The position numbers and the translations under genes are program-made. DNA of 64,000 nt from an uncultured Chitinophagaceae bacterium (GTDB lineage: Bacteria > Bacteroidota > Ignavibacteria > UBA10030 > UBA8401): positions 9,865 through 73,864 of the forward strand of contig CAYTOA010000005.1 in the NCBI GenBank assembly GCA_964439265.1. Direction: 5' to 3'. Below, one piece after another: positions 1-64,000 of the stretch. The notes under the pieces are model-generated. The model searched no databases and was not told where the DNA came from. It saw only the letters and a program-made list of their open reading frames with translations. Every line of letters starts with the position of its first letter. Positions within the stretch are counted from its first letter, which is position 1.

Positions 1-1148
1 CGGTCCAGGCGATGAAGGAGGGAGCGGCGGATTTTGTCGTGAAGCCGTTCGACCTGAACCATCTTATCGTACTCATCGAGAAGAATCTTGAATTTGCTCA
101 CCTCGAGAACCGGGTCACTGTGCTTCAGGAAGAGCTCGAGAAACAACGATCCCGCAGCGGGATCATCGGCAACAGCGTTGCCCTTCGACGCGTCCTTGAA
201 TTTGCCGAGAAGCTTGCCAGCGGCGAGAGCACGACGGTCCTCCTCGAAGGGGAAAGTGGAACCGGGAAAGAACTCGTGGCGCGGTTCATCCATCAAAAAA
301 GCGTTGTACGCAGCAGCCAGCCGTTCATTGCCCTGAACTGTGCTGCGATCCCAAAGGACCTGGCTGAAAGCGAATTTTTCGGATACGAGAAAGGCGCCTT
401 CACCGGCGCAACCGAGAGGATGAAACAGGGAAAGTTCGAAATGGCGAACGGCGGGACAATCCTTCTCGACGAAGTGGGAGAGTTGTCGCTCGATATGCAG
501 GTGAAGCTCCTGAGGGTTCTTGAAGAGCGCAAGTTTTATCGTCTGGGTGGGACCAGAGAGATTTCTGTTGATGTGCGCGTCATCGCGGCTTCCAATAAGA
601 ATCTCGCCAAAGAAGTTGAGGCCGGATCGTTCCGTGGAGATCTTTACTATCGCTTGAACGTCGCGGTAGTGAAAATACCCCCCCTTCGTGAGAGGACAGA
701 GGATATCGAAGCATTGACGTTCGCATTCATCCAGGAATTCAGCCGAAAGTTCAATAAGCCTGCCCCGACCCTTGATAAGGATGTGAAAGAACGCCTCCTT
801 CGGCTCCCCTGGAAAGGAAATGTGCGTGAACTGCGAAATGCCGTCGAGCGCATCGTCCTCTTGAACGATACCCCCATCATTACAAAGAATGATATTGCGT
901 TTCTCGGCCCCGACGACGGCAAAGGACCAATGACTACAGTTTCAGAGGGGACCGAATTTATGTTGAGAGTCCCTCCGAAGGGTGTAGGGATGACCGAAGT
1001 GCTGAAAGATCTGATTCTCCAAACATTGCAGATTACGGATGGAAATCAGGTGCAGGCCGCGAAAGTCCTCGGAATTTCGCGCTCAAAGCTCCGCTATAAG
1101 ATGGATCAATTGAAGATCAAATCAACACAGCGCGTTTATTCAGTGTAA
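1..1148 (+). CDS. Sigma-54-dependent transcriptional activator (NtrC family), 5'-partial
   Basis: Reading frame is open from the window edge and the first residues match the end of a receiver domain (VVKPF). AAA+ sigma-54 interaction domain with Walker A GESGTGKE and the GAFTGA motif. C-terminal Fis-type HTH (AAKVLGISRSKLRYKM). Confidence 0.85.
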   Translation, partial: VQAMKEGAADFVVKPFDLNHLIVLIEKNLEFAHLENRVTVLQEELEKQRSRSGIIGNSVALRRVLEFAEKLASGESTTVLLEGESGTGKELVARFIHQKSVVRSSQPFIALNCAAIPKDLAESEFFGYEKGAFTGATERMKQGKFEMANGGTILLDEVGELSLDMQVKLLRVLEERKFYRLGGTREISVDVRVIAASNKNLAKEVEAGSFRGDLYYRLNVAVVKIPPLRERTEDIEALTFAFIQEFSRKFNKPAPTLDKDVKERLLRLPWKGNVRELRNAVERIVLLNDTPIITKNDIAFLGPDDGKGPMTTVSEGTEFMLRVPPKGVGMTEVLKDLILQTLQITDGNQVQAAKVLGISRSKLRYKMDQLKIKSTQRVYSV

Positions 1149-1352
1149 GTTTGTCATACGGAGTAGTGTTTCGAAAATGAAGTTCATCAATGGATTGATC
1201 TCATGGGCGTACACATCAGCTATCATCAAACAGGCCTATTCGCTCCACGGGTAAACTGCGCTTGTCGTGCGGCGGCATCGATAAGAATATCGGAGAAGAA
1301 GACCGCATGTTGGGCTCAACAGGATTGTTACTAATGAACCGCCACCAATCGT

Positions 1353-4300
1353 TTGAGGCATTCAATGGATAATCACCTCCGCATCCTGATGATTGAGGAT
1401 TCTGAGAACGACGCTCATCTTATTGTGCGACATCTCCAAAAAGCAAATTACAGCGTCGAGTTTGAGCGAGTCGAAACGGCCGACCGGATGAGTGCAGCTC
1501 TTTCCGATCGTCCGTGGGATTTCATCTTCTCGGATTATACGATGCCGCAATTCAACGCGTTTGCTGCGTTGAAGCTCCTTCAGGAAAGCGGACGGGATAT
1601 TCCTTTTATCGTTATCTCGGGGACAAGCGGGGAGGAAACGGCCGTCGAGATCATGAAATTGGGCGCGCACGATTATCTGATGAAAGATACGCTGGCGCGT
1701 CTCGTTCCGGTGATAAAACGGGAGATCGAAGACACCCGCTCCCGGAAGCAACGCCGGATGACGGAGAAAGCTTTGATGGAAAGTGAAACGCGCTTCAGTT
1801 CTCTGATTGAAACCGCACGCGACATTATCTTCAGCCTTGCTCCGGACGGTAAAATTACCACACTGAATCCATCATTCGAAACAGTTAGCGGCTGGCCAAG
1901 TGCTGAGTGGATCGGTAGACCTTTTATGGAATTGCTATTTCCCGAGGATATTCCCATTGCTCTCGATCGCTTCAGCAGAGTCATTGCGGGAGAGCCGAAT
2001 GTTTTTACTGAGTTACGTGTCCGAACAAAGGGCCGGGGCGTAATTCAGGTTGAGGTTATCGTGACCCGCCGTCTTCAGAACGGAGAATTGATAGAGTTGC
2101 TTGGAATTGCGCGGGATGTCAGCGAGAGAAAAGAGGCCGAGATACGATTGCGAAGGAACGAAGCTTTGTTGTCCGATGCGATGAAAATTGCGCGTCTTGG
2201 GCCATGGGAGCAAGACGTCGTGACCGGCAAGTACATTTTCAACGACCATTTTTACGACGTTTTCCGCACGACCGCAAAAGAAGTGGGTGGGTATACCATG
2301 TCTTCCGCCGAATATGTTAAGCGTTTCGTTCATCCTGACGACGCGGTCTGGGTGCAGCGTGAGATCCAAAACTCACTCATATCTCCTGAGCTCGAGACGA
2401 GCCATCACCTGGAACATCGCATGCTCTATGCAAACGGCGAAACTGGCTACCTTGATGCAAGCATCTTCATCGTTAAAGACGAAAACGGTCGCTTGACCAG
2501 GAGGTACGGCGTCAACCAGGATATCACGGCGCGCAAAAAGGCTGAACTCGCCTTGCGAAGAAATGAAGCCTTGCTTTCCGACACAATGAAGATTGCCTCT
2601 CTCGGGCCGTGGGAATATAATGTGGAGCGCGACATCTTCACCTTCAACGATCACTTCTACGCTATTTTCCGAACTACGGCAGCAGACGTTGGAGGGTATA
2701 CGATGTCATCTGCCGAATATACCCGGCGGTTCGTGCACCCGGACGATGTCGCCCTCGTAGGCTTAGAAATCGGCAAAGCGCTTGCAACAACCGATTTGCA
2801 GTATAGCCAGCGAATGGAGCATCGCATGATCTACGCTAACGGCGAGATCGGCTATCTCGAGGTAACCATCTTTGTCGTGAAAGACAAGGATGGGCACACT
2901 GTCAGGACGTATGGGGTGAATCAAGACGTTACTGTGCGGAAAGCGTCGGAGAAGGCATTGCGCGAGAGCGAGGAACGCTACCGTCAGTTCTTCGAAGACG
3001 ATCTGACCGGCGACTTCATCAGCACTGTCGGCGGAAAGATCCTTTCCTGCAACCCTGCGTTCGCCCGTATCTATGGATTCGAATCGGTCGAAGAGGTGCT
3101 GCGTACAAACGCAGAATCATTTTATTTCTCCAGAGTCGACCGGGAGAGTCTCCTGGCGCTCCTTCGTGAAAAAAGGAAGCTGGAATATTACGAAGAAGTG
3201 GCGAAGCGAAAAGACGGGAAAACTATTTACCTTGTATCGAATCAATTCGGAATCTTCAACGACAAGGGAGAACTTGTCCAGATAAAAGGGTACATCTTCG
3301 ACAACACCGAACGCCGGTTGCTCGAAGATCAACTGCGCCAGTCACAGAAAATGGAGAGTATCGGAACTCTTGCCGGCGGTATCGCACACGATTTCAACAA
3401 CATTCTTAACAACATTCTCGGATTTGTCATGCAACTTAAGAAATACGCTCATGATCCGGTGAAGGTCATGAAATATGGGGAAACGATAGAGCGATCAGCG
3501 ACACGAGGGGCAGAGTTGTCGGCTCATCTTCTCTCTGTATCACGAATGAAAAAAAGGGAAGAGTCGGAGTTCAACGTCGGCTTGCTTATTAATGAGGTTG
3601 CAAGTTTGTGTACCGAAACATTCCCCCGCTCGATCACAATTACTCAGATCCTCGGAGAAGAACTGGTCCCTATTAAAGGTGACCGCGGATCATTGTACCA
3701 GGTCCTGCTGAATTTGACTGTTAATGCACGCGACGCAATGCCGAACGGGGGGACACTTACGATCGAAGCCAGAACCCGGCTTGTCGGGCAGGATGTGAAT
3801 ATGCGCCTCCTACCGCCGACATCGACACGCTGTATCGAGATCAAAGTGGCCGATACAGGATGCGGTATGTCGGAAGCGGTGCGGGAGAAAATGTTCGATC
3901 CGTTCTTTACCACAAAAGAGCAAGGGAAAGGGACTGGCCTGGGTCTCTCGATCGTCTATAACATTGTTAAAGAACACCATGGTACAATCCTTGTAGAAAG
4001 CGAGGAAGGCGCCGGCACCGCGTTTAAAGTTTACCTCCCCGCCGTCGAACCGGCGCCAGTTCGGGATGAGTCTTCGGGCGTTTCCGCTGCAACAGGCGGA
4101 GAGCTTGTGCTGTTGGTTGATGACGAAGAGATGATGCAGGAACTCGGGAAGGAATTGCTGGAAGATAACGGATACAGGGTTCTTATCGCGAAGGATGGTG
4201 TCGAGGCTGTCGAACAGTACCGCGAGCGCGGAAAAGAGATCGCACTCGTTATCCTTGACCTTGTGATGCCGAGGATGGACGGAGGACAGACGTACATGGA

Positions 4301-4466
4301 ATTGAAAAAAATCAACAAAAATGTAAGAGCCTTCTTCTGCTCCGGCTTCACTTCGGACAAAGTGATCACGCAGCTTCTGGAGGAAGAACATCTGCAGGCA
4401 ATCAAAAAACCGTTTCATCCGACTGATTTCATAAAAATGGTTCAATCTACTATGCACGGTAACTGA
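1353..4466 (+). CDS. Hybrid sensor histidine kinase: REC, multiple PAS (tandem PAS_3 pair), HisKA (HDFNN type), HATPase_c, C-terminal REC
   Basis: N-terminal receiver ([10 protein letters not shown]...IFSDYTMP...LMKD). Duplicated ~135-aa PAS_3-like module ([41 protein letters not shown]). H-box [14 protein letters not shown]-box [16 protein letters not shown]-terminal receiver LVLLVDDEE...[11 protein letters not shown]. Confidence 0.9.
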
Positions 4467-4580
4467 ACCAGAATTATCCGATGTGACTCTGCCTTGTTCT
4501 TTCTGATAACGAAGCATAAAGCTTCATGCTGATTTCCTGAGAGCGAATGCCCATACTGCTGAAGAAAGAGGGATCTTACG

Positions 4581-7500
4581 ATGCCTAACACCGGCATACT
4601 CCGTAGTGCGTTTTCCCGATATTCCGGTCAGTCCGCAATTGTCCGTTACACGATGGTGTATATTGTTCTTTCGTGTATCTGGATTGGATTCTCTGACAGA
4701 GTGCTTTATTGGACCGTTACTGACCCCGCCCTCCTGCCAACCTTCGCTACGATCAAGGGTTGGTTGTTCGTTGCTGTAACGGCCCTTTTATGGTACGGGC
4801 TCATGACCCGGAATGCCTCAAAGATATCGAGCTCGCAATCGGCCTACCGAACGCTTATTCATGCCAGTCCTATTCCCATCGCCGTGATGAGGATCGCGGA
4901 TGGTACTTACCTGGAGGTCAATGATAGTTTTGTCAAACTGAGCGGGTTCAACAAAAATGAAATAGTGGGACATTCAATTATTGAACTCGGGTTCTATCCT
5001 GATGCATCCACACGGGCTGACATTTTGCAGGTATTGAAGAGAGATGGCAGGTTGCAGGCGTCGGATCGCCGGTTCCGGACGAGATCGGGCGAACTCATTG
5101 ACACGCTCTTGTGGGTTGAGCCAATTTCTTTGGACGATGAGCCGCTTGTTCTCGCACTTGCACTTGATCTCACCGACCGAAAGCGAGCTGAAGAAAGGCT
5201 CAAAAAAAGCGAACAGCGTTTCGCAACTGTTTTTTCAGCAAGCCCTATTTGCACCAGCCTCACCCGGCTTGACGATGGCAGATTTCTCGACGCAAATCAG
5301 GCGTTTCTGTCGCTGCTGGAATACCAACGCGAGGGGGTGATCGGAAGCGACCCGATTTCGTTGAACATGTGGGTGTATCCGGACGATCGGATTAAAATGG
5401 TGGGAATGCTCCGAGAGAAAGGCCGGTCGGATGAGATAGAAACGCAATTTCGCTCAAAAAGCGGAAAGGTCAAAGACGTAAAAATTATAGCGGAGCTAAT
5501 CGAAATCGCCGGTCAAAGGTATATCCTGGGACTTTTCGAGGATATAAGCGCCCGGAAGCAGGCCCAGGCAGAACTCGATCGTGAGAACCATCGGAACAAA
5601 ATGCTCCTCCGCATCGCGAGCGACGGGATCCATGTCCTCGATTTGGACGGCAATGTTTTAGATGCCAGCGACTCGTTCTGCAAAATGCTTGGATACACCC
5701 GTGATGAATTGCTATCAATGAATGTGCGGGATTGGGATGTCGCGACGAAGGACGATGAATTAACGGCGAACTTCAGACCTTTCGACAATTTCAAAGACTC
5801 TATCAGGATCATCGAAAGGCGGCATCGTCGAAAGGACGGAAGCATTTTGGATGTAGAGATATCTTCTACCGCAGCAGTCTTTGAGGGCAAAAGGATAGTT
5901 TACGCATCGGCTCGGGATATTTCTGAACGGAAACTGGCAGAGGAAAAACTAATCAAGTCGGAAGGGGAACTGATCAGAGCGCAGGAGGTGGCGCATGTCG
6001 GCAGTTGGGTATGGAACGTCAAATCGGAAAGTATTCTCTGGTCGAGTGAGATGTATCGTATCTTTGGTATTGATAAAAAAATATTTACCGGGTCTTTGCA
6101 GGACATTCTTGCTTCTGCCGTATATCCGGATCAGGCGAATAAACCTGAAAAAGTAAACTGGTCGGATCTTCGGGAAGACAGGAACGGGCCGTTGGAACTC
6201 CGCATCGAATGGCCCGATAAGACAATTCACTATATCTGGGCGGAGACCGGCGACTTCCAACTTGATGAACAAGGTAACCCGGCTTTGCTTTCCGGAATAG
6301 TCCAGGATATCACAGACCGCAAAGCGGCAGAGGCGGAGCTTAATAGGCTGCGGAAAGCCGTTGAAACATCTCAAGAGATAGTTTTTCTTACCGACAAGGA
6401 GGGTGTCTTCACGTATGTTAATCCGGAGTTCACGAGAGTCTATGGCTATAAAGCCGCCGAGATCGTCGGATCCAGCACGCCGAGGATTCTCAAAAGCGGT
6501 ACGCTGCGAGATGAGGATTACAGCCTCTTTTGGCGGACTTTGGCGGAAGGGAAAATGGTACGGAGTGAAATTGTTAATAAAGCCAAGGATGGTCGATTAA
6601 TTCCCGCTGAAGTTTCCGTCAGCCCGGTATTTAACGAAACTGGGACCATTGACGGTTATCTGGCGATACAAAGAGACATCTCAGAGCGAAAACGCACCGA
6701 AGAATCTTTACGACGCAGTGAAACAAGCCTTGCGGAGGCTCAACGTATTGCCCGTATCGGCAGCTGGGAGTGGGATTCATTGACAGGAGCTGTTGTCTGG
6801 TCCAAAGAACTCTCAAATATGCTGGGACGAGAGGCAAGCGCCGGCTCTGCTGGAGTCCTGATACTTTCACAATCTTCTCCGAGCGATATCGAGCGGGAGC
6901 GGCGGGCGATTGAGAATACATTAAATACAGGTGTTCGGTACGAACTTGAATTTGAAATTGTCAAGGAGAATAACGCAAAGATCTGGATATCTGCACGGGG
7001 AGAAATAAAGAGTGATGCAATAGGACATGTAATCGGAATGCGGGGGACAGTTCTCGATATTACCGACAGGAAATTTCTGGAGCTGCAATTGCTTAAGGCT
7101 CAGAGGATGGAAACGGTGGGAACTCTATCGGCAGGTGTTGCCCACGACTTCAACAATATCCTTAATATCATCGGTGGAAACCTGCGGCTCATCTCAGAAG
7201 CTCCCGATGATGTGCGTAAGAACCAGGGGCGCTTTGCTGCGATCGCAGGAGTTACGGAGAGAGGCGCGGAGCTTGTCCGGCAGCTGCAATTCTTCTCCGG
7301 AAGAGCAGATCTCTCCAGGCGAGGCGTAGAAGTGAACAAAATAATAAAGGAAAATGCCGCAATACTCAACGAAACATTCCCGAAAACAATTGCCGTGCGG
7401 CTCTCGCTGGCGGAGGGGCTTCCTCCGGTCCTTGCGGACCCAAATCAGCTGCATCAGGTACTTTTGAATCTCAGCGTTAACGCGAGGGATGCGATGCGTG

Positions 7501-8243
7501 CGGGCGGCACGATCACTTTTTCAACTGAACTTGCTGAAACCAGGCTGTTCCGCAATCGTTTTCCCCGCGCCCAGACGTCTCCATACGTAAAAATCTCAGT
7601 CAGGGATACCGGTGACGGCATGGATAGCGAAACACAACGGAGGATCTTCGACCCATTCTTTACGACAAAAGAAGTTGGAAAAGGGACCGGGCTGGGTTTA
7701 TCGGTCGTGTTGGGGATCATTGAGAGCCACAACGGCTTCGTTGAAGTGGAGAGCGAGCCCGGGAAAGGGAGTGAGTTCAGAATGTTCATACCGGCTGCTG
7801 AAGGAATAATTGTTCGAAAAGATGCTGAAGTAAAAAATCTCAAGGTGCCCATTCGGGGAACAGAGACGATACTCTTTGTTGATGACGAAGAGCTGGCTCG
7901 AGAACTTGCGGTCGATCAATTGACCGAGCTTGGCTATACAGTTGTTACCGCAAGCGACGGGGAAAGCGCCGTGACGACGTATCGAGACCAGAGAGATCGC
8001 ATTGCCATAGTTTTGTCGGATTTCGGCCTTCCAAATTTTGACGGCGAAGAAGTGTTCAGGCGGTTGAAAGAGATAAACCCTGAGGTGCAATTTGTCCTCC
8101 TCACAGGGATGATAGAGCAGGAAAAGATCGGCCAACTTCTGCACGGGGGAATAAAGGATATCGTTCTAAAGCCGTACAAATTTTCTGAGGTTATCGCGAA
8201 AATGAGGAAACTGCTCGACGAAAAGAATCGTCCACGCGAATAG
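4581..8243 (+). CDS. Membrane-anchored multi-PAS hybrid sensor histidine kinase with C-terminal REC
   Basis: Two N-terminal hydrophobic segments followed by about six PAS/PAC units. H-box [16 protein letters not shown]. HATPase ([15 protein letters not shown]). Receiver ILFVDDEE...VLSDFGLPNFDG. RBS agaggga upstream. Confidence 0.9.
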   Translation: MPNTGILRSAFSRYSGQSAIVRYTMVYIVLSCIWIGFSDRVLYWTVTDPALLPTFATIKGWLFVAVTALLWYGLMTRNASKISSSQSAYRTLIHASPIPIAVMRIADGTYLEVNDSFVKLSGFNKNEIVGHSIIELGFYPDASTRADILQVLKRDGRLQASDRRFRTRSGELIDTLLWVEPISLDDEPLVLALALDLTDRKRAEERLKKSEQRFATVFSASPICTSLTRLDDGRFLDANQAFLSLLEYQREGVIGSDPISLNMWVYPDDRIKMVGMLREKGRSDEIETQFRSKSGKVKDVKIIAELIEIAGQRYILGLFEDISARKQAQAELDRENHRNKMLLRIASDGIHVLDLDGNVLDASDSFCKMLGYTRDELLSMNVRDWDVATKDDELTANFRPFDNFKDSIRIIERRHRRKDGSILDVEISSTAAVFEGKRIVYASARDISERKLAEEKLIKSEGELIRAQEVAHVGSWVWNVKSESILWSSEMYRIFGIDKKIFTGSLQDILASAVYPDQANKPEKVNWSDLREDRNGPLELRIEWPDKTIHYIWAETGDFQLDEQGNPALLSGIVQDITDRKAAEAELNRLRKAVETSQEIVFLTDKEGVFTYVNPEFTRVYGYKAAEIVGSSTPRILKSGTLRDEDYSLFWRTLAEGKMVRSEIVNKAKDGRLIPAEVSVSPVFNETGTIDGYLAIQRDISERKRTEESLRRSETSLAEAQRIARIGSWEWDSLTGAVVWSKELSNMLGREASAGSAGVLILSQSSPSDIERERRAIENTLNTGVRYELEFEIVKENNAKIWISARGEIKSDAIGHVIGMRGTVLDITDRKFLELQLLKAQRMETVGTLSAGVAHDFNNILNIIGGNLRLISEAPDDVRKNQGRFAAIAGVTERGAELVRQLQFFSGRADLSRRGVEVNKIIKENAAILNETFPKTIAVRLSLAEGLPPVLADPNQLHQVLLNLSVNARDAMRAGGTITFSTELAETRLFRNRFPRAQTSPYVKISVRDTGDGMDSETQRRIFDPFFTTKEVGKGTGLGLSVVLGIIESHNGFVEVESEPGKGSEFRMFIPAAEGIIVRKDAEVKNLKVPIRGTETILFVDDEELARELAVDQLTELGYTVVTASDGESAVTTYRDQRDRIAIVLSDFGLPNFDGEEVFRRLKEINPEVQFVLLTGMIEQEKIGQLLHGGIKDIVLKPYKFSEVIAKMRKLLDEKNRPRE

Positions 8244-8579
8244 GGCATCGATATCTGCCGACAAAGCGCTCCCGCGTTTGCCACTCAGTCATTTCTCGCA
8301 AAAGCAAGACATCCCTTCATTCAAAGTCCATCCAGTCAGAGTCCAATTGATTCAGCGTAGTCCCTGATCCCGCATAAAAGGGGATCAGAACGACATGCCA
8401 CTATTGGACAAGTGGCTAATACCCGCCAGAAAATAATCCTCCCACCCAGAGCCAATTTCCTGCCCCTCTGAAAAACCCAAAGTTCGCTCGCTTTTGCTCC
8501 ATTTCTCTGTCACGACAACGTGGCACGTGCTTTGAACATGTGCATGCCAAGGAATATAGAATCATGATTCGCGGCATCA

Positions 8580-8855
8580 ATGACACCACGAGATAATAAA
8601 AAGAAAGTCGGCCACACCGCACAGCCGGGAGTTTTTAAGGAATGTACGATGTGCGGAAAAAAATGGTCAACAAAAGATGAATTTCTTGGCGATAAAGAAA
8701 TCCGTTTGAACGGCTATCAATGGAACAGGAATAAGCTGCGCTCGGGCGAAGAGCTTGCAGGGTTGTTGATATTTACTCATGCAAAAGCTGAGTGTTATAC
8801 GACGTTGGGCGTCGAGGCGCGGAGTTTCAAAGTTCCTTCCCGGGCTCGTCAATGA
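8580..8855 (+). CDS. Hypothetical small Cys-containing protein (possible Zn-ribbon); start may instead be the ATG at 8651
   Basis: ORF of 91 aa, or 68 aa from the MCGKKW start. Carries the motif C-x2-CG-x2-WS-x-KDE, which it shares with the neighbouring small ORF. No recognisable family. Confidence 0.2.
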   Translation: MTPRDNKKKVGHTAQPGVFKECTMCGKKWSTKDEFLGDKEIRLNGYQWNRNKLRSGEELAGLLIFTHAKAECYTTLGVEARSFKVPSRARQ

Positions 8856-8919
8856 CGGTTTCGTATCGATTGCATTGAAAGAATCAAGCTCTTAGACAAC
8901 ACAATACACGGAGGTTATT

Positions 8920-9132
8920 ATGAATAGGGAAGTTCTTAGATCTGAATTTGTTCAAACCATCGACGGTCGGGAGCAATGTCCGGAGTGCGGTCATCTCTGG
9001 AGCGACGAAGCCGCGGCTCATTATCATGACTGCCGCTACTTTTTTATCGATGGAGACAGCGAAGAGGATGAATACTTCTTCGAGGAAGTTGCAGAGCCGA
9101 GACATCAACCGATGATGAAAACGGCGGCGTAG
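8920..9132 (+). CDS. Hypothetical small protein with CxxCG..W..HYHDC motif and acidic C-terminus
   Basis: Strong RBS (ggaggt) 7 nt upstream of the ATG. 70 aa with CPECGHLWSDE...HYHDC followed by a D/E-rich tail. Confidence 0.35.
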   Translation: MNREVLRSEFVQTIDGREQCPECGHLWSDEAAAHYHDCRYFFIDGDSEEDEYFFEEVAEPRHQPMMKTAA

Positions 9133-9461
9133 CTTGTTTGCGAGACAACTCTCGATCGCATCCTGGGAGTCTACCGAAAGCGGTAAATACTCTTTTGTCA
9201 GACGGCAAAGCATGACCGGATTTGAATCGTTCCCAAACAGAGTAAGACCAGCCGAATACTCCTGTTCGCGGAGATTCCTTCGCTGAATATTGAGCACGTC
9301 AATTTAAAATTTGAGGCCGAGAGACGGGAGAGCTGAAAGCGTGGCTCGGCGAGGAACAGGAGCCTAACCGTCTGTGGTGTTGTCGTCGACGTTTGTCTGT
9401 GTGGTTGGGTTTCTCTACGGGTTGAAAGAGTTAAGTAGTACTAGTTGAATAATACATAGCA

Positions 9462-12400
9462 ATGTTTCTAAACCAAACCAATATGAAGGGAAAACGAGAA
9501 ATGATTTCGAAACCAGCAACAAAGAAGGCCGGAAGCAAAAGGTCGGGGTCTCACCAGGATGCAGCGATGGCAGAGATACTTCGTCTTGCTGAAGCGGCAA
9601 AAGCGGGGCGACTTGCAGAGCGAGCCGACCTCACAAAAGTTGACGGCGATGCCAGGGAGCTCCTCCAGGGCGTCAACGAAATGCTTGATGCGGTTATTAT
9701 GCCGCTCAATGTTACCGCCAAGTATGTCGACGACATCAGCAAAGGCGTAATTCCTCCGGTCATCACCGACAACTACAACGGTGATTTTAACGTCATCAAA
9801 ACCAACCTGAATTCAGTTGTGAAGATGATGAGCGACCTGTTGTCCGAGACGGATAAATTAGTCAAAGCGACAGTAGACGGCAAATTATCGACTCGCGGTG
9901 ACTCTGCCAAATTTTCGGGCGGCTGGGGTATGTTGGTCGGCGGAGTCAATAACCTCGTCGATGCATTTGTCAGGCCGATCAACGTTACAGCGGAATATGT
10001 CGACCGGATTTCCAAAGGCGACATTCCCCCGAAGATCGTCGATACATACAATGGCGATTTCAACGAGATCAAGAACAATCTTAACGCATGTATCGATACG
10101 ATGACTGGTCTGCTTGTCGAGACCGATACATTAATCAAAGCAACGGTCGAAGGCAGGCTTTCAGTGCGCGCCGAAGCGGGCAAATTTGCCGGCGGCTGGG
10201 GCAAACTGGTCGGCGGTGTCAACAACCTCGTCGATGCATTTGTCAGGCCGATCAACGTTACAGCGGAATATGTCGATCGCATTTCCAAAGGCGACATCCC
10301 GCCGAAGATCGTCGATACGTACAACGGCGATTTCAACGAGATCAAAAACAATTTGAACGCCTGTATCGACACGATGACCGGACTGCTGGTTGAGACCGAT
10401 ATGTTAATCAAGGCGACGGTAGAAGGTAAATTGTCGACACGCGGCGACGCAGCGAAATTTGCCGGCGGTTGGGGCAAATTGGTCGGCGGAGTTAACAACC
10501 TCGTCGATGCGTTTGTCAGACCGATCAACGTCACAGCAGAATATGTCGACCGGATTTCCAAAGGCGACATTCCGCCGAAGATCGTGGATACGTACAACGG
10601 CGATTTCAACGAGATCAAGAACAATCTTAACGCTTGCATCGATACGATGAGCGGACTGCTTGTCGAGACCGATATGTTAATCAAAGCGACAGTTGAAGGT
10701 AGGCTTTCGGTGCGCGCTGAAGCGGGCAAATTTGCCGGCGGCTGGGGCAAATTGGTTGGCGGAGTTAACAACCTCGTCGATGCATTTGTCAGACCGATCA
10801 ACGTTACGGCAGAATATGTCGACCGCATCTCCAAAGGCGACATCCCGCCAAAGATCGTCGATACGTACAACGGTGATTTTAACGAGATCAAGAATAACCT
10901 TAACGCCTGTATCGATACGATGAGCGGACTGCTTGTCGAGACCGATATGTTAATCAAAGCGACAGTTGAAGGTAGGCTTTCGGTGCGCGCTGAAGCGGGC
11001 AAATTTGCCGGCGGCTGGGGCAAATTGGTTGGCGGAGTTAACAACCTCGTCGATGCATTTGTCAGACCGATCAACGTTACGGCAGAATATGTCGACCGCA
11101 TCTCCAAAGGCGACATCCCGCCAAAGATCGTTGATACATACAACGGTGATTTTAACGAGATCAAAAACAACCTTAACGCCTGTATCGATACGATGACTGG
11201 TCTCCTGGTTGAAACAGATACGTTAATCAAAGCGACAGTTGAGGGCAGATTATCAGTGCGCGCAGAAGCAGGCAAATTTGCCGGCGGCTGGGGCAAACTG
11301 GTCGGCGGAGTAAACAACCTCGTCGATGCATTTGTCAGACCGATCAACGTTACGGCAGAATATGTCGACCGCATCTCCAAAGGCGACATCCCGCCAAAGA
11401 TCGTTGATACATACAATGGCGATTTCAATGAGATCAAGAATAACCTTAATGCCTGTATCGATACGATGAGCGGACTATTAACAGAAACAGACAAACTCAT
11501 TAAGGCCACGGTTGAAGGAAAATTGTCGACACGCGGAGACGCGGACAAGTTCGCCGGCGGCTGGGGCAAACTGATCGGCGGAGTCAACAACCTCGTCGAT
11601 GCATTTGTCAGGCCGATCAATGTGACGGCAGAATATGTCGACCGGATATCCAAAGGCGATATCCCGCCAAAGATCGTTGATACATACAATGGCGATTTCA
11701 ATGAGATCAAGAATAACCTTAATGCCTGTATCGATACGATGAGCGGACTATTAACAGAAACAGACAAACTCATTAAGGCCACGGTTGAAGGAAAATTGTC
11801 GACACGCGGAGACGCGGACAAGTTCGCCGGCGGCTGGGGCAAACTGATCGGCGGAGTCAACAACCTCGTCGATGCATTTGTCAGGCCGATCAATGTGACG
11901 GCAGAATATGTCGACCGGATATCCAAAGGCGATATCCCGCCAAAGATCGTTGACGTTTACAATGGCGACTTTAACGAGATCAAGAACAATCTGAACGCCT
12001 GTATCGATACGATGAGCGGTCTGCTCGTCGAGACCGATATTCTAATCAAAGCGACAGTTGAAGGCAAGCTTTCAGTGCGCGCAGAAGCGGGCAAATTTGC
12101 CGGCGGCTGGGGCAAACTGGTCGGCGGAGTTAACACTCTCGTCGATGCGTTTGTCAAACCGATCAACGTTACGGCGGAATATGTCGACCGGATTTCCAAA
12201 GGCGACATCCCGCCGAAGATCACCGATACCTACCATGGTGATTTCAATGCGATCAAGAGCAACCTGAATGCTTGCATCGACACGATGACTGGCCTTTTGG
12301 CTGAGACAGACATGTTGATCAAGGCGACGGTTGAAGGTCGATTGGCAGTACGCGGCGAAACGGGCAAATTTGCAGGCGGTTGGAGTAAACTTGTCGGCGG

Positions 12401-13826
12401 AGTGAACACTCTTGTCGATGCGTTTGTGAAACCGATCAACGTTACAGCTGAATATGTCGATCGAATCTCCAAAGGCGACATCCCGCCAAAAATCACCGAT
12501 GTATACCAGGGCGATTTCAACGAGATCAAGACCAACCTGAACCAGGCCATTAACGCAATAAACTTATTGGTTTCGGATGGCGTCACGCTTGCGCAAGCGG
12601 GCATCGAAGGGAAGTTGGCCACACGTACCGATGCGACGAAGCATCAGGGCGACTTCCGCAAGATCGTCGAAGGAACCAACAACCTGTTGGATGCGGTGAT
12701 CAAGCCGATCCAGGAGGCCGCTGAAGTGTTGGCAGAGCTTGCGAAAGGTGACCTGACGGCACGTATTGAAGGTCAATATCAAGGCGAGCATGCGATGATC
12801 AAGGACAGCATCAATGAGATGAGCGAATCTCTGGATCGCGCAATGAGAGAAGTAGGAGAAGCGGTCAGTGCGACGGCGAGCGCCTCAAGCCAGATCAGTT
12901 CGAGCAGCGAGGAGATGGCAGCAGGAGCTCAAGAGCAAACGAGCCAGGCAGCCGAAGTCGCGAGCGCGGTCGAAGAAATGACAAAGACGATCGTCGAGAA
13001 CTCGAAGAATGCAAGCGACACCGCCGGAACAGCGAAAGAAGCCAAGGGCGCTGCCGAAGCCGGAGGCAAGGTCGTGGAAGAGACCATCACCGGTATGAGG
13101 CAGATCGCCGAGGTTGTTAAGAAATCGGCCGGGACGGTTCAGGAGCTTGGCAAGTCGAGCGATCAGATCGGAGAGATCATCGGAGTGATCGATGATATCG
13201 CCGATCAGACGAACCTGCTGGCGTTGAATGCTGCCATCGAGGCGGCACGAGCCGGAGAACAAGGAAGAGGGTTCGCCGTGGTTGCCGATGAAGTCAGGAA
13301 ACTGGCCGAACGGACGACCAAAGCAACTAAGGAAATCGCCGGTATGATCAAAAAGATTCAGCTCGATACCAAGGGCGCCGTTGAGTCGATGGACGAAGGC
13401 ACCAAGAAGGTCGATGCGGGGATCGCGTTGGCAGACAAGGCTGGCATTTCGCTGCATGAAATCGTCGGGATCAGTCAGAAGGTAACGGACATGGTCACTC
13501 AGATCGCAGCAGCAAGTGAGGAGCAGTCGAGTGCAAGCGAGCAGATTTCCAAGAACGTTGAGGGAATCAGCGCGGTAACAGGCGAGACGGCTCAAGGTGT
13601 TCAGCAGATCGCAAGAGCTGCCGAAGACCTGAATCGTTTGACAGCCAACCTCGAACTTTTGGTTTCGAAGTTCAAGTTGTCCAGCGACAGTTCTGCCCAG
13701 CGCACTACCGGGCACAAGCCTGCAGGGACTTCAGGAAAATCATCCATGAAGGCTATGTCAGGACCGGCTAAGTCGAAGATCGCAGTACGCGAGAATGGGA
13801 AGATTGTGCCGCTCGATCAACAATGA
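9462..13826 (+). CDS. Soluble methyl-accepting chemotaxis protein with a poly-HAMP array (~23 HAMP-like units) and a C-terminal MCP signalling domain
   Basis: No N-terminal transmembrane segment. Eleven tandem 91-aa units, each made of two alternating HAMP-like halves ([43 protein letters not shown] and [44 protein letters not shown]). One canonical HAMP follows ([18 protein letters not shown]). MCP signature [35 protein letters not shown]. Confidence 0.9.
9687..12692 (+). repeat. Tandem array of 11 copies of a 273-bp unit (coding, in frame) inside the MCP gene; several copies are near-identical at the DNA level
   Basis: Identical spurious-frame ORF translations at 10693-10923 and 10966-11196 sit exactly 273 bp apart, so those copies are near-identical. 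The encoded 91-aa unit repeats 11 times. The repeat also generates a 717-aa antisense artefact ORF. Confidence 0.9.
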
Positions 13827-13841
13827 TAATTCATCCCTTCG

Positions 13842-13872
13842 CTCCCCTTTGTCTTCGTACGACAAAGGGGAG
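13842..13872 (+). terminator. Stem-loop (12-bp stem ctcccctttgtc / gacaaaggggag, 7-nt loop) 16 nt after the MCP stop; no U-tract
   Basis: Perfect inverted repeat read directly from the sequence. Not followed by a T-run, so it may be an RNA-stability hairpin or weak terminator rather than a canonical intrinsic terminator. Confidence 0.35.
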
Positions 13873-14026
13873 ACGGGTAGGGAGACTCGACAGGACCAAA
13901 TCATAGAGATTGTCGGCAGCTTGCTCAAGATTTTGCAAGCGTGCCAAATTCCAAGTCGGGATATAAAAGAGACAGTCCATTTTTTTTCAAGGGCGTTAGC
14001 CCAAACACAACATAGGAGACAACGAA

Positions 14027-14521
14027 ATGTCCGGAACAACAACAGACATCAAAGGAGCGACACAGGGCAAATCGGAAGAGTTGATCCAGTTGGTGAGTTT
14101 CAACATCGGTGACGAAGAGTTCGGTGTTGATATCCTGAAAGTGCAAGAGATCAATCGTATGCTTGACGTAACCCGCGTGCCGAACGCCCCGGAGTACGTG
14201 GACGGAGTGATCAACCTAAGAGGGAAGGTCATTCCTATCATAGATTTGCGACGGCGGTTCCAAATGGAGCGCAAAGAGCACGATAAGAATACCCGTATTG
14301 TCGTCGTCGAACTGAGCGGCAAGGTGGTCGGGTTCGTTGTTGACGCCGTGAGCGAAGTATTGAGGATCCCGAAGAGCGTTACCGAAGCACCGCCGCCGAT
14401 GGTGGCCGGAGTTGATGCGTCCTATATCACCGCAGTAGGTAAACTCGAAGACCGGCTGCTCATCTTATTGGACCTCGAAAAAGTTCTTTCAAACGAGGAC
14501 CAAAAAGCGTTGGCGGCATAA
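14027..14521 (+). CDS. cheW: Chemotaxis coupling protein CheW
   Basis: CheW domain: LVSFNIGDEEFGVDILKVQEI...VPNAPEYVDGVINLRGKVIPIIDLRRRF. The size (164 aa) is typical. Confidence 0.9.
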   Translation: MSGTTTDIKGATQGKSEELIQLVSFNIGDEEFGVDILKVQEINRMLDVTRVPNAPEYVDGVINLRGKVIPIIDLRRRFQMERKEHDKNTRIVVVELSGKVVGFVVDAVSEVLRIPKSVTEAPPPMVAGVDASYITAVGKLEDRLLILLDLEKVLSNEDQKALAA

Positions 14522-14582
14522 CGGTCAGAGATTCTAGAATGCGTTCCCATTCCTTTCAATTGGATGGGCAGAAACTCGTTCG

Positions 14583-15245
14583 ATGCTGCATTTGAAACTA
14601 GTTGTGAACAATCAGGAACGGAGCTATTTCATGGCATTTACTTTCTTCTTTCGCGACATCACAGTCCTTGATATGATCTCAAAACATGTGATGCCGAATC
14701 TGGCCGGCTACAGCCGGGTCAGGATTTGGGACGGGGGGTGCGCGATGGGGCCGGAGCCATATTCGCTCGCCATAACCCTTGCTGAATCAATGGGGCATTT
14801 TGCCTTCCGCAATATTCATATCGACGCGACGGACATCGATGAGATGGAAGATTTCGGCAAAACCATCGAACTTGGAATCTATCCAAAAGACCAGGTAGAG
14901 CGAATTCCTCCGGATATTTTCGCAAAGTATTTTGTCCCTGCTGAGAAGGAGGGATATTTCCGCATCATCGAATCCGTGAGACAGTCGATTCATTTCCAGC
15001 GTCATGACCTTCTATCGCTCAAGCCAATCGGTGAAGGTTATCATTTGATCGTATGTAAGAATGTACTTCTCCATTTTCACCCAGTCGACCGCGCAAAGGT
15101 GATAAGAATGTTTTATTCCGCCCTCGCTCCCGGCGGATATTTTGCCACCGAGCGGACGCAGGAGATGCCCCAGGAATTGGCTCATCTATTTTCCCAGGTT
15201 TCGTCCGAAGGGCAGTTGTACAAGAAACTGGAAGTTGCAGCGTGA
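14583..15245 (+). CDS. CheR-type SAM-dependent methyltransferase, catalytic domain only (lacks the N-terminal helical domain)
   Basis: FFFRD motif, IWDGGCAMGPEPYSLAI, ATDID, LIVCKNVLLHF and APGGYF all match the CheR methyltransferase fold. An alternative start at the ATG at 14631 has a better RBS (ggag). Confidence 0.65.
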   Translation: MLHLKLVVNNQERSYFMAFTFFFRDITVLDMISKHVMPNLAGYSRVRIWDGGCAMGPEPYSLAITLAESMGHFAFRNIHIDATDIDEMEDFGKTIELGIYPKDQVERIPPDIFAKYFVPAEKEGYFRIIESVRQSIHFQRHDLLSLKPIGEGYHLIVCKNVLLHFHPVDRAKVIRMFYSALAPGGYFATERTQEMPQELAHLFSQVSSEGQLYKKLEVAA

Positions 15246-15853
15246 AAATTCATCTTCTCTCATCACCAAGCGCAGTGTATTCGGGGAACGCTTATCTCGT
15301 CCTCGGAGATTCCAATCGGCTTGATGACGTGAATTCGCTGGTCGATGTTGGTACCGACGGCAGCATATTACGGAGCATCGCTCTTACCTGGACCGGTGTC
15401 GGAAAGAAGCCCGTCGATCGCGTTGTCCTTACGCATTCTCATTTCGACCATGCGGGGGGTCTCTCAAAAATTCGTGAAGCGTATGATCCGGAAATTTGTG
15501 CGTTTGCATTGATTGAGGGAGTAAAGAGGCAACTATTCCACGGCGACATCCTTCTGCTCGGGGATGAATGGTTCGAAGTTCTGCATGCCCCCGAGCATTC
15601 TTCCGACTCAATCTGTCTTTATTCGGAGCGAACGGGAACTCTTTTCTCCGGCGATGCCCCGTTTTTCATACGCAGCCCCGGTGGATCGTATGGAGAGCAT
15701 TTCGTGGTCTTACTCGAAGACCTTTTGCGGCGCGGAGTAAGCGCTATCTATTCGGGTCATGATATTCCAATTGTTAATAACGCAATGCAGATCATTCGTG
15801 ATACGCTTCAGAACGTCATACTGAGCACCGGCACGGCACACATCTCGAAGTAG
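15242..15853 (+). CDS. MBL-fold metallo-hydrolase
   Basis: HxHxDH motif (VLTHSHFDHAGG) plus downstream His/Asp ligands. The GTG start overlaps the upstream stop (GTGA), indicating translational coupling. Confidence 0.7.
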   Translation: MKIHLLSSPSAVYSGNAYLVLGDSNRLDDVNSLVDVGTDGSILRSIALTWTGVGKKPVDRVVLTHSHFDHAGGLSKIREAYDPEICAFALIEGVKRQLFHGDILLLGDEWFEVLHAPEHSSDSICLYSERTGTLFSGDAPFFIRSPGGSYGEHFVVLLEDLLRRGVSAIYSGHDIPIVNNAMQIIRDTLQNVILSTGTAHISK

Positions 15854-15904
15854 CTGGACAATGAACAACCGGAAAACGTTAGACGAAAGAAGAAGAGACA
15901 GACG

Positions 15905-17326
15905 ATGAAACGCAGAGTACTGTCGATAGTGCTGTTGGTTGTATTCGGCGGGGTCGCGAACAGCCAGGATCTCACAAGAGTCGCTGACAGCGCCGCAGTT
16001 ACCGAGAATTCTGCAAAAAATGTGCATGGTAAGGACGTGAGGCAGCGAAAAGTGGTTCTCGCTGCTCTTCGAACCGAAGCCGAAAGGCTTAATGACAAGC
16101 TCGAGCGAACCTCAGCGGTTGCAGCATCCTCTGCGAGCACAGAAAATCAAAAAAACGAGAGCGTGGGATCGCTGGCACAAAGGATCGGAGCACTCGAAAT
16201 AAAGATGGAGAAAAACGAGGAATCGCAGGACTACGCCTTCCTTGCGTCTCAGCTTACATCGCTCATAGATGAACTCAACCGGTCGATCGACGAAACCAAA
16301 GCTCTTCAAATGAATACCGACAAAGTCATCACTTCCGTTCAGCACGCTGCACAATTCGAGGGTCAGGCCTTTTCCTCCTATTCATACACAACCGATGGCA
16401 TTGAAGGGAAGAACGATACTAGGTTCGATTTGGACAGGATGTATCTGACGGCGAAAGTGCAGTTGTTCGATCAGGGGAAGTTTCAATTAACCAGCGACCT
16501 TTTCCGCGACTCTTCCCTGGTTTCTCATTATTCCGGGTTTTCATTGAAAGTGCAATTTGCATTTCTCGATTATTCCCCGGCGGATCCGGTATCGATAAAA
16601 ATCGGCGTGATACCCGGAGTATGGTCGGAATTTATGGATACGTACTGGAAATACCGAGGCTTGTCTCCAAACGTGACGGACAGGAATGGATATTATCCGT
16701 TGGCGGACATAGGTATTCAGGTACTCTATAAGTTGCCCGGGAACATTGGAGATGTCTCCGCATTCATGCTGAATGGAAATGGTTATGCGTCTCCGGAATC
16801 CAATCGTTTCAAGGATTTCGCATTGCGCGCATGCATTGCCCCCTTTCGTTCGGACCCGCTTCTGGCGCAGCTTGTCGTCGCAGCCTATGGTTACAATGGG
16901 TGGAACCAGAATGTTGCCGGCGACGCTCTCCCCCGAAATCGGTACGGCGCAATGGTCAGCTATGGCTACTCATTCGCGACAGCCGGAGTAGAATACGACA
17001 TACGGACAGACGCTCCAACGAACGCAGACACTTTAGTTAACGGCAATGCCCTCTCTGTTTTCGGCGAGATAAAGGCGCCTTGGGTTGAATGGGCAAATAC
17101 CTTTTCATTGGTATGGCGATACGATATTGTGAATCCGGACATTCAGAGGGGTGGAACTGTGAGTCGTTTTGGGATCCTCGGCATCGCCTTCAAACCGCAC
17201 GAGAAACTGACCTTCGTGATCGACAGACAATTGACAAGAACGGAGAGTGCGACTCTAATACGAAATGATGGTGCACTAACCGACTACGATAACCGGTGGT
17301 TTCTTCACGCGCTTGTAACTTTTTAG
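15905..17326 (+). CDS. Secreted/outer-membrane protein: signal peptide, N-terminal coiled coil, C-terminal beta-barrel-like domain ending in Phe (putative porin)
   Basis: Signal peptide MKRRVLSIVLLVVFGGVANSQD. Coiled-coil region to about aa 140. Alternating hydrophobic beta-strand pattern with a terminal ...LVTF, typical of OMP beta-barrels. Confidence 0.5.
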   Translation: MKRRVLSIVLLVVFGGVANSQDLTRVADSAAVTENSAKNVHGKDVRQRKVVLAALRTEAERLNDKLERTSAVAASSASTENQKNESVGSLAQRIGALEIKMEKNEESQDYAFLASQLTSLIDELNRSIDETKALQMNTDKVITSVQHAAQFEGQAFSSYSYTTDGIEGKNDTRFDLDRMYLTAKVQLFDQGKFQLTSDLFRDSSLVSHYSGFSLKVQFAFLDYSPADPVSIKIGVIPGVWSEFMDTYWKYRGLSPNVTDRNGYYPLADIGIQVLYKLPGNIGDVSAFMLNGNGYASPESNRFKDFALRACIAPFRSDPLLAQLVVAAYGYNGWNQNVAGDALPRNRYGAMVSYGYSFATAGVEYDIRTDAPTNADTLVNGNALSVFGEIKAPWVEWANTFSLVWRYDIVNPDIQRGGTVSRFGILGIAFKPHEKLTFVIDRQLTRTESATLIRNDGALTDYDNRWFLHALVTF

Positions 17327-17515
17327 TTAGAATCAAACGAATGCAACATATCAATGTCGCATTGTATCGTGGTTGCAAATTCTACCGCTTCCAGTACTAG
17401 AGATGATCTCATCAACAATTGGGATTCCACGGTCGAGTGTTGATGTTCAGGAAGCTCGATCTTCAAGAAGACATTCAATATCACAGAACATCAAACAACA
17501 GAATGAGGGAAAACT

Positions 17516-17923
17516 ATGCCACTGATGACATGGAAAAACGAGTACAGCGTCAAGATCCAAACGATCGATTCACAACACAAGAAGCTTATCGATCTCCTAA
17601 ACCAAATTTATGATGCATCGCGTTTGGGCAAAGGGAAAGAAGTCCTTGGAAAAATTCTGAACGAGCTTGTTGTCTACACGAAAGTTCACTTTACAACCGA
17701 AGAGGATTTTTTTAAGAAGTTTTCTTATCCCGACTATGTGCTGCATAAGATCGAACACGATAAACTGACAAAACAAGTCACTGACTTTCAGGAGCAGTAT
17801 GAAGCTGGCAATGCAACCCTATCCATAGAAATCATGCAGTTCTTGAAGGATTGGCTAAGCGATCATATCCTCGGCACTGACAAGAAATACGTCGAATTCC
17901 TGCATTCTAAAGGTTTACACTGA
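17516..17923 (+). CDS. Bacteriohemerythrin (HHE cation-binding domain)
   Basis: W..Y..I..QHK..., H-x3-E (HFTTEEDFF), HKIEHDKL and DWLSDHILGTDKKY iron-ligand motifs. 135 aa. RBS gaggga. Confidence 0.85.
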   Translation: MPLMTWKNEYSVKIQTIDSQHKKLIDLLNQIYDASRLGKGKEVLGKILNELVVYTKVHFTTEEDFFKKFSYPDYVLHKIEHDKLTKQVTDFQEQYEAGNATLSIEIMQFLKDWLSDHILGTDKKYVEFLHSKGLH

Positions 17924-17996
17924 ACTACCTCATCCAGATAGAGAGACTAATATCTCGCCGAGGAGGGATTGGAAGAATCGATGGTGGAGCGGGAGG

Positions 17997-20900
17997 TTGC
18001 TTCATCACGGTCGCAGGAAAATAGAGAAGTGCGAATTTTTCACCAACGGATGTTTCACGGCAGAGTCAACAATGGAAATTGCGGAAATGACGAAGAACAG
18101 CCATGCAGAGGAGTCCACCGACGGAATTTGCATGACCGATGAAGAGGGCCGTGTCATCGAATGGAATCATGGCATGCAGGACATCACCGGGATCAACCCA
18201 GAAGAGGTCTTGGGCAGACCATTATGGGACGTGCGATTCCAATTGACTCCGCCGGAAGCTCGCACGGACGATTTATTGAAACGGCTCGAGACTGCCGCGA
18301 TGAATCAGTTGAAAACCGGTAATAGCGAATCGGCGGCCGAATTCGCGGAACAATGGATTCTTCAGCAGGACGGCAGCCGGAAGCTCGTCCTGAAGAATTT
18401 TTTTACCGTGAAGACTCAAACCGGCTATATGATAGGTGCCATAGTCAGAGACATTACATCTGAGAGGAATGCCGAGAATCAACTGCTGTTCTTAAAAAGA
18501 GCAGTAGAAAGCACTTCTTCTGCGGTTCTCCTTTGCGACCTGGAAGGGAGGATAGAGTATGCTAACCCCGGAGCTCTGGCGATGGTAGAGTTCACAGCGG
18601 AGGAGGCAGCTGGAAAGCTATTGTCTGATTTTGGCGATAGCATGGCTAAAGAGAATCTAAGCTCCCAAACTATTCCAGCGCTGAAGAAATCAGGTCAGTG
18701 GTCTGGCGAAGTTAACCTTCAGAAGAGAGACGGAACTCTTGTTCCGATCCATTCTACTTGTGCGCTTGTCTCTGATAGCCATGGCAATCCTCAAGGTCTG
18801 CTGTCAATCTGTTATGACCTTACTCAACGCAAAAAGGCAGAGTCTGCTCTCCAAACGAGCGAGAGTCTACTCTCAAACGCCATGAACATGGCGAATCTGG
18901 GACATTGGGAATACGATGTGGCCGCAGATCTCTTCACCTTCAACGATAATTTCTATTCCATTTTCCGTACGACGGCCGAGAAGGTCGGAGGATATACGAT
19001 GTCCTCTGCCCAATACGCGCAAAGATTTGTCCATCCCGATGACATGTCTGTGGTCAGCACAGAAATTCGGAAAGCGCTTGAGGATCGTGACCCCCAGTTC
19101 GGTGCAACACTGGATCATCGAATAATCTATGCCGACGGTTCGCCCGGCTATATTTCCGTCCGATCCTTCGCTGTCAAGGATGAAGAGCATAAAGCGGTCA
19201 AACTCTACGGAGTCAATCAGGACATCACCGAACGTAAACAACTGGAAGAAGCGCTGCTGAAGAGCAAACAGCGGTATGACAAGCTAGCTTCAACAATTCC
19301 TGTTGGTTTGTACCTTTTGCATAGTAAGCCTGATGAATCATTCACCTTTGACTACGTCAGCCCAAGGATGGCGGAGATTCTCGACCTGAGCGTCGAAAGC
19401 CTTCTTGGAGATGCACAACTTGCGTTTAGCCAAATACTTCTGGAGGACCAGACCTCTTTCGTGAGTGTCAATCGGGAGAGTTTTGAAAAGCAGTGTTCCT
19501 TTGATTGGGAGGGGCGGATTCAGATCAACGGAGCCGTTAAGTGGTTGCACATAGCCTCCACTCCCGAATTGCAGGAGGATGGAGATACTTTGTGGCATGG
19601 TGTCGTCGGCGATCTCACGGATGCCAAGCTAGCAGAGGGGGCACTGAAGGCAAGTGAACGTAGGATCCGTTCGTACATCGAGCATGCGCCCATGGGTGTT
19701 TTCATCATTGACGGTTCCGGATGCATTACTGAAGTGAATCCCCAAGGAATCAAAGTGATCGGGTACTCAGAGATTGAGGTTCTCGGGAGGCCGCTGACGG
19801 ATTTCGTAGTGCCTCAATTCTTGGATAAGGCCGGATGGGACCTCGGTACTGTTGTTACGGGAGGGAATGTCGAGGATGTTCTACAGGCTCGAAGAAAAGA
19901 CGGCTCGTTTGTCTGGATCTCGGTAAACTGCGTGAAGATCGATGACAATCGTTTCATGTCCTTCTGCCAAGACATCACTTCGAATAAACAGGCCGAAATG
20001 GCGTTGGCGGAGAGTGAGGCAAAATATCGCTCCGTTGTTGACGGTGTTAAGGAAGTTATTTTCACGACTGATGCGCAAGGAAATTGGACGTTTCTTAATC
20101 CGGCCTGGGAAGAGATCACAGGATTCACTGTTGAAGAAACCATCGGACAGTTGTTTCTGAACTACCTTCTTCCCGAGGACAGCAAGTTGAACATAGCGCG
20201 ATTTGAACGGTTGATTGAAGAGAAGGAAAACTTCTACCGTCACGAAATTCGTTACAGAACAAAGAGTGGCGGTTTCCGTTGGATAGAAGTGTCTGCACGA
20301 CTGACAAGAGACGAGAACGGTGCGATCACCGGAACCGCCGGAACCCTCATGGATACAACGGAGAGGCACTTGGCAGAAGATGCCCTCAAAGAAGCGAAAG
20401 AGAATCTGGAGTTACGGGTTTCCAAGCGGACAGCAGAACTCCGCCTCGTTGCAGAAGAACTGCACGTCGAACTTGATGAGCGAAAGAAAGTTGAGCAAGC
20501 CCTTAGTGTATCAAAAAAGAGGGTCTCGCTGCACATTCAGCAGACACCTCTTGCTGTGATTGAATGGGACTTGGAACAACGTATTTCGACATGGAACCCT
20601 GGGGCTGAGAAGGTGTTCGGTTATCCTCAGGCAGAAGCCAAGGGGCAACCTGCATCATTCATCGTTCCCGAAACGGAAAAAAAACACTCCATCGAAATGT
20701 TTCAAAAGCAGGTAAGGAATCGGAAGAGTTTGAAGGGTGTTTTTAAGAACATAACGAAGTCCGGAAAGTTGATCACGTGTGAATGGGTCGACACGGTCTT
20801 GGAGGATGAAACAGGAAAGGTTGTTGGTCTGACTTCCATCGCGCAAGACATCACCGAAAGGCTCGATGCGGAGCATCAGCTTCGTATGCTTTCGTACGCG

Positions 20901-23300
20901 GTAGAACAAAGCCCGGCATCTGTTGTCATTACGGATACGGAAGGCAACATTGAATATGTCAATCAAAAATTCGAACAGGTGAGCGGCTATTCACTCGACG
21001 AAGTACGCGGCGGGAATTCGCGTATTCTGAAGTCCGGGAATACCCCTCTGCAGGAATATCAAGATCTCTGGAAAACAATTAAGTCGGGAGAGGAATGGAA
21101 AGGTATCTTCCATAACAAAAAGAAATCCGGTGAATTGTACTGGGAGACAGTAGATATCTCACCCGTCAGGGACTCCCAGGACGTTATTACTCATTTTGTC
21201 GCCGTGAAAGAAGACACCACTGAACGAAAGCACGCAGAGGAGGAATTGCTGTTTTCTAAAGAACGATACCGTGCTTTGATAGAGAATCTCAGCGACGTGG
21301 TCTTTTCGGTAGACATGAACGGCTGCTTCAGCTATATCAGCCCGTCGGGCTTGAAGGCATCGGGATATTTGACGGATGATTTGGTCGGCATGAATTTTGA
21401 ACGATTTGTCCATCCTCAGGATATTCTCCCACTGAAAAAGACCTTTCGCCGGATCATCAAAAATAAGTCGGAACAAATCGAAGTTCGCGCTTTCTGCAAG
21501 GACGGAAGCGAACGGTATCTTCGCCTTTCATGCCATCCGATGTCTGAAATGGGCCGTTTCGTCGGAATCGGCGGAGTTTTCACAGACATTACTGAAAGCA
21601 AAGAACGATTGCTAGCACAGGAACAAGCGAGTCAACTTAAGGTCCAGGCGGAGGAACTTCGGAAAGCCCGTGAAGTTGCAGAAAAAGCGTCACGGATGAA
21701 GTCTGAGTTCATGGCAAACATGAGTCACGAAATCAGGACGCCGCTGAACGGGATCGTTGGGGTTGCCGACCTCCTCGAAGGTACTGCACTCACTCCTCAG
21801 CAGCGACAGTACGTCGACATCATCGGTAGAAGCAGCGGATCGTTGCTTTCCATCATTAATGACATCCTCGATTTTTCAAAAATAGAAGCTGGAAAGGTTA
21901 CTCTGGAGTCTATCCAATTTGATTTGAGAGACCTCATCGGGCAAACTATTCAAATGATGATGAGCCAAGCGGGTTCAAAGGGTTTAGAGCTCGCTTCGCT
22001 TGTCTATAAAGATGTTCCGAATAATTTGCGGGGAGATCCCCTGCGGTTGCGGCAGATCATACTCAATCTCTTAAGTAATGCCGTCAAGTTTACCGTCGAA
22101 GGAGAAGTGTTTCTTCGCGTGACATTGGCCCCAAGCAGTTCCGAAAGAGTCAGACTGCATTTCGCCGTTTCGGACACCGGCATTGGGATTGCTGAAGAGG
22201 TGCAAGAGTTGCTCTTTCGGCCATTCACCCAAGCAGATGGTTCGACGACTCGCAAGCATGGAGGGACTGGTCTCGGCTTGTCGATTTCAAAACGCCTTGT
22301 TGGGCTCATGGGCGGAACCATCGGACTCGTAAGCAAAGCTGGCACAGGTTCGACGTTTTGGTGTGAGCTGCCATTTGAAACATTCACAAATGAACACGGC
22401 GCTGCGCCTCAATCGGCCTCGCCGCTTCTTGCTTACCGGGCATCCGGTCTCAACAAGAACACGGGAAGCCCGCTCTTGGCAGGCGCACACGCGCAGGTTC
22501 ATGTGCTCGTGGTTGAGGACCAGGAAGTCAATCAGTTTGTTCTGATAAATATGTTGAACAGGTTCAACACCATGATTAAAGTTGTCTCCACAGGTGTCGA
22601 AGCAGTTGATGCCGTGAGAACGACGACGTATGACATCGTGCTGATGGACTGCCACTTGCCGAAGATGGACGGTTGGGAAGCCACGTCCAGAATCCGGAAG
22701 ACAGAAGGACAGGGACGACATACTCTTATCGTTGCCGTCACCGCCGACGCTTTGACCGGCGACAGTGAGCGCTGCTTTGCCGCTGGAATGGACGACTATA
22801 TCTCCAAACCTATTAGAATCATTGATCTGGAACGAGTTTTCAAAAAATGGCTTTGGGGAGTTGAAGCAAAAAGAGCCGACGCTGAGAAAGTCGGAGCAAA
22901 TTCCGATGAACCCGCAAGCCTGGACTTTGCGAGGATCAGCGAGTTGCGATCAATCGAGGGCGGAGAGCAGCTCCTTGGGAAAATTTTCGATATCTATGAG
23001 CGGGACACTCCCGCAAAAATCGGGAACCTGCGGAGGGCCATCATACATGCTGAATGGGATGCTCTTGGTGAGATTATTCATGGCCTTTCAGGGACGTGCG
23101 CAAATGTCGGGGCTGAACGGCTGGTAGCGTTATGCTCGGAGTTGAAGGAAAAGGCTCGAAAAAAAGAGTCACGCAAAATGATCGCTATCGTCGAAACGAT
23201 GCAACGAGAAATCGAACACGTCAAAACTCTTCTTCGAGAAGAGCTATCGCGGAAATCCGTTCCTGATGAAACAGCAGTTAGTGAAAATATCATCCCTTAA
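17997..23300 (+). CDS. Giant multi-PAS unorthodox hybrid histidine kinase (>=8 PAS, HisKA, HATPase_c, REC, C-terminal HPt); the true start is probably a few tens of codons downstream
   Basis: Many PAS/PAC units, including one PAS_3 module about 60% identical to those in the first kinase. Classical H-box MSHEIRTPLNGIVGV. G-boxes [15 protein letters not shown]. Receiver VLVVEDQEVN...VLMDCHLPKMDG. HPt motif HGLSGTCANVGA. The annotated start codon is TTG with a poorly spaced RBS. Confidence 0.85.
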   Translation: MLHHGRRKIEKCEFFTNGCFTAESTMEIAEMTKNSHAEESTDGICMTDEEGRVIEWNHGMQDITGINPEEVLGRPLWDVRFQLTPPEARTDDLLKRLETAAMNQLKTGNSESAAEFAEQWILQQDGSRKLVLKNFFTVKTQTGYMIGAIVRDITSERNAENQLLFLKRAVESTSSAVLLCDLEGRIEYANPGALAMVEFTAEEAAGKLLSDFGDSMAKENLSSQTIPALKKSGQWSGEVNLQKRDGTLVPIHSTCALVSDSHGNPQGLLSICYDLTQRKKAESALQTSESLLSNAMNMANLGHWEYDVAADLFTFNDNFYSIFRTTAEKVGGYTMSSAQYAQRFVHPDDMSVVSTEIRKALEDRDPQFGATLDHRIIYADGSPGYISVRSFAVKDEEHKAVKLYGVNQDITERKQLEEALLKSKQRYDKLASTIPVGLYLLHSKPDESFTFDYVSPRMAEILDLSVESLLGDAQLAFSQILLEDQTSFVSVNRESFEKQCSFDWEGRIQINGAVKWLHIASTPELQEDGDTLWHGVVGDLTDAKLAEGALKASERRIRSYIEHAPMGVFIIDGSGCITEVNPQGIKVIGYSEIEVLGRPLTDFVVPQFLDKAGWDLGTVVTGGNVEDVLQARRKDGSFVWISVNCVKIDDNRFMSFCQDITSNKQAEMALAESEAKYRSVVDGVKEVIFTTDAQGNWTFLNPAWEEITGFTVEETIGQLFLNYLLPEDSKLNIARFERLIEEKENFYRHEIRYRTKSGGFRWIEVSARLTRDENGAITGTAGTLMDTTERHLAEDALKEAKENLELRVSKRTAELRLVAEELHVELDERKKVEQALSVSKKRVSLHIQQTPLAVIEWDLEQRISTWNPGAEKVFGYPQAEAKGQPASFIVPETEKKHSIEMFQKQVRNRKSLKGVFKNITKSGKLITCEWVDTVLEDETGKVVGLTSIAQDITERLDAEHQLRMLSYAVEQSPASVVITDTEGNIEYVNQKFEQVSGYSLDEVRGGNSRILKSGNTPLQEYQDLWKTIKSGEEWKGIFHNKKKSGELYWETVDISPVRDSQDVITHFVAVKEDTTERKHAEEELLFSKERYRALIENLSDVVFSVDMNGCFSYISPSGLKASGYLTDDLVGMNFERFVHPQDILPLKKTFRRIIKNKSEQIEVRAFCKDGSERYLRLSCHPMSEMGRFVGIGGVFTDITESKERLLAQEQASQLKVQAEELRKAREVAEKASRMKSEFMANMSHEIRTPLNGIVGVADLLEGTALTPQQRQYVDIIGRSSGSLLSIINDILDFSKIEAGKVTLESIQFDLRDLIGQTIQMMMSQAGSKGLELASLVYKDVPNNLRGDPLRLRQIILNLLSNAVKFTVEGEVFLRVTLAPSSSERVRLHFAVSDTGIGIAEEVQELLFRPFTQADGSTTRKHGGTGLGLSISKRLVGLMGGTIGLVSKAGTGSTFWCELPFETFTNEHGAAPQSASPLLAYRASGLNKNTGSPLLAGAHAQVHVLVVEDQEVNQFVLINMLNRFNTMIKVVSTGVEAVDAVRTTTYDIVLMDCHLPKMDGWEATSRIRKTEGQGRHTLIVAVTADALTGDSERCFAAGMDDYISKPIRIIDLERVFKKWLWGVEAKRADAEKVGANSDEPASLDFARISELRSIEGGEQLLGKIFDIYERDTPAKIGNLRRAIIHAEWDALGEIIHGLSGTCANVGAERLVALCSELKEKARKKESRKMIAIVETMQREIEHVKTLLREELSRKSVPDETAVSENIIP

Positions 23301-23363
23301 CATTATTCGATTAATATCGGTCCATCGGGGTATTGCCAAAGAGAAATCGGCAAAGGAGAGTGA

Positions 23364-24623
23364 ATGAATATTTTACTTGTTGACGATGATGAGGGAGCCC
23401 GGTTATTCCTCCAGCGCGTATTGGTTAAGAAATTCCAATACACCGTTCTGGAGGCGAGAGACGGACTTGAAGGTCTCTCGATTGTTCAAAATAAGCCGCT
23501 TGAACTTATCTTCCTCGATATCCACATGCCCGTTATCGATGGCATAGAGATGCTTGAAGCGATTCGTTCCGATCCGGCGCATTCCGCGCTGCCGGTTATC
23601 GTGATGTCGGTCGCAAGCGATAAGGCGGAGATCCTGCGTCTTATCAGGTTGGGCATTTCCGACTATATTCTGAAGCCTCTCAGAGCCGAAACTGTGTACA
23701 AGCGAGTCTGTGATGTCATCGCAAGGAAAAAGACAAAAGGTTCGATGTATCAGGCGGCTGCAGTTGAGACACAAGGCGATCGGAAAATTCTCCTGGTAGA
23801 TAAAGACCCAAACTTCCGGGCCTTTTTTACTTCCGTGCTGGGTGGACGATTTGAAATTCAGGAGGCCGCGAGCGGGGTGGAGGGTCTTGAAATGTACATG
23901 AACCACCTCCCAAGAATCGTGTGCATCGGAGAAGGGCTGCCCTTGCTGGGCGAATCTCTCCTTTCCCGAAAAATCCAACAACTCGACAAAAGCCGGCAGA
24001 CAGGAATATACCTGTGTGCCGAAACATCGCGGGTGAATAATGGCGATGAAAAACTTTTCGACGGATTCTTGAAGAAGTCCTTTGTCCCTGAAGCGTTCGA
24101 AAAAGAATTCACGGGTGTTGTGCTGAATGAGAAGAATGTGTTTGAAACAGTTCTTGAAATCGTCCAAAACAGCTTGTCTCCTGAAGTCGTTACGGCGATG
24201 CAGCAAACCATCGGTGTCATGGCATCACAAGAGATTCAAATACTGGGATCTGAAGAAGGAAATCATATCGCGGATGAAGTTTACGCGACCGTCGATCTCG
24301 TGCACAAATCCGAGGAGTTTCGTATTACCGTCGCTCTCGTAGGGTCCCGATCAGACGTGGCGATGATCGCAAGCAAGATCTTGGGATCGCCGACAGAGAT
24401 GGACCAAGGCGCAGGTGACGCTTTTGGAGAACTGGTAAACACGATCGGGGGAAGGATTCGATCATCAATCGAAATCCGGGGGATCGAGGTCGAACAATTT
24501 CCTCAACAGGTGTTATCAAAGAATGGGAACGATCCTTCTTATAACTGGCAGCTGCGTCTTCCATTTTCTGCAGGGCCCGGTGAAAAATACTATTTGGGGG
24601 TTTCAGTCATGAAATTGAACTGA
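23364..24623 (+). CDS. Response regulator: REC + degenerate (pseudo) receiver + C-terminal CheX/CheC-like phosphatase domain
   Basis: N-terminal REC (ILLVDDDEG...FLDIHMPVIDG...ILKP). The second REC-like region lacks the phospho-Asp. The C-terminus carries a CheC/CheX-type motif, D-x3-E-x2-N-x20-P (DAFGELVNTIGG...QFP). Sits 64 bp downstream of the HPt-containing kinase. Confidence 0.55.
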   Translation: MNILLVDDDEGARLFLQRVLVKKFQYTVLEARDGLEGLSIVQNKPLELIFLDIHMPVIDGIEMLEAIRSDPAHSALPVIVMSVASDKAEILRLIRLGISDYILKPLRAETVYKRVCDVIARKKTKGSMYQAAAVETQGDRKILLVDKDPNFRAFFTSVLGGRFEIQEAASGVEGLEMYMNHLPRIVCIGEGLPLLGESLLSRKIQQLDKSRQTGIYLCAETSRVNNGDEKLFDGFLKKSFVPEAFEKEFTGVVLNEKNVFETVLEIVQNSLSPEVVTAMQQTIGVMASQEIQILGSEEGNHIADEVYATVDLVHKSEEFRITVALVGSRSDVAMIASKILGSPTEMDQGAGDAFGELVNTIGGRIRSSIEIRGIEVEQFPQQVLSKNGNDPSYNWQLRLPFSAGPGEKYYLGVSVMKLN

Positions 24624-24730
24624 TTTGGGAAGAATTGTTGAGAGTGAGAAGGGGAGATACGAGTACGGCATTCGGGATTCAATCCATCCCGTGAAAATCG
24701 ACCTCGCAACACAAACTGGGAAAGAGCACC

Positions 24731-25666
24731 ATGCCAACACAGACCGATAATCTCTGGGGCGTCATACTCGCCGGCGGAGATGGAAAACGCCTGCGAGAGT
24801 TCGTCCGACTTCGCTTTAATTCTGACCGTCCGAAACAATTTTGCGCGTTCCATGGAACGCGTTCAATGCTCGGGACGACCGTAGACCGGGTTCGGCGACG
24901 GATTCCGTTCCACAGAATGCTGGTCACCGTCAACAGCCGACACCGTGAGTTTGTGGAGAAGGACCTGTACGGAATGTCTGAAGGGAACATCATCGTACAG
25001 CCGGAGAACAAAGAGACATGCCCGGCTATTCTATTGCCGCTGCTGCATATCCAACAGTGCGACGCGGGGGCCATTGTTTCCATCTTTCCCGCAGATCACT
25101 TTGTACGCCAGGAAGCACGCTTCATGCAATTGATTGAGTCCGCAGCGCGGTACGTTAACCGCCATCCCCGGGAACTGCTGCTCGTCGGAGCTGAAGCACA
25201 ATACCCTGAGACCGACTATGGATGGATCGAGCCGGCGCACGCAGCCTCGATTGAGGGCGGCTTTGAGATACTGCATGTACATAATTTCTGGGAAAAGCCT
25301 TCATTCCAAAAGGCAGAACAACTCAACAGGAACGGCGGCTTGTGGAACACGATGGTGATGGTTGGCCGTGTCTCTGCCTTCCTGGAAAAATTTCAACGAT
25401 TAACTCCCGAACTCTTTCAGTCGTTTCGACCGGTGGGCGAATCTTTTGGATTCCCATCGGAAGCGGATATTATTCGTCAGGTGTATGCCTCGCTTCCATG
25501 CTTGAATTTCAGTACGGAAATTCTTGAGCGAGAAGTGCAAGACCTTGTTGTCCTTCCCGCCAGGGGTATCTACTGGAGCGATTGGGGACGGGGCGAACGC
25601 ATCGAGATGGATCTTGCAATGATGAAGAGAGACACATCAAAGGTCGCCAGCCGTCAATTTGTCTGA
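24731..25666 (+). CDS. Sugar-phosphate nucleotidyltransferase (mannose-1-phosphate guanylyltransferase-like)
   Basis: N-terminal G-x-G-x-R nucleotidyltransferase motif (WGVILAGGDGKRLRE) and GT-A-like fold. No cupin or isomerase domain. Confidence 0.6.
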   Translation: MPTQTDNLWGVILAGGDGKRLREFVRLRFNSDRPKQFCAFHGTRSMLGTTVDRVRRRIPFHRMLVTVNSRHREFVEKDLYGMSEGNIIVQPENKETCPAILLPLLHIQQCDAGAIVSIFPADHFVRQEARFMQLIESAARYVNRHPRELLLVGAEAQYPETDYGWIEPAHAASIEGGFEILHVHNFWEKPSFQKAEQLNRNGGLWNTMVMVGRVSAFLEKFQRLTPELFQSFRPVGESFGFPSEADIIRQVYASLPCLNFSTEILEREVQDLVVLPARGIYWSDWGRGERIEMDLAMMKRDTSKVASRQFV

Positions 25667-25821
25667 CACGATCACTGTTGCATCAGCAGTCCATAACTAC
25701 TTGCGAAGAGATCATTGAAGGACGGCTTACGTTATTCTGTTAACTCTCAATGACGGCGTCCGGAGAGTACAGCCGATTTTTCCGCTTAGCGTGTTGTGAA
25801 TAAATTCCGGAGCCTATAAGC

Positions 25822-28800
25822 ATGGACATCGCCTTTCGCAGACATAATCTCAGAAGTGACATCCTTGTCGTCTTCGCAGTGCTTCTATATACATTGACAT
25901 TTAGTCCTTTGTACAACCTGGTTGGCAACTCGACGGCAGCTCTCGTCCTGATCCCGGTAGCCCTTGCCGGATTCTACTATGGGGTAGGAGCTGGCATCGT
26001 TGCTGGATTGTTGACACTTCCGTTGAACTTTCTTCTCTTCAGCCAGTTCGAAAACTCTTCACTCTCGTTTCATTTTCTCAATTCACTCCCCCCCATCGTC
26101 ATTGCCGAGTTTGTCGGAGCATTCAGCGGCTGGCTCCACGGCCTTTTGCTTCAGACAAAGGAACAGGCGCGGCAACTGCAAAAAGAAATATTTGAGCGGG
26201 AAAAATCAGAAGAGCAGCTGAAACAAAGCAGTGAGCGCCTTGAGCTGGCTCTTCATGGTGCGGACCTCGGCTTGTGGGATGTCGACACCAAGTGGGAACA
26301 CGCGGTCTTTAACGATCGATGGGCGGAAATGCTGGGATTCACTAAAGAAGAAATCGGTTCAAGCACGGATGTTTTTTGGAAGCTCATACATCCGGACGAT
26401 CAGAAGATGGTGCGGGATGCGCTTGAAGCACATCTCAGCGGAAAATCCGAGATCTATGAGACCGAGCACCGGATGAAGGCGAAATCCGGGGAATGGAAGT
26501 GGGTTCTGAACAGGGGGAAAGTTGTGGAACGTTACCCGGACGGTTCGCCGCGGCGTGTGGCGGGTACACACCTGGATATTACAGAACGGAAAAAGAATAT
26601 TGAATGGCTGCAAGTGTTAGGGAGGGCGATCGATGCCGCAATGAACGGCATCGTGATTACCGATCCATTGCAGCCAGGCAATCCGATTATTTTCGCAAAT
26701 CCTGCGTTCGAAAAGAATACTGGATATTCGCGGAACGAGGCGATAGGGCGCAATCCTCGTTTTCTTCAAGGGGTCGATACAAACCGGGAGACCGCGCACT
26801 CTATTCGCACTGCACTTGAAAGAGGGGAGGGATGCCGGGTTGTCATTAAGAACTACCGAAAAGACGGTTCGCCGTTCTGGAACGAATTGTCCATCTCTCC
26901 GATGAGAGACCACACAGGCAAGATCGTCAACTTCATCGGCATTCAATCGGATATTACCGAGAAACGGCTCATGCATGAAGCTCTTCAACAGAGCGAGGAA
27001 AAGTTCCGCTGTTTCATTGAACAATCGTCCGATGGGATCTTCCTCACAGATGAAGAAGGATTGATCACTCAATGGAATCGCGCTGAGCGGCGGATCACAG
27101 GGCTGGCGTTTGAAGAGGTTGCTCATCAACCTGTGTGGGAAGTGCAGCATTGGCTCCTGCCGAAATCGCGTCAGACGACGGAAATAGAGAGGAAGGTAAA
27201 GAAGCGCGTCCAGAAACTGCTTCAGACCGGAGGCGGAGACTGGGCGATGCGGCCGTTCGAACAAGAAGTTTACCGTCGGGATGGCTCGGCCTTAAACGTC
27301 GAAGCGGTGGTTTTTCCTATCAAAACGCCCAAAGGGTACTTGATGGGAAGTATCATGAGAGATATTTCAAAACAGAAAAGAACGAACGAAGAGCTTCGAA
27401 GGCTTAACCGGGCGGTGGAGAGTACTCAATCAGGAATTGTGCTCGCAAGCCTGGATGGGGTGGTTGAATACGTCAATCCAGGGCTTCTTAGCATGCATGC
27501 GTACGACAGTAAAGAAGAAGTGCTTGGACGATCCATTTTTGAATTTACCGACGGCGCTGGCCGTGAAATGCTCAGCTCAGAGATAATTCCCCAACTTTTG
27601 ATCTCCGGAAAGTGGTCCGGTGAACTCTTGACCCGGAAAAAAGACGGTTCGTTTATACAGTCTCAAATGATCTGTTCTATGGTGTACGGTCAGAAAGGGG
27701 AGCCAGTATCGCTGTTCTCAAATTTCTACGATATTACGGAACGGAAGCTTGCTGAGCATGCCCTCGAAGAAAGTGAATCGAAATACCGCTCGGTGGTTGA
27801 GAACATCAAGGAAGTCATCTTTCGCACAGATGTGACAGGCAATTGGACATACCTTAACCCCGCCTGGTGTGAGATCAGCGGTTACTCAATCGAAGAGAGT
27901 CTTGGCCTGCGCTGTCTGGACTTTGTCCATCCTGATGACCGCGAGCGAAGTGAGGAGCTGTTCAAGCCGCTCATCAATCGAGAAAAAGAATATTGCAGGC
28001 ATGAAGTTCGCTATCTCCGGAAGGATGGAGGGGAGTGCTGGATTGAAGTCTATGCACGATTGACGTCGGACGATGACGGGAATGTGTCCGGCACGACGGG
28101 GACTCTGATGGATATCACAAACCGCCGAAGAGCTGATGAGGCATTGCGGAATGCGAATGATATGCTCGAAGCCAAAGTTGCCGAGAGGACCCGCGAACTC
28201 CAAGATGCGGTCGGGAATCTCAATTTCGAGCTCGAAGAGCGTAAGAGAGCTGAAGAGATGATCCGCGAGCAAGCGATGCTTCTAGACGAGGCTCACGATG
28301 CGATTTCCGTCAGCGGCCTGGACGGTAAAATACGGTTTTGGAATAAAAGTGCAGAGCGTCTCTACGGTTGGTCTGCTCAGGAAGTCGTCGGGTTGAACGC
28401 AAATGATCTCGAACGGAAGGCTATATCTGATAAGGGAATGAAGACACTCCTGGAATCGGGAGAATGGAGCGGAGAACTTGAACGTCGGAAGAAAGACGGA
28501 ACTGCCGTCGTTGTCGACAGCCGTTGGACCCTCGTTCGTGATGCAAAGGGAGAACCGCTGACGATCCTCGTCATTGACACTGATATCACCGAGAAGAAAC
28601 AACTTCAGGCGCAGTTCCTTCGGGCGCAAAGAATGGAGAGTATCGGAACCCTTGCTGGCGGCATCGCACACGACCTCAATAATATTCTGACTCCGGTGAT
28701 GATGTGGTCCGAAGTTCTTCGCAGCAAAATGCCGGACGAGAAATCACAACGTATTCTCTCTTTGCTGGAATCGAGCGTGCAGAGAGGAGCGGATATGGTC

Positions 28801-29781
28801 CGCCAGGTATTGAGCTTCTCCCGCGGCATTTCAGGCGAACGGGTCGAGATGCAATTCAAGCACATTCTAAAAGATCTCGAAAAGATAATGCAGGAATCAT
28901 TCCCGAAGTCGATTGAAATTGTGGTTGACGTTCCCAAAGATCTTTGGACCGTGATGGGAGACGCAACGCAGCTTCACCAGGTCTTGATGAATCTTTGCGT
29001 TAACGCTCGCGACGCAATGCCGCACGGCGGGACACTGACTGCATCATGCGACAACATGACAATCGATGATAACTACGCACGCATGCATCTCGACGCCAAG
29101 CCGGGCAATTACGTTGCAATCTCCGTAGCGGATTCGGGAACGGGGATTCCTCCGGAAACTTTAGAAAGAATATTCGAGCCGTTTTTTACGACGAAAGAGA
29201 TCGGGAAAGGGACCGGCTTGGGGCTTTCTACCTCCGTTGCCATCGTTAAGAGTCATGGCGGGTTTATCAACGTTTATAGTGAAGTTGGGAGGGGGACAAC
29301 ATTTAAGATGTACGTTCCGGCCGTTCCAGGTCTGGTGCAACGTGAGATGAGTGAGAAGAGCGACCCGCTTATGAGGGGAAATGGGGAGACGCTTCTCGTT
29401 ATAGACGACGAAGCGATCATCCGTGAGTCGATAAAGGGTGCCTTGGAGGAATTCGGATACAACGTTCTTATCGCCGATGACGGGGCCCAGGCCATTGCTG
29501 TCTATATGCTCCATCAACGAGAAATTGCTGCGGTCATTACCGATATGATGATGCCGTTTATGGACGGCGTATCTACTATCAGAGCTCTGCGGCGAATCGA
29601 CCCCGGATTAAAGATCATCGCTGCCAGCGGTTTAGCCGATAATGAACGAATACTCCAGAAAAGGAATTTGAGTGTCGATGGTTTTTTGAGAAAACCATAC
29701 ACGACCAGAGATCTCCTGACAATGCTTTTCACGATCCTCGGCAAAGCCCCTAAGCTCGTTCAAGAAGAAGAACGGAGCTAA
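25822..29781 (+). CDS. Membrane-anchored multi-PAS hybrid sensor histidine kinase with C-terminal REC
   Basis: Three to four N-terminal transmembrane helices and multiple PAS/PAC units. A PAS plus coiled-coil module is paralogous to one in the 1767-aa kinase. H-box IAHDLNNILTPVM. HATPase [15 protein letters not shown]. Receiver LLVIDDEAI...VITDMMMPFMDG. Confidence 0.9.
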   Translation: MDIAFRRHNLRSDILVVFAVLLYTLTFSPLYNLVGNSTAALVLIPVALAGFYYGVGAGIVAGLLTLPLNFLLFSQFENSSLSFHFLNSLPPIVIAEFVGAFSGWLHGLLLQTKEQARQLQKEIFEREKSEEQLKQSSERLELALHGADLGLWDVDTKWEHAVFNDRWAEMLGFTKEEIGSSTDVFWKLIHPDDQKMVRDALEAHLSGKSEIYETEHRMKAKSGEWKWVLNRGKVVERYPDGSPRRVAGTHLDITERKKNIEWLQVLGRAIDAAMNGIVITDPLQPGNPIIFANPAFEKNTGYSRNEAIGRNPRFLQGVDTNRETAHSIRTALERGEGCRVVIKNYRKDGSPFWNELSISPMRDHTGKIVNFIGIQSDITEKRLMHEALQQSEEKFRCFIEQSSDGIFLTDEEGLITQWNRAERRITGLAFEEVAHQPVWEVQHWLLPKSRQTTEIERKVKKRVQKLLQTGGGDWAMRPFEQEVYRRDGSALNVEAVVFPIKTPKGYLMGSIMRDISKQKRTNEELRRLNRAVESTQSGIVLASLDGVVEYVNPGLLSMHAYDSKEEVLGRSIFEFTDGAGREMLSSEIIPQLLISGKWSGELLTRKKDGSFIQSQMICSMVYGQKGEPVSLFSNFYDITERKLAEHALEESESKYRSVVENIKEVIFRTDVTGNWTYLNPAWCEISGYSIEESLGLRCLDFVHPDDRERSEELFKPLINREKEYCRHEVRYLRKDGGECWIEVYARLTSDDDGNVSGTTGTLMDITNRRRADEALRNANDMLEAKVAERTRELQDAVGNLNFELEERKRAEEMIREQAMLLDEAHDAISVSGLDGKIRFWNKSAERLYGWSAQEVVGLNANDLERKAISDKGMKTLLESGEWSGELERRKKDGTAVVVDSRWTLVRDAKGEPLTILVIDTDITEKKQLQAQFLRAQRMESIGTLAGGIAHDLNNILTPVMMWSEVLRSKMPDEKSQRILSLLESSVQRGADMVRQVLSFSRGISGERVEMQFKHILKDLEKIMQESFPKSIEIVVDVPKDLWTVMGDATQLHQVLMNLCVNARDAMPHGGTLTASCDNMTIDDNYARMHLDAKPGNYVAISVADSGTGIPPETLERIFEPFFTTKEIGKGTGLGLSTSVAIVKSHGGFINVYSEVGRGTTFKMYVPAVPGLVQREMSEKSDPLMRGNGETLLVIDDEAIIRESIKGALEEFGYNVLIADDGAQAIAVYMLHQREIAAVITDMMMPFMDGVSTIRALRRIDPGLKIIAASGLADNERILQKRNLSVDGFLRKPYTTRDLLTMLFTILGKAPKLVQEEERS

Positions 29782-29869
29782 TGCACAAGGGTGATTCCGA
29801 GGTCAATAAGAAGAGTTTCAAAGAACTCCTGAGAAATCATTGTCATTCTGAACCTTCGACGAGTCGTCT

Positions 29870-29894
29870 ATCTACGATTCTACGAATCGTAGAT
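29870..29894. promoter_or_regulatory. Perfect 11-bp inverted repeat with 3-nt spacer (ATCTACGATTC tac GAATCGTAGAT), about 90 bp downstream of the kinase stop
   Basis: Read directly from the sequence. Further short hairpins follow (gggtc-ata-gaccc; ccgaagg...ccttcgg) within a 660-bp non-coding gap. Confidence 0.3.
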
Positions 29895-30151
29895 TCGTTG
29901 AACGACCCTACGGGTCATAGACCCAGAGGGAGTCGTCGACCGTCGTTTTTCAGACGGGGTGAGTGCCGAAGGCATCCCCAAAGGGATCGCTTCGCGACCT
30001 TCGGGAGAATCCATGTTAATGATCCACCTTGACTTCCCAAGGGTTTCATGTTATGGATGCTTCGCGGAGTCTACCCCGCTGAAAAGCGTGGCTCAGCATG
30101 ACATTTACGGCCGCTTTCTGCATGGAAACCATTTTTGAGACAGCCTTTAGT

Positions 30152-30168
30152 GTGGCATTCGTTCTGCA
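30152..30168 (+). promoter_or_regulatory. Candidate sigma-54 (-24/-12) promoter, TGGCAT-N4-TCTGCA, GG-N10-GC spacing
   Basis: GTGGCATtcgttcTGCA matches the RpoN consensus TGGCAC-N5-TTGCW with correct GG/GC spacing. Lies 277 bp upstream of the FapA-like chemotaxis-operon gene, and a sigma-54 activator is encoded in the window. Confidence 0.3.
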
Positions 30169-30444
30169 GAAGGCGCCCGCCTGTTGAACAACCGATTGCC
30201 CTCCCATCCTCCCTGGAAACAACAGTCATGCTCCGGATAAATGAGAATAAGACGCGGGAAGATGCCGCTTCGGTTTCTCTGGTTCATAATGGACAAGTGT
30301 ACGTTTTCAACCACCTGTTCTCGGGGACTGTTGAATCAATGCAAAGATTGCCGTGAATAGTGGATTGTTTCGTTGGCATAGTACTTGTCTTATCTCCAGT
30401 GAATAGAAGTTCTGACTCGACTTAGATGCTTTCTTAGAGAATGA

Positions 30445-31857
30445 TTGGACAAGATTTCCATGATAGTTGCAGAGTCATTGCTCCAACAGATGAAGATATC
30501 GATCTCCGACGACGGCACGCGCGCCTTCGTGACCAATGACGATTTGAGCGAGGACGCTTCCCTTACGGAAGAGACCCTTACTCAAATCCTTGGGGAAAAG
30601 GGGATAGTGTTCGGGATCAAAGGCGGGCTAATGATCGCTCTGGTCGCTGCCGCAGCGCAGCGAGCCCCGGTTCTCGTTGCAGAAGGACTCGTCCCTGTTA
30701 CTGGGAAAGACGGCTGGATTGAATATCTTATTGATGTCAGGAGACTTGAACCGATGGAGGAGAAAGGGGGACGGGTTGACCTGCATAACCTTCACCGAAT
30801 ACACAATGTGAAAAAAGGAGAGAGACTTGCGATTATTCATCCTCCCGAAGCAGGAATTCCGGGGATGTCTGTAAAAGGAATGCCGATTGCCGCGAAGATT
30901 GGGAAAAGTGCGAAGTTCGTTCGGGGGGCATTCGTTGCACACGACCCGGATGATGCCGACGCCCTTGTCGCATCGGAAGACGGCAACCTTATCGTCAAAG
31001 CGGACGGAACTATCGAGGTTCAGCCGGTACTGACGATTCGTGGCGACATAGACTTTTCATCGGGCGACATTGATTTCATCGGCTCGCTTGTCGTTACCGG
31101 CGACGTCAAGAGTGATTTCACCGTAAAGGTTCAAAAGAACGTAGAAATACACGGGAATGTTGGTGACGCGACAATTGTCGCCGGCGGCAATGTTCTGATC
31201 AAAAATGGATTTCTTGGCCGCGGCAAAGGGTCGGTCGTTGCCAGCGGGAATGTGGCGATACAACATGTCCTCAATCAATCGATTACAAGCGACAAGAAAG
31301 TAACTATCGAGAGGGAAGCCGTCTGCGCAAAAATCACCGCTGGAGATGCGATTATTTCTCCTAAAGCAAGATTCGTTGGTTGTGTGCTGCGCGGGGGCAA
31401 TGAAATTGATGTACTGAATCTCGGCAACGGCGACGATACCCAGGCCATTGTTCGAGTAGGGCGGCGAGCCGAACTGCTTGAAAATTGTAAGGCGCTCACG
31501 GCAGACCTGGAGCAGTTGAATAAACGGTCTGCAGAAATTCGGGATTACGTCTACAAGCTTGTTCGCATGCAGCTCGACGCTCCGCTGACGGAAGAACAAA
31601 ACAATCTTCTTGAAAGACAGAAGACCCTTCAAGCCGAGATTCCGGCGGATGCCGGAAGACTTCAAAAGGAGAAATCTGAGATTGAGACCGCATTGCAAAC
31701 CACGGGTTCGGCGCGTCTCACGGTGCGGGGCACGGTATACGTCAACGTTCTGGTCGATATCAACGGAGTAAAGAAACTCATGCAAAATGCGCTGAAAGAG
31801 GTAGTGTTTACGGAAAAAAACGGGAAGATAGAAGAACAATCGGCGCCTATCTCCTGA
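30445..31857 (+). CDS. FapA/DUF342-family protein (flagellar-assembly protein A-like), beta-solenoid plus C-terminal coiled coil
   Basis: N-terminal ...ISISDDGTRAFV... and PVTGKDGWIEY. Central repeated G-x-V/I solenoid turns (HGNVGDATIVAGGNVLIKNG...GSVVASGNVAIQH...). C-terminal coiled coil. It is the first gene of the chemotaxis operon. Confidence 0.5.
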   Translation: MDKISMIVAESLLQQMKISISDDGTRAFVTNDDLSEDASLTEETLTQILGEKGIVFGIKGGLMIALVAAAAQRAPVLVAEGLVPVTGKDGWIEYLIDVRRLEPMEEKGGRVDLHNLHRIHNVKKGERLAIIHPPEAGIPGMSVKGMPIAAKIGKSAKFVRGAFVAHDPDDADALVASEDGNLIVKADGTIEVQPVLTIRGDIDFSSGDIDFIGSLVVTGDVKSDFTVKVQKNVEIHGNVGDATIVAGGNVLIKNGFLGRGKGSVVASGNVAIQHVLNQSITSDKKVTIEREAVCAKITAGDAIISPKARFVGCVLRGGNEIDVLNLGNGDDTQAIVRVGRRAELLENCKALTADLEQLNKRSAEIRDYVYKLVRMQLDAPLTEEQNNLLERQKTLQAEIPADAGRLQKEKSEIETALQTTGSARLTVRGTVYVNVLVDINGVKKLMQNALKEVVFTEKNGKIEEQSAPIS

Positions 31858-31884
31858 TCGAACAACAACGATTATATTAATTCA

Positions 31885-33336
31885 TTGAGATCAATGAAAA
31901 ATGAACTGCGAAATCAGCTTGCAGCCCTTCTTTCTGCCGATGACCCCGCGTTGCGGCGGCGGGCAGCGGAAGAACTGGCGGAAATAAAAGGCTTCACGCC
32001 GATTGCGGCCCTTGCCGCTGCTTTACGCGACGAGAATAAAGGCGTGCGCGATTCTGCGCTACGGTCTCTTTCTCGAATCGGCAGCGAGTACGTGGCGCGG
32101 GCTGCCGTTGAGTATATTGCCGATGAGAACATTGTCACGCGCAATCTTGCGGCCGAATTGCTCCTGAAGCTCAAGGAACACTCCGTCGGAGCGCTTCTTC
32201 CGTATCTCTACGATGTCAATCAAGATGTGCGCAAATTTGCCGTCGATATCCTTGGATTGATCGGGGATGAAAGTACGGTCGCTCACATCATTCCGCTTCT
32301 CGATGACCCTGATGAAAATGTGGTTGTTTCCGCCGCCGAGGCATTAGGAAACATCAGAAGTCCTCTTGCCGTCCCGCACCTCATCAGGGTATTTAAGCTG
32401 AATGACAATGCGAAAGCGATCGTTGCCGAAGCGTTGGGAAAAATTGGCGATGAGACCGGCGGCGATTTTCTTCTAAAATATTTTTCAGCTGTTGTCAGGA
32501 ACCAGCAGGCCGATAATCTCGTGCTGTACGCTGTCGTTGACTCGATCGGTCTCATCGGAACTGAAGTCGCGCTGCCGGTCATTCGCGAGAGCATTTTCTC
32601 GGTCAATGGCAGGGTGCGGCACGTCCTGCTCCATGCAATGATCAGGATTCTCGAGAGATACAATCTTTCGTTCAAAGAATTATGGGAGTTTCAAAGTGAT
32701 CTTATCGATGCGCTGCGTCGTGATAACGATGCGATCCGTTTGAGCGTCGCTAAAGTATTGGCAGGAATTGACGGAAATGAAATAACCGTTTCACTTATCA
32801 AAGCCGTCGGCGTCTCCGAGGAACTCGATGCAATCCTCCTTCCGATCCTCGGACGGCGGGAAGACACCTTCCAAACGATCGTCGGCCTGGCAGAGGCGCA
32901 CGAAATTGGGCCTTCAAAGGAGATCGTAGCCCTGATCGGGCGGGTGTCGTCGGGCATTGACTACCGCGCTCTTTCAAAAGAGTCCCTCGGCCAAATATTG
33001 AACCTGCTCCGGCGGTCGTTCACCTTTGTCACCGGCGGCTGGGGAGAAGGTTCGGAAGAGACCCGCGGTGCCATCATCGATACGATGCTCCATCTTGACG
33101 GCGACCGTGCGTTCGAGTATCTCGCGAAAGTGACCGATGAGCCTGATCCATGGCTCCGCATTCATGTGATCGAACTCGTTGCACCGCTGGAGAACATGGG
33201 AATTTGCGATTTCATCGCCCGGTTTCTCACGGACGAGGATGAGATGGTCCGCGAAGTCGCTGCAACGACCCTTGAATCCAGGGGATACAATCCACGCACC
33301 GAGTTATCCCCATCGGGGCAAGCTGACATTCACTAG
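31885..33336 (+). CDS. HEAT/PBS-lyase-type repeat protein
   Basis: Repeated ~30-aa units (...RRRAAEELAEI..., ...VRDSALRSLSRIG..., ...VRKFAVDILGLIGDE..., ...ENVVVSAAEALGNI...) typical of HEAT_2/PBS lyase repeats. Confidence 0.6.
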   Translation: MRSMKNELRNQLAALLSADDPALRRRAAEELAEIKGFTPIAALAAALRDENKGVRDSALRSLSRIGSEYVARAAVEYIADENIVTRNLAAELLLKLKEHSVGALLPYLYDVNQDVRKFAVDILGLIGDESTVAHIIPLLDDPDENVVVSAAEALGNIRSPLAVPHLIRVFKLNDNAKAIVAEALGKIGDETGGDFLLKYFSAVVRNQQADNLVLYAVVDSIGLIGTEVALPVIRESIFSVNGRVRHVLLHAMIRILERYNLSFKELWEFQSDLIDALRRDNDAIRLSVAKVLAGIDGNEITVSLIKAVGVSEELDAILLPILGRREDTFQTIVGLAEAHEIGPSKEIVALIGRVSSGIDYRALSKESLGQILNLLRRSFTFVTGGWGEGSEETRGAIIDTMLHLDGDRAFEYLAKVTDEPDPWLRIHVIELVAPLENMGICDFIARFLTDEDEMVREVAATTLESRGYNPRTELSPSGQADIH

Positions 33337-33345
33337 GAGATTGTT

Positions 33346-34227
33346 GTGACAGTACCTCTTATGGCGGTAACACACCTTCCGGGATTTGCTGCGGCTCCGA
33401 AAATGAGCGATGAAATGTTCCGTGCTACGCGCGATTTCATTTATCAGAACACGGGCATTTATTTCCAGGACAACAAGAAATATCTCCTGGAAGGCAGGCT
33501 CGGAAAACGTCTGCAAATATTGGAGATCGACGATTTTGGAACATATCTCCAGCTTGTTCGATTCGGCACCCAGAAGATTGCTGAGATGAAGTTTCTTTAC
33601 GATGCCGTGACGATCAACGAAACATTCTTCTTCCGTAACGAACCGCAATTTGAAGCATTCGAACGGACGCTTGTTCCCCAGCTGATCGCAGCTCGTGGAA
33701 CCAGCAGGACGAAACTGAGAGTATGGAGCGCGGCAAGCTCTTCAGGAGAAGAAGCGTATACGATCGCAATGATCTATCTTGAACGGCTGCGGGTGAAATA
33801 CCCCGGACTGGAGATAGAAATTGTCGGAACAGATATCAGCCCATCCGTTCTCGAGACCGCCCGCTCCGGAATTTACCGTGAATACTCCGTCCGTAATATG
33901 TCAAAGGCGTTTCTTGACAAATATTTCGACAATGTCGACGGTCGATTTCATATCGCAGATGAGGCGAAAAGACTCGCCCGATTTCAGCATCTCAACCTGT
34001 ACGACCGCCCAAGAATGCGCGGAATGGGCCGCTTCGATATAATTTTTTGTGCGAATGTTCTCATTTATTTCGACCAGGCGTCGAAGATCCAGGTTGTTTC
34101 GGATCTCTATGACAACCTCAATCCCGGCGGATCGCTTTTCATCGGTTACGCAGAATCGCTGCACGGCATTTCCTCGGCCTTCAAACTCGTCAATTTTCCT
34201 AAAACCGTGTCATACCAAAAGGAGTGA
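33346..34227 (+). CDS. cheR: Chemotaxis protein methyltransferase CheR (full length)
   Basis: N-terminal CheR_N helical region, then ETFFFRNEPQ, LRVWSAASSSGEEAYTIAM, GTDIS and IIFCANVLIYFD. Confidence 0.88.
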   Translation: MTVPLMAVTHLPGFAAAPKMSDEMFRATRDFIYQNTGIYFQDNKKYLLEGRLGKRLQILEIDDFGTYLQLVRFGTQKIAEMKFLYDAVTINETFFFRNEPQFEAFERTLVPQLIAARGTSRTKLRVWSAASSSGEEAYTIAMIYLERLRVKYPGLEIEIVGTDISPSVLETARSGIYREYSVRNMSKAFLDKYFDNVDGRFHIADEAKRLARFQHLNLYDRPRMRGMGRFDIIFCANVLIYFDQASKIQVVSDLYDNLNPGGSLFIGYAESLHGISSAFKLVNFPKTVSYQKE

Positions 34228-34234
34228 TACCGCT

Positions 34235-34609
34235 ATGGCCAAGGATGTGCTCATCGTCGATGATTCAGCAACGGTCAGAAAATTCGTATCGGTTTCCCTG
34301 AGTATGCAGGGTTTCAACGTCGTGACTGCATGCGACGGCATGGACGCGCTTGAAAAGATCTCAAAAGGGAAGTTCAACCTTGTGATTACCGACCTTAACA
34401 TGCCGACAATGGATGGCCTTGAATTCATTAAAGCGCTCCGTGAAAACTCGGAATTCCATGACCTGCCCGTCATCATTCTCACGTCGCTGACAGACCAGGC
34501 AACGAAGGAGCATGGAGCAAGGCTCGGCGTCGATTCGTACGTCGTGAAGCCGTTTAGTCTTGAAAAAATTCAATATGAAGTCTCAAAATATCTCAGTTGG
34601 ACAGAGTGA
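34235..34609 (+). CDS. cheY: Chemotaxis response regulator CheY
   Basis: Single REC domain (VLIVDDSATVRK...ITDLNMPTMDG...VVKPF), 124 aa. RBS aaaggag. The longer ORF from 34049 in the six-frame track is an upstream artefact. Confidence 0.85.
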   Translation: MAKDVLIVDDSATVRKFVSVSLSMQGFNVVTACDGMDALEKISKGKFNLVITDLNMPTMDGLEFIKALRENSEFHDLPVIILTSLTDQATKEHGARLGVDSYVVKPFSLEKIQYEVSKYLSWTE

Positions 34610-34671
34610 ACTCAACGGATGGAAAAAGACGCATCTAAGAGCCGCATACATGCACAAAAGGGAAAATAGCT

Positions 34672-35058
34672 ATGGCAAAGATTCTTGTTGTAGATGACTC
34701 ACTCACGATGCGCCGCATCGTTGTCAATGCTCTCAAAACACAAGGGTTCGACAACGTAATAGAAGCGAGCGACGGAAAAGACGCAGTTGCAAAGATCCTC
34801 AGCGAAGGGGCGCAATTCGTGATTACCGATTGGAACATGCCGGAGATGAACGGCCTCGAACTTGCAAAATGGCTTCGGTCAAATCCGCAATTCGAGAACA
34901 TTCCGATCCTCATGATCACAACCCGCGGAAATAAAGATGACGTGATTGAAGCGATGAAGGCCCGCGTCAATAATTATATCGTGAAGCCGTTCACGCCGCA
35001 AGGCCTGAAAGAAAAGATAGACCAAATCATGAAATCCGTAGAACTAAAGGCGGCGTAA
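34672..35058 (+). CDS. cheY: Chemotaxis response regulator CheY (second copy)
   Basis: REC domain ILVVDDSLTMRR...ITDWNMPEMNG...IVKPF, 128 aa. Confidence 0.88.
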   Translation: MAKILVVDDSLTMRRIVVNALKTQGFDNVIEASDGKDAVAKILSEGAQFVITDWNMPEMNGLELAKWLRSNPQFENIPILMITTRGNKDDVIEAMKARVNNYIVKPFTPQGLKEKIDQIMKSVELKAA

Positions 35059-35064
35059 TTCACG

Positions 35065-35904
35065 GTGTCATCGGTGCCATATCCCGTCTCCGTCGAAACC
35101 ATGGAGACCCTGAAGCACGATTCAGAATTACCACACGAACAAGGAGGAGCTCATTCGATGGACATGTCATTGATCCAATCATCCCAGATGGCTGCGGAGC
35201 AATTTCCGCGAGACAACAGTGCGGCTAGTCTCAAAGATTTTATTCATCTGCTGCATGAAATCGTTCCCCTGCTCGAAAACGTGCGGAATTCGATCGAAGA
35301 AAGCTCCCTTCGGATTCCAAAGGCCTCCAAGCAATTGTCAAAAGTGAATCAGGACACTGAGAACGCGACGGTCGAAATATTAAATGTTCTCGAGGCGATG
35401 ACAGCCCGGATTTCGGAAGCTGAGGTACACCTCAAGCGGTTGAAAGTCGTCACACAGAATTCGAAAGACTCCGCTAAAAAAATTGCAGAAAGGCTTTTCG
35501 CGAGTACGTCCGATGCCGGGGCCTATTCGTCCGCAGAGATCACGGCCCTTGTTGTGAATGAATTCGTCAGCGGCATTGACAGCAGCGAAGCGATTCCCGC
35601 CATCGAAGAAGTGTTGAGCAAGACCAAAGAAGATTCAATGAATATCGCAATGGCGCTGCAGGTGCAGGATATCGCAAGCCAGCAAATCGCCAGCGTCGCT
35701 CACACGATCGAATCGGTAGAGGTTCAGCTTGTCCGAGCACTGAATCGTTTTGAAAACGGGGGCGCGAGCGATATCGCAGACGATAATGCCAATGAAAAAC
35801 TCGAGAAGGAGCACGCCTTCGACGTCGACGCCCGTTATACACCGGCGGAAGAGCGTCAAGACGCTGCCGATGAGATCGTGAAACAGTTTTCCAATATTAA
35901 ATAA
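35065..35904 (+). CDS. CheZ-like CheY-P phosphatase (divergent)
   Basis: The C-terminal segment NIAMALQVQDIASQQIASVAHTIESVEVQL aligns with the E. coli CheZ catalytic helix [29 protein letters not shown], conserving the D-x3-Q catalytic pair. Lies between cheY and cheA. Confidence 0.5.
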   Translation: MSSVPYPVSVETMETLKHDSELPHEQGGAHSMDMSLIQSSQMAAEQFPRDNSAASLKDFIHLLHEIVPLLENVRNSIEESSLRIPKASKQLSKVNQDTENATVEILNVLEAMTARISEAEVHLKRLKVVTQNSKDSAKKIAERLFASTSDAGAYSSAEITALVVNEFVSGIDSSEAIPAIEEVLSKTKEDSMNIAMALQVQDIASQQIASVAHTIESVEVQLVRALNRFENGGASDIADDNANEKLEKEHAFDVDARYTPAEERQDAADEIVKQFSNIK

Positions 35905-35978
35905 GGGATGGAGCCGGCAGCTTGTGTTGCACACCGTCTCATCCACGCGAATGAATTACCATCACAAGAGTTGATTCA

Positions 35979-37811
35979 ATGGTTAATGATCAGTCACCAT
36001 CAGGACAAAATGGAACTTCAGTGGCATTCGACGGCGAAATGGCCGAGATCCTCGAAAGTTTCATCGTAGAGTCGAACGAAATTCTAGAAACGCTTGGACA
36101 AAACTTGCTTGCCCTCGAGAAGAATCCGGAGGATGTGGAACTGCACAACGTCATTTTTCGGGCAGTCCATACCATGAAAGGGACGTCGTCATTTCTCGGT
36201 TTCGACCAAACCACTGCTCTCGCCCATGTGTTCGAGGACGTTCTCAACAAGATCCGGCGGAGAGAACTAACGGTTTCGTCCGACAAGATGGATGTCATGT
36301 TTGAGGCTTTTGATCTTCTCAAAGAGCTCATGAGGCGTATTGAAACCCACAATAATGATCCGGTCGATCTTGCTGATATTCTTGCAAGGCTTAAAGCCAT
36401 CAGTGTCCCCGGAGGAGATGGCGAAACCCAAAAATCGGCGGGACCCAAACTTTCGGCGCCGCCCGCAACGGCACCGGTAGAAGAGATTCCGGACCCGGCA
36501 GGCTCGCTTCCAACGTCGGATCACGAAGAATTGCCGGCTCATGAACACGTAACTCAAGCCGCAGCGTCCCCCTTGCAGGCGAAATCGGCAGACTCCACAA
36601 TTCGCGTTGATGTCGTCCGCCTTGATGCACTGATGAACCTGGTTGGAGAATTGGTCCTTGGGAGAAACAGGCTGTCTCAGGTATCCCACCAGTTGAACGA
36701 AATGTATGACGGACAACAGCTTATGCACGAACTCGGAGAGACGAATTCGCACATCGATTTTATCACGACCGAGCTTCAAATGGCCGTTATGAAAACACGG
36801 ATGGTGCCGATCGCAAAAGTGTTCAATAAGCTCCCCCGGCTCATTCGAGAATTATCGAAGGAAATGGGAAAAGAAATCGAATTGAAGATGGTCGGCGAGG
36901 AAACAGAGCTAGACAAATCGTTGATCGAGGAACTGAACGACCCGTTGATCCACTTAATGCGCAATTCGGCAGATCACGGGGTCGAAACGCCAGCGGAGAG
37001 AATCGCCGCGGGAAAGGAATCGAAAGGGACAGTCATCGTTCGCGCAGAGCACGAAGGAAACCATATCGTCATTTCAGTTGAGGATGATGGACATGGAATG
37101 GACCCGGAAAAACTGAAGCGCAAGGCTCTCGAAAAGGGAATGATCACGGAATCGCAGGCCAAGGAGATGACAATAGCCGAAGCCTTTAACCTCATTTTCG
37201 CCCCGGGGTTTAGCACAGCCCAGAAAGTCACAAACGTTTCCGGACGTGGAGTGGGAATGGATGTTGTGAGAACGAATGTAGAGAAGCTGAAGGGGGCGAT
37301 CCAGATCCAATCGGAACTGAATCTCGGTACAAAAATTATTATCAAGCTTCCGTTAACGCTTGCGATCATCCAGGCCCTGCTCGTCGAGGCAAAGAAAGAA
37401 ATATTCAGCATACCGCTCGATGCCGTACGGGAGGTGGTCAGGATCAACCACAAGGAAATTTCTTCCATCAACGGCAAAGAAGTGATTCGGCTCCGCGACA
37501 CAGTACTTCCACTGACTCATCTATCCCGGGCTCTTGGTTCAGGAGGACAAGCAGAAAATATGGAGTGGATGTACATCGTCGTTGTCGGATTAGGCGAGAA
37601 GAATCTGGGCATCGTCGTTGATTCGCTTTTGGGACAGAAAGAGGTTGTTATCAAAACGATCGGAGAATATCTCGGGAATGTGAGGGGGATTGCAGGCTCC
37701 ACGATCCTGGGGGACGGAAGGGTTATCATGATCATCGACATCGGTGAATTGATGAAAATATGTTCCGAGCAGCCGGAATCGATGCGTTCGGAGAAACAGG
37801 TGCTTGTATGA
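35979..37811 (+). CDS. cheA: Chemotaxis histidine kinase CheA (P1-P3-P4-P5; P2 replaced by a Pro/Ala-rich linker)
   Basis: HPt motif HTMKGTSSFLGFD. Dimerisation and HATPase (GRGVGMDVV). C-terminal CheW-like domain. Confidence 0.92.
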   Translation: MVNDQSPSGQNGTSVAFDGEMAEILESFIVESNEILETLGQNLLALEKNPEDVELHNVIFRAVHTMKGTSSFLGFDQTTALAHVFEDVLNKIRRRELTVSSDKMDVMFEAFDLLKELMRRIETHNNDPVDLADILARLKAISVPGGDGETQKSAGPKLSAPPATAPVEEIPDPAGSLPTSDHEELPAHEHVTQAAASPLQAKSADSTIRVDVVRLDALMNLVGELVLGRNRLSQVSHQLNEMYDGQQLMHELGETNSHIDFITTELQMAVMKTRMVPIAKVFNKLPRLIRELSKEMGKEIELKMVGEETELDKSLIEELNDPLIHLMRNSADHGVETPAERIAAGKESKGTVIVRAEHEGNHIVISVEDDGHGMDPEKLKRKALEKGMITESQAKEMTIAEAFNLIFAPGFSTAQKVTNVSGRGVGMDVVRTNVEKLKGAIQIQSELNLGTKIIIKLPLTLAIIQALLVEAKKEIFSIPLDAVREVVRINHKEISSINGKEVIRLRDTVLPLTHLSRALGSGGQAENMEWMYIVVVGLGEKNLGIVVDSLLGQKEVVIKTIGEYLGNVRGIAGSTILGDGRVIMIIDIGELMKICSEQPESMRSEKQVLV

Positions 37812-38902
37812 GCGCGACCATCAATGTCGTGGTCGTCGACGATTCTGCGTTCATGAGAAAATCTCTTGCGATGCTGCTCGAATCGGATCCAGGGATCAAA
37901 GTCGTCGCAACGGCCCGGGATGGCAAAGATGGCATTGACAAAATCAGGGAATTTAAACCCGACCTGGTTACAATGGACATCGAAATGCCGGTGATGACCG
38001 GTCTCGAAGCGCTCGCCATCATCATGAAAGAGATGCCTCTTCCGGTTCTCATGGTCAGTTCATTGACAACCGAAGGTGCGCAATCTACCCTTGACGCTCT
38101 CGCTCTTGGAGCGATCGATTTTATTCCGAAAGAACTCTCATACGTCTCTCTCGATATCGTCAAAATCAAGGCAGAACTTGTATCGAAAGTAAAAGAAATT
38201 GTACGCAGCCGTTCGCTTGTCTTTCGACTGCAGCGAATTCGTACCGCAAATCAGCATATCAGGGGGCCCGTTGCGAATAAGTCCGCAGCAATTCGGAAAC
38301 CTTTTGTTCCCCCGAAGCACGGCGGTTTTAAAGCGGTGGTGCTCGGCATATCAACAGGAGGACCGTTTGCGCTGCTGGAAACGATACCAAAATTGCCCGA
38401 AAATTTTCCTGTAGGGATAGCCGTTGTGCAGCATATGCCCCCCCGCTTTACGAAATCACTAGCGGACAGACTTGACGGCTTGAGCCAGGTGCACGTGAAA
38501 GAAGCTGCTGACGGCGATTTCATGGAACCGGGAGTGGTACTCATCGCCCCCGGGGGGCAGCATATGACGTTTGTTCACTCGTCAATGAAAACTCGCGTAA
38601 GGATCTCAGACGAGCCAAGAAATACGTTGTATCATCCCTCTGCCGATATCATGATGTCGTCCGCAGCAGAGGCTATTAATGGTCCGCTGTTGGGGGTCAT
38701 CATGACCGGAATGGGAAGAGACGGACTGGAAGGATTGAAATTAATCAGGAAACGTCATGGCTATGTTATAGCTCAAGATGAAGAGTCGTGTGTCGTCTAC
38801 GGAATGCCGAAAGCTGCAGTTGACGAAGGAGTGGCAAATGCCGTAGTACCTCTGCGAGATATTCCTGAAACTATACTTAAAGTTATACAGGGAAATGACT
38901 AA
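37808..38902 (+). CDS. cheB: Chemotaxis methylesterase/deamidase CheB (REC + CheB_methylest)
   Basis: VVVVDDSAFMRK...DIEMPVMTG receiver. GISTGGP and GMGRDG motifs of the catalytic Ser-His-Asp domain. ATGA overlap with the cheA stop. Confidence 0.9.
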   Translation: MSATINVVVVDDSAFMRKSLAMLLESDPGIKVVATARDGKDGIDKIREFKPDLVTMDIEMPVMTGLEALAIIMKEMPLPVLMVSSLTTEGAQSTLDALALGAIDFIPKELSYVSLDIVKIKAELVSKVKEIVRSRSLVFRLQRIRTANQHIRGPVANKSAAIRKPFVPPKHGGFKAVVLGISTGGPFALLETIPKLPENFPVGIAVVQHMPPRFTKSLADRLDGLSQVHVKEAADGDFMEPGVVLIAPGGQHMTFVHSSMKTRVRISDEPRNTLYHPSADIMMSSAAEAINGPLLGVIMTGMGRDGLEGLKLIRKRHGYVIAQDEESCVVYGMPKAAVDEGVANAVVPLRDIPETILKVIQGND

Positions 38903-39171
38903 TGGAAAATAACAATGACCAGGGGCGGTCTGCTTTTATAGATTTTGCATCCTTCCAAAGTGTACAGGTGACGAAGCGGTCAAAGACGGGAAGCGTCCTG
39001 AAAGCCGATTCTGTGGACTTGGGGGCGACAAGGCAGATTGAAGTAGAGGCAACCGAGCCAGGCCAATCGGGGATTATCCTTCACCGGAACGGCGAAATTA
39101 TCGAGAGCGTCGAGATCGTCTGCGTATGTGGGAGACATTCCGAAGTAAGGTTGGAATATGATGGTGACTAG
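38902..39171 (+). CDS. Hypothetical small protein, last gene of the che operon
   Basis: 89-aa ORF translationally coupled to cheB (TAATG). No recognisable family. C-terminal VCVCGRH. Confidence 0.35.
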   Translation: MENNNDQGRSAFIDFASFQSVQVTKRSKTGSVLKADSVDLGATRQIEVEATEPGQSGIILHRNGEIIESVEIVCVCGRHSEVRLEYDGD

Positions 39172-39534
39172 TTGCCACCTGCTTCATATTGACCATCACC
39201 GTATATTACCTTTCCCCCTTCAAATATCCAATTCCGTCCATTCTTCATCTAATTCCCGGATAATTCTTTGGCATTCTTATTGTCGATTAATCCCGAAATG
39301 CAATCAGCGCAAAGTTCAGAGCGAATAATATGGATTCAGTTGGAATTACAAAAAAGGAGTTCGGGATGATCATCGGTGTATTCACCGCCATGATCGCCGT
39401 TGCCGCTCTTCTCGCCGGGAAAGAACGCATCCGGTCAAGCAATGCAATCCGTTACGATGGTTGGTACGACAGTCTTGGAGTCTAATTTTTCAACCATTAT
39501 TTGACACTCCCCACACCTTTGTGAAGGAACTTCA

Positions 39535-39963
39535 GTGAAACTCTTTGATACGACCAAAGTGCCGCTCCTCGGAAAAGCTTTGGATGTGTACACGCTCCGC
39601 CAAAAAGTTATTTCTTCCAACATTGCCAATATAACCACCATCGGATACCGGGCCAAGAGCGTCACTTTTGAAGACCAGATTGCCGGGTCGATGCAACAGG
39701 GCGCTGTTAACCAGGCTGTTACCGATCAAGGGCATATCGCCGGACCGTCGGGTGACGCCGCGCTCCCGGGCGCGCAGATCGTAGATGCGCCGACGGAAAA
39801 TACGCTTAACGGCGATTCCCTCGCGAGCGGTTTGAACAATGTCGACATCGACAGTGAAATGGCGAATCTCGCGAAAAATCAAATCCGATTCAAGTTTGCC
39901 GCGCGACTCCTCACTGCTACGTTTCGCGATATCCAGGACAGCATAAAAGGATCGCAGTCATGA
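39535..39963 (+). CDS. flgB: Flagellar basal-body rod protein FlgB
   Basis: SSNIANITTIGYRAK N-terminal rod motif and C-terminal ...ANLAKNQIRFKFAARLL. GTG start. Confidence 0.85.
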   Translation: MKLFDTTKVPLLGKALDVYTLRQKVISSNIANITTIGYRAKSVTFEDQIAGSMQQGAVNQAVTDQGHIAGPSGDAALPGAQIVDAPTENTLNGDSLASGLNNVDIDSEMANLAKNQIRFKFAARLLTATFRDIQDSIKGSQS

Positions 39964-40460
39964 AGATCGATAAATTCTTTGCCGGGTTCAATATCAGCGC
40001 GATGGGCCTTACCGCACAGCGCAAACGGATGAACGCGATCGCCAGCAACATGGCGAATGCAGAAACGACCAAGACCGAAGACGGCGGACCGTACAGACGG
40101 AAGATCGTCACAGTGAAGGCGGGGGCGCAACAGTCGTTTTCTTCCGCCATGAGTTCGATGAACGTAGAACTCGCAACCACAAACGAGCAGCATATGTCTG
40201 GATTCAGCGAATCGCCTGCCGCAGAAGCAACGACCACCGGAGGGAGCGTACAATCGACCGAAGTAACGGACAATTCTCCCTTCAAAATTATTTATGACCC
40301 GGGACATCCGGACGCGGACAAGAGCGGTTACGTAAAGATGCCGAATGTGAATATCGTAACGGAAATGGTTGATATGATCTCCGCTACACGGTCGTACGAA
40401 GCAAATGTTACAGCAATCGATGGAGCAAAAACGATGGCCAAAGACGCATTGGAGATTTGA
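39960..40460 (+). CDS. flgC: Flagellar basal-body rod protein FlgC
   Basis: GLTAQRKRMNAIASNMANAETTKT... and the C-terminal MVDMISATRSYEANV signature. Confidence 0.9.
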   Translation: MKIDKFFAGFNISAMGLTAQRKRMNAIASNMANAETTKTEDGGPYRRKIVTVKAGAQQSFSSAMSSMNVELATTNEQHMSGFSESPAAEATTTGGSVQSTEVTDNSPFKIIYDPGHPDADKSGYVKMPNVNIVTEMVDMISATRSYEANVTAIDGAKTMAKDALEI

Positions 40461-40462
40461 CG

Positions 40463-40750
40463 ATGGAAGTGAACGATATTTCATCCTCAGCAATACAGAA
40501 TATTCCACAACGGACCAACGCCCCGGCCCAGCCGGAGCAATGGCAGAAAGAACTTGAAAAGGCGGCCGAGGGAAAAGCGCTGCAGGCCGGACAAACTAGT
40601 CCGAGCGCGACGCTCACGCGGGCGGAACAAACATATTTCGAAGAACTCTTCCCGACATCGGCGCCAGAGCTTCAGGCATACTCGCTGTATAAACAGGACG
40701 GATCGTGCTCAGCGTCGTCCATTGGTACCGTCGTCGATCGCAAAGGATAA
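40463..40750 (+). CDS. Hypothetical Gln/Ala-rich small protein between flgC and fliE
   Basis: 95-aa ORF with RBS ggag 8 nt upstream. Fills the flgC-fliE gap exactly. No family assignment. Confidence 0.3.
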   Translation: MEVNDISSSAIQNIPQRTNAPAQPEQWQKELEKAAEGKALQAGQTSPSATLTRAEQTYFEELFPTSAPELQAYSLYKQDGSCSASSIGTVVDRKG

Positions 40751-40754
40751 TGTA

Positions 40755-41063
40755 ATGAAACTTAACCAGGTCCTAACGCTCCAGCCGAACGTTGGAGGAT
40801 TGACCAGCAATAGCGATATCAACAACGCCCTCAAGGAATCGGGGGCATCGTTCGGCCAGACACTTAATCAGGCGATCTCGGATGTCAACAACTTACAGTC
40901 CGAGGCGGGAAAGGCTGTCGAAAGTATGGTAACGGGCGAAGGTACCGACCTGCATGATGTCATGATCGCCGTCGAGAAGGCCCGGACAAGTTTCGATCTG
41001 CTGATGGAGATCCGCAACAAAACAATCGACATGTATCAGGAAATAATGAGAATTCAGGTTTAG
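40755..41063 (+). CDS. fliE: Flagellar hook-basal body protein FliE
   Basis: 102 aa. C-terminal DLHDVMIAVEKARTSFDLLMEIRNKTIDMYQEIMRI, typical of FliE. Confidence 0.85.
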   Translation: MKLNQVLTLQPNVGGLTSNSDINNALKESGASFGQTLNQAISDVNNLQSEAGKAVESMVTGEGTDLHDVMIAVEKARTSFDLLMEIRNKTIDMYQEIMRIQV

Positions 41064-41066
41064 CGC

Positions 41067-42605
41067 ATGGCAGAGACACAGTCCGTCAACCAGATCACCC
41101 AGTTTTTCCGAAGACTTACCTTTCGGCAGCGCGTCATGTTTGGCACCGTTGCAGTCATCGCGGCCGTCGCAATTTCCACCCTTGTGAGCATTGTCAACCG
41201 CCCTTCCTACGCAACGCTGTTCAGCAACGTCAGCCCCCAGGATGCCTCGAAGATCGTCGACAAATTAAAAGAGAAGAACATTCCGTACTCCCTCGAAGAT
41301 GCCGGAAGGTCGATCCTCGTGCCAAAACAGCAGGTCTACGACCTTCGCCTGTCTCTCGCAGGAGAAGGCCTCCCCCAATCGAGCGTCATCGGCTACGAGA
41401 TTTTCGACAGGACAAATTTAGGTATCTCAGATTTCGTTCAGAAAATTAATTATCGTCGGGCGCTCGAGGGCGAACTTGCGCGTACGGTGTTGGAGCTCGA
41501 TGAAGTAGAAGGGGCGCGCGTTCACATCGTGGTACCGGAAAAGGCGCTTTTCAAAGAGGACGAGAAGATGGCGACCGCCTCGGTCGTCCTCAAGCTGAAA
41601 TCGGGCAAGCCGCTGCGGCAGGAAACGATCCAGAGTATAGCTCATCTCGTCGCCAGCAGTGTGGAGGGGTTGGAGTCGAACAACGTAACGATCGTCGACT
41701 CTCGCGGAGTTTTGCTTACCGAAACCACGAAACCGAATTCACTGACTGCACTCAGTTCGACGCAGTACGAGCTTCAGCAAAAAGTCGAAGCGTATCTGTC
41801 TCAGAAGGCGCAAAGTCTCTTAGAGGGCGTTGTTGGCTCGGGAAACGCGCTTGTGCAGGTCAATGCGGACCTAGACTTTACGCAAGCGGAAAAGAATCTT
41901 GAACAGTACGACCCTGAAAACACCGCCGTGCGGAGCGAACAGACCTCCGAAGAAAAGAGCGCGTCGAGCGATTCGGCTCCTCCTTCAACTCGGACAAATT
42001 CCGTTACGAACTACGAGATCAACAAGACTGTCGAACATATCGTCGAAAGCGTCGGATCGGTCAAGCGATTGTCCGTTGCAGCAATGATCAACGGAACGCA
42101 GAAAACCGTCGAAAAGAACGGTGTCAAATCTTCCGAATACACTCCGTTGAAAGAAGAGGAAATCAGCCAGCTTACTGAAATCGTGAAGCGGGCTGTCGGA
42201 TACACGCCGGCAAGAAACGATGAGATTTCAGTGGTCAACCTGCAGTTCGGCAATGCTCTGCAGCAGGAAGACCTGGTGTATAAAGATCAGTCGATCACGA
42301 ATTGGTATGATATCGGTGAAAAAGGGCTTCTCGTGGTATTCATGATCGCAGCTCTCTTCATCATACGGTCGCTTCTCAATAAGACTGTCGTTCATTCGCG
42401 AGAAGGGGAAGATGCGCTCGAACTTCGCACTCCTCAGGGAGTGTTGGTCGCGAAGAAGGTCTCAGTTCGTCTGCCGTCTCCCGAGGACGAAATCTCTGAG
42501 GATGTTCTTCTTCGTGCTGAAAAACGGAAACGCATTGCCGCGTACGTCAACGACAAGCCCGACGATGCCGCGCGCTTGCTCAAAGTGTGGTTGGCAGAAG
42601 AATAA
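41067..42605 (+). CDS. fliF: Flagellar MS-ring protein FliF
   Basis: N-terminal transmembrane segment, YscJ/FliF ring-building motifs (LFSNVSPQDASKIVDKLKEKNIPY), a second transmembrane segment near the C-terminus. 512 aa. Confidence 0.9.
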   Translation: MAETQSVNQITQFFRRLTFRQRVMFGTVAVIAAVAISTLVSIVNRPSYATLFSNVSPQDASKIVDKLKEKNIPYSLEDAGRSILVPKQQVYDLRLSLAGEGLPQSSVIGYEIFDRTNLGISDFVQKINYRRALEGELARTVLELDEVEGARVHIVVPEKALFKEDEKMATASVVLKLKSGKPLRQETIQSIAHLVASSVEGLESNNVTIVDSRGVLLTETTKPNSLTALSSTQYELQQKVEAYLSQKAQSLLEGVVGSGNALVQVNADLDFTQAEKNLEQYDPENTAVRSEQTSEEKSASSDSAPPSTRTNSVTNYEINKTVEHIVESVGSVKRLSVAAMINGTQKTVEKNGVKSSEYTPLKEEEISQLTEIVKRAVGYTPARNDEISVVNLQFGNALQQEDLVYKDQSITNWYDIGEKGLLVVFMIAALFIIRSLLNKTVVHSREGEDALELRTPQGVLVAKKVSVRLPSPEDEISEDVLLRAEKRKRIAAYVNDKPDDAARLLKVWLAEE

Positions 42606-42620
42606 CCGAAAACGGAAGAT

Positions 42621-43631
42621 ATGCCAGAAACCCAATTATCCAGCAAACAAAAAGCCGCGTTGCTCGTCCTTTCACTCGACGTGGAAGCGGCGACGCAAGT
42701 GATGCGAAAGCTGACCCAGCAGGAAATAGAAGACCTGACGCTCGAGATCTCCAACGTCAGAGGCGTCCCTTCGCAGGTCATCGATACCGTCGCGGATGAA
42801 TTTCACCAGCTCATTCTCGCACAACAGTATGTTGTACAGGGGGGTCTGGATTACGCGCAGCAGCTTCTCGAGCGCACTCTCGGCTTTGCCAAAGCCGCAG
42901 ACGTTCTCGAAAAAGTGAAGGTGCTCTCCCATGTGACCGGTTTCGACATGCTGAAGAAGTCCGACCCGAAACAACTCGCCGGCTTCCTCCAGAAAGAACA
43001 TCCCCAGACAACTGCTCTCATCTTGTCGAATCTCAGCCCCGAGCAAACCGCCCAGGTGCTTTCTGAATTTTCCGACGAGCTCCGAAACGACGTCACATTC
43101 AGGATCTCGACCCTCGGCAAAGTCAACCCGGCCCTCCTTTCTGAAATGGAAGAGGTACTTGAAGATATCGCCGAAGCGGAGATCAGCCAGAGCATGAGTT
43201 CGCTCGGAGGGACAAAATCGGTTGCGGCCATCCTTAATCGCTGCAGCACAGCCGAAGCGAAAGTGATCCTCGAAAGTATCGAGCAGAAGAACCCGCAGCT
43301 CGCCGGAGAGATCAAACGGCTGATGTTCCTCTTTGAGGATCTGCTCTTCGTGGATGATAAGGGCATCCAGCGCATACTCCGCGAAGTGGACAAGAAGGAC
43401 CTGGCGATGTCGATGAAGGTCTCGGAGGACAAACTGAAACAAAAGATTTTTGCAAATATGTCTGAGAGAGCACAAGAGCTTCTGAAAGAAGAATTACAAT
43501 ACATGGGCCCGGTTCGGCTCAAGGATGTGGAAATGGCGCAGACCCGCATTGTCGAGATCGTAAAACAGCTCGAAGACCAGGGTGAAATCGTAGTGGCCGG
43601 AAGGGGCGGTAAGGAGGAAGTATTTGTCTGA
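42621..43631 (+). CDS. fliG: Flagellar motor switch protein FliG
   Basis: FliG middle and C-terminal domains (...EDLLFVDDKGIQRIL...MSERAQELLKEEL...), 336 aa. Confidence 0.9.
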   Translation: MPETQLSSKQKAALLVLSLDVEAATQVMRKLTQQEIEDLTLEISNVRGVPSQVIDTVADEFHQLILAQQYVVQGGLDYAQQLLERTLGFAKAADVLEKVKVLSHVTGFDMLKKSDPKQLAGFLQKEHPQTTALILSNLSPEQTAQVLSEFSDELRNDVTFRISTLGKVNPALLSEMEEVLEDIAEAEISQSMSSLGGTKSVAAILNRCSTAEAKVILESIEQKNPQLAGEIKRLMFLFEDLLFVDDKGIQRILREVDKKDLAMSMKVSEDKLKQKIFANMSERAQELLKEELQYMGPVRLKDVEMAQTRIVEIVKQLEDQGEIVVAGRGGKEEVFV

Positions 43632-44370
43632 GGTCATCAAATTGCACAAGCCAGCAGGGCGTGCCCGGATGATACACCAAGAAGTCAGCGAACTCCCATT
43701 CCCGGAGCTTACACCGACCGGTATCGGAATACCGGTGAACTCGTTCGAGACGCCCGGCGCATTGGTCGACGACGAGATGGTCTCGACCATCCTCATGAAA
43801 CGGAGTACCGTAGAAGGCGACGGAATGATCCAGCGTTCGCTCGATCGTGAGTATAAAAGGGGCTTCGAGGACGGAACAAGAGAAGCGGAAAAAATGCTGC
43901 GGGAAGATTTTGAGGCACGGGTGAGCGACGAACGGAAAAAAACGACGCTCAGAGTTATTGTTCAGCTCGAGTCTCTCATGGAAAACATTCAAAAAGAGTA
44001 TTCTCATCTGCAGCAGAGATCGGAAGAGATTGTCATTCGTTTTACGCTGGCGATCGCTGAACAGATTCTGCGCAGAGAGGTCAAAATTGATGATACAGTC
44101 GTTCTTCAGCAGATCAAAGAAGGCTTGCGACGGGTTCTCGGTGTTGACCATATTAAGGTACGTGTAAATCCGATCGACGAAGCGATGGTGCGAGAGCATC
44201 GGGCTGCGATCGCGTCGGGTTCCGATTCCCTGCGCGATATGCTGATCGAGGCTGATGAAAAGGTCGAACGAGGAGGGTGTATTCTCGAGAGCGATTCCGG
44301 AAATGTGGATGTTCGCCTATCAACTCAACTGAAAAGAATAGAAGCTGTTTTGCTCGAGAAGCCGCAATGA
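43624..44370 (+). CDS. fliH: Flagellar assembly protein FliH
   Basis: Lies between fliG and fliI. Charged coiled-coil N-terminus with a FliH/YscL-like C-terminus. Confidence 0.6.
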   Translation: MSEVIKLHKPAGRARMIHQEVSELPFPELTPTGIGIPVNSFETPGALVDDEMVSTILMKRSTVEGDGMIQRSLDREYKRGFEDGTREAEKMLREDFEARVSDERKKTTLRVIVQLESLMENIQKEYSHLQQRSEEIVIRFTLAIAEQILRREVKIDDTVVLQQIKEGLRRVLGVDHIKVRVNPIDEAMVREHRAAIASGSDSLRDMLIEADEKVERGGCILESDSGNVDVRLSTQLKRIEAVLLEKPQ

Positions 44371-45788
44371 TGAAGAACTCTAACGTACCCGATGTGCTCG
44401 ACGACCTCATGAGCCAGGATTCCCGTGACGGAATGGAACACGGGGCTGACTCGCGCGAGGGAAAGAAGTACGGTATCTTCAACAATTTTGACGACTATCT
44501 TGCAAAAATCCGGAACCTCGAACTCATCAAGGTCAACGGGCGGGTCACACAGGTCATCGGTTTGGTGATCGAATCGATAGGACCCAACTCGTCGCTCGGC
44601 GAGGTTTGTATCGTCAAAGCGAAGGGGGGAGAGGATGTTTGTCTTTCTGAGGTGGTCGGATTTAAGAACAACAGAGTTCTCTCGATGGTCCTCGGAGAAG
44701 CGAACAGGATCAGCCCCGGAAGCGAAATTGTTGCAACAGGTAAAACACTATCGGTCAGCGTCGGCGACGGCTTGCTCGGAAGAGTGATTGACGGCCTCGG
44801 ACAGCCGATCGATGGCAAGGGACCCCTGCAGACATCTGAAACACGGTCGATCTATAATGCGCCCCCCAGCCCCCTCGACCGGCGCCGCATCACAGAGCCG
44901 ATCGTCACCGGCATTCGTTCAATCGATGCGCTCCTCTCGTGCGGCAAAGGCCAGCGGATCGGAATTTTCGCAGGGAGCGGTGTGGGAAAAAGTGTGACGC
45001 TCGGGATGATCGCCCGCGACACAAGTGCGGATGTCAACGTCATTGCGCTCGTCGGAGAACGGGGCCGCGAAGTCGGAGAATTTTTGGACAGGGAACTGGG
45101 ACCGGAAGGACTGAAACGTTCTGTCGTTGTCGTCGCAACGAGCGATCAAGCCGCGCTCATTAGGATCAAGGCTGCGTTCATGGCAACAAGTATCGCGGAA
45201 TACTTTCGGGACAAGGGAAAAGATGTCATGTTGTTGATGGATTCCGTAACGCGTCTTGCCATGTCGCAGCGCGAAGTCGGGCTTGCGATTGGTGAGCCGC
45301 CGACAACGAAAGGCTATACGCCGTCGGTGTTCGCTATCCTCCCTAAGCTTTTGGAGAGGGCAGGGAATGCAAAGAAAGGGAGTATTACAGGACTTTACAC
45401 GGTCCTCGTAGAAGGGGACGACATGAATGAGCCGGTCGCGGACGCGGTTCGTTCAATCTTGGACGGGCACATCGTACTGTCCCGGCGCCTTGCTTCCGCC
45501 GGCCATTATCCGGCAGTCGACGTTCTTGAAAGTGTGAGCAGGGTGATGCCGGCGATTACGACCGTCGAGCATCGGAAGGCATCTCAACGTTTGCTGGACA
45601 TGATGGCGACCTATCGCGAAGCAGAAGACCTTATCAATATCGGTGCTTACGTGAAAGGGAGCAATCCGCGCATCGACGCAGCCGTTTCGAAAATCGACGC
45701 GATCAGGACCTTTCTCCGTCAGGCTCCCGACGAAAAAGAAAATATGACGGAGAGCATTCAGCGGCTTATCACACTGATGAAACCTTAG
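44367..45788 (+). CDS. fliI: Flagellum-specific ATP synthase FliI
   Basis: Walker A GSGVGKS and F1/T3SS-ATPase fold motifs. ATGA overlap with the fliH stop. Confidence 0.92.
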   Translation: MMKNSNVPDVLDDLMSQDSRDGMEHGADSREGKKYGIFNNFDDYLAKIRNLELIKVNGRVTQVIGLVIESIGPNSSLGEVCIVKAKGGEDVCLSEVVGFKNNRVLSMVLGEANRISPGSEIVATGKTLSVSVGDGLLGRVIDGLGQPIDGKGPLQTSETRSIYNAPPSPLDRRRITEPIVTGIRSIDALLSCGKGQRIGIFAGSGVGKSVTLGMIARDTSADVNVIALVGERGREVGEFLDRELGPEGLKRSVVVVATSDQAALIRIKAAFMATSIAEYFRDKGKDVMLLMDSVTRLAMSQREVGLAIGEPPTTKGYTPSVFAILPKLLERAGNAKKGSITGLYTVLVEGDDMNEPVADAVRSILDGHIVLSRRLASAGHYPAVDVLESVSRVMPAITTVEHRKASQRLLDMMATYREAEDLINIGAYVKGSNPRIDAAVSKIDAIRTFLRQAPDEKENMTESIQRLITLMKP

Positions 45789-46061
45789 CAATAGCACTAA
45801 TGAGCGGCCGGCGGTCACCCGCTGTGCGCACTCAAAAGGAAGAAGGGATATTCAATGACAATCGCAACGATCAGCTTCGCTTACATCGCCATCGTTCTTA
45901 GCATCATTCGTTTCGTTCATGTCCTTCGGGTGCAAGAAAGCAAGATGAGGGAGAGCCAAATTGACGGGACTAAGAGCGTCGCACCCGATTTGACAGGTAA
46001 TTCGAAGGCCGCGGCGTAAAAGGCAGCATAAACCAAATTTTGAAATTATGAATTATTATCG

Positions 46062-46505
46062 GTGGACTCAATGCAATATGTAGATACCGGTCTGGGCACA
46101 GTACTGAAGGTGAAAAAGTATCAAGAGAAAAAAGCGCACGAGGAACTCGTTCACCTCCTTCGCTCCAAAGACCTCGAACAAGCTGCTCTCTCAGATCTGA
46201 ATGACCGGAGAGAAAATGCGATGTCGGAAGCCGTTCGGGTTTCAAGATCCAGAGCGTTAGAGCTGCAGACAAGCCGTGCATTCCTTAAGACACTTTCAAC
46301 CGAGATCAGGCAAAAGGAAAAAAAGGTCGATGAAATCCAGGGCCAGGCAAATAACAAGCGCTCCGAACTTGTCGAAAGGACTCAATCGAAGCAGATGGTC
46401 GAAAACCTGGACCAGCGGCGGCAGGCGGAAATAGCGAAAGAGATCGACCGTAAGGAGCAACGGCTCATCGATGTGTTGGCACAACGAGTTACGAAGGAGC
46501 TGTAA
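46062..46505 (+). CDS. fliJ: Flagellar export chaperone FliJ
   Basis: 147-aa highly charged coiled-coil protein directly after fliI. Confidence 0.55.
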   Translation: MDSMQYVDTGLGTVLKVKKYQEKKAHEELVHLLRSKDLEQAALSDLNDRRENAMSEAVRVSRSRALELQTSRAFLKTLSTEIRQKEKKVDEIQGQANNKRSELVERTQSKQMVENLDQRRQAEIAKEIDRKEQRLIDVLAQRVTKEL

Positions 46506-46508
46506 CGG

Positions 46509-47045
46509 ATGAAACCGGCGATGAAATATCTAGTAGTCTGGATCGTGACACTCGTACTGGCCGTACAAGTGGTGCTGGTACTATATTACGTGAAACCTGA
46601 AGTGTTTTCAATGCTCAACCCTTCCGCCGCAGCTCCGGCGCCGGTTACGGTAAAACGGGCTGATTCACTCGTCGCAGAAGTTGATACAATCCGCGCTGAA
46701 CAGAAGGATTCAAGCAGTTCCATAAGCACATCTCCGGTGATGATGACCGCATCGGATGACACTCTCAAAGCTCTGGCGGCAAGGTTAGAAGTTGAGATCC
46801 GGAAAGAGGCATCGCTTGAACAAAAATTGACGGCTCACAATGCCGCCGCCGACAGTATCCATGCCAAAGAGATTAAAGGGAAGGCAAAGCTCATAGAATT
46901 GATGAGTCCGGAAGATGCGGCGCGGCTGCTGAAGAACCTGCAATTGAATGTTGCAAAAGAAGTATTAATGGCGGTAAAGAAGAAGCAGGCGGGGAAGATT
47001 CTCAGCGCTATGGAACCGCGGCTGGCAGCACGCATGATACAGTAA
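46509..47045 (+). CDS. Flagellar-operon protein with N-terminal TM helix and MgtE_N-like domain (YlxF/FlbB-like)
   Basis: A transmembrane segment, a coiled coil, and the C-terminal LMSPEDAARLLKNLQLNVAKEVLMAVKKKQAGKILSAMEP resembling the MgtE_N fold. Same position as ylxF in Bacillus fla/che operons. Confidence 0.4.
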   Translation: MKPAMKYLVVWIVTLVLAVQVVLVLYYVKPEVFSMLNPSAAAPAPVTVKRADSLVAEVDTIRAEQKDSSSSISTSPVMMTASDDTLKALAARLEVEIRKEASLEQKLTAHNAAADSIHAKEIKGKAKLIELMSPEDAARLLKNLQLNVAKEVLMAVKKKQAGKILSAMEPRLAARMIQ

Positions 47046-47063
47046 TGACCTTACAGGCATGAA

Positions 47064-50000
47064 ATGAACATACTGAATATTCTCGGAATTGTTCCGGCGA
47101 GTCAAAAAAATGTTGTAGCAGGCCAGGGGTCATTCCCGGCAGCACCGACGCAATCTCTTTTCTTGCCGATGCTCCTTCAGTTCTTTGCCGGTAACGCGAC
47201 AAAATCCGAGACGATTCCCTTTTCGCAGGTGCCGCTGAACGGAACGGCGCAGCCTAACATCGAAAGCCCCAAAAATGTAAAACCTTCCACGAACCGTCCT
47301 GGAGATACCAACGACTCCGCGGGTACAGGCCTGGACTTTCTAGCCAATCAAATTGCTCGGTTCGGGTCTGTGTTTGCGACACTTCAAAATGTAAAATTTA
47401 GCGACGGTATAAAAAACACCCCCTTAGGAAATGATGCCTTGGGGGGAGTTGATTCGAATGAAATTTCATCCGCGCAGGTGTTAGGAAGAGGGGGAGCCAA
47501 TGTTGCGCCAGCGGCTGTTGTTCAGGATCCTTTCGCGTCTGTTCCAACTGAAGGAGTTTCCGTACCGACGATATCGGTTCAACAGACATCAGTTGATGTC
47601 CTTCCTAGCGTATTAGACGTACCCTCTTCAGGGTCAATTACGGCCGCAAGTGTTCCACCTGTGGTCACAAGTTACGCTGCTTCGAATGGCACTCTGCCGT
47701 TGGCAGGTTTTGAACTCACCAAGAGAGTGGATCCACCGGCAATCTTTCCGCAAGCGGAGAGTCATTCCGCCGCAGAAGTAATGACTGAGCCTGCGTTGTC
47801 AGAACTGCCCAGCGAGGCGGGGAATGTAACAACTCTGGCTCCGATAACAAATGTGACAGCAGTTGACGGTTATGATTTGATCGGCATGCGCCAGGCTGCG
47901 GTAGGAAGTGTCGATCCAAGCACTAAGTTGCAGCACACCGAGATTCCAGAGAACACCGTGCTTAATGCAAAGGAGACTCAAGCGGCATCCTTGTTGTCAT
48001 CTAAGCCGTCAGTACGTTTCAGTGAATCCGGGGCTAGCACTCTACAACACCAGGATAATAGCGTCGCCGATTCTGAGGCGATTGTAAAACCATTCACAAT
48101 GCCATCGCCTGTATTCTCAAAGCCGGCAGTTCAGCCGGATAGCCCGGAATCCAGCGCAGTAGTGCCGGCGATCGGAACTGCCCCTAAGACTGTCGTGTTC
48201 GCATCGCCCTCATCGATGTCGCCAGCCCCATTGCCAAAACCGGCTGATCAGCTGAGCGGAGTGTCTTCAATTATTATAATTCCTCCGAGCGAAGGCACCG
48301 GCGAGACTGTTGGATCTGCACTTCCGTCATTGACAATTTCAAATCCAGTTCCTCCATCGGTGATGCCGGGGATCAAGTCTGGTGAAGCGGAATCACATGT
48401 TGGCGCTCAAGATGGTGATTCGAATGCTGCGGTCGAGAATACCATGCGGCGATACGACATGACTGACACTCCGGCGAAAATTAACTTTCTCCTCGATCAG
48501 CTGGGAAATAACACGATTCAAGCGTCCCCCCGGAATATGAATCAGGCTGACAATATCCCGGTGTCTTTGCCCGGACCACTCGTCAAACCCATAACGCAAG
48601 AAAACATCCTAACGTCGAAAATAATCGTTTCGCAGCCTCCCGAAATTCCTTTCTCAAATCCGGAAGGCTCGTTGATGGACAAAGGGTTGCGAGTGAGTGA
48701 TAGTAATGTGGGTCAGTCACATTATCTTGGGATAAAAGATGCTGCTGCGATACCCGTCGATCAATCAAATGTCAAAGGGTCTGTTTCGGGAGGGAAAGAC
48801 CTGGACTATATCGCTGGAGCGAAAGTTGAGGCTGGCTCGCTCCGAACCAAGTTCATGGCCGAATCAGAAGTAGGATCAGAAAAGAATCCGATCATCAACG
48901 AGCAGGTACAACCTCGGGAGAATTCAATTCCTGCATCTCCACTCAAATCTCCCTCATTAAATTCCACATCTCCATTGGAGAGCATGACGCCAATTGCTCA
49001 ACCAACAGTAGGTGAGGTTTCAGTTGATCCAGTTCCTGATGGCATAGCCAGTGCAACTAGTACCCCATCAGAAACCGCTTCATCGATACTGCCGCTAACA
49101 ACGAAGCCAGCCGACGTTATGCCGGCGTCCGTTGTCCAACAGTCCATCGGACCAATGACAAACGAAATTAAGGCCAATCCTCTTCCAGATCGAAAGGTCA
49201 ACACCGCCAGTACTGCTTTCTCGCCTGCGAAAGATGTAACTTTGAAACCCGCAGCATCAGTTGAACAAAGCTCGGTCGATGTTCCACCACCCACGAGGGA
49301 TGTTTCCTCGGCTGATTCAAAACTCATCACAAGTAACGCGCGAGCGGAGATTGGTCAAACTTCTCTAGACGGTGAGTCACTTTTGGTTGGGGCGGCATCG
49401 GTCAAGGGGATTGAACCATCAGCAACTTCTCCAAGAATTGACAGGTATTCCTCCACCGCGGTCGAGCCTAAAGTTTCATTTCCAGAAATGCCTTTCGACA
49501 ACACCGAGAAGATTCTCGCTCCGGCTTTGGCAGCGAACGCAAATCAGAGTGGTACGAACAGTGCATTTGGACTCCGCCAATCCCCGGTCCGCCTGGCCGA
49601 TTCAAGCATTACAGCGCCTCAGAGTCAAAGCCCGGGAAAAGATTCAGTTACCCTAAAGTCTTCGCCGGCGACAACCTCTTCATCGCAGAAACCGGCGGCT
49701 TCTTTGAGTGAAGTGGTGCCGACGGCACCGTTGCCTCAGGAGGAGGGCACAGATAATTTTGCAGCGATTGCAAGTTCTTTGCCAGAAGTATTAGCTCCAT
49801 CGCCACGGCCTCTGGCAGCAACACCGGCTCCTTTCTCGAAGACTTTGGTGCAATCGGGCGAAACGAAGCCAAGGGTTGAATTAGCCACAAACGAGATTTC
49901 GCCCAGCAGCGTTACCCCTCAGGACAATTTGCCGTCGCTGCCGTCTCCACTTTCACCACTGCCGCCGCAAAAGACAGCGCTTGATCACATTGAACAGGAT

Positions 50001-51194
50001 ATAGCAGGCAGCGACAATCATCTGGATTTAGGGAATTCCTTAACGCAAACTGGGTCGAACAAAAATGTAGTAGAGACAAAAGCGTCTGTGGTAAACGTTG
50101 AGAAAAACACAGATCAGTCACAAGCGCCGAAATTGGATCAGGCCCAGATTATTCTTCCTTCCGAAACCGGCGGATTGTTCAAAGCTGCGGCAAGGGAAAA
50201 CGAATCGAGGACGGTTGGCAATAAGGGGCCTCAAATTCTTTCGTCGTTACCCGCGGGCTCACTATCACCCCGGACTTCGGTGATAGGGGATCGTACTGCG
50301 GCCCAGTCGGAGCTCCCTGGCCGGCGGGATGCAAATGCAGCACCTGTCAATCATCCTGACGATAAGGGAAAGCCTCCAAGAGGACAGGAATCGGATCTCC
50401 AAGGAGCAGCGAAGGGTGAGATTGTTACACTGCATGAAACCGTAAAAACGAATTCACAAACGGGATCGGGTAAAGATTCAGGCACGAATGAACAGTTTCA
50501 GCCTCAGGGTAAAATTGCGGAGACGCCACCCGCAGCTACGGATTCCGACCCGCTCCAGAGTTCTGCGGATGATACCGTGACGAAGACCGCAGCTGTGCTT
50601 CCTGCGATGCCCAACGGCAACACAAAAAATGTCCCCATTGCCGCTACGCAAGCGGAACTGCTCGCGAAAATGGCAAATCAGCTTTCAGGAATCCACAATT
50701 CGCAGCTCACCGTTCCTCGTCAGGAAAGCAGCGGACAGAGCACGGCGTCTGTGCCGACGACACAGACAGGACTGATGCCGGGAAATCTGGAGCAGATGGT
50801 TCTGGACCAGGTGTCCAAGAACCTTGTATTGAATCTTAACAATAATTCTTCTGAAGTTAGGATAGCGATGAAACCGGAATCGCTGGGTGAAGTGGTGATG
50901 AAGGTGAAAATGGATGATGGTAAAGTGTCCGCGCAAATCAACGTCAACAATATCAACGTGAAGGCGGTCCTTGATGCGAACGTAGCACAACTGCATGAAA
51001 CGCTCCTCTCAAAGGGCATCGAAGTCCAGCACATCGAGATTATCGCCGACGGTCAGACAGCATTTGGCAGTTCCTCGGGTCAGAACAACCCGAAACAAAA
51101 ATCACAGCAAAGGAGTGCCGCAGAAGTTGACGCGCTCGGTCAATACGACTCTCTTCGCACGATGGGTTACAACACAATTGAACTAATAATGTAA
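47064..51194 (+). CDS. fliK: Flagellar hook-length control protein FliK, unusually long (1376 aa)
   Basis: C-terminal Flg_hook domain (...VRIAMKPESLGEVVMKVKMDDGKVSAQINVNN...AQLHETLLSKGIEVQHIEI). About 1150 aa of Ser/Pro/Thr/Ala-rich low-complexity ruler region. Position is fliJ-x-fliK-flgD. Confidence 0.8.
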   Translation: MNILNILGIVPASQKNVVAGQGSFPAAPTQSLFLPMLLQFFAGNATKSETIPFSQVPLNGTAQPNIESPKNVKPSTNRPGDTNDSAGTGLDFLANQIARFGSVFATLQNVKFSDGIKNTPLGNDALGGVDSNEISSAQVLGRGGANVAPAAVVQDPFASVPTEGVSVPTISVQQTSVDVLPSVLDVPSSGSITAASVPPVVTSYAASNGTLPLAGFELTKRVDPPAIFPQAESHSAAEVMTEPALSELPSEAGNVTTLAPITNVTAVDGYDLIGMRQAAVGSVDPSTKLQHTEIPENTVLNAKETQAASLLSSKPSVRFSESGASTLQHQDNSVADSEAIVKPFTMPSPVFSKPAVQPDSPESSAVVPAIGTAPKTVVFASPSSMSPAPLPKPADQLSGVSSIIIIPPSEGTGETVGSALPSLTISNPVPPSVMPGIKSGEAESHVGAQDGDSNAAVENTMRRYDMTDTPAKINFLLDQLGNNTIQASPRNMNQADNIPVSLPGPLVKPITQENILTSKIIVSQPPEIPFSNPEGSLMDKGLRVSDSNVGQSHYLGIKDAAAIPVDQSNVKGSVSGGKDLDYIAGAKVEAGSLRTKFMAESEVGSEKNPIINEQVQPRENSIPASPLKSPSLNSTSPLESMTPIAQPTVGEVSVDPVPDGIASATSTPSETASSILPLTTKPADVMPASVVQQSIGPMTNEIKANPLPDRKVNTASTAFSPAKDVTLKPAASVEQSSVDVPPPTRDVSSADSKLITSNARAEIGQTSLDGESLLVGAASVKGIEPSATSPRIDRYSSTAVEPKVSFPEMPFDNTEKILAPALAANANQSGTNSAFGLRQSPVRLADSSITAPQSQSPGKDSVTLKSSPATTSSSQKPAASLSEVVPTAPLPQEEGTDNFAAIASSLPEVLAPSPRPLAATPAPFSKTLVQSGETKPRVELATNEISPSSVTPQDNLPSLPSPLSPLPPQKTALDHIEQDIAGSDNHLDLGNSLTQTGSNKNVVETKASVVNVEKNTDQSQAPKLDQAQIILPSETGGLFKAAARENESRTVGNKGPQILSSLPAGSLSPRTSVIGDRTAAQSELPGRRDANAAPVNHPDDKGKPPRGQESDLQGAAKGEIVTLHETVKTNSQTGSGKDSGTNEQFQPQGKIAETPPAATDSDPLQSSADDTVTKTAAVLPAMPNGNTKNVPIAATQAELLAKMANQLSGIHNSQLTVPRQESSGQSTASVPTTQTGLMPGNLEQMVLDQVSKNLVLNLNNNSSEVRIAMKPESLGEVVMKVKMDDGKVSAQINVNNINVKAVLDANVAQLHETLLSKGIEVQHIEIIADGQTAFGSSSGQNNPKQKSQQRSAAEVDALGQYDSLRTMGYNTIELIM

Positions 51195-51205
51195 AGGGTG
51201 ATCCT

Positions 51206-51898
51206 ATGTCTTCACAAGTACAATCTTTGAGCTCCGTTCTGGCTAATACGTCTTCGTCAACGAACTCGCCGCAAACCGCCTCAACACCGGTGCTAGGGGA
51301 GAACGATTTTCTGAAACTTTTGACGATGCAGATGCAGAACCAGGATCCTATGAATCCAATGAGCGGGACTGAATTTGCATCCCAGCTGGCCCAATTCAGC
51401 TCCGTTGAACAGTTGACCAATATCAACGCAGAGTTAGCACAAAGCATCAGTTCAAATTCCGTCCTTACACAGTCGATCAACAATGATCTTGCGGCGACCT
51501 TTATCGGAAAGGACGTGCGGGCGACAACGAATTCATTCCAGTACAGCGGGACGGGAAGCACCAAACTCGGCTACAATCTCCCTTCGGCTGCGAACACTGT
51601 TACCGTGAGTGTCACTGACGGAGCGGGAAATGTGGTAAAGACAATTCAAAGCGCCCCGACCGGAAGCGGCGATCAATCGTTTACGTGGGACGGGACCGAT
51701 AATTCGGGAAATCAAGTCGGCTCAGGGGCATACAAATTCTCTATCCAGGCGACAGACAGCACTGGTGCATCGATCACCGCATCGCCGTTTATTTACGGTA
51801 ATGTCTCGGGCGTTCGCTTCAAATCCGATGGCACGGTCTTTGTAGTTGATGGAATGGAAGTTCCATTATCCGACATCCTTGAAATATCACAAGAGTAA
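51206..51898 (+). CDS. flgD: Flagellar hook capping/scaffold protein FlgD
   Basis: N-terminal FLKLLTMQMQNQDPMNPM signature and a C-terminal FlgD Ig-like region. Confidence 0.88.
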   Translation: MSSQVQSLSSVLANTSSSTNSPQTASTPVLGENDFLKLLTMQMQNQDPMNPMSGTEFASQLAQFSSVEQLTNINAELAQSISSNSVLTQSINNDLAATFIGKDVRATTNSFQYSGTGSTKLGYNLPSAANTVTVSVTDGAGNVVKTIQSAPTGSGDQSFTWDGTDNSGNQVGSGAYKFSIQATDSTGASITASPFIYGNVSGVRFKSDGTVFVVDGMEVPLSDILEISQE

Positions 51899-51901
51899 GC
51901 C

Positions 51902-52288
51902 ATGGCTGAAACAGTAAACGGCATCAATGTTCCGTTCCTCCCTGTAGGAGGCGTCGACGCGCTCAAGGAGCGGCCGGCGATCAATGTTCCCGGGGAACGT
52001 TCTTTTGAGACTGTGCTTTCAAAGGAACTCAACGGCCTGAAATTCTCCAAGCACGCGCAGCAGCGTCTCGACTCGCGAAACATTCAGTTGAGCGACGACG
52101 ACATGACTCACCTATCGAACGCTGTCACAAAAGCGGACGAGAAAGGGGCGAAAGATTCACTGGTTCTCATGCGTGAGATGGCGTTCGTCGTCAGTGTCAA
52201 GAACCGTACCGTGGTCACAGCGATGGACAGTGCGCAATTAAAAGATAACGTCTTTACCAATATCGACAGTGCAATTATTGCATCATGA
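51902..52288 (+). CDS. Flagellar operon protein (YlzI/TIGR02530-like)
   Basis: 128-aa protein between flgD and flgE, containing ...FSKHAQQRLDSRNI..., as in the Firmicute/spirochete 'flagellar operon protein'. Confidence 0.4.
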   Translation: MAETVNGINVPFLPVGGVDALKERPAINVPGERSFETVLSKELNGLKFSKHAQQRLDSRNIQLSDDDMTHLSNAVTKADEKGAKDSLVLMREMAFVVSVKNRTVVTAMDSAQLKDNVFTNIDSAIIAS

Positions 52289-52436
52289 AATGTTTCACTT
52301 TCTAAATCACTAACACATAACAACCGGGCTGGTCCTCAGCGCATCGCGCAAGCGGCGTGCTGAGGGAGCCCTCCAGTCAAACCGAATGACAGACGTTTGA
52401 CAACCATTCCACAAATACCTTAGGAGGGTATTCATT

Positions 52437-54056
52437 ATGGCATTTCTTAGATCTCTATTCGCAGGCGTTTCCGGATTACAGAACAATCAGTTAATGATGG
52501 ACGTAATCGGAAACAACATCGCCAACATTAACACGATCGGATTCAAAGCGAGCAGGGCAACGTTCAGCGAAGCCTTTGCACAGACACTGCAAAACGCAAC
52601 CCAGCCGGGAGGGAACAGCGGCGGTACGAACGCGATTCAGGTTGGACTCGGTGTTGCGGTCAACACCGTTGACACTCAGTTCACACAGGGGACGCTTCAA
52701 TCGACCGGAGTTTCTACAGACCTCGCAATTCAGGGTAATGGATTCTTTGCGGTGAACCAGAATGGAACGACGCGATACACTCGGGTCGGGACATTTCAGC
52801 TGGACGCAACCGGTCAGTTCGTCAACCCGGGATCGGGCGCGATCCTGGAGGGGACACTGGCATCGGCGAACGGTATTATCACACCAGGAACCCAACTCCA
52901 AAACCTGAAGATCGACCTGAATCAAATCTCACCCGCAAAAGCAACCGGCAGCGTACAGCTCGCTGGAAATCTGGATGCAACGGCGACAGTCGCCGAAGCC
53001 GACCTGACAGGCAATATCGACTCAGGCACCATCGTCGGAGGCACTGTCAATCAGAATTTCAACGTTACGGATGATTTCGGTGTGTCGCATGCGGTGACAA
53101 TGACATTGACGAAGACTGCTGCTGATACCTGGAGCGTTGCAACAACTGACCCGAGCGGAACGGTAGTCGGAGGATCTGGCACTGCGACTTTTGATCCGAC
53201 AACCGGGGCACTAACAGCATTCACTCCGGCGAACATCACATTGAACCCGACGGACAAGGCACCTTCGATTTCAGTGGATATTGCTACGACCGGTCTTACA
53301 CAGACGGCCGGAGCGAGCACTTTTGCGGCGGACCTCTCGAAAGCTGCAGACTCTACGAACGCCTCGGTAACTGTGTACGATTCATTAGGGAATTCGCACT
53401 CCCTTTCGGTGAAATTCACGAAGACCACAACTCCGAACGAATGGACATGGTCGGCGGAAGCTCCGTCCCCTGCTACGATTACCGCAGGACAAACCGGCAA
53501 GATTGATTTCAATTCGGACGGTACTTTGAAAGCGTTCACATACGACGACGCTTCGACGGGACTTAAGATGTCTCCCAATGACGGCGCTTCGGCGATGTCG
53601 GTTAACCTGAGTGCGGGAACCGTGGATGCGTTCGGCGGTATTACGCAGACCAGCGGAACGTCGACCATTTCTCCTCAATCACAGGATGGTTATGCCGCTG
53701 GAAATTTGAGCGGAGTGACCGTCGACCAGAGCGGGAAAATCCTCGGAACGTTCACGAACGGTGCCAGCGTAACAATGGGTCAAGTGATGCTGGCTACGTT
53801 CGACAACCCGAACGGCCTGACGACTGCGGGCGGCAACATGTTCGATGCGTCGGGAAACTCCGGCTCACCGACCATTGCGGCAGCAGGCGGTCCTTCAAAT
53901 TCAACGATCGTCGCCGGCTCATTGGAAGAATCCAATGTCGATCTTGCTCAGGAATTTACGAACATGATCACAGCGCAGCGTGGCTTCCAGGCCAGCGCAC
54001 GCGTCATAACAGTCGCCGATCAGTTCCTGGATGAGGTTGTCAGCTTGAAGAGGTAA
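52437..54056 (+). CDS. flgE: Flagellar hook protein FlgE
   Basis: N-terminal SGLQNNQLMMDVIGNNIANINTIGFKASR and C-terminal ...AQEFTNMITAQRGFQASARVITVADQFL. Confidence 0.92.
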   Translation: MAFLRSLFAGVSGLQNNQLMMDVIGNNIANINTIGFKASRATFSEAFAQTLQNATQPGGNSGGTNAIQVGLGVAVNTVDTQFTQGTLQSTGVSTDLAIQGNGFFAVNQNGTTRYTRVGTFQLDATGQFVNPGSGAILEGTLASANGIITPGTQLQNLKIDLNQISPAKATGSVQLAGNLDATATVAEADLTGNIDSGTIVGGTVNQNFNVTDDFGVSHAVTMTLTKTAADTWSVATTDPSGTVVGGSGTATFDPTTGALTAFTPANITLNPTDKAPSISVDIATTGLTQTAGASTFAADLSKAADSTNASVTVYDSLGNSHSLSVKFTKTTTPNEWTWSAEAPSPATITAGQTGKIDFNSDGTLKAFTYDDASTGLKMSPNDGASAMSVNLSAGTVDAFGGITQTSGTSTISPQSQDGYAAGNLSGVTVDQSGKILGTFTNGASVTMGQVMLATFDNPNGLTTAGGNMFDASGNSGSPTIAAAGGPSNSTIVAGSLEESNVDLAQEFTNMITAQRGFQASARVITVADQFLDEVVSLKR

Positions 54057-54065
54057 TCATCATCT

Positions 54066-54105
54066 GCGGGCGGTCTGAAGTCGGGACCGCCCGCATTTTT
54101 ATTTC
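54066..54105 (+). terminator. Rho-independent terminator after flgE
   Basis: GC-rich 10-bp stem gcgggcggtc / gaccgcccgc with a 9-nt loop, followed by ATTTTTATTT. Confidence 0.75.
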
Positions 54106-54203
54106 GCGCTTTGGCTGATAGTGACCATCTCCATATAAGGGCCGCACGCAACCGGCCGCAGCGTAAAACAAGGATTCTCCATTTTACACGTGAAGGGATA
54201 TTT

Positions 54204-54410
54204 ATGATTGAAGTAACCCGGCTACAAAGTCAAAAAATCGTTGTCAATGCCGACCTTATTGAATTCGTGGAAGAAACTCCCGATACGATGATTACGACAA
54301 CCACGGGAAAAAAGCTGATCGTGAGAGAATCGGTCAACGACGTGATCGACAAAGTCGTTGCCTATCGCCGCCAGTGCCTGATCATGAAGCTGGCTCACAA
54401 GAAACGGTGA
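54204..54410 (+). CDS. flbD: Flagellar protein FlbD
   Basis: 68 aa: MIEVTRLQSQKIVVNADLIEFVEETPDTMITTTTGKKLIVRESVNDVIDKVVAYRR. Classic FlbD. Confidence 0.8.
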   Translation: MIEVTRLQSQKIVVNADLIEFVEETPDTMITTTTGKKLIVRESVNDVIDKVVAYRRQCLIMKLAHKKR

Positions 54411-54576
54411 GGTTTGAGGGGATTATTCTCCAGCTGTCTGATATTCTCCACCATGCATGCCTCGTTTTTTGTCAAATACCTCCTTTATCTCAGGAAACCG
54501 CAGTATTTCACCCCTCATGCGACTTTTTGATTTTCAAACTCATGGCACATGATTTGCCGATTGTAGTTAGAAACAA

Positions 54577-55122
54577 TTGGAAACCATGGCAAAAGAACTT
54601 TCCCCTCTGAATCAATCGTCAGCCCAGTCTACAGACACAGCCGTAAAGACTCCTGCACAGCCCTTTTTTACCAAAAAGATCATCATGATCGGTGTCCCGA
54701 TTTTTGTTGTGCAGTTGGCTATAATCTATTTTCTGATGGCAAAATTTATCGCCGCCCCTGCGCACACCGCAGCAAGCCCGGCAAAGGTCGAAGAAGAGGC
54801 TCAAAAGGCAGAATCAGCAACGCAGAACATTTTTCTCATAAAGGATATTATCATCAATCCGGCTGGAACGAATGGAACCCGTTTCCTTCTTACGACGGTA
54901 GGGATAGAAGTCTCGACCCCCGAAGCGCAGCAGGAACTTGAGAAAAAAGAGGTCCAGGTTCGTGACGTTCTCAATTCGATCCTGACGAGCAAAGGGTTGA
55001 GTGAGTTGGTCAGTATTGAACAGCGCGAATTAATGCGCAATGAGATTTCGAAGAAAGTAGGGGAGCTTCTCAAATCGGGAAAGCTTCGTAACGTGTACTT
55101 TAGCAAATTCATCATCCAATAA
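54577..55122 (+). CDS. fliL: Flagellar basal body-associated protein FliL
   Basis: Single transmembrane segment plus a FliL periplasmic domain (IFLIKDIIINPAGTNGTRFLLTTVGIEV...VRDVLNSIL). Confidence 0.7.
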   Translation: METMAKELSPLNQSSAQSTDTAVKTPAQPFFTKKIIMIGVPIFVVQLAIIYFLMAKFIAAPAHTAASPAKVEEEAQKAESATQNIFLIKDIIINPAGTNGTRFLLTTVGIEVSTPEAQQELEKKEVQVRDVLNSILTSKGLSELVSIEQRELMRNEISKKVGELLKSGKLRNVYFSKFIIQ

Positions 55123-55133
55123 GGTTAGGTACT

Positions 55134-56132
55134 GTGGCAGAAATTCTCTCCCAGCAAGAGATCGATAGTCTTCTATCAGGCATCCCCATCGAGGAGCCAA
55201 CAGGCGTTCCGGTCCCGGTTTCGGGAACGAAGTCTGAACGTGAGGTCATCACGTTCGATTTTCGCCTGCCCCACAGGTTGTCGAAAAACCAGCTGCGCAC
55301 GCTCCAGGCCGTCCACGAGAATTTCAGTGAATCATTTGCATCGTATCTCCTTTCCCGTCTTCAAACGACCGTTGGAGTCATCGTCACTTCGGTCGATCAG
55401 TTGTTCTATTCCGAATATGTTCTTTCAATACCGAGCCCAAGCTGCCTGTATGTCTTTCGTATCGCCGACACGGATGCGTTTGCGCTGCTGGAATTCAGCC
55501 CTCAATTGGTCATGGCGATGGTATCCCGTCTTCTCGGAGGTTCGACGGACGGCGAAAAGCGAGCACGACAGATCACAAAGATCGAGCAGAGCATCATTAA
55601 AGGCATCGCCCAACGGGCGCTTGTCGATCTGCAGAAATCATGGAAGACGATTGCCGATCTCAATTTCAAGATGGACCGGTACGAAAACGAGGGAGATTTT
55701 GCGCAGATTGCACCGACGAGCGAAATCGTCCTCGTCGTTTCATTTGAAGTTTCATTCGGAGATCAGAAATTCCTTATGGGTCTCTGCTTCCCGACCTTCG
55801 CATTGGAAGAAGAGCTTGCAAAACTGAATATGCAGCATTTCAACGCTCTTCCCGGCACAAAAGTTCAGGGAGACTGGTCGGAACAAATACTCAAAAGTAT
55901 CGGGCACACGGCGATCGAAGCAGTCGGAGTGCTCGGCTCTACGACCATTACACTGCGCGATCTCCTCGAACTTGAAGCCGGCGATATTCTGAAAACCAAC
56001 CTGCCGATCAACGGTGAAGTGCAGGTGACAATAGGAAACAGGCCTCGGCTGTGGGGGCGCCCCGGAGTCTCTAACGGCAGGACCGCAATCAAAGTTGTAC
56101 GAACCGAAACAGACGGAAACCAAGGAGCATAA
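55134..56132 (+). CDS. fliM: Flagellar motor switch protein FliM
   Basis: N-terminal CheY-P binding motif LSQQEIDSLLSG, a CheC-like middle domain, and a C-terminal SpoA domain. Confidence 0.92.
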   Translation: MAEILSQQEIDSLLSGIPIEEPTGVPVPVSGTKSEREVITFDFRLPHRLSKNQLRTLQAVHENFSESFASYLLSRLQTTVGVIVTSVDQLFYSEYVLSIPSPSCLYVFRIADTDAFALLEFSPQLVMAMVSRLLGGSTDGEKRARQITKIEQSIIKGIAQRALVDLQKSWKTIADLNFKMDRYENEGDFAQIAPTSEIVLVVSFEVSFGDQKFLMGLCFPTFALEEELAKLNMQHFNALPGTKVQGDWSEQILKSIGHTAIEAVGVLGSTTITLRDLLELEAGDILKTNLPINGEVQVTIGNRPRLWGRPGVSNGRTAIKVVRTETDGNQGA

Positions 56133-56138
56133 CGGATC

Positions 56139-56528
56139 ATGGAAGACCAAAACGAAAAGACATCGATACCCGTCCCGATAGAACCGACAGCGGGGAACGG
56201 AAATGTGCAGGTCGAGAGCGCGAAGTTTCAGCAGCTCGACTCGAGCCCGACGTTCGCTGATAAAGAAAAGAAGATGGGACTCCTGCTCGACCTGAGTCTT
56301 CCTGTTTCTATCGAGCTGGGGAGGACGAACCTTCCGATCAGAGATATTCTGGATCTCCAGCGCGGTTCGGTCGTCGAGTTCGAGAAATTGGCAAGCGAGC
56401 CGGTGGATATTTTGATCAACGGTCGTAAAATGGCCGAAGGCGAAGTTGTTGTCATCGAAAAACATTTTGCCATTCGCATCACAAGTCTCGTTGAGACTTC
56501 CGAGCGCGTAAAAAACCTGGGGAAATAA
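56139..56528 (+). CDS. fliN: Flagellar motor switch protein FliN
   Basis: SpoA/FliN domain (LLDLSLPVSIELGRTNLPIRDILDLQRGSVVEFEKL...), 129 aa. Confidence 0.9.
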   Translation: MEDQNEKTSIPVPIEPTAGNGNVQVESAKFQQLDSSPTFADKEKKMGLLLDLSLPVSIELGRTNLPIRDILDLQRGSVVEFEKLASEPVDILINGRKMAEGEVVVIEKHFAIRITSLVETSERVKNLGK

Positions 56529-56531
56529 ATT

Positions 56532-56972
56532 ATGGGATGGGTACTTCTTAAAACTCTTGCTTCGCTCGCTGCTGTCATCGGACTGATGTTCGGCCTTGTC
56601 ATTGTGATGAAAAAATATATGTACGGATTTCAAGCGACAAGGTCGGCAGTCATCAGCGTGGATGTTCTCGGGCAGCGGTTGATTCAGCCCAAACGATCTG
56701 TTGTTGTGGTGAAAGTGCTTAATAAGATCATGATTATCGGGATGTCGGAAGCGGGAATGATTTCGCTGGGCGAGATCAACGATGCCGACATCCTCCACTG
56801 GATCGATTCGACAGTAGCCGAGGCCGACAGTTCTGCCGGAGTTCCTTCTGCGGGAAAAGAAAGCGCCGGCGCCTTTATCGAGTATCTCGGAAGAAACATC
56901 GGGATGCTTCGCCCAAAGAATCGTAAGGGAAATGCCGGAGTTCAACATCCGGAAACGGAAGAGGAAAACTGA
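56532..56972 (+). CDS. fliO: Flagellar biosynthesis protein FliO/FliZ
   Basis: Single N-terminal transmembrane helix, 146 aa, positioned immediately before fliP. Confidence 0.55.
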   Translation: MGWVLLKTLASLAAVIGLMFGLVIVMKKYMYGFQATRSAVISVDVLGQRLIQPKRSVVVVKVLNKIMIIGMSEAGMISLGEINDADILHWIDSTVAEADSSAGVPSAGKESAGAFIEYLGRNIGMLRPKNRKGNAGVQHPETEEEN

Positions 56973-56978
56973 ACCATT

Positions 56979-57740
56979 ATGACATCACTGCACAGAAATA
57001 TAATGCTTATTGTTCTTGTCGTTTTCATGGCCGGAAGCGAAGCGCTTGCACAACAAACCGCGTTCCCCCTTCCCAAACTGTCCATCGAGGTTGGCAAGGC
57101 GACAAAGCCGGAAGACGTTTCCGTCACGCTCCAGATCCTTTTGCTGATGACGATCCTCTCACTGGCTCCCGCGATCCTGATTCTAACGACGGCGTTCACC
57201 CGCATCATCGTGGTTTTTTATTTTGTCAAGCAGGCGCTCGGTACGCCGCAAATGCCGCCCGCCCAGATACTGGTCGGTCTCGCAATGTTCCTGACATTTT
57301 TTATCATGGCTCCGGTCTGGACCAAGGTCAATACTGTGGCGGTGCAGCCCTACCTTGAGAAAAAGCTCAGCCTTACGGCAGCCTACGACCGCGGTGTCGA
57401 CCCCCTGCGTGAATTCATGTTCAAGCAAACGCGCGAAGAAGACCTTGGATTGTTCGTTAAGATGGCGAACCTGCAAAAACCGAACAGCCGGGCAGATGTG
57501 CCGACGTATGTCGTCATTCCCGCGTTTGCGATCAGCGAACTGAGGACGGGCTTTCAGATCGGATTCATCATCTTTATTCCGTTTCTCATCATCGATGTTG
57601 TCGTGTCGAGCATCCTTATGTCGATGGGTATGATGATGCTTCCCCCGGCTATGATCTCTATGCCGTTCAAAATATTATTGTTCATCCTAGTGGACGGATG
57701 GCATCTCGTGGTCAGCTCGCTTATGGCAAGTTATCAATAA
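56979..57740 (+). CDS. fliP: Flagellar export apparatus protein FliP
   Basis: Signal-like N-terminus, then TILSLAPAILILTTAFTRIIVV...ALGTPQMPP and GFIIFIPFLIIDVVVSSILMSMGMMMLPP. Confidence 0.92.
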   Translation: MTSLHRNIMLIVLVVFMAGSEALAQQTAFPLPKLSIEVGKATKPEDVSVTLQILLLMTILSLAPAILILTTAFTRIIVVFYFVKQALGTPQMPPAQILVGLAMFLTFFIMAPVWTKVNTVAVQPYLEKKLSLTAAYDRGVDPLREFMFKQTREEDLGLFVKMANLQKPNSRADVPTYVVIPAFAISELRTGFQIGFIIFIPFLIIDVVVSSILMSMGMMMLPPAMISMPFKILLFILVDGWHLVVSSLMASYQ

Positions 57741-57751
57741 AGGAAAGCGTC

Positions 57752-58021
57752 ATGTCGGAAGAATTTGTCATCCATATTTTTCGTGAATCATTTTATACGA
57801 TGCTGCTGGTGTCGGCTCCGGTGCTCCTCGTCTCGCTGGTCATCGGGCTTGTCATCTCGGTGTTCCAGGCGGCGACGTCGATCCAGGAATTCACGCTGAC
57901 CTTTGTCCCGAAACTTATCGCCGTTGCGATCGTCGTCGTTTTGACGCTCCCGTGGATCATCGACATTATGGTAACGTTTACGATCAACCTCTATACTCAA
58001 ATTCCGAGTCTGGCTCGCTAA
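57752..58021 (+). CDS. fliQ: Flagellar export apparatus protein FliQ
   Basis: 89-aa protein with two transmembrane helices in the fliP-fliQ-fliR position. Confidence 0.88.
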   Translation: MSEEFVIHIFRESFYTMLLVSAPVLLVSLVIGLVISVFQAATSIQEFTLTFVPKLIAVAIVVVLTLPWIIDIMVTFTINLYTQIPSLAR

Positions 58022-58024
58022 CGT

Positions 58025-58792
58025 ATGGAACTTTACGTTTCACAATTTCTCCTGTTTCTTGTCATTTTTGCACGGATCACGGCGCTTGTGGTCGTGGCGC
58101 CTGTCTTTGGGCACCGCAGTATTCCCGTTCAGGTGAAGGCAGGGCTTGGAGCGCTTCTGACAATCATCCTATATCCAATGATCTCCCAGCATCCCGTGGC
58201 AGTGGACCTGCAGTTGATCCCGTTCTTCATCCTGGTGATTCGCGAGGTCATGGTCGGAGTACTCCTCGGGTTTGGTCTCGGAATTCTCTTCTCAGGTATT
58301 CAGTACGCTGGAGAACTCATTTCCTTCAGCATAGGTCTTTCCGTTGCGACGATGTTCAGCTCGGAAGACAACCAGCAGACGCCGGTTATAGGCGAGTTCA
58401 TGTCCCTCTTCGCGATGCTGATTTTCCTCATGCTCAACGGACATCACTTTGTCCTGGAAGCGCTGCGGCTTACCTACAGCACCGTGCCGATCGGCACGTT
58501 CGGTTTCAGTCAGCCGCTGTTCGAGCGCTTTGTCGCACTGGGGTCGATGATGTTCGTCGTTGCGGTGAAAATATCGGCTCCGGTCATGGTCGCTGAGTTT
58601 CTTACCAACGTTGGGCTCTCCATCATGGCGCGCGTCATGCCGCAGATGAATGTGTTTGTCGTCAGCTTTCCGTTGAGCATCGGCGTCGGCTTGATCGTAT
58701 TATTTTCGTCCGCTCCCTTTATGGTCTTTATATTCAAGAAATTGTTGTTAGGGTTTGAAGATAACATTGTTGAACTGGTTAAAGTACTCTGA
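58025..58792 (+). CDS. fliR: Flagellar export apparatus protein FliR
   Basis: 255-aa polytopic membrane protein following fliQ. Confidence 0.88.
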   Translation: MELYVSQFLLFLVIFARITALVVVAPVFGHRSIPVQVKAGLGALLTIILYPMISQHPVAVDLQLIPFFILVIREVMVGVLLGFGLGILFSGIQYAGELISFSIGLSVATMFSSEDNQQTPVIGEFMSLFAMLIFLMLNGHHFVLEALRLTYSTVPIGTFGFSQPLFERFVALGSMMFVVAVKISAPVMVAEFLTNVGLSIMARVMPQMNVFVVSFPLSIGVGLIVLFSSAPFMVFIFKKLLLGFEDNIVELVKVL

Positions 58793-58795
58793 CCC

Positions 58796-59887
58796 ATGGC
58801 CGAAGAATCCGCTTCATCACAGGATAAGACAGAAGAGGCAACTCCGCACAAACGCGAAGAGAGCCGCAAGAAAGGTTCCGTCGCCCGCAGCGCGGAGATG
58901 AACTCGGCATTTATTCTTTTCTTCGGCCTGCTCATTCTGTACTTTGGCGGCACGTCACTGGCTACCACAATCGCATCGATGACCCGAACGGTTCTAACGA
59001 ATTCATCTTCCATCGTGATCTCCAGGACAAACGTTCACTATTACATGGTCGAAGGCATTATCATGTGTTTCTATCTTCTCGCCCCGATCATGTTCGGCCT
59101 GCTCGTTGTCGGGCTCGGGGCAAGTGTTGCGCAGGTAGGATTCTATTTCTCGCCCGAGGCGCTTGCCGTAAAATGGAACAAACTCAATCCACTGGCCGGA
59201 ATGCGGAAAGTCATGATTTCGCGCCATGCGATGGCGGAGATGGTGAAAAATCTGTTGAAAGTCGCCGTCATTGCGATAGTCGCGTACATGTCCATTAAGG
59301 GCGCGATGGGTGATACTCTTTCCCTGATGGATGGAGATGTTCGTGGAATCCTCACCTTTCTTGTCGACTCCGCGCTGTCCGCAGCTTTCAAAATTGGTTT
59401 GGCGTTCCTTGCTCTGGCGTTGTTCGATTATCTCTTTCAGAGGTTCGAATTCGAGCGGGATATACGAATGACAAAACAGGAAGTGAAGGAAGAAACAAAA
59501 TCCACTGAGGGCGATCCGTTCGTCAAAGGGCGCATCCGGTCGGTGCAGCGGCAGATCGCCTATAAGAGAATGATGCACGATGTTCCCAAGGCGGATGTCA
59601 TTGTGACCAACCCGACACACGTCGCCGTTGCGCTGAAGTACGAGGCCGGAAAGATGGATGCACCCCGCGTAGTCGCAAAAGGGGCGGAACTCATCGCGCA
59701 GCGGATCAAAGACATAGCGCGAAAACACAACATCCCGATCGTCGAGGATAAAGTTCTTGCACGAGCGCTATACAAATCTGTCGATATCGGGGAAGCGATC
59801 CCGGAAAAACTGTTTCAGGCGGTTGCGCAGCTTCTGGCGTATATTTTCAGAATGAAGAATTCAAAATACACCTATAAGGCGTTTTAA
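58796..59887 (+). CDS. flhB: Flagellar export switch protein FlhB
   Basis: Four transmembrane segments plus a cytoplasmic domain carrying the NPTH autocleavage site (VTNPTHVAVAL). Confidence 0.92.
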   Translation: MAEESASSQDKTEEATPHKREESRKKGSVARSAEMNSAFILFFGLLILYFGGTSLATTIASMTRTVLTNSSSIVISRTNVHYYMVEGIIMCFYLLAPIMFGLLVVGLGASVAQVGFYFSPEALAVKWNKLNPLAGMRKVMISRHAMAEMVKNLLKVAVIAIVAYMSIKGAMGDTLSLMDGDVRGILTFLVDSALSAAFKIGLAFLALALFDYLFQRFEFERDIRMTKQEVKEETKSTEGDPFVKGRIRSVQRQIAYKRMMHDVPKADVIVTNPTHVAVALKYEAGKMDAPRVVAKGAELIAQRIKDIARKHNIPIVEDKVLARALYKSVDIGEAIPEKLFQAVAQLLAYIFRMKNSKYTYKAF

Positions 59888-59893
59888 CACAGT

Positions 59894-61990
59894 ATGGAAA
59901 CAGCGAGCCCACAACCTTCAGAGATTAAGAAAAGCATGTCGCCTCTGGACCTGATTCGGAGGAACAGCGATGTCGTCCTCGCGGGCGGAGTGATTCTTAT
60001 TCTCGCGCTGATGATACTCCCGATCCCTGCAATGCTCCTCGATGTACTGTTAGCGCTCAATATCACCGCGGCGATCCTGATCCTGCTGGTATCGATGTAT
60101 ATCAGCAGCCCGCTCGAGCTCTCGGTATTTCCCGGTATGCTGCTTCTCCTCACGATATTCCGCCTTTCGCTGAACGTGGCCTCGACGCGCCTGATTCTCG
60201 GCGAGGGATATGCCGGGGAAGTCATCAACGCATTCGGATCGTTCGTGGTAAAAGGCAATTATGTCGTCGGGTTCGTGATCTTCCTTATCCTGGTCTTGAT
60301 ACAGTTCATCGTCATCGTCAAAGGCGCAGGGAGAATCTCCGAGGTTGCGGCACGGTTCACACTCGACGCAATGCCCGGAAAACAAATGGCGATCGACGCA
60401 GATATGAACGCCGGCCTGATTACCGAGATCGAAGCTCGTGAGCGTCGCTCGCAGATCGCCCGCGAAGCGGAATTCTTCGGAGCGATGGATGGGGCCAGCA
60501 AGTTCGTCAAAGGGGATGCAATCGCCGGACTGCTCATCAACATCATCAACATTCTTGGCGGGTTCATTATCGGCGTGGCTCAAAAGGGACTCTCCTTTAC
60601 CGACGCACTCCATAATTACACACTTCTTACCGTCGGGGACGGATTGGTTACTCAGATTCCGGCTCTTGTCGTAGCGACGGCGGCCGGTATGGTCGTCACG
60701 CGCGGCGGTTCGGGCACGCAGCTCGATAAAGAAATACGGACACAACTATTCGGCAGACCGAAGGCGCTTCTCATTGCTTCCGGCGCTCTTTTTCTCTTTG
60801 CCATCGTGCCCGGTCTCCCAACCTTGCCGTTCCTGCTCCTCTCGGGCCTGGCAGGTTCAGCGGGGTATGTGACCATGCGCGACAAGCCTGTGAAGAAAAA
60901 GGCAGCTCCAGCCGCACCCGTTGCAGAAAAGAAAGAGGAACGCGTTGAAGATTATGTCCAGGTCGATTCACTGGAGCTCGAAATCGGATACGGGTTGATC
61001 TCCCTCGTGGACAATGCCCAGGGAGGAGATCTGTTCAATCGCATTACCAATATCCGTAAACAGCTCGCCCTTGAGCTTGGAATACTTATTCCTCCGGTGC
61101 GGGTACGCGACAATCTGCAGCTTGAGCCAAATCAGTATGTCGTAAAGATCCGTGGCAACGTTGTCGCTACCGACCGTTTGGTGATGGACCGTCTTCTTGC
61201 CATGAACGCCGGCGGGGCAGAAGATCATCTCGAAGGTATCTCGGTCAAAGAGCCGGCGTTCGGCCTCCCGGCACTCTGGATACGTACGAACGAACGCGAA
61301 CACGCTGAACTCGGGGGATACACCGTTGTCGAACCGTCTGCCGTACTCTCAACCCATTTGCAAGAGATCTTACGCCGCAACGCCGACAAGATCTTGGGAA
61401 GGCAGGACACCAAGAAATTAATCGAGAATTTGAAAAAGGATTATCCTGCAGTCGTTGAAGATCTGACGCCGGAACTGCTGCCGACGGGAACTATCCAGAA
61501 AGTTCTCCAGAACCTTTTGAAGGAAGGTATCCCGATCCGTGACCTCGTCACAATCCTGGAATCGCTTGTTGATTACGCGAGGGTTACAAAGAATGTCGAC
61601 GTGCTGACAGAATATGTCCGCCATTCGCTTTCCGAGACGATCGCGCACATGTACCGCGACCCTAAAGGCACCATCCGCGCGATCGTTCTGGGGCCGAGGC
61701 TCGAACAGCTGATCACGAATGCTCTGCAGAATCAACGGGAGAGCAGCCCGAGCCTTGGACTCTCACCCGCGATGATCGATTCTATACATAAAAGCCTGAC
61801 TGAAAAAGTTGAACAATCGATCGGTGCGGGACTTCGCCCGATCGTGCTTTGCGCAGCGACCGTGAGAACATACCTGTATCGTTTGATCCATACGGCGTTC
61901 CCAACCGTCGTCGTTCTATCATTTACGGAATTACCAGCCGAAACAGAAATCGAATTCACAGGAAAATTGGAGATCAATCATGAGAATTAA
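59894..61990 (+). CDS. flhA: Flagellar export gate protein FlhA
   Basis: 698 aa with an N-terminal polytopic membrane domain (FHIPG-family motifs) and a large cytoplasmic domain. Confidence 0.92.
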   Translation: METASPQPSEIKKSMSPLDLIRRNSDVVLAGGVILILALMILPIPAMLLDVLLALNITAAILILLVSMYISSPLELSVFPGMLLLLTIFRLSLNVASTRLILGEGYAGEVINAFGSFVVKGNYVVGFVIFLILVLIQFIVIVKGAGRISEVAARFTLDAMPGKQMAIDADMNAGLITEIEARERRSQIAREAEFFGAMDGASKFVKGDAIAGLLINIINILGGFIIGVAQKGLSFTDALHNYTLLTVGDGLVTQIPALVVATAAGMVVTRGGSGTQLDKEIRTQLFGRPKALLIASGALFLFAIVPGLPTLPFLLLSGLAGSAGYVTMRDKPVKKKAAPAAPVAEKKEERVEDYVQVDSLELEIGYGLISLVDNAQGGDLFNRITNIRKQLALELGILIPPVRVRDNLQLEPNQYVVKIRGNVVATDRLVMDRLLAMNAGGAEDHLEGISVKEPAFGLPALWIRTNEREHAELGGYTVVEPSAVLSTHLQEILRRNADKILGRQDTKKLIENLKKDYPAVVEDLTPELLPTGTIQKVLQNLLKEGIPIRDLVTILESLVDYARVTKNVDVLTEYVRHSLSETIAHMYRDPKGTIRAIVLGPRLEQLITNALQNQRESSPSLGLSPAMIDSIHKSLTEKVEQSIGAGLRPIVLCAATVRTYLYRLIHTAFPTVVVLSFTELPAETEIEFTGKLEINHEN

Positions 61991-63242
61991 GAAATTCGTT
62001 GGCGCCACAATGAAAGAAGCAACCGAACAAATGAAACAAGAACTCGGCCCTGAAGCGATCATTCTGAATACAAAGAAACTGTCGAACGGAAAGCATTTCA
62101 ATTTCCTCGGCAAAGAGATGTTGGAGGTCACTGCGGCGATCGATGATCAGCCGGTCCAGCGTACCGTTCCGGCGCCGATCGGGAGGGACGAGGCGGGGTT
62201 TAACCGGTTGTTGCAGCGTGCTGCGTCCGCAAGCGTTAGGGAAACGCCGGCCGGTGATACGTTCGAAGGGTTGAAAAGCGTCGCGGAACATTTTGAGAGA
62301 CGGGGTGCGAAGTCCGAAGAAAAGAAATCTTTTGTTCCCGCAGAGAGGGCCGAGATTCACGAGTTGAAGGCCGAAATGGAAGAAATGAAAAGTACGTTGC
62401 AGTCGATCGCGGAACATTTCAAGTACTCAAAAATGCCTGCGCTGCCGCAATTTCTACAGCAAGCATACCGCACGTTAGTGCAGAACGATGTCGATGAACA
62501 ACTCGCGGCGGATATCGTCCAGGTGGTTTATGGAAAGATCGACCCGGCTCAGCGAGATAACAAACAGGCTGTGGAAAAAAGCGTGATTGCCGAGATCGCG
62601 GGGCTGCTCTCAACCGCACAACCGCCGAAGGAGAAATCGAAACGTCCCCGCGTTATCGCATTGGTCGGGCCTACGGGAGTCGGGAAGACGACCACGATCG
62701 CAAAGCTTGCTGCGATCGGAAAACTTGTCCAGCACCTCAACATCGGCCTCATCTCAGCGGACACGTACCGTATCGGCGCCATCGAGCAACTCCGCACATT
62801 TGCGAGCATCGCGGATATACCGATGGAAGTGGTCTATAAACCGAGTGAAATGGGCGCCGCGTTAAAGAAATTCCGCACGAAAGACGTTGTCTTTGTGGAC
62901 ACGGTCGGCCGCAACCAGAGAATGAAGTCGGAATTGAGCGAACTCAAGAGGCTGATGCAGGCTCTCGATCCGGACGAGATCCATCTTGTGCTCAGCGCGC
63001 CCACGAACAAAAGGACGATGTATGAAGTGATCGAACGGTTCGGAGTCCTGAGACCAAACAGAATTATCCTCTCAAAAGTCGATGAGTCCCTGGCGCTCGG
63101 GAACATGCTGAATATTACGCTTCACACTCAGCTCCCGATCTCGTTCATCACCACAGGACAAGGAGTGCCGGACGACATTATGCTGGCTGATTCTGAAAAA
63201 CTTGCACGAATGATCTATCCAGGAATAATTGCACATGCGTGA
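61980..63242 (+). CDS. flhF: Flagellar biosynthesis GTPase FlhF (SRP-family)
   Basis: G1 GPTGVGKTTT, DTVGRN, and an SRP54-type NG domain. Confidence 0.88.
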   Translation: MRIKKFVGATMKEATEQMKQELGPEAIILNTKKLSNGKHFNFLGKEMLEVTAAIDDQPVQRTVPAPIGRDEAGFNRLLQRAASASVRETPAGDTFEGLKSVAEHFERRGAKSEEKKSFVPAERAEIHELKAEMEEMKSTLQSIAEHFKYSKMPALPQFLQQAYRTLVQNDVDEQLAADIVQVVYGKIDPAQRDNKQAVEKSVIAEIAGLLSTAQPPKEKSKRPRVIALVGPTGVGKTTTIAKLAAIGKLVQHLNIGLISADTYRIGAIEQLRTFASIADIPMEVVYKPSEMGAALKKFRTKDVVFVDTVGRNQRMKSELSELKRLMQALDPDEIHLVLSAPTNKRTMYEVIERFGVLRPNRIILSKVDESLALGNMLNITLHTQLPISFITTGQGVPDDIMLADSEKLARMIYPGIIAHA

Positions 63243-64000
63243 ACAATCAGTTATCGTGGACCAGGCATCCCGGCTGCGCGAAATAGCGCTCGGGAGTTAT
63301 GAAGTGCAAACCGCAACAATGCCGTATCGAATTTCCGTCACGAGCGGTAAAGGGGGCGTTGGAAAGAGCACGGTCGCTCTCAATCTGGCGATTGGGCTTT
63401 GCAGCTTCGGACAGAAGGTACTCCTCGTCGATGCCGATTCGAACCTGGGCAATCTCGATGTCCTTCTGGGGATTGCACCCCGGTACAGGCTGGGGCATGT
63501 GCTCCACGGAAAGGTGGATATCGGAGATGCTCTTGTCAGTCCGTATTCCAATCTCAAAATACTCCCCGGCAGCTCGGGCGATCTGGATTATCCTGACATG
63601 ACGGCGCTTGTTCAGCAGCGGTTTCTTCAGGACCTTTTCTCGCTCGAAGAACATTTCGACGTTCTCCTGATCGACACGTCTGCCGGTTTGTCGAAAGAGA
63701 CGATCACGTATTCTCTCGAATCAGACGAGGCGATCGTCGTCACAAGCATCGAACCGACGTCGGTGATGGATTCGTACGCGGTGATCAAGACAATTTCGAT
63801 ATCGCGCCCCGACGAACGGATTTCGGTCCTCATGAATGCGGCACAATTTCCGAGCCAGGCGGACGAAACAGTACAGAAGCTCAGGATGGCTGTAGATCAC
63901 TTTCTGAAACGGGATATCGGATACCTCGGGTCGATTCCGTTCGACGTGAACATGCGGAATGCCGTGCTGGCGCAAGAACCGGTCATCAAAAAATACCCCG
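63235..64000 (+). CDS. flhG: Flagellar number regulator FlhG/FleN (MinD-type ATPase), 3'-partial at window edge
   Basis: Deviant Walker A SGKGGVGKST and DADSNLGNLD. The ATG at 63235 overlaps the flhF stop. The ORF runs off the end of the window. Confidence 0.8.
   Translation, partial: MREQSVIVDQASRLREIALGSYEVQTATMPYRISVTSGKGGVGKSTVALNLAIGLCSFGQKVLLVDADSNLGNLDVLLGIAPRYRLGHVLHGKVDIGDALVSPYSNLKILPGSSGDLDYPDMTALVQQRFLQDLFSLEEHFDVLLIDTSAGLSKETITYSLESDEAIVVTSIEPTSVMDSYAVIKTISISRPDERISVLMNAAQFPSQADETVQKLRMAVDHFLKRDIGYLGSIPFDVNMRNAVLAQEPVIKKYP

Follow-up and report, generated by a model that had tools for sequence, protein, structure and literature searches.

Chemoreceptor-type poly-HAMP proteins have been described as soluble methyl-accepting chemotaxis proteins (MCPs) that lack an upstream sensor domain and repeat highly similar di-HAMPs, each made of a non-canonical and a canonical HAMP, directly before the MA domain (Dunin-Horkawicz & Lupas 2010; Coles et al., Protein Sci 2026, PMC13446029; exemplar WP_274427672). 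Coles et al. report soluble members with "dozens" of HAMPs, near-identical di-HAMP modules and a variable module number, describe the family with group A/B HAMPs and a rotation-toggle model, and find in an AlphaFold survey that the chemoreceptor-type arrays are conformationally stable rather than switch-like. Kinase-type poly-HAMP proteins, among them AskA/AskB of Myxococcus xanthus (PDB 9TRK, 9TRJ) and the fungal group III hybrid histidine kinases (Nik1/Os-1), also carry long di-HAMP arrays with a repeat of ~91-92 aa, but differ in their output (GAF, histidine kinase, receiver) and in their HAMP groups (C/D), and are considered to be of independent origin; AskB has 31 HAMPs (PMC13446029). Aer2 of Pseudomonas aeruginosa and Vibrio (PDB 3LNR, 3VOL) is likewise a soluble MCP with joined HAMPs, a "multi-HAMP" protein whose five diverse HAMPs are split by a haem-PAS sensor. 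FrzCD of M. xanthus is cytoplasmic, has no recognisable ligand-binding domain, and leads from a basic N-terminal tail of ~30 aa through HAMPs to an MA domain; its tail binds DNA and is used to form nucleoid-bound clusters (PMC12077210).

Herein, a poly-HAMP receptor gene and its surroundings were analysed in the window, the whole stretch of 64,000 nt under study. The gene and its parts are as follows.

9462..13826, + strand: poly-HAMP methyl-accepting chemotaxis protein gene, an ORF of 1454 aa (Pfam HAMP_2 x12, HAMP, MCPsignal)
9462..9566, + strand: basic N-terminal tail, aa 1-35 (orthologue comparison, charge)
9567..12836, + strand: poly-HAMP array, aa 36-1125, 24 joined HAMPs of ~45.5 aa each
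9636..12638, + strand: eleven in-register 273-bp (91-aa) di-HAMP units (NVTA anchoring; Tandem Repeats Finder core 9908-12542)
11388..11953, + strand: perfect period-273 stretch of 566 nt inside units 7-9, one very recent tandem duplication
12696..12836, + strand: terminal canonical HAMP, aa 1079-1125 (Pfam HAMP)
12837..13676, + strand: methyl-accepting signalling hairpin, aa 1126-1405 (Pfam MCPsignal aa 1190-1373, motifs)
13677..13823, + strand: basic C-terminal tail of 49 aa with a clade-specific motif of 17 residues

The protein proceeds from a short basic N-tail through 1090 aa of contiguous HAMPs and the MA domain to the C-terminal tail. The array is directly preceded by 35 aa only and lies directly upstream of the MA domain, and there is no dedicated sensor domain. 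No transmembrane segment was found in the receptor by the Kyte-Doolittle method (19-aa window, peak mean of 1.18, threshold 1.6). The start codon is likely the ATG at 9501 (M14), giving a protein of 1441 aa, since orthologues begin with MISKPA and an AAGGG lies ~10 nt upstream. The N-tail has a net charge of +6, or +4 if counted from M14, and its SKPAxKKxGSKRSG motif is kept in orthologues. A basic tail is recurrent in many soluble homologues, and tail charge ranges from -7 to +5 in the other soluble homologues. The MA domain was matched by MCPsignal with an E value of 3.5e-55; its hairpin-tip motif of 15 residues begins at aa 1268, and putative methylation-consensus sites lie at aa 1146 and aa 1349. 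By our own count the hairpin comprises ~2 x 20 heptads. The C-tail is unstructured and lacks an EFEKF-type terminal pentapeptide.

The array consists of 12 non-canonical HAMPs alternating with 12 canonical HAMPs; the long array claimed in the preliminary description was found, with 24 HAMPs in place of the ~23 given there. The eleven 91-aa units of that description were recovered as well, with NVTA anchors spaced exactly 91 aa apart over aa 59-1059; they are preceded by a half unit (aa 36-58) and followed by another half unit and the canonical HAMP. Tandem Repeats Finder detected a single array in the whole window (period 273, 9908-12542, 9.7 copies), with 87% matches and 0% indels. HAMP_2 of Pfam matched the receptor 12 times with 1123 bits, and the general Pfam HAMP model was passed only by the terminal HAMP. 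When the half-units were compared with HAMP profiles, the canonical half was matched (HAMP_2 positions 19-66, 79 bits), whereas in the non-canonical half the match was confined to the AS2 helix. No Pfam model extends over the AS1 helix and the connector in that non-canonical half; their assignment to HAMP is based on homology to AskA and Aer2 and on the structure model. In a phmmer search against solved structures, AskA poly-HAMP 9TRK was matched over 242 contiguous residues (E=1e-17) and the Aer2 PAS-HAMP entry 3VOL was also matched; both half-units align contiguously to the solved AskA (9TRK) and Aer2 structures. In a 40-sequence alignment the glycines at the HAMP junctions are invariant, and the conservation of the di-HAMP consensus between phyla is far tighter than a coiled coil would need.

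The di-HAMP reading was supported by an AlphaFold2 monomer model of aa 36-331, in which the connectors alternate; the model reached a pLDDT of 90.3 when run with a 40-row alignment, and a single-sequence run gave 41.6. The model contains 31-residue helices every 45-46 aa with connectors of 14-15 aa between them. Foldseek placed the Aer2 poly-HAMP structures 4I44, 4I3M and 3LNR as the top three matches in the PDB, with a probability of 1.0 each. The predicted monomer topology is compatible with dimeric parallel four-helix bundles in zig-zag x-da / da-x packing. From the 31-residue helices, each spanning two HAMPs, the array as a homodimer rod would measure an estimated ~55 nm, or ~75 nm with the MA hairpin. 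Collectively, Pfam, phmmer, AlphaFold2 and Foldseek agree with the membrane-free MCP of alternating di-HAMP units, closing with a canonical HAMP, that had been proposed, and the observation of a soluble MCP with a 24-HAMP rod is confirmed.

With 24 consecutive directly joined HAMPs, against the at least five by which PMC13446029 defines poly-HAMP proteins, the receptor shows no essential difference from the chemoreceptor type. Junction glycines, a fixed linker length and a module number that varies among relatives are common to both, and 24 HAMPs is mid-range; the distinguishing features here are a clade-specific basic N-tail and the C-tail motif that replaces the EFEKF-type pentapeptide. FrzCD has one di-HAMP where the receptor has twelve; the tail of FrzCD binds DNA, whereas the present tail is known as basic from its sequence, and FrzCD serves gliding-motility reversals, whereas the present locus lies beside flagellar genes (PMC12077210). 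The best structural matches are to Aer2, whose HAMP4-5 region can be aligned with one unit of the receptor, but the present protein has no PAS domain; membership of the Aer2 family was rejected, as Pfam gave no PAS match and the NCBIfam Aer2 score of 653.6 bits is below the 1200-bit cut-off. No kinase domain was found in the receptor by Pfam and its output is an MA domain, so it is not of the kinase type. The receptor type, the array length and the changing repeat number have already been described, and the receptor is an ordinary new member of the family. Of the 120 best homologues, 63 carry 11 or more di-HAMP units, the longest having ~20.5, and the earlier statement that the array is far beyond those usually described is not supported; a length-tunable relay, put forward there, had already been proposed in PMC13446029. 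The receptor itself adds little, being one more mid-sized example in a family with hundreds of catalogued members.

The following genes were noted around the receptor gene.

14027..14521, + strand: CheW, 200 nt downstream of the receptor gene
14583..15245, + strand: short CheR-like methyltransferase, SAM-binding domain only, without CheR_N
15242..15853, + strand: MBL-fold hydrolase of 203 aa with an intact HxHxDH motif, overlapping the short CheR gene by 4 nt
17516..17923, + strand: bacteriohemerythrin, its position kept in the closest species-level relative (L015)
33346-34227: full-length CheR, in the flagellar/chemotaxis cluster
35979..37811, + strand: CheA, in the flagellar/chemotaxis cluster
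37760-38902: CheB, in the flagellar/chemotaxis cluster

CheW is probably co-transcribed with the receptor gene, and no terminator-like site was found between the two. The CheA/CheB/CheR cluster lies 20-24 kb downstream of the receptor gene (CheA at ~22 kb), and its CheA is, on gene content, the likely kinase partner of the receptor. A sigma-54 promoter scan yielded 31 matches, with 25.6 expected by chance, and the sole candidate ahead of the gene, at 8521-8536, carries one mismatch and is ~940 nt away from the ATG; no promoter is claimed. A sigma-70 and terminator scan gave nothing convincing, "promoter" matches within the array being the repeat itself, and no Rfam family was found in 8000-18000.

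Across phyla, genes for the short CheR and the MBL-fold hydrolase recur as a conserved pair beside HAMP_2 receptors. In a survey that started from receptors, both genes occurred at 20 of the 46 poly-HAMP MCP loci with full flanks, from many phyla, and were adjacent on the same strand in 19 of these 20; about half of the poly-HAMP loci have no such pair within 8 kb. In a survey that started from the hydrolase, each of the seven homologues sampled, which come from diverse source assemblies and have 49-54% identity, lies immediately behind a short CheR and has a HAMP_2-containing MCP within 9 kb. Four of the hydrolase-first clusters also contain canonical adaptation genes (full-length CheR, CheD and CheB in L093 and L094, full-length CheR in L107, and CheB in one further locus), so that the pair is an extra module there. 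The nearest solved relatives of the hydrolase are glyoxalase II enzymes (E~4e-8). No description of CheR together with an MBL hydrolase in chemosensory clusters was found in the literature searched.

The similarity between the units was determined in both DNA and protein. Units 2-10 share 78-96% identity in DNA and 82-100% in protein, and units 1 and 11 share 58-71% DNA identity with the other units; to call the copies near-identical was therefore an overstatement. Two spurious-frame ORFs (10693-10923 and 10966-11196) had been said to translate identically; they are identical at 227 of 231 nt, but 4 of 76 residues differ in that frame and the translation is identical in the true frame only. 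For the internal units the mean dS is 0.83 and dN/dS is 0.06, so the protein identity of the units is attributable to purifying selection, and most copies are old. At this dS a very recent expansion does not hold as a general statement; it holds for the single perfect 273-bp duplication. Ongoing gene conversion was rejected as a general explanation for the resemblance of the units, given that synonymous sites are near saturation and that the internal units resemble one another no more closely than they resemble the units of the L015 orthologue (76-88%).

The explanation that we favour, and hold to be probably correct, is that the receptor is a soluble member of the chemoreceptor-type poly-HAMP family whose array relays a bias to the MA domain and evolves by gain and loss of modules. 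The homodimeric array would form a continuous four-helix rod, in which each non-canonical HAMP would invert the state of helix rotation found in the canonical HAMP that precedes it. Wherever a conformational bias arose, at the N-terminus or along the rod, it would in this way reach the MA domain and be passed on, as gene content suggests, through CheW and CheA to the flagellar motor. The leading candidates for the input are binding of the tail to DNA or another polyanion, by analogy with FrzCD, and covalent modification of the array. Whole 273-bp modules would be gained and lost by unequal recombination, with each module kept under strong purifying selection.

A possible, if somewhat unlikely, alternative is that regulation or sensing takes place in the array itself, with the short CheR and its coupled MBL hydrolase reversibly modifying di-HAMP residues and so setting the bias of the rod independently of the classical CheR/CheB sites; this can coexist with the relay. 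Consistent with it are the 4-nt overlap of the two genes, their presence at 20/46 poly-HAMP MCP loci and the HAMP_2 MCPs near 7/7 hydrolase homologues, the occurrence of the pair in addition to canonical adaptation genes in four clusters, and a di-HAMP consensus that is tighter across phyla than a coiled coil requires; post-translational modification of HAMPs is also raised as a possibility in PMC13446029. However, this support is purely one of gene neighbourhood, the units have no classical EE/QE CheR site, the resemblance of the hydrolase to glyoxalase II reaches only E~4e-8, and the pair, missing near about half of the loci, could have the MA domain or a small molecule as its target instead. 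That poly-HAMP arrays are the substrate of a dedicated, undescribed modification system, formed by the truncated CheR-like methyltransferase and the translationally coupled MBL-fold hydrolase, seems doubtful to us; if true, the rod would be a multi-site covalent memory or tuning element and not merely a relay. The conserved pair suggests an experiment on how poly-HAMP arrays receive their input.

We consider it improbable that the rod serves merely as a spacer or scaffold, in the manner of a molecular ruler that keeps its basic tail, bound to the nucleoid or another surface, at a fixed distance from the CheA/CheW baseplate, with no signal passing along the rod; the geometry of a cytoplasmic receptor array may also be determined by such a rod. 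In the published AlphaFold modelling, isolated and array-embedded HAMPs differ little, and the stable published conformations fit a static rod as well as a relay. A spacer would also agree with a unit number that varies between near-identical alleles while the gene stays intact, with the basic tail of many soluble homologues, and with the nucleoid-bound clusters that FrzCD forms via such a tail. On the other hand, a simple coiled coil would suffice as a spacer, and the strict alternation together with the dN/dS of 0.06 on the units argues for more than length. Moreover, in many homologues such arrays separate the MA domain from transmembrane sensor domains or PAS domains, and there a signal must cross the array.

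It is extremely unlikely that the length of the array was created by the assembly from a real gene of one or two units. The array does assemble with difficulty, most short-read contigs of the species ending inside the gene, and three short-read assemblies of this species lack the sole perfect 273-bp duplication. However, the units differ at many synonymous sites, in frame and within a single ORF, whereas copies made by misassembly would not differ; 11 units are spanned by an independent short-read contig that has 6 mismatches to the window over nt 6754-11680; and homologous arrays of 10-20 units lie on megabase-size contigs, including the chromosome-level OY762209.1 and OW818698.1. The array is an assembly hotspot, as had been predicted: in two look-ups that overlapped and covered mostly the same assemblies, 9 of 10 contigs begin within the gene or shortly behind it, and of these contigs only ERZ27245407 runs across the array. 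Short-read assemblies break or collapse at poly-HAMP genes, and published unit counts are therefore lower bounds.

Copy-number polymorphism had also been predicted, and the counts do differ between near-identical alleles, 12 units in the window and 11 in L001; the two alleles are ~99% identical and differ by one perfect 273-bp module, a difference that may be either a real polymorphism or an assembly collapse. P0006, P0002 and P0004, at 99.7-99.9% identity, differ from one another by exactly 91 or 182 aa. Whole-unit indels separate alleles that are at least 99% identical, and the ~99%-identical pair offers a clean natural case of module gain or loss with which one could probe whether length tunes the output.

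Within the window, the receptor gene is a single long ORF of 1454 aa (9462-13826, + strand). The ATG at 9501 is likely its start codon as judged from the sequence, with receptor orthologues starting at MISKPA and AAGGG lying ~10 nt 5' of this ATG. Tandem Repeats Finder reported one tandem array in the whole 64 kb (period 273, 9908-12542, 9.7 copies, 87% matches, no indels). An NVTA motif occurs 11 times at a spacing of exactly 91 aa and defines eleven units at aa 59-1059 (nt 9636-12638), which are preceded by a half unit at aa 36-58 and followed by a further half unit and a canonical HAMP. The HAMP region thus covers aa 36-1125, and its 1090 aa equal 24 x 45.4 aa. Since the maximal Kyte-Doolittle mean over 19-aa windows was 1.18, no membrane segment was predicted in the receptor by this measure.

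The domain assignment was assessed by Pfam. The receptor gave 12 matches to HAMP_2 (PF18947; 1123 bits summed), a HAMP match (PF00672) at aa 1079-1125 and an MCPsignal match at aa 1190-1373. When the half-units were checked against HAMP models, the canonical half scanned alone matched HAMP_2 positions 19-66 with 79 bits (general HAMP model, 14.9 bits), but the non-canonical half was covered by a Pfam model in its second helix (AS2) only; therefore, the second HAMP type is not proven by Pfam alone. A 387-aa piece of the array aligned with the crystallised AskA poly-HAMP 9TRK over 242 contiguous residues (E=1e-17), and also with the post-PAS HAMP pair of Aer2 (3VOL). The structure prediction that had been proposed as a check was run with AlphaFold2 on aa 36-331 (40-row alignment; pLDDT 90.3) and placed helices of 31 residues every 45-46 residues, with connectors of 14-15 residues. 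As modelled, AS2 of each domain continues without a break into AS1 of its successor, which is the topology of poly-HAMP chains. The best three Foldseek PDB matches were Aer2 poly-HAMP crystals (4I44, 4I3M and 3LNR; probability 1.0 each), with weak E-values (~0.01), as expected for an extended monomer. Collectively, the Pfam, AskA/Aer2 and AlphaFold2/Foldseek results bear out the soluble MCP built on a di-HAMP array of the preliminary description. In the MA domain, the conserved tip motif begins at aa 1268 and methylation-consensus sites lie at aa 1146 and 1349; by our own count, which is not a formal class assignment, each arm has ~20 heptads.

The array had been thought exceptional in length. 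Coles et al. (Protein Sci 2026; PMC13446029) already describe a class of soluble chemoreceptors whose poly-HAMP arrays consist of non-canonical group A and canonical group B HAMPs; they count 723 of them in NR90, note related arrays with differing module number and propose tuning by array length. We found 6852 receptor homologues at E<=1e-20, spanning many bacterial phyla and Methanospirillum. Among the best 120, 63 carried at least 11 di-HAMP equivalents (median 11.2), and the longest array reached ~20.5 (P0003, 2255 aa). An exceptional length is thus not supported for this array; the receptor is a further member of the described class, and the claim of novelty was wrong. Arrays of 13-18 di-HAMP units, among the longest, often stand behind transmembrane 4HB/TarH-type or PAS sensor domains (P0010, P0011, P0031, P0093 and others), so long arrays are not confined to soluble, sensor-less receptors. 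The di-HAMP consensus ([41 protein letters not shown]...) is nearly constant across many bacterial phyla and Methanospirillum (alignment A1; P0003-P0120). This conservation, far above the need of a coiled coil, points to horizontal spread, to a conserved surface for binding or modification, or to the two together.

Units 2-10 share 78-96% DNA identity and 82-100% protein identity, and units 1 and 11 stand clearly apart from the others. Third codon positions account for 74% of the differences among the internal units, for which mean dN is 0.053, mean dS 0.83 and dN/dS 0.06. Given these values, most copies are old and kept by purifying selection, and a recent expansion does not hold for the array generally. 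Two spurious-frame ORFs said to translate identically share 227 of 231 nt and differ at 4 of 76 residues in their own frame. For unit 1, a clear orthologue exists in L015, the closest species-representative genome (81% identity), and the similarity of internal units between the window and L015 (76-88%) equals that within each genome. One event in the array is recent: 11388-11953 repeats perfectly with period 273.

The predicted copy-number variation was found. Contig L001 (ENA ERZ27245407) matches window nt 6754-11680 with 6 mismatches but lacks exactly one 273 period, that of the perfect repeat; ERZ27245406 and JGI 3300031240 have the same 11-unit junction. In a sister species, three alleles 99.7-99.9% identical are set apart at a single site by length differences of exactly 91 and 182 aa. 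The perfect repeat has a 293-nt exact overlap, which exceeds the MEGAHIT k-mer of 141, and therefore collapse explains 11 versus 12 units as well as polymorphism does. The array also behaved as the anticipated assembly hotspot. Two look-ups (MBL protein; CheW), covering largely the same assemblies, each returned 10 contigs of the window's species, 9 of which begin within the MCP gene or just past it (window 10175, 11313, 12341, 12473, 13022 and further downstream). These are short-read MEGAHIT and JGI contigs (L083-L091, L097-L105), and ERZ27245407, with one unit fewer than the window, was the only one to span the array. Short-read metagenomes do not give reliable unit counts for this receptor family. 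The natural 11/12-unit allele pair is one of two main points of interest, the other being an accessory gene pair downstream of the receptor, where the following features were found.

14027-14521, CheW, downstream of the receptor
14583-15245, CheR with the SAM-binding domain only and no CheR_N, downstream of CheW
15242-15853, MBL-fold hydrolase, overlapping the short CheR by 4 nt
15905-17326, signal-peptide protein of 473 aa, between the MBL hydrolase and hemerythrin
17516-17923, stand-alone bacteriohemerythrin, after the receptor/CheW/CheR/MBL genes
downstream of bacteriohemerythrin, PAS-rich hybrid histidine kinases

The short CheR and the hydrolase were both present at 20 of 46 full-flank poly-HAMP loci in the search from the receptor, and in 19 of these 20 they were adjacent on the same strand. 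In the search from the hydrolase, seven homologues of 49-54% identity were sampled, from Ozemobacteraceae, Spirochaetota, Deferrimicrobiaceae, Riflebacteria, Nitrospirae and two metagenome contigs; each lies immediately behind a 200-204-aa CheR and has a HAMP_2 MCP within 9 kb. The two genes form a translationally coupled pair (window 14583-15853; also L092-L095, L106, L107 and about 20 of L002-L081). In many phyla, this conserved pair sits beside CheW and HAMP_2/poly-HAMP receptors; no description of this association was found in the searchable literature. Full-length CheR, CheD and CheB are additionally encoded at L093 and L094, full-length CheR at L107 and a CheB at another sampled locus; in these four clusters, the pair thus adds to the canonical genes as an extra module. 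The hydrolase (~200 aa) keeps the HxHxDH motif and has distant kinship only to glyoxalase II. As a speculation, the pair might modify the HAMP array itself.

No terminator-like site was found between the MCP gene and CheW, and from 30.4 kb on the window encodes FapA, full-length CheR, a CheZ-like protein, CheA, CheB and flagellar genes running from FliF to FlhF. Most likely, the receptor is cytoplasmic and feeds the flagellar CheA via CheW; the signal would travel down the rod through the alternation of rotation states that the literature proposes for di-HAMP modules. A basic N-tail (+4 to +6) is conserved in receptor orthologues and is also seen in many soluble homologues; owing to this tail, the receptor shares its domain order with FrzCD, whose tail binds DNA. 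The C-terminal tail of the receptor (13677-13823) closes, like those of its close orthologues, with a conserved [14 protein letters not shown][IL]VP motif, whereas many other poly-HAMP MCPs end in an acidic-aromatic pentapeptide (such as EFEKF, EFERF or EFEKY) resembling a CheR/CheB tether.

The bacteriohemerythrin also occurs in L015 (14109-14516, 80% identity), was not found in more distant loci and could be a clade-specific O2 or redox input. The 473-aa protein had no Pfam or NCBIfam match and carries a C-terminal ...LVTF ending resembling that of an outer-membrane beta-barrel; its gene is inserted at this position in the window's species only and is absent from it in L015. Signalling genes are unusually dense around the receptor, adjoining the flagellar regulon: four very large hybrid histidine kinases of 1037-1767 aa, rich in PAS domains (up to seven), and a sigma-54 activator occupy 1353-8243, 17997-23300 and 25822-29781. 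The 1.2 kb 5' of the receptor (8244-9461) holds no convincing gene (sister-contig calls, 91-aa and 70-aa ORFs only) and no Rfam family; a sigma-54-like site is present at 8521-8536, with one mismatch. The FliK-like hook-length control protein (47064-51194), with a C-terminal Flg_hook as its only recognised domain, has 1376 aa, several times the usual length of FliK-like proteins.

What the first reader, a model, noticed from the sequence alone, without database searches (positions are those of the whole stretch)
17516..24623. Hemerythrin -> 1767-aa multi-PAS unorthodox kinase (REC+HPt) -> REC/pseudo-REC/CheX-like regulator: a candidate O2/redox-to-chemotaxis phosphorelay
Three consecutive co-directional genes separated by 74-bp and 64-bp gaps:
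- a standalone bacteriohemerythrin, an O2/NO-binding di-iron protein;
- a giant kinase with at least eight PAS domains, a receiver and a C-terminal HPt;
- a response regulator whose C-terminus carries a CheC/CheX-type phosphatase motif (D-x3-E-x2-N...P).

A plausible model is that the HPt phosphorylates the REC-CheX protein, which then dephosphorylates CheY-P. That would couple gas/redox sensing directly to flagellar switching without a chemoreceptor. I do not recognise this arrangement as a described system.
Basis: inference. Interest (0 to 1): 0.75.

Follow-up and report, generated by a model that had tools for sequence, protein, structure and literature searches.

The report
Kinase-controlled CheX-type chemotaxis phosphatase module
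The three genes are really there, but only two belong together: the giant sensor kinase and a regulator that carries a CheX-type phosphatase domain form a conserved pair beside the flagellar chemotaxis genes, whereas the hemerythrin belongs to a separate chemoreceptor module upstream.

Summary
The region encodes a bacteriohemerythrin (17516-17923), a soluble kinase with 8-9 PAS domains followed by HisKA-HATPase-REC-Hpt (17997/18087-23300), and a 419-aa regulator (23364-24623). The regulator consists of an intact receiver, a pseudo-receiver (Gly at the phospho-Asp site) and a CheX-fold domain.

The CheX call is solid. Pfam scores just under its threshold, but the family profile hits eight CheX structures. 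An AlphaFold model (pLDDT 96) matches only CheX structures first, and D352-x3-E356-x2-N359 aligns on the catalytic E96/N99 of CheX.

Kinase and regulator are a conserved pair: in four relative lineages with upstream sequence the neighbouring gene ends in Hpt, and in three the genes overlap by 4 nt. In the close relatives the pair sits just upstream of FapA/HEAT-CheR-CheY-CheY-CheZ-CheA-CheB. Family members in Gemmatimonadales and Acidobacteria lie directly upstream of cheA. All nine che-linked members keep E-x2-N, against 4 of 19 others.

The hemerythrin is not part of this unit. Congeners (CheA 85-88% identical) have MCP-CheW-CheR-MBL-Hr-NTP transferase-FapA with no kinase or regulator.

The most likely function is a phosphorelay-gated CheY-P phosphatase. 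This is an uncharacterised variant of a known kind.

The parts
17516..17923 (+). Bacteriohemerythrin, 135 aa, with all seven di-iron ligands. It is adjacent to the kinase-regulator pair but not part of it. It is the conserved last gene of the upstream MCP-CheW-CheR-MBL-Hr module.
   Evidence: for identity; for conserved neighbours in relatives.
17997..23300 (+). Soluble unorthodox hybrid histidine kinase. It is 1767 aa from the mechanical TTG start and 1737 aa from ATG 18087 as called publicly.
18102..21596 (+). Array of 8-9 PAS domains, the sensory input. The ligands are unknown.
   Evidence: 8 stretches of PAS_3/PAS_4 and TIGR00229. Eight PAS-linker motifs matched the pattern scan and a ninth was read by eye.
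21696..22379 (+). HisKA (H1244) plus HATPase_c kinase core.
   Evidence: E=7e-24 and 6e-29.
22503..22832 (+). Internal receiver of the kinase (D1551).
   Evidence: E=3e-22.
22983..23225 (+). C-terminal Hpt domain (H1695 in HGLSGTCANVGA). It is the presumed phosphodonor for the regulator.
   Evidence: PF01627, 36.6 bits against a cutoff of 24.6. The Hpt is conserved at the end of the upstream gene in L081, L082, L083-85 and L087.
23364..23726 (+). Regulator domain 1: an intact receiver with D7, D8, D52, S82, Y101 and K104.
   Evidence: D52 is kept in 93% and K104 in 98% of 133 family representatives.
23784..24119 (+). Regulator domain 2: a pseudo-receiver with a (beta-alpha)5 fold. Gly189 replaces the phospho-accepting Asp.
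   Evidence: Model secondary structure; alignment to REC structure 3T6K at E=0.003 with G189 opposite the Asp; G, S or A at this site in 95% of the family.
24138..24623 (+). Regulator domain 3: a CheX-fold domain.
24417..24440 (+). Codons for D352-A-F-G-E356-L-V-N359, the CheX-type catalytic helix motif.
   Evidence: Aligned on S-x3-E96-x2-N99 of T. maritima CheX; conservation.
9462..15853 (+). Upstream module that the hemerythrin travels with. It comprises a soluble poly-HAMP MCP (9462-13826), CheW (14027-14521), a short CheR (14583-15245) and an MBL-fold hydrolase (15242-15853).
   Evidence: conserved order in L173-L175.
30445..38902 (+). Flagellar chemotaxis operon that the kinase-regulator pair is syntenic with. 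It comprises FapA, a HEAT protein, CheR, CheY (34235-34609), CheY (34672-35058), a CheZ-like protein, CheA and CheB.
   Evidence: synteny in L082, L083, L085, L086.

Best explanation
Two separate accessory modules lie side by side upstream of the flagellar chemotaxis operon of an uncultured Ignavibacteria-like member of the Bacteroidota.

**Module A** is the soluble poly-HAMP MCP, CheW, short CheR, MBL hydrolase and hemerythrin. The hemerythrin belongs here.

**Module B** is the kinase-regulator pair. The proposed mechanism is:
1. The cytoplasmic kinase integrates unknown intracellular cues through its 8-9 PAS domains.
2. It autophosphorylates on H1244.
3. It relays the phosphoryl group through D1551 and H1695 (Hpt) to D52 of the regulator.
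4. Phosphorylation of that receiver, working through the pseudo-receiver, switches the C-terminal CheX domain.
5. The CheX domain keeps the E-x2-N dyad and hydrolyses the aspartyl-phosphate of CheY-type receivers, most probably the two CheYs of the adjacent operon.
6. This sets the CheY-P level, and therefore flagellar switching, alongside the resident CheZ-like protein.

**Shown here:** the domain identities, the catalytic and phospho-acceptor residues, the kinase-regulator pairing, the chemotaxis linkage, and the independence of the hemerythrin.

**Inferred:** the phosphotransfer partner, phosphatase activity, the substrate, and the direction of regulation.
For: **The CheX domain is real.**
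- Profile-to-PDB search hits eight CheX-family structures at E=1.6e-7 to 0.02.
- The domain model has pLDDT 95.9.
- The 13 best Foldseek hits are CheX chains (E~1e-9, TM 0.65-0.73), followed by CheC, FliY and FliM.
- E356 and N359 align on the catalytic E96 and N99.
- PF13690 is hit by 18 of 28 family members.

**The relay is complete.** Kinase residues H1244, D1551 and H1695 are present. The regulator's REC has all conserved residues.

**The pairing is conserved.**
- The upstream gene ends in Hpt in L081, L082, L083-85 and L087.
- The stop and start codons overlap by 4 nt in L082, L083-85 and L086.
- The window's regulator has an AAGGAG ribosome-binding site and no terminator-like site ahead of it.

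**The chemotaxis link recurs.**
- Regulator orthologs at 49-51% identity sit directly upstream of (REC or FapA)-HEAT-CheR-CheY-CheY-CheZ-CheA-CheB-flgBC-fliEF.
- Gemmatimonadales members (L004, L008, L025) and Acidobacteria members (L021, L023) sit directly upstream of cheA-cheW-mcp-cheY-cheB-cheR.
- E-x2-N is kept in 9 of 9 che-linked members against 4 of 19 others.

**Published precedent.** Stand-alone CheX is a proven CheY-P phosphatase, including in a species that also has CheZ (PMC12887009).

**The hemerythrin is separate**.
Against: - Nothing here shows activity or phosphotransfer.
- Pfam CheX is below its gathering score for this protein.
- About half of the wider family has lost E or N. 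Q281, G284 and R364, which are not phosphatase residues, are the most conserved positions. The family's core function may therefore be binding rather than catalysis.
- The N-to-P spacing is 20 residues, not the published 21-22.
- In the window an NTP-transferase and another hybrid kinase lie between the regulator and FapA.
- Congeners L173-L175 lack the pair at this locus, so it is dispensable for chemotaxis.
- The operon already has a CheZ-like protein.
- Members next to cheA have no kinase nearby, so CheA rather than the PAS kinase could also be a donor here.
- The 9/9 against 4/19 contrast is not corrected for phylogeny.
Confidence: 0.5

Rival explanations
1. Self-draining phosphate sink. 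The regulator's receiver takes phosphoryl groups from the kinase's Hpt or from CheA. The fused CheX domain then dephosphorylates that same receiver, in cis or across a CheX dimer. The protein would drain the pathway rather than act on free CheY-P.
For: - A roughly 17-residue low-confidence linker (123-139) would let REC1 reach the CheX helix.
- REC1 is intact in 93-98% of the family.
- Members next to cheA have no other kinase nearby.
- Phosphate-sink receivers are an accepted design: CheA-REC, discussed in PMC10542144, and Sinorhizobium CheY1, from general knowledge.
Against: - A sink needs no dedicated phosphatase domain and no pseudo-receiver.
- Half of the family lacks the dyad yet keeps REC1.
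- Retention of the dyad specifically in che-linked genes fits either reading.
Confidence: 0.2
2. Non-catalytic output. The CheX/FliM-like fold serves as a protein-binding module, for example to the flagellar switch or to a CheY. It would be controlled by REC phosphorylation, with no phosphatase chemistry.
For: - The fold is shared with the FliM middle domain and FliY (ranks 15-32).
- The invariant positions are Q281, G284 and R364, not E and N.
- 53% of representatives lack the full dyad.
- Two-domain variants without the CheX part exist (L017, L018, P0037).
Against: The window protein and all che-linked members keep D/S-x3-E-x2-N exactly on the catalytic helix. That is hard to explain without selection for catalysis.
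Confidence: 0.15
3. One reading: hemerythrin senses O2 or NO and controls the PAS kinase, which controls the CheX regulator, as a three-gene unit.
For: - The genes are adjacent and co-directional with no terminator-like site between them.
- The arrangement is kept in all contigs of the same strain.
- Hemerythrin domains are used as sensors elsewhere (PMC9388753).
Against: - The strain-level contigs are 99.7% identical in DNA, so they are not independent evidence.
- In congeners the hemerythrin is kept without the kinase or regulator.
- Regulator relatives have a kinase but no hemerythrin.
- The Hr-kinase gap is probably 148-163 nt.
Confidence: 0.07
4. An ordinary two-component pair whose position next to che genes is incidental. 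The locus is crowded with signalling genes and the pair's output is unrelated to motility.
For: - Four large PAS kinases lie within 30 kb.
- Bacteroidota and Ignavibacteria family members sit among kinases with no che genes nearby (L006, L009, L087).
Against: - Che linkage recurs in three phyla with different gene orders.
- It correlates with retention of the catalytic dyad.
- The only characterised function of the output fold is dephosphorylation of CheY-P.
Confidence: 0.08

Closest known systems
Stand-alone CheX phosphatases (T. maritima 1XKO/1SQU, B. burgdorferi 3HZH, V. vulnificus 6VPW)
   Same: - The same fold, with TM 0.65-0.73.
- The same D/S-x3-E-x2-N helix, aligned residue for residue.
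- Genomic association with chemotaxis.
- Coexistence with CheZ, as in Vibrio (PMC12887009).
   Different: - Here the domain is the C-terminal third of a 419-aa protein, behind a receiver and a pseudo-receiver.
- Sequence identity is only 14-20%.
- Pfam scores it just under threshold.
- The N-to-P spacing is 20 residues.
- Family-specific invariant Q281 and R364 are present.
- Activity is untested.
CheA-CheC/CheX fusions of Leptospira (PMC10542144)
   Same: A CheC/CheX-type phosphatase domain is fused to a phosphorelay component of a chemosensory pathway. This suggests coupled phosphorylation and dephosphorylation control.
   Different: The fusion partner there is the kinase CheA. Here it is a receiver plus pseudo-receiver, fed by a separate PAS kinase with its own Hpt.
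Unorthodox hybrid kinases BarA / ArcB / TorS
   Same: The kinase has the HisKA-HATPase-REC-Hpt order and the H-D-H residues. NCBIfam similarity over the core is 380-450 bits.
   Different: All of those scores are far below the equivalog cutoffs. The window kinase has no membrane anchor, has 8-9 cytoplasmic PAS domains, and its partner is not a DNA-binding regulator.
DcrH of Desulfovibrio vulgaris (MCP fused to a hemerythrin domain; PMC9388753)
   Same: A hemerythrin is tied to a chemoreceptor. The window Hr is closest in sequence to McHr, with DcrH-Hr next. In relatives it always follows an MCP.
   Different: Here the hemerythrin is a separate 135-aa protein. It lies after MCP-CheW-CheR-MBL in the window and its congeners, and directly after the MCP in L176/L177. 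No physical or functional coupling is shown.
Phosphate-sink receivers (CheA-REC of H. pylori cited in PMC10542144; Sinorhizobium CheY1, from general knowledge)
   Same: An extra CheY-like receiver is encoded with the che system and can drain phosphoryl groups.
   Different: Those sinks carry no phosphatase domain.

Membership tests
CheC/CheX/FliY phosphatase family, CheX class (Pfam PF13690) | CheX alpha/beta fold of about 155 residues | tested here: met
   The domain model has pLDDT 95.9. Foldseek ranks 1-13 are all CheX chains, E=1e-9 to 7e-8, TM 0.64-0.73.
CheC/CheX/FliY phosphatase family, CheX class (Pfam PF13690) | Sequence match to the family model above the curated threshold | tested here: inconclusive
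   The score is 23.3 bits for the whole protein and 26.0 bits for the isolated domain, against a gathering score of 27. The family profile does hit eight CheX structures at E down to 1.6e-7, and 18 of 28 relatives hit PF13690.
CheC/CheX/FliY phosphatase family, CheX class (Pfam PF13690) | Active-site motif D/S-x3-E-x2-N-x21/22-P | tested here: met
   D352-x3-E356-x2-N359 aligns on S-x3-E96-x2-N99 of T. maritima CheX. P380 follows after 20 rather than 21-22 residues.
CheC/CheX/FliY phosphatase family, CheX class (Pfam PF13690) | Accelerates CheY-P dephosphorylation | not testable with these tools
   This needs biochemistry. The only indirect support is that the dyad is kept in 9 of 9 che-linked members against 4 of 19 others.
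CheC/CheX/FliY phosphatase family, CheX class (Pfam PF13690) | Homodimer through a continuous beta-sheet | not tested
   Only monomer models were made. The Gly next to the motif (G363) is conserved in 97 of 133 representatives.
Response regulator receiver (PF00072), domain 1 | Acidic pair, phospho-Asp, Ser/Thr, Tyr/Phe and Lys | tested here: met
   D7, D8, D52, S82, Y101 and K104 are present.
Pseudo-receiver, domain 2 | REC fold without a phosphorylatable Asp | tested here: met
   The model shows a (beta-alpha)5 pattern. The domain aligns to REC structure 3T6K at E=0.003 with G189 at the Asp position. The site holds G, S or A in 126 of 133 representatives and Asp in 1.
Unorthodox hybrid histidine kinase (BarA/ArcB/TorS type) | HisKA His, HATPase, internal REC Asp and C-terminal Hpt His in one chain | tested here: met
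   All four Pfam domains score above threshold. H1244, D1551 and H1695 were located. No equivalog cutoff was reached, so it is the same type but not an ortholog.
Bacteriohemerythrin | Family model above cutoff and the H-HxxxE-HxxxH-HxxxxD ligand set | tested here: met
   NF033749 scores 160 bits against a cutoff of 84. Ligands H21, H58/E62, H77/H81 and H117/D122 are readable. Homology to McHr and DcrH-Hr is shown.
Three-gene Hr-kinase-regulator system (as proposed) | Co-conservation of all three genes in related genomes | tested here: not met
   The Hr is kept without the kinase or regulator in L173-L177. The kinase and regulator are kept without Hr in L083. Only same-strain contigs have all three.
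Two-gene kinase-regulator module | Conserved adjacency of an Hpt-ending kinase and the REC-pseudoREC-CheX gene | tested here: met
   L081, L082, L083-85 and L087 show the adjacency, with regulator identity of 37-72%. Overlapping stop and start codons occur in three lineages.

The most novel reading that the evidence does not exclude
REC-pseudoREC-CheX proteins are a phosphorylation-gated class of CheY-P phosphatase. The pseudo-receiver would act as a built-in CheY mimic that occupies the CheX active helix until the true receiver is phosphorylated. A cytoplasmic multi-PAS kinase (here), or CheA itself (in Gemmatimonadales and Acidobacteria), could then tune flagellar switching by controlling signal termination rather than CheY phosphorylation. 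That would be a receptor-independent input into chemotaxis.
Probability: 0.25. Interest if true: 0.7.

Novelty: new variant of a known kind. Interest (0 to 1): 0.45.

Why it matters
In the textbook systems, chemotaxis signals enter through chemoreceptors that control CheA. Regulated signal termination is much less explored, and a 2026 paper (PMC12887009) calls the coexistence of CheX and CheZ in one organism an open puzzle.

If this family is a receiver-gated CheX, it would give a concrete route by which a two-component kinase sets CheY-P lifetime. It would also supply a rationale for a second phosphatase beside CheZ.

The family is coherent: about 240 representatives from 50%-identity clusters at E<=1e-30, nearly all 410-490 aa. 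Members were found in MAGs labelled Bacteroidota/Ignavibacteria, Gemmatimonadota, Acidobacteriota and Hyphomicrobiales. It has no dedicated model in the Pfam or NCBIfam libraries scanned here, and no paper on it was found in the held library.

The corrected placement of the hemerythrin also matters. A free-standing hemerythrin conserved next to an MCP and the che operon is a testable candidate for O2 or redox taxis of the DcrH kind.

Tried and rejected
- A locus scan with the 35-sequence alignment A1 failed because no conserved stretch was found, so the closer set A2 was used.
They returned mostly receiver-only matches and no close orthologs. The best genome hit was 37% identical and the metagenome scan added little.
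- Contigs L088-L092 looked like support for the three-gene order. They turned out to be the same strain at 99.7% DNA identity, so they were discarded as evidence.
- The two key reviews, Muff & Ordal 2008 and Wuichet & Zhulin 2010, are not held. From memory I believe that two-domain REC-CheX architectures are listed in domain databases, but I could not verify this.
- Full-text searches for REC-CheX or CheY-CheX fusions found nothing relevant.
- The promoter and terminator scans were no better than shuffled controls. I also saw no convincing sigma-54 or sigma-28 promoter when reading the two gaps, but this was by eye and not a formal search.
- The relative orientation of the three domains in the full-length model (pTM 0.52) could not be inspected, so the cis-docking and pseudo-substrate ideas remain untested.

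Full report
**1. What is there**

The window is one long + strand locus of signalling and flagellar genes. In order it contains:
- a sigma-54 activator
- two PAS hybrid kinases
- a soluble poly-HAMP MCP, CheW, a short CheR and an MBL hydrolase
- a 473-aa secreted protein
- the hemerythrin, the 1767-aa kinase and the 419-aa regulator
- an NTP-transferase and another PAS hybrid kinase
- FapA, a HEAT protein, CheR, two CheYs, a CheZ-like protein, CheA and CheB
- fliE, F, G, H, I, fliK, flgE, fliM, flhB, flhA and flhF

FlhA is 91-93% identical to proteins of MAGs labelled Bacteroidota and 76% identical to Ignavibacteriales proteins. The source is therefore an uncultured flagellated member of that group. 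Exact copies of the window's proteins occur on a 121-kb NCBI contig and in peat or wetland-type metagenomes.

**2. The observation**

The hemerythrin passes the NCBIfam bacteriohemerythrin model (160 bits against a cutoff of 84). It has the full ligand set and is closest to McHr and DcrH-Hr.

The kinase is soluble. It has 8 PAS stretches by Pfam and TIGR00229. Eight PAS-linker motifs matched the pattern scan and a ninth was read by eye. It has a complete H1244-D1551-H1695 relay.

Two details needed correcting.
- The gaps are 73 and 63 nt.
- The first gap depends on a mechanical TTG start. Public gene calls begin at ATG 18087, which gives 163 nt.
- No terminator-like site lies in the gaps, and the promoter scan is at background level.

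**3. The regulator**

AlphaFold with 35 homologs gives three domains joined by a disordered linker at 123-139 (mean pLDDT 85).

- *Domain 1* is a normal receiver with every conserved residue.
- *Domain 2* has the (beta-alpha)5 receiver pattern and aligns to a solved receiver at E=0.003, but has Gly189 where the phospho-Asp should be. That site is G, S or A in 126 of 133 family representatives.
- *Domain 3* is a CheX domain. Three lines of evidence support this.
  - The protein alone scores just below Pfam's threshold (23.3 and 26.0 bits against 27). A profile of 28 relatives hits eight CheX-family structures (E=1.6e-7 to 0.02).
  - A domain model of pLDDT 95.9 finds CheX chains as its 13 best matches, ahead of CheC, FliY and FliM.
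  - The pairwise alignment with T. maritima CheX puts D352-x3-E356-x2-N359 exactly on S-x3-E96-x2-N99. Those are the residues that PMC12887009 describes as inserting into the CheY active site.

**4. The family**

A profile of the pseudo-receiver plus CheX region finds 241 representatives of 50%-identity clusters at E<=1e-30 and 689 at E<=1e-10. Nearly all are 410-490 aa with the match starting near residue 140, so they share the same three-domain architecture. NCBIfam has no model for the family.

Across 133 representatives the receiver residues are nearly invariant. The full E/N dyad is kept in only 47%. The most conserved CheX-domain positions are Q281, G284 and R364.

**5. Neighbourhoods of the regulator**

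| Relative (regulator identity) | Arrangement |
|---|---|
| L081 (72%) | upstream gene ending in Hpt, then the regulator, then the ortholog of the downstream PAS kinase |
| L083-85 (51%) | a 1001-aa PAS kinase with REC and Hpt overlaps the regulator by 4 nt, followed by FapA and HEAT |
| L082, L086 (48-49%) | a fragment overlaps the regulator by 4 nt (Hpt detected in L082 only), then REC-HEAT-CheR-CheY-CheY-CheZ-CheA-CheB-flgBC-fliE-fliF |
| L087 (37%) | a kinase with Hpt again lies upstream |
| L004, L008, L025 (Gemmatimonadales) | regulator immediately upstream of cheA-cheW-mcp-cheY-cheB-cheR |
| L021 (Acidobacteria) | regulator immediately upstream of cheA-cheW-mcp-cheY-cheB-cheR |
| L023 (Acidobacteria) | two paralogs; one is immediately upstream of cheA, where the locus ends |

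Kinase and regulator are therefore one unit, and the family is repeatedly tied to chemotaxis operons.

The catalytic dyad tracks that tie. All 9 che-linked genes keep E-x2-N, against 4 of 19 members with no che gene within 10 kb. A one-sided hypergeometric (Fisher-type) calculation done by hand gives about 1e-4, not corrected for shared ancestry.

**6. The hemerythrin**

No hemerythrin was detected in any regulator locus apart from contigs of the window's own strain.

Searching from the hemerythrin side settles the question.
- Its 85% ortholog (L173/L174; CheA 88%, CheW 99% identical) lies in MCP-CheW-CheR-MBL-Hr-NTP transferase-FapA-HEAT-CheR-CheY-CheY-CheZ-CheA-CheB. The 71% ortholog (L175; CheA 85%) lies in the same order. 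Neither locus has the big kinase, the regulator, the 473-aa protein or the second kinase.
- A 60% ortholog pair lies between an MCP and HEAT-CheR-CheY-CheY-CheZ-CheA-CheB.
- A 54% pair in Melioribacteraceae lies among metabolic genes.

The hemerythrin's conserved partners are the chemoreceptor module and the che operon. In the window, the kinase-regulator pair lies between the hemerythrin and the NTP-transferase. Either it was inserted here or it was lost from the congeners.

**7. Mechanism**

The best-supported reading is a four-step relay (H1244, D1551, H1695, then D52) that gates a CheX-type phosphatase acting on the CheYs of the adjacent operon. It would work in parallel with the CheZ-like protein.

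I put this at about 0.5. The rivals are:

| Rival | Confidence |
|---|---|
| Self-dephosphorylating phosphate sink | 0.2 |
| Non-catalytic binding output | 0.15 |
| Incidental clustering | 0.08 |

The role of the pseudo-receiver is open. A CheY-mimicking autoinhibitory role is attractive but untested.

**8. Comparison and verdict**

The parts are of known kinds: CheX phosphatases, unorthodox kinases and bacteriohemerythrin. The REC-pseudoREC-CheX architecture fed by an Hpt kinase is uncharacterised as far as the held literature shows. The nearest published fusion is CheA-CheC/CheX in Leptospira (PMC10542144).

I rate this a new variant of a known kind and of moderate interest. The headline idea of a hemerythrin-to-CheX relay is not supported. 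The kinase-gated phosphatase and the MCP-linked free hemerythrin are both worth testing.

Noticed in passing
window 9908-12542 (inside MCP gene 9462-13826): There is a tandem array of 9.7 copies of a 273-bp unit with 87% matches. It encodes about 12 HAMP_2 repeats in a soluble MCP with no transmembrane segment. Repeat number differs between relatives: 1454 aa here, 1260 aa in L173, and split into 195 + 1152 aa in L175. The array is therefore expanding and contracting.
   Followed up: partly
window 15905-17326: This 473-aa protein has no Pfam or NCBIfam hit. It has an N-terminal signal-peptide-like segment and a C-terminal Phe, which suggests an outer-membrane beta-barrel. It lies between the MBL gene and the hemerythrin only in this strain and is absent at that position in congeners L173-L175.
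   Followed up: partly
window 14583-15853: The module conserved with the hemerythrin contains a short CheR that lacks the N-terminal CheR_N domain (220 aa). Its end overlaps an MBL-fold hydrolase gene by 4 nt. The CheR-MBL-Hr order is kept in L173-L175. An MBL hydrolase inside a chemoreceptor module is unexplained.
   Followed up: no
window 17340-17363: A 10-bp-stem inverted repeat (AATGCAACAT..ATGTCGCATT) lies 14 nt after the stop of the 473-aa gene and about 150 nt before the hemerythrin start. It has no T-run on the + strand. It may be a transcript boundary or a binding site.
   Followed up: no
window 1353-4466, 4581-8243, 25822-29781: Three further large PAS hybrid kinases carry a receiver but no Hpt. 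Among the window's large ORFs scanned with Pfam, the only Hpt domains are that of the 1767-aa kinase and P1 of CheA. Several kinases could therefore converge on one Hpt. In L081 the ortholog of the third kinase directly follows the regulator.
   Followed up: no
L017 9971-10801, L018 9935-10801; P0037: Truncated relatives of 276-289 aa consist of the receiver plus pseudo-receiver without any CheX domain. In L017/L018 they sit among kinases, with an MCP and CheW on the opposite strand.
   Followed up: no
L023 2373-3875 (-) and 9938-11257 (+): One Acidobacteria locus carries two paralogous REC-pseudoREC-CheX genes, and both keep E-x2-N. One lies next to cheA and the other next to a hybrid kinase.
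   Followed up: no
L176 8001-8899; L178 8001-8829: Hemerythrin orthologs at 54-60% identity occur as tandem pairs. One pair is inside a che locus and one is in a branched-chain amino-acid / haem biosynthesis neighbourhood.
   Followed up: no
window 47064-51194: A FliK-like protein is unusually long at 1376 aa. Only its last ~80 residues match the Flg_hook domain.
   Followed up: no
window 35065-35904: The CheZ-like protein is weak against both models: Pfam 34.9 bits against a cutoff of 30.7, and NCBIfam 26 bits against 257. The resident 'CheZ' is therefore divergent, and its activity should not be assumed when weighing redundancy with the CheX domain.
   Followed up: no

Follow-up and report, generated by a model that had tools for sequence, protein, structure and literature searches.

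FliK is the textbook secreted molecular ruler: its loss gives polyhooks, its length sets or limits hook length (the enterobacterial hook being 55 nm), and its C-terminal domain acts on FlhB, with the extreme C-terminal tail behind the T3S4 core being needed for switching in Salmonella. The injectisome protein YscP has internal repeats, and needle length changes with their number; in Bacillus subtilis a FliK of ~487 aa is encoded in the fla/che operon, with ylxF before it and flgD and flgE after it. The case for FliK as a ruler has so far been built on a small number of proteobacteria, and on variants engineered to lengths of up to 785 aa. In Salmonella, FliK proteins of 363–785 aa gave hooks of 42–135 nm, in a linear relationship of 0.2 nm per inserted residue (PMC6126814), and Guse, Rohde and Erhardt proposed that FliK limits maximal hook length without physically measuring it (bioRxiv 10.1101/2020.03.25.007062).

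We analysed a 64,000 nt stretch of DNA (the window) in which an unusually long fliK gene sits inside a complete flagellar operon. The genes which bear on its identity are:

46062..46505, + strand: fliJ, upstream (PF02050, E 1.6e-9)
46509..47045, + strand: MgtE_N-like flagellar gene, 178 aa, ending 18 nt before fliK (PF03448, E 1e-5)
47064..51194, + strand: fliK, 1376 aa, ATG start, stop codon included (open reading frame list)
51206..51898, + strand: flgD, hook cap, beginning 11 nt past the fliK stop (PF03963, PF13860, PF13861)
52437..54056, + strand: flgE, hook protein, 539 aa (Pfam FlgE domains)
58796..59887, + strand: flhB, export-gate component (PF01312, E 3.5e-125)

The flagellar operon is composed of the usual genes (cheA, cheB, flgBC, fliEFGHIJ, fliK, flgD, flgE, flbD, fliLMNOPQR and flhBAF), and FlhB carries the NPTH autocleavage motif at aa 272. 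All close relatives have the order fliJ, MgtE_N-like gene, fliK, flgD, TIGR02530 gene, flgE in common, with the MgtE_N-like gene kept at the same position. The host lineage is known from metagenome assemblies alone.

The reading frame is intact: the central 1150 fliK codons are free of in-frame stops, whereas the two alternative frames have 53 and 60. Twenty contigs, from at least seven different samples (ENA, JGI and Logan), carry exactly the same 1376-aa protein. This agreement between several independent assemblies excludes a frameshift or mis-assembly, and so answers the question raised in the initial annotation of whether frameshifts split the gene. Orthologues occur in at least eight related species and are intact in loci L001, L003–L008 and L092–L095. 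In L001 and L003–L008 an orthologous ORF takes up the space from the MgtE_N-like gene to flgD, and a 44%-identical orthologue (P0002) is annotated as FliK by JGI. Repeat mis-assembly, fusion of neighbouring genes or gene decay might be suspected from the related long-read assembly L002, where fliK falls into three ORFs and fliI too is broken up, but L004 contains an intact 1312-aa version of the L002-type protein, and the FliK termini are invariant. Collapse or expansion of repeats during assembly is also implausible, because the two module copies within the window gene (see below) are only ~30% identical. The independent identical ORFs, intact orthologues and stop-free frame refute an artefact or pseudogene, to which we give practically no credence.

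Only the two ends of the protein resemble FliK:

47064..47198, + strand: conserved N-terminus, aa 1–45 (MNILNILGI...SLFLPMLLQFF; orthologue alignment)
50778..51056, + strand: C-terminal T3S4 / Flg_hook switch domain, aa ~1239–1331 (PF02120, 2RRL, AF2, Foldseek)
51057..51191, + strand: C-terminal tail, aa 1332–1376, ending LRTMGYNTIELIM, near-invariant across eight orthologues

The sole Pfam match in the 1376 aa is Flg_hook (PF02120, aa 1256–1330, E=1.2e-14, 54.3 bits with a cutoff of 29.8). By sequence the C-terminal domain matched the C-terminal structure of Salmonella FliK (2RRL) with an E of 1.8e-3, and its AF2 model, which like all AF2 runs on this protein used an alignment of only four sequences, is an alpha/beta domain (pLDDT 61–86) for which Foldseek returned 2RRL (E 7.7e-5) and the T3S4 domain of PscP (5CUK, E 1.7e-4, target TM-score 0.63). 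The tail, with a predicted helix at aa 1357–1366 (AF2), is inferred to be functionally equivalent to the C-terminal tail of Salmonella FliK. At the other end, 16 columns within aa 1–41 are invariant in the eight orthologues, the motif is also found in the 647-aa FliK of the relative P0020 and the 1258-aa FliK of L095, and AF2 predicted short helices at aa 3–6 and 33–42. The sequence of aa 1–45, which has no detectable similarity to the N-terminal domain of Salmonella FliK, is presumed to contain the type III export signal and the hook-interaction end. No NCBIfam family was matched by the protein at E≤0.01, which reflects divergence and model coverage and is not in conflict with the Pfam and fold evidence. 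An injectisome ruler (YscP, PscP, InvJ or Spa32) was considered in view of the T3S4 fold, but rejected, as all neighbouring genes are flagellar. The T3S4 domain, invariant tail, conserved N-terminus, operon position, FlhB with its NPTH motif and the orthologues thus all identify the gene as encoding a bona fide FliK which looks functional, in agreement with the initial annotation, which had noted the intact C-terminal domain; it is an ordinary member of the FliK family and not a new system.

The ~1,150 aa between the ends are predicted to be unstructured. AF2 gave a pLDDT of ~30 with almost no secondary structure and no folded domain for aa ~45–1195, vs 61–86 for the C-terminal domain in the same job, and the spacer is 10.8% proline, with a median proline-free run of 5 aa and 2.5% aromatics. 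By the charge-hydropathy criterion it is not classed as disordered (mean hydropathy 0.465 vs a boundary of 0.425), and our description of the spacer as an unstructured, proline-studded chain is a prediction from the structural model. Serine, proline, threonine and alanine make up 39.5% of the whole protein, in which tryptophan and cysteine are absent. The description of this region as ~1150 aa of S/P/T/A-rich low complexity was correct for composition and imprecise for complexity: Shannon entropy is 3.5–3.9 bits per 100-aa window, and the region consists of diverged modules. The S/P/T/A bias is ordinary for FliK (a fraction of 0.42 in the region before the C-terminal domain vs a median of 0.39 in FliK relatives), and it is the length alone which is unusual.

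That length comes from a nested internal duplication, which had been missed in the initial annotation. The middle of the window FliK is made up of a ~450–550-aa module in two copies that have since diverged, each containing three ~40-aa units:

47565..48983, + strand: spacer module copy A, aa ~168–640 (self-BLASTP; pLDDT ~30, almost no secondary structure)
47997..48350, + strand: three tandem ~40-aa units in copy A, aa 312–429 (repeat HMM, E 1e-9 to 5e-12)
49248..50561, + strand: spacer module copy B, aa ~729–1166, abutting the C-terminal region (self-similarity to copy A; pLDDT ~30, no secondary structure)
49569..49952, + strand: three ~40-aa units in copy B, aa 836–963 (repeat HMM, E 1e-6 to 3e-11)

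In self-BLASTP, aa 168–249 matched aa 729–810 (30% identity, E 7e-5) and aa 504–640 matched aa 1036–1166 (33% identity, E 1.6e-12), with offsets between the copies of 532–561 aa. The ~40-aa repeat HMM gave no matches in 220 locally shuffled controls vs the 3+3 units in the window protein, and Tandem Repeats Finder detected just a 1.9-copy, 12-bp trace in the fliK DNA. The same duplicated architecture is present in L001, L003, L004 and L008, with 31–95% identity between the copies. In a tree of the copies, window copy A groups with L001 copy A and window copy B with L001 copy B, and copy B is the better conserved of the two (41–85% identity between species vs 17–36% for most A copies, over one segment of ~110–145 aa). 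The spacer grew in two steps, with a ~40-aa unit first being amplified in tandem, and the ~450–550-aa module holding this array then being duplicated to give the copies that are now ~30–33% identical. The fast divergence of copy A (17–36% between most species) also fits relaxed constraint.

The window FliK has more than double the usual length. A search of 1.84 billion representative proteins for relatives of the C-terminal domain gave none as long among the best 150 (with a median of 589 aa and a 95th percentile of 810 aa once those under 400 aa are set aside), and none of the other FliKs measured, in 81 loci from several phyla, is as long either. This bears out the earlier claims that it is a giant and 3–4 times the size of the Salmonella protein (3.4 times, 405 aa). 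The comparison with relatives called for in the initial annotation gave lengths of 647, 840, 856, 930 and 1258–1376 aa: other species of the sub-clade have 1258–1325 aa, with the exception of L005 (930 aa), which is nested within the long-FliK group; the sister species L006 and L007 have 840–856 aa, and the more distant P0020 has 647 aa. A FliK of at least 1258 aa is found in the window, L001, L003, L004, L008 and L095, and the truncated L090 protein (at least 827 aa) is consistent with this. Neighbouring flagellar proteins are 72–93% identical among relatives differing in FliK length, and FlgE, where complete, is 539 aa in long- and short-FliK species alike (the 553 aa listed for L006 is due to mechanical start-codon choice). 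Outside this group, FliKs of more than 1000 aa with S/P/T/A-rich middles were also found in L073 (an Ignavibacteriota MAG, 1074 aa), L078 (1016 aa) and L049 (Gemmatimonas, 1007 aa), showing that spacer expansion recurs. None of these reaches 1376 aa or has a ~500-aa module duplication; L073 instead has about eight tandem 38-aa repeats, and no repeats were detected in L078 and L049.

The relative L095 belongs to the same sub-clade as the window (neighbouring proteins 81% identical), but aa 117–925 of its 1258-aa FliK have no counterpart at E≤0.01 in any other FliK tested. L095 has thus kept the length of the spacer but not its sequence, and such a pattern fits a spacer or ruler. As most species in the sub-clade keep ~1260–1376 aa despite replaced or unrecognisable sequence, spacer length is most likely functional, and we consider it probable that this is a working FliK whose spacer functions through its length as such, so that hook growth ends far beyond the enteric length. 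The N-terminus (aa 1–45) would enter the export channel first and interact there with the hook cap and with the hook as it grows, with the ~1,150 residues behind it forming the unstructured proline-studded spacer. Salmonella scaling makes a hook of ~190–250 nm plausible, or more if the chain is extended; the Salmonella slope comes from inserts that are alpha-helical, and might not hold for a proline-rich chain. FliK length is not strictly kept, L005 having 930 aa and L006 and L007 840–856 aa, the latter two with FlgE proteins of nearly the same length, and this counts against the reading.

Alternatively, most of the extra spacer of a working FliK could be near-neutral disordered filler, gained and lost by repeat recombination, with a hook of ordinary or modestly greater length; a slack disordered chain would set no length in proportion to its number of residues. 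The series from 647 to 1376 aa next to near-constant FlgE and highly similar neighbours is in line with this, as are the within-genome copy identities of 31–95%, which imply ongoing duplication or gene conversion, the rapid divergence of copy A, the 930 aa of L005 despite its place inside the long sub-clade, and the other routes by which L073, L078 and L049 passed 1000 aa. Nor do short variants of Salmonella FliK give the reduced hooks expected of a physical ruler (bioRxiv 10.1101/2020.03.25.007062). Against neutral filler, seven species or lineages of the sub-clade, counting the truncated L090, have or are consistent with at least 1258 aa, in L095 with an unrelated spacer, and in Salmonella the hook grew linearly with each lengthening of FliK that was tested, up to 785 aa (PMC6126814). 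We regard neutral filler as a possible but rather unlikely explanation.

The S/T/P-rich modules of FliK, which is exported during hook assembly, could have acquired a second, extracellular role in adhesion, glycosylated mucin-like shielding or matrix interaction, as secretion of FliK is known (PMC6972891) and the ~40-aa repeats resemble surface-protein stalks in composition. We find this improbable, as Flg_hook is the sole domain detected in Pfam and NCBIfam searches, the spacer has no predicted folded domain, and its sequence is unconserved between species, unlike that of a binding module. It is likewise improbable that a long ruler is needed to cross extra structure before the C-terminal domain reaches FlhB, be it a sheath, a lengthened rod, or a basal body or periplasm of great thickness, the exposed hook then being normal. 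A ruler traversing a sheath or a very thick basal body had been offered as an option in the initial annotation, and while the length of FliK by itself would support it, nothing within the window does: the flagellar genes are standard and genes for an additional disk or sheath are absent from the 64 kb, FlgB (142 aa), FlgC (166 aa) and FlgE are ordinary in size, and for the sister species, whose neighbouring genes are the same, 840–856 aa are enough. The 500-aa difference corresponds to ~100 nm or more, which to our knowledge far exceeds any known envelope thickness.

Returning to spacer length as the functional property, we tentatively suggest, at somewhat less than even odds, that this Bacteroidota-labelled lineage builds length-controlled hooks of ~200 nm or more, several times the 55 nm of enterobacteria, with selection acting on the length of the FliK spacer without regard to its sequence, and with hook length tuned over evolutionary time by gain, loss and homogenisation of the ~40-aa units and the ~500-aa module. 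The window FliK, at 1376 aa, is the longest natural FliK found here. Hooks that track FliK length would extend the ruler relationship nearly two-fold past the lengths tested so far, and to a spacer which is rich in proline and not helical, and would show that repeat dynamics tune the dimension of an organelle, whereas ordinary hooks would be strong natural evidence for the view of FliK as a terminator and not a ruler. On the suggested reading of selection for spacer length, the related species, with rulers of ~650, 850, 930 and 1260–1376 aa but hardly any difference in their hook proteins, would amount to a natural allelic series, which could separate the physical-ruler model from the growth-terminator model.

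Compared with known systems, the window FliK follows the three-part plan of Salmonella enterica FliK, with an N-terminus presumed to serve export and hook sensing, a middle predicted to be flexible, and at the C-terminus the T3S4 domain and the tail that would switch FlhB, but at 3.4 times the length of the Salmonella protein (405 aa, PDB 2RRL) it has a spacer of nested repeats, and sequence identity is undetectable outside the T3S4 domain. The spacer is proline-rich with helices predicted to be absent, whereas the Salmonella ruler region is described as alpha-helical (PMC6126814). Engineered Salmonella FliKs with YscP inserts, of up to 785 aa, show that lengthening of the middle is tolerated, with the protein still being secreted and hooks reaching 135 nm (PMC6126814); these inserts were artificial and helical, whereas the window FliK is natural and 591 aa beyond the longest tested variant. 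The T3S4 fold is common to the window FliK and the injectisome proteins YscP and PscP (5CUK), from which it differs by its place in a flagellar operon (flgD, flgE, fliJ) and by its Pfam family, Flg_hook. Finally, the gene order fliJ, MgtE_N-like gene, fliK, flgD, (TIGR02530 gene), flgE, flbD, fliL is like that of the Bacillus subtilis-type operon, although the host MAGs are filed under Bacteroidota and the window FliK is nearly three times longer.

The giant 1376-aa fliK of the initial annotation was borne out as one reading frame: its central 1150 codons contain no in-frame stop (53 and 60 stops in the two other frames), and the identical 1376-aa product was found on 20 contigs, with seven different samples among the places listed (ENA, JGI, Logan) and population variants differing by only 1-2 residues. 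Together these observations exclude sequencing error, mis-assembly and pseudogenisation, and independent assemblies agree on an undivided ORF in the frameshift check that had been proposed. An artefact or a pseudogene as the source of the length, refuted by the identical product in multiple independent samples and the lack of in-frame stops, thus has a negligible probability. The gene, its operon and other genes of the window are as follows.

47064..51194, + strand: fliK, ORF of 1376 codons with an ATG start (ORF list)
35979-63242: complete flagellar and chemotaxis operon
38902-39171, + strand: small ORF within the operon
40457-40750, + strand: small ORF within the operon
9462-13826, + strand: 1454-aa methyl-accepting chemotaxis protein
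1353-4466, + strand: hybrid histidine kinase
4581-8243, + strand: hybrid histidine kinase
17997-23300, + strand: hybrid histidine kinase
25822-29781, + strand: hybrid histidine kinase

The operon, also complete at six loci of relatives (L003-L008), reads cheA, cheB, flgB, flgC, fliE, fliF, fliG, fliH, fliI, fliJ, a 178-aa MgtE_N-like gene, fliK, flgD, a TIGR02530 gene, flgE, flbD, fliL, the fliM-to-fliR positions (named from Pfam matches on the syntenic L001 and L002 genes, not from the window genes), flhB, flhA and flhF, a Bacillus-type order. The start of fliK lies 18 nt 3' of the MgtE_N-like gene, with flgD 11 nt beyond its end; gene fusion as the origin of the long protein was ruled out, since in all relatives the MgtE_N-like gene stands on its own, and the FliK N-terminus is conserved. 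Additional structure that FliK must span is a very unlikely explanation of its length, finding no support within the 64-kb window, where the gene set and the sizes of the rod and hook proteins are ordinary. In the relative L002 (ENA ERZ25039480 contig_13429), fliK is divided over three ORFs (L002:10001-13942) and fliI over two (7344-8688), which probably represent assembly frameshift errors rather than biology, since an intact 1312-aa version is present in L004/P0008. The operon also contains small ORFs, including a 54-aa gene between fliI and fliJ (L083:792-956, on a related contig); all three are called as genes at matching positions in related contigs, the 97-aa ORF between flgC and fliE is without a Pfam match, and the L002/L083 counterparts of the other two have no Pfam match on record. 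Flagella are atypical in the group to which the closest genome records, uncultured MAGs labelled Bacteroidetes, Bacteroidota or Chitinophagaceae, are assigned, and the closest outgroup for the flagellar proteins is formed by Ignavibacteriota, KSB1 and Calditrichota MAGs. Upstream in the window, the chemotaxis protein has a poly-HAMP array of unusual length: 12 HAMP_2 (PF18947) units in a row, then a HAMP domain and an MCP signalling domain. The four very large hybrid histidine kinases (1037-1767 aa), grouped upstream of the che/flagellar operon, are packed with PAS domains, the largest having about 8 PAS repeats.

Judged by its sequence, the window protein belongs to the FliK family, with all defining features that can be assessed in silico except a match to a naming model, as no FliK model was matched in the NCBIfam search. 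Flg_hook (PF02120) is its sole Pfam family (aa 1256-1330, E 1.2e-14), and the C-domain matches the Salmonella FliK C-terminal domain 2RRL by sequence as well as by fold, and the PscP T3S4 domain 5CUK by fold, confirming the earlier statement that this domain is conserved and intact; the partner FlhB has the NPTH autocleavage motif. Alignment of eight orthologues defined four zones.

Zones of the window FliK in the alignment of eight orthologues
aa 1-45: almost invariant N-terminus (MNILNILGI...SLFLPMLLQFF)
middle: hypervariable, rich in indels
aa ~1040-1215: moderately conserved stretch
aa ~1215-1376: highly conserved C-terminus, ending LRTMGYNTIELIM

AlphaFold2, run on two halves of the protein with 4-sequence alignments, gave a pLDDT of about 30 and nearly no secondary structure from aa ~45 to ~1195, followed by a predicted helix (aa ~1196-1207), a predicted alpha/beta domain (aa ~1239-1331, pLDDT 61-86) and a second predicted helix (aa ~1357-1366). 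The middle was not called disordered by the charge-hydropathy criterion alone; its 10.8% proline and median proline-free run of 5 residues are incompatible with a long helical ruler. A second, extracellular role for the secreted protein is improbable, as neither a conserved nor a folded module speaks for it. The initial annotation had also described S/P/T/A-rich low complexity, of which the richness stands: S, A, P and T account for 39.5% of the residues, and the protein lacks W and C. Yet this bias is normal for FliK, with an S/P/T/A fraction before the C-domain of 0.42 versus a median of 0.39 in relatives (117 proteins of at least 400 aa within the 150 best C-domain relatives in a 1.84-billion-protein representative library). 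"Low complexity" is too strong a term given an entropy of 3.5-3.9 bits per 100-aa window and a Tandem Repeats Finder search of the fliK DNA that returned nothing meaningful, the latter because nucleotide divergence between the repeats is too great.

At the protein level, the middle consists of two copies of one module, detected by masked-segment self-BLASTP, which replaced a plain whole-protein self-BLASTP that gave the identity match only. Copy A and copy B match at aa 168-249 versus 729-810 (30% identity) and at aa 483-640 versus 1015-1166 (33% identity, E 1.6e-12). The two-module architecture recurs in orthologues with copy identities of 31-39% (L001), 34-67% (L003), 35-80% (L008) and 36-95% (L004); in L005 the duplication covers just 215 aa at 76-94% identity, and masked-segment self-BLASTP detected no internal duplication in the sister pair L006 and L007. 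Each module contains ~40-aa units in tandem, with the consensus SSSSKPTVQSGDVESSVVLPQNESSGNPVVVAKPSSTISSPS, for which the repeat HMM gave 0 matches in 220 locally shuffled controls.

Number of ~40-aa units per FliK by repeat HMM (copy A + copy B)
Window: 3 + 3 (aa 312-429 and 836-963)
L001: 5 + 3
L003: 5 + 5
L004: 6 + 5
L008: 7 + 3
L005: 1 + 1
L006, L007: none

In a tree of one ~110-145-aa segment per copy (in copy B the region before the C-terminal domain), the A copies of the window and L001 pair with each other, as do their B copies, which indicates an old duplication. For L004/L008, L005 and L003, copies A and B fall together within each lineage, indicating later re-duplication or gene conversion. 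In this segment, the B copies, which adjoin the switch domain, are better conserved than the A copies.

The claim of exceptional length was upheld when relatives were compared.

FliK length among relatives
Window sub-clade (neighbouring flagellar proteins 77-93% identical): 1376, 1325, 1315, 1312, 1261 and 1258 aa; 930 aa in L005
Sister pair L006/L007: 840 and 856 aa
P0020, a more distant relative sharing the N-terminal motif: 647 aa
KSB1/Calditrichota-type MAGs: 689-1016 aa
Ignavibacteriota MAG with 38-aa tandem repeats: 1074 aa
Gemmatimonadota: 483-1007 aa, mostly 620-760
Bacillota: 534-592 aa
Thermotogota: 509-590 aa

Of the 150 top-ranking C-domain relatives from the representative library, only three exceed 1000 aa, the window FliK being the longest, and those of at least 400 aa have a median of 589 aa and a 95th percentile of 810 aa. 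P0007 (1324 aa, same 90% cluster) was rejected as a length variant, being truncated by a contig end, and P0013 (618 aa) and P0015 (664 aa) are fragments rather than short FliKs. A full-length search of a 5.8-billion-protein set returned 3 clusters only, with no spacer relatives outside the clade. The spacer is strongly diverged between species and near-identical within the population. In L095 (L095:2758-6534, JGI Ga0335071_10000020), a member of the window's sub-clade whose genes adjoining fliK are 81% identical to their window counterparts, the FliK is 1258 aa long, and for its aa 117-925 (809 aa) no similarity to the other FliKs tested was detected, nor an internal repeat; FliK length was kept here but not the spacer sequence, which has been replaced or has diverged extremely. 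A long FliK has arisen independently in L073:5577-8801 (Ignavibacteriota MAG CAWIHK010000005.1), where the 1074-aa protein has about eight tandem 38-aa repeats (aa ~605-900, 42-97% identical). P0148 (1161 aa, representative library) contains four separate Flg_hook/T3S4-like stretches, unlike the single-domain window FliK.

The window FliK was already present in a public collection, and one orthologue is called FliK by JGI; what is new concerns its size and its architecture. Among the natural FliKs found in the searches made here it is the longest, its length derives from an array of ~40-aa repeats lying within a ~500-aa duplication, and its clade offers a natural series of lengths; within the limited literature searched, we found no paper on FliKs above 1000 aa and no survey of natural FliK lengths. 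The spacer could be near-neutral filler that expands and contracts without the hook scaling with it, a reading that we consider possible but rather unlikely. It draws on the 930-aa FliK of L005, the 840-856 aa of the sister species with an essentially unchanged FlgE length, the fast evolution of copy A, and evidence that FliK acts as a terminator limiting maximal hook length (bioRxiv 10.1101/2020.03.25.007062). With its natural length series, this clade allows the ruler and terminator models to be tested against each other in nature.

If the window FliK acts as a ruler according to the Salmonella paradigm, its N-terminus would lead export and sense the hook or cap, its T3S4 domain and tail would switch FlhB (PMC6972891), and the spacer would set the hook length needed before the switch. 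Salmonella hooks measure 42-135 nm with FliKs of 363-785 aa, each inserted residue adding 0.2 nm (PMC6126814); a fully extended chain spans 0.37 nm per residue (PMC6972891). By analogy, the window hook might measure ~190 nm by proportional scaling or ~250 nm when calculated as 55 nm + 0.2 nm x 971 residues, both being extrapolations beyond the tested Salmonella range and onto a different kind of spacer, and a spacer fully extended at the latter spacing would, by the same extrapolation, permit a hook beyond 190-250 nm.
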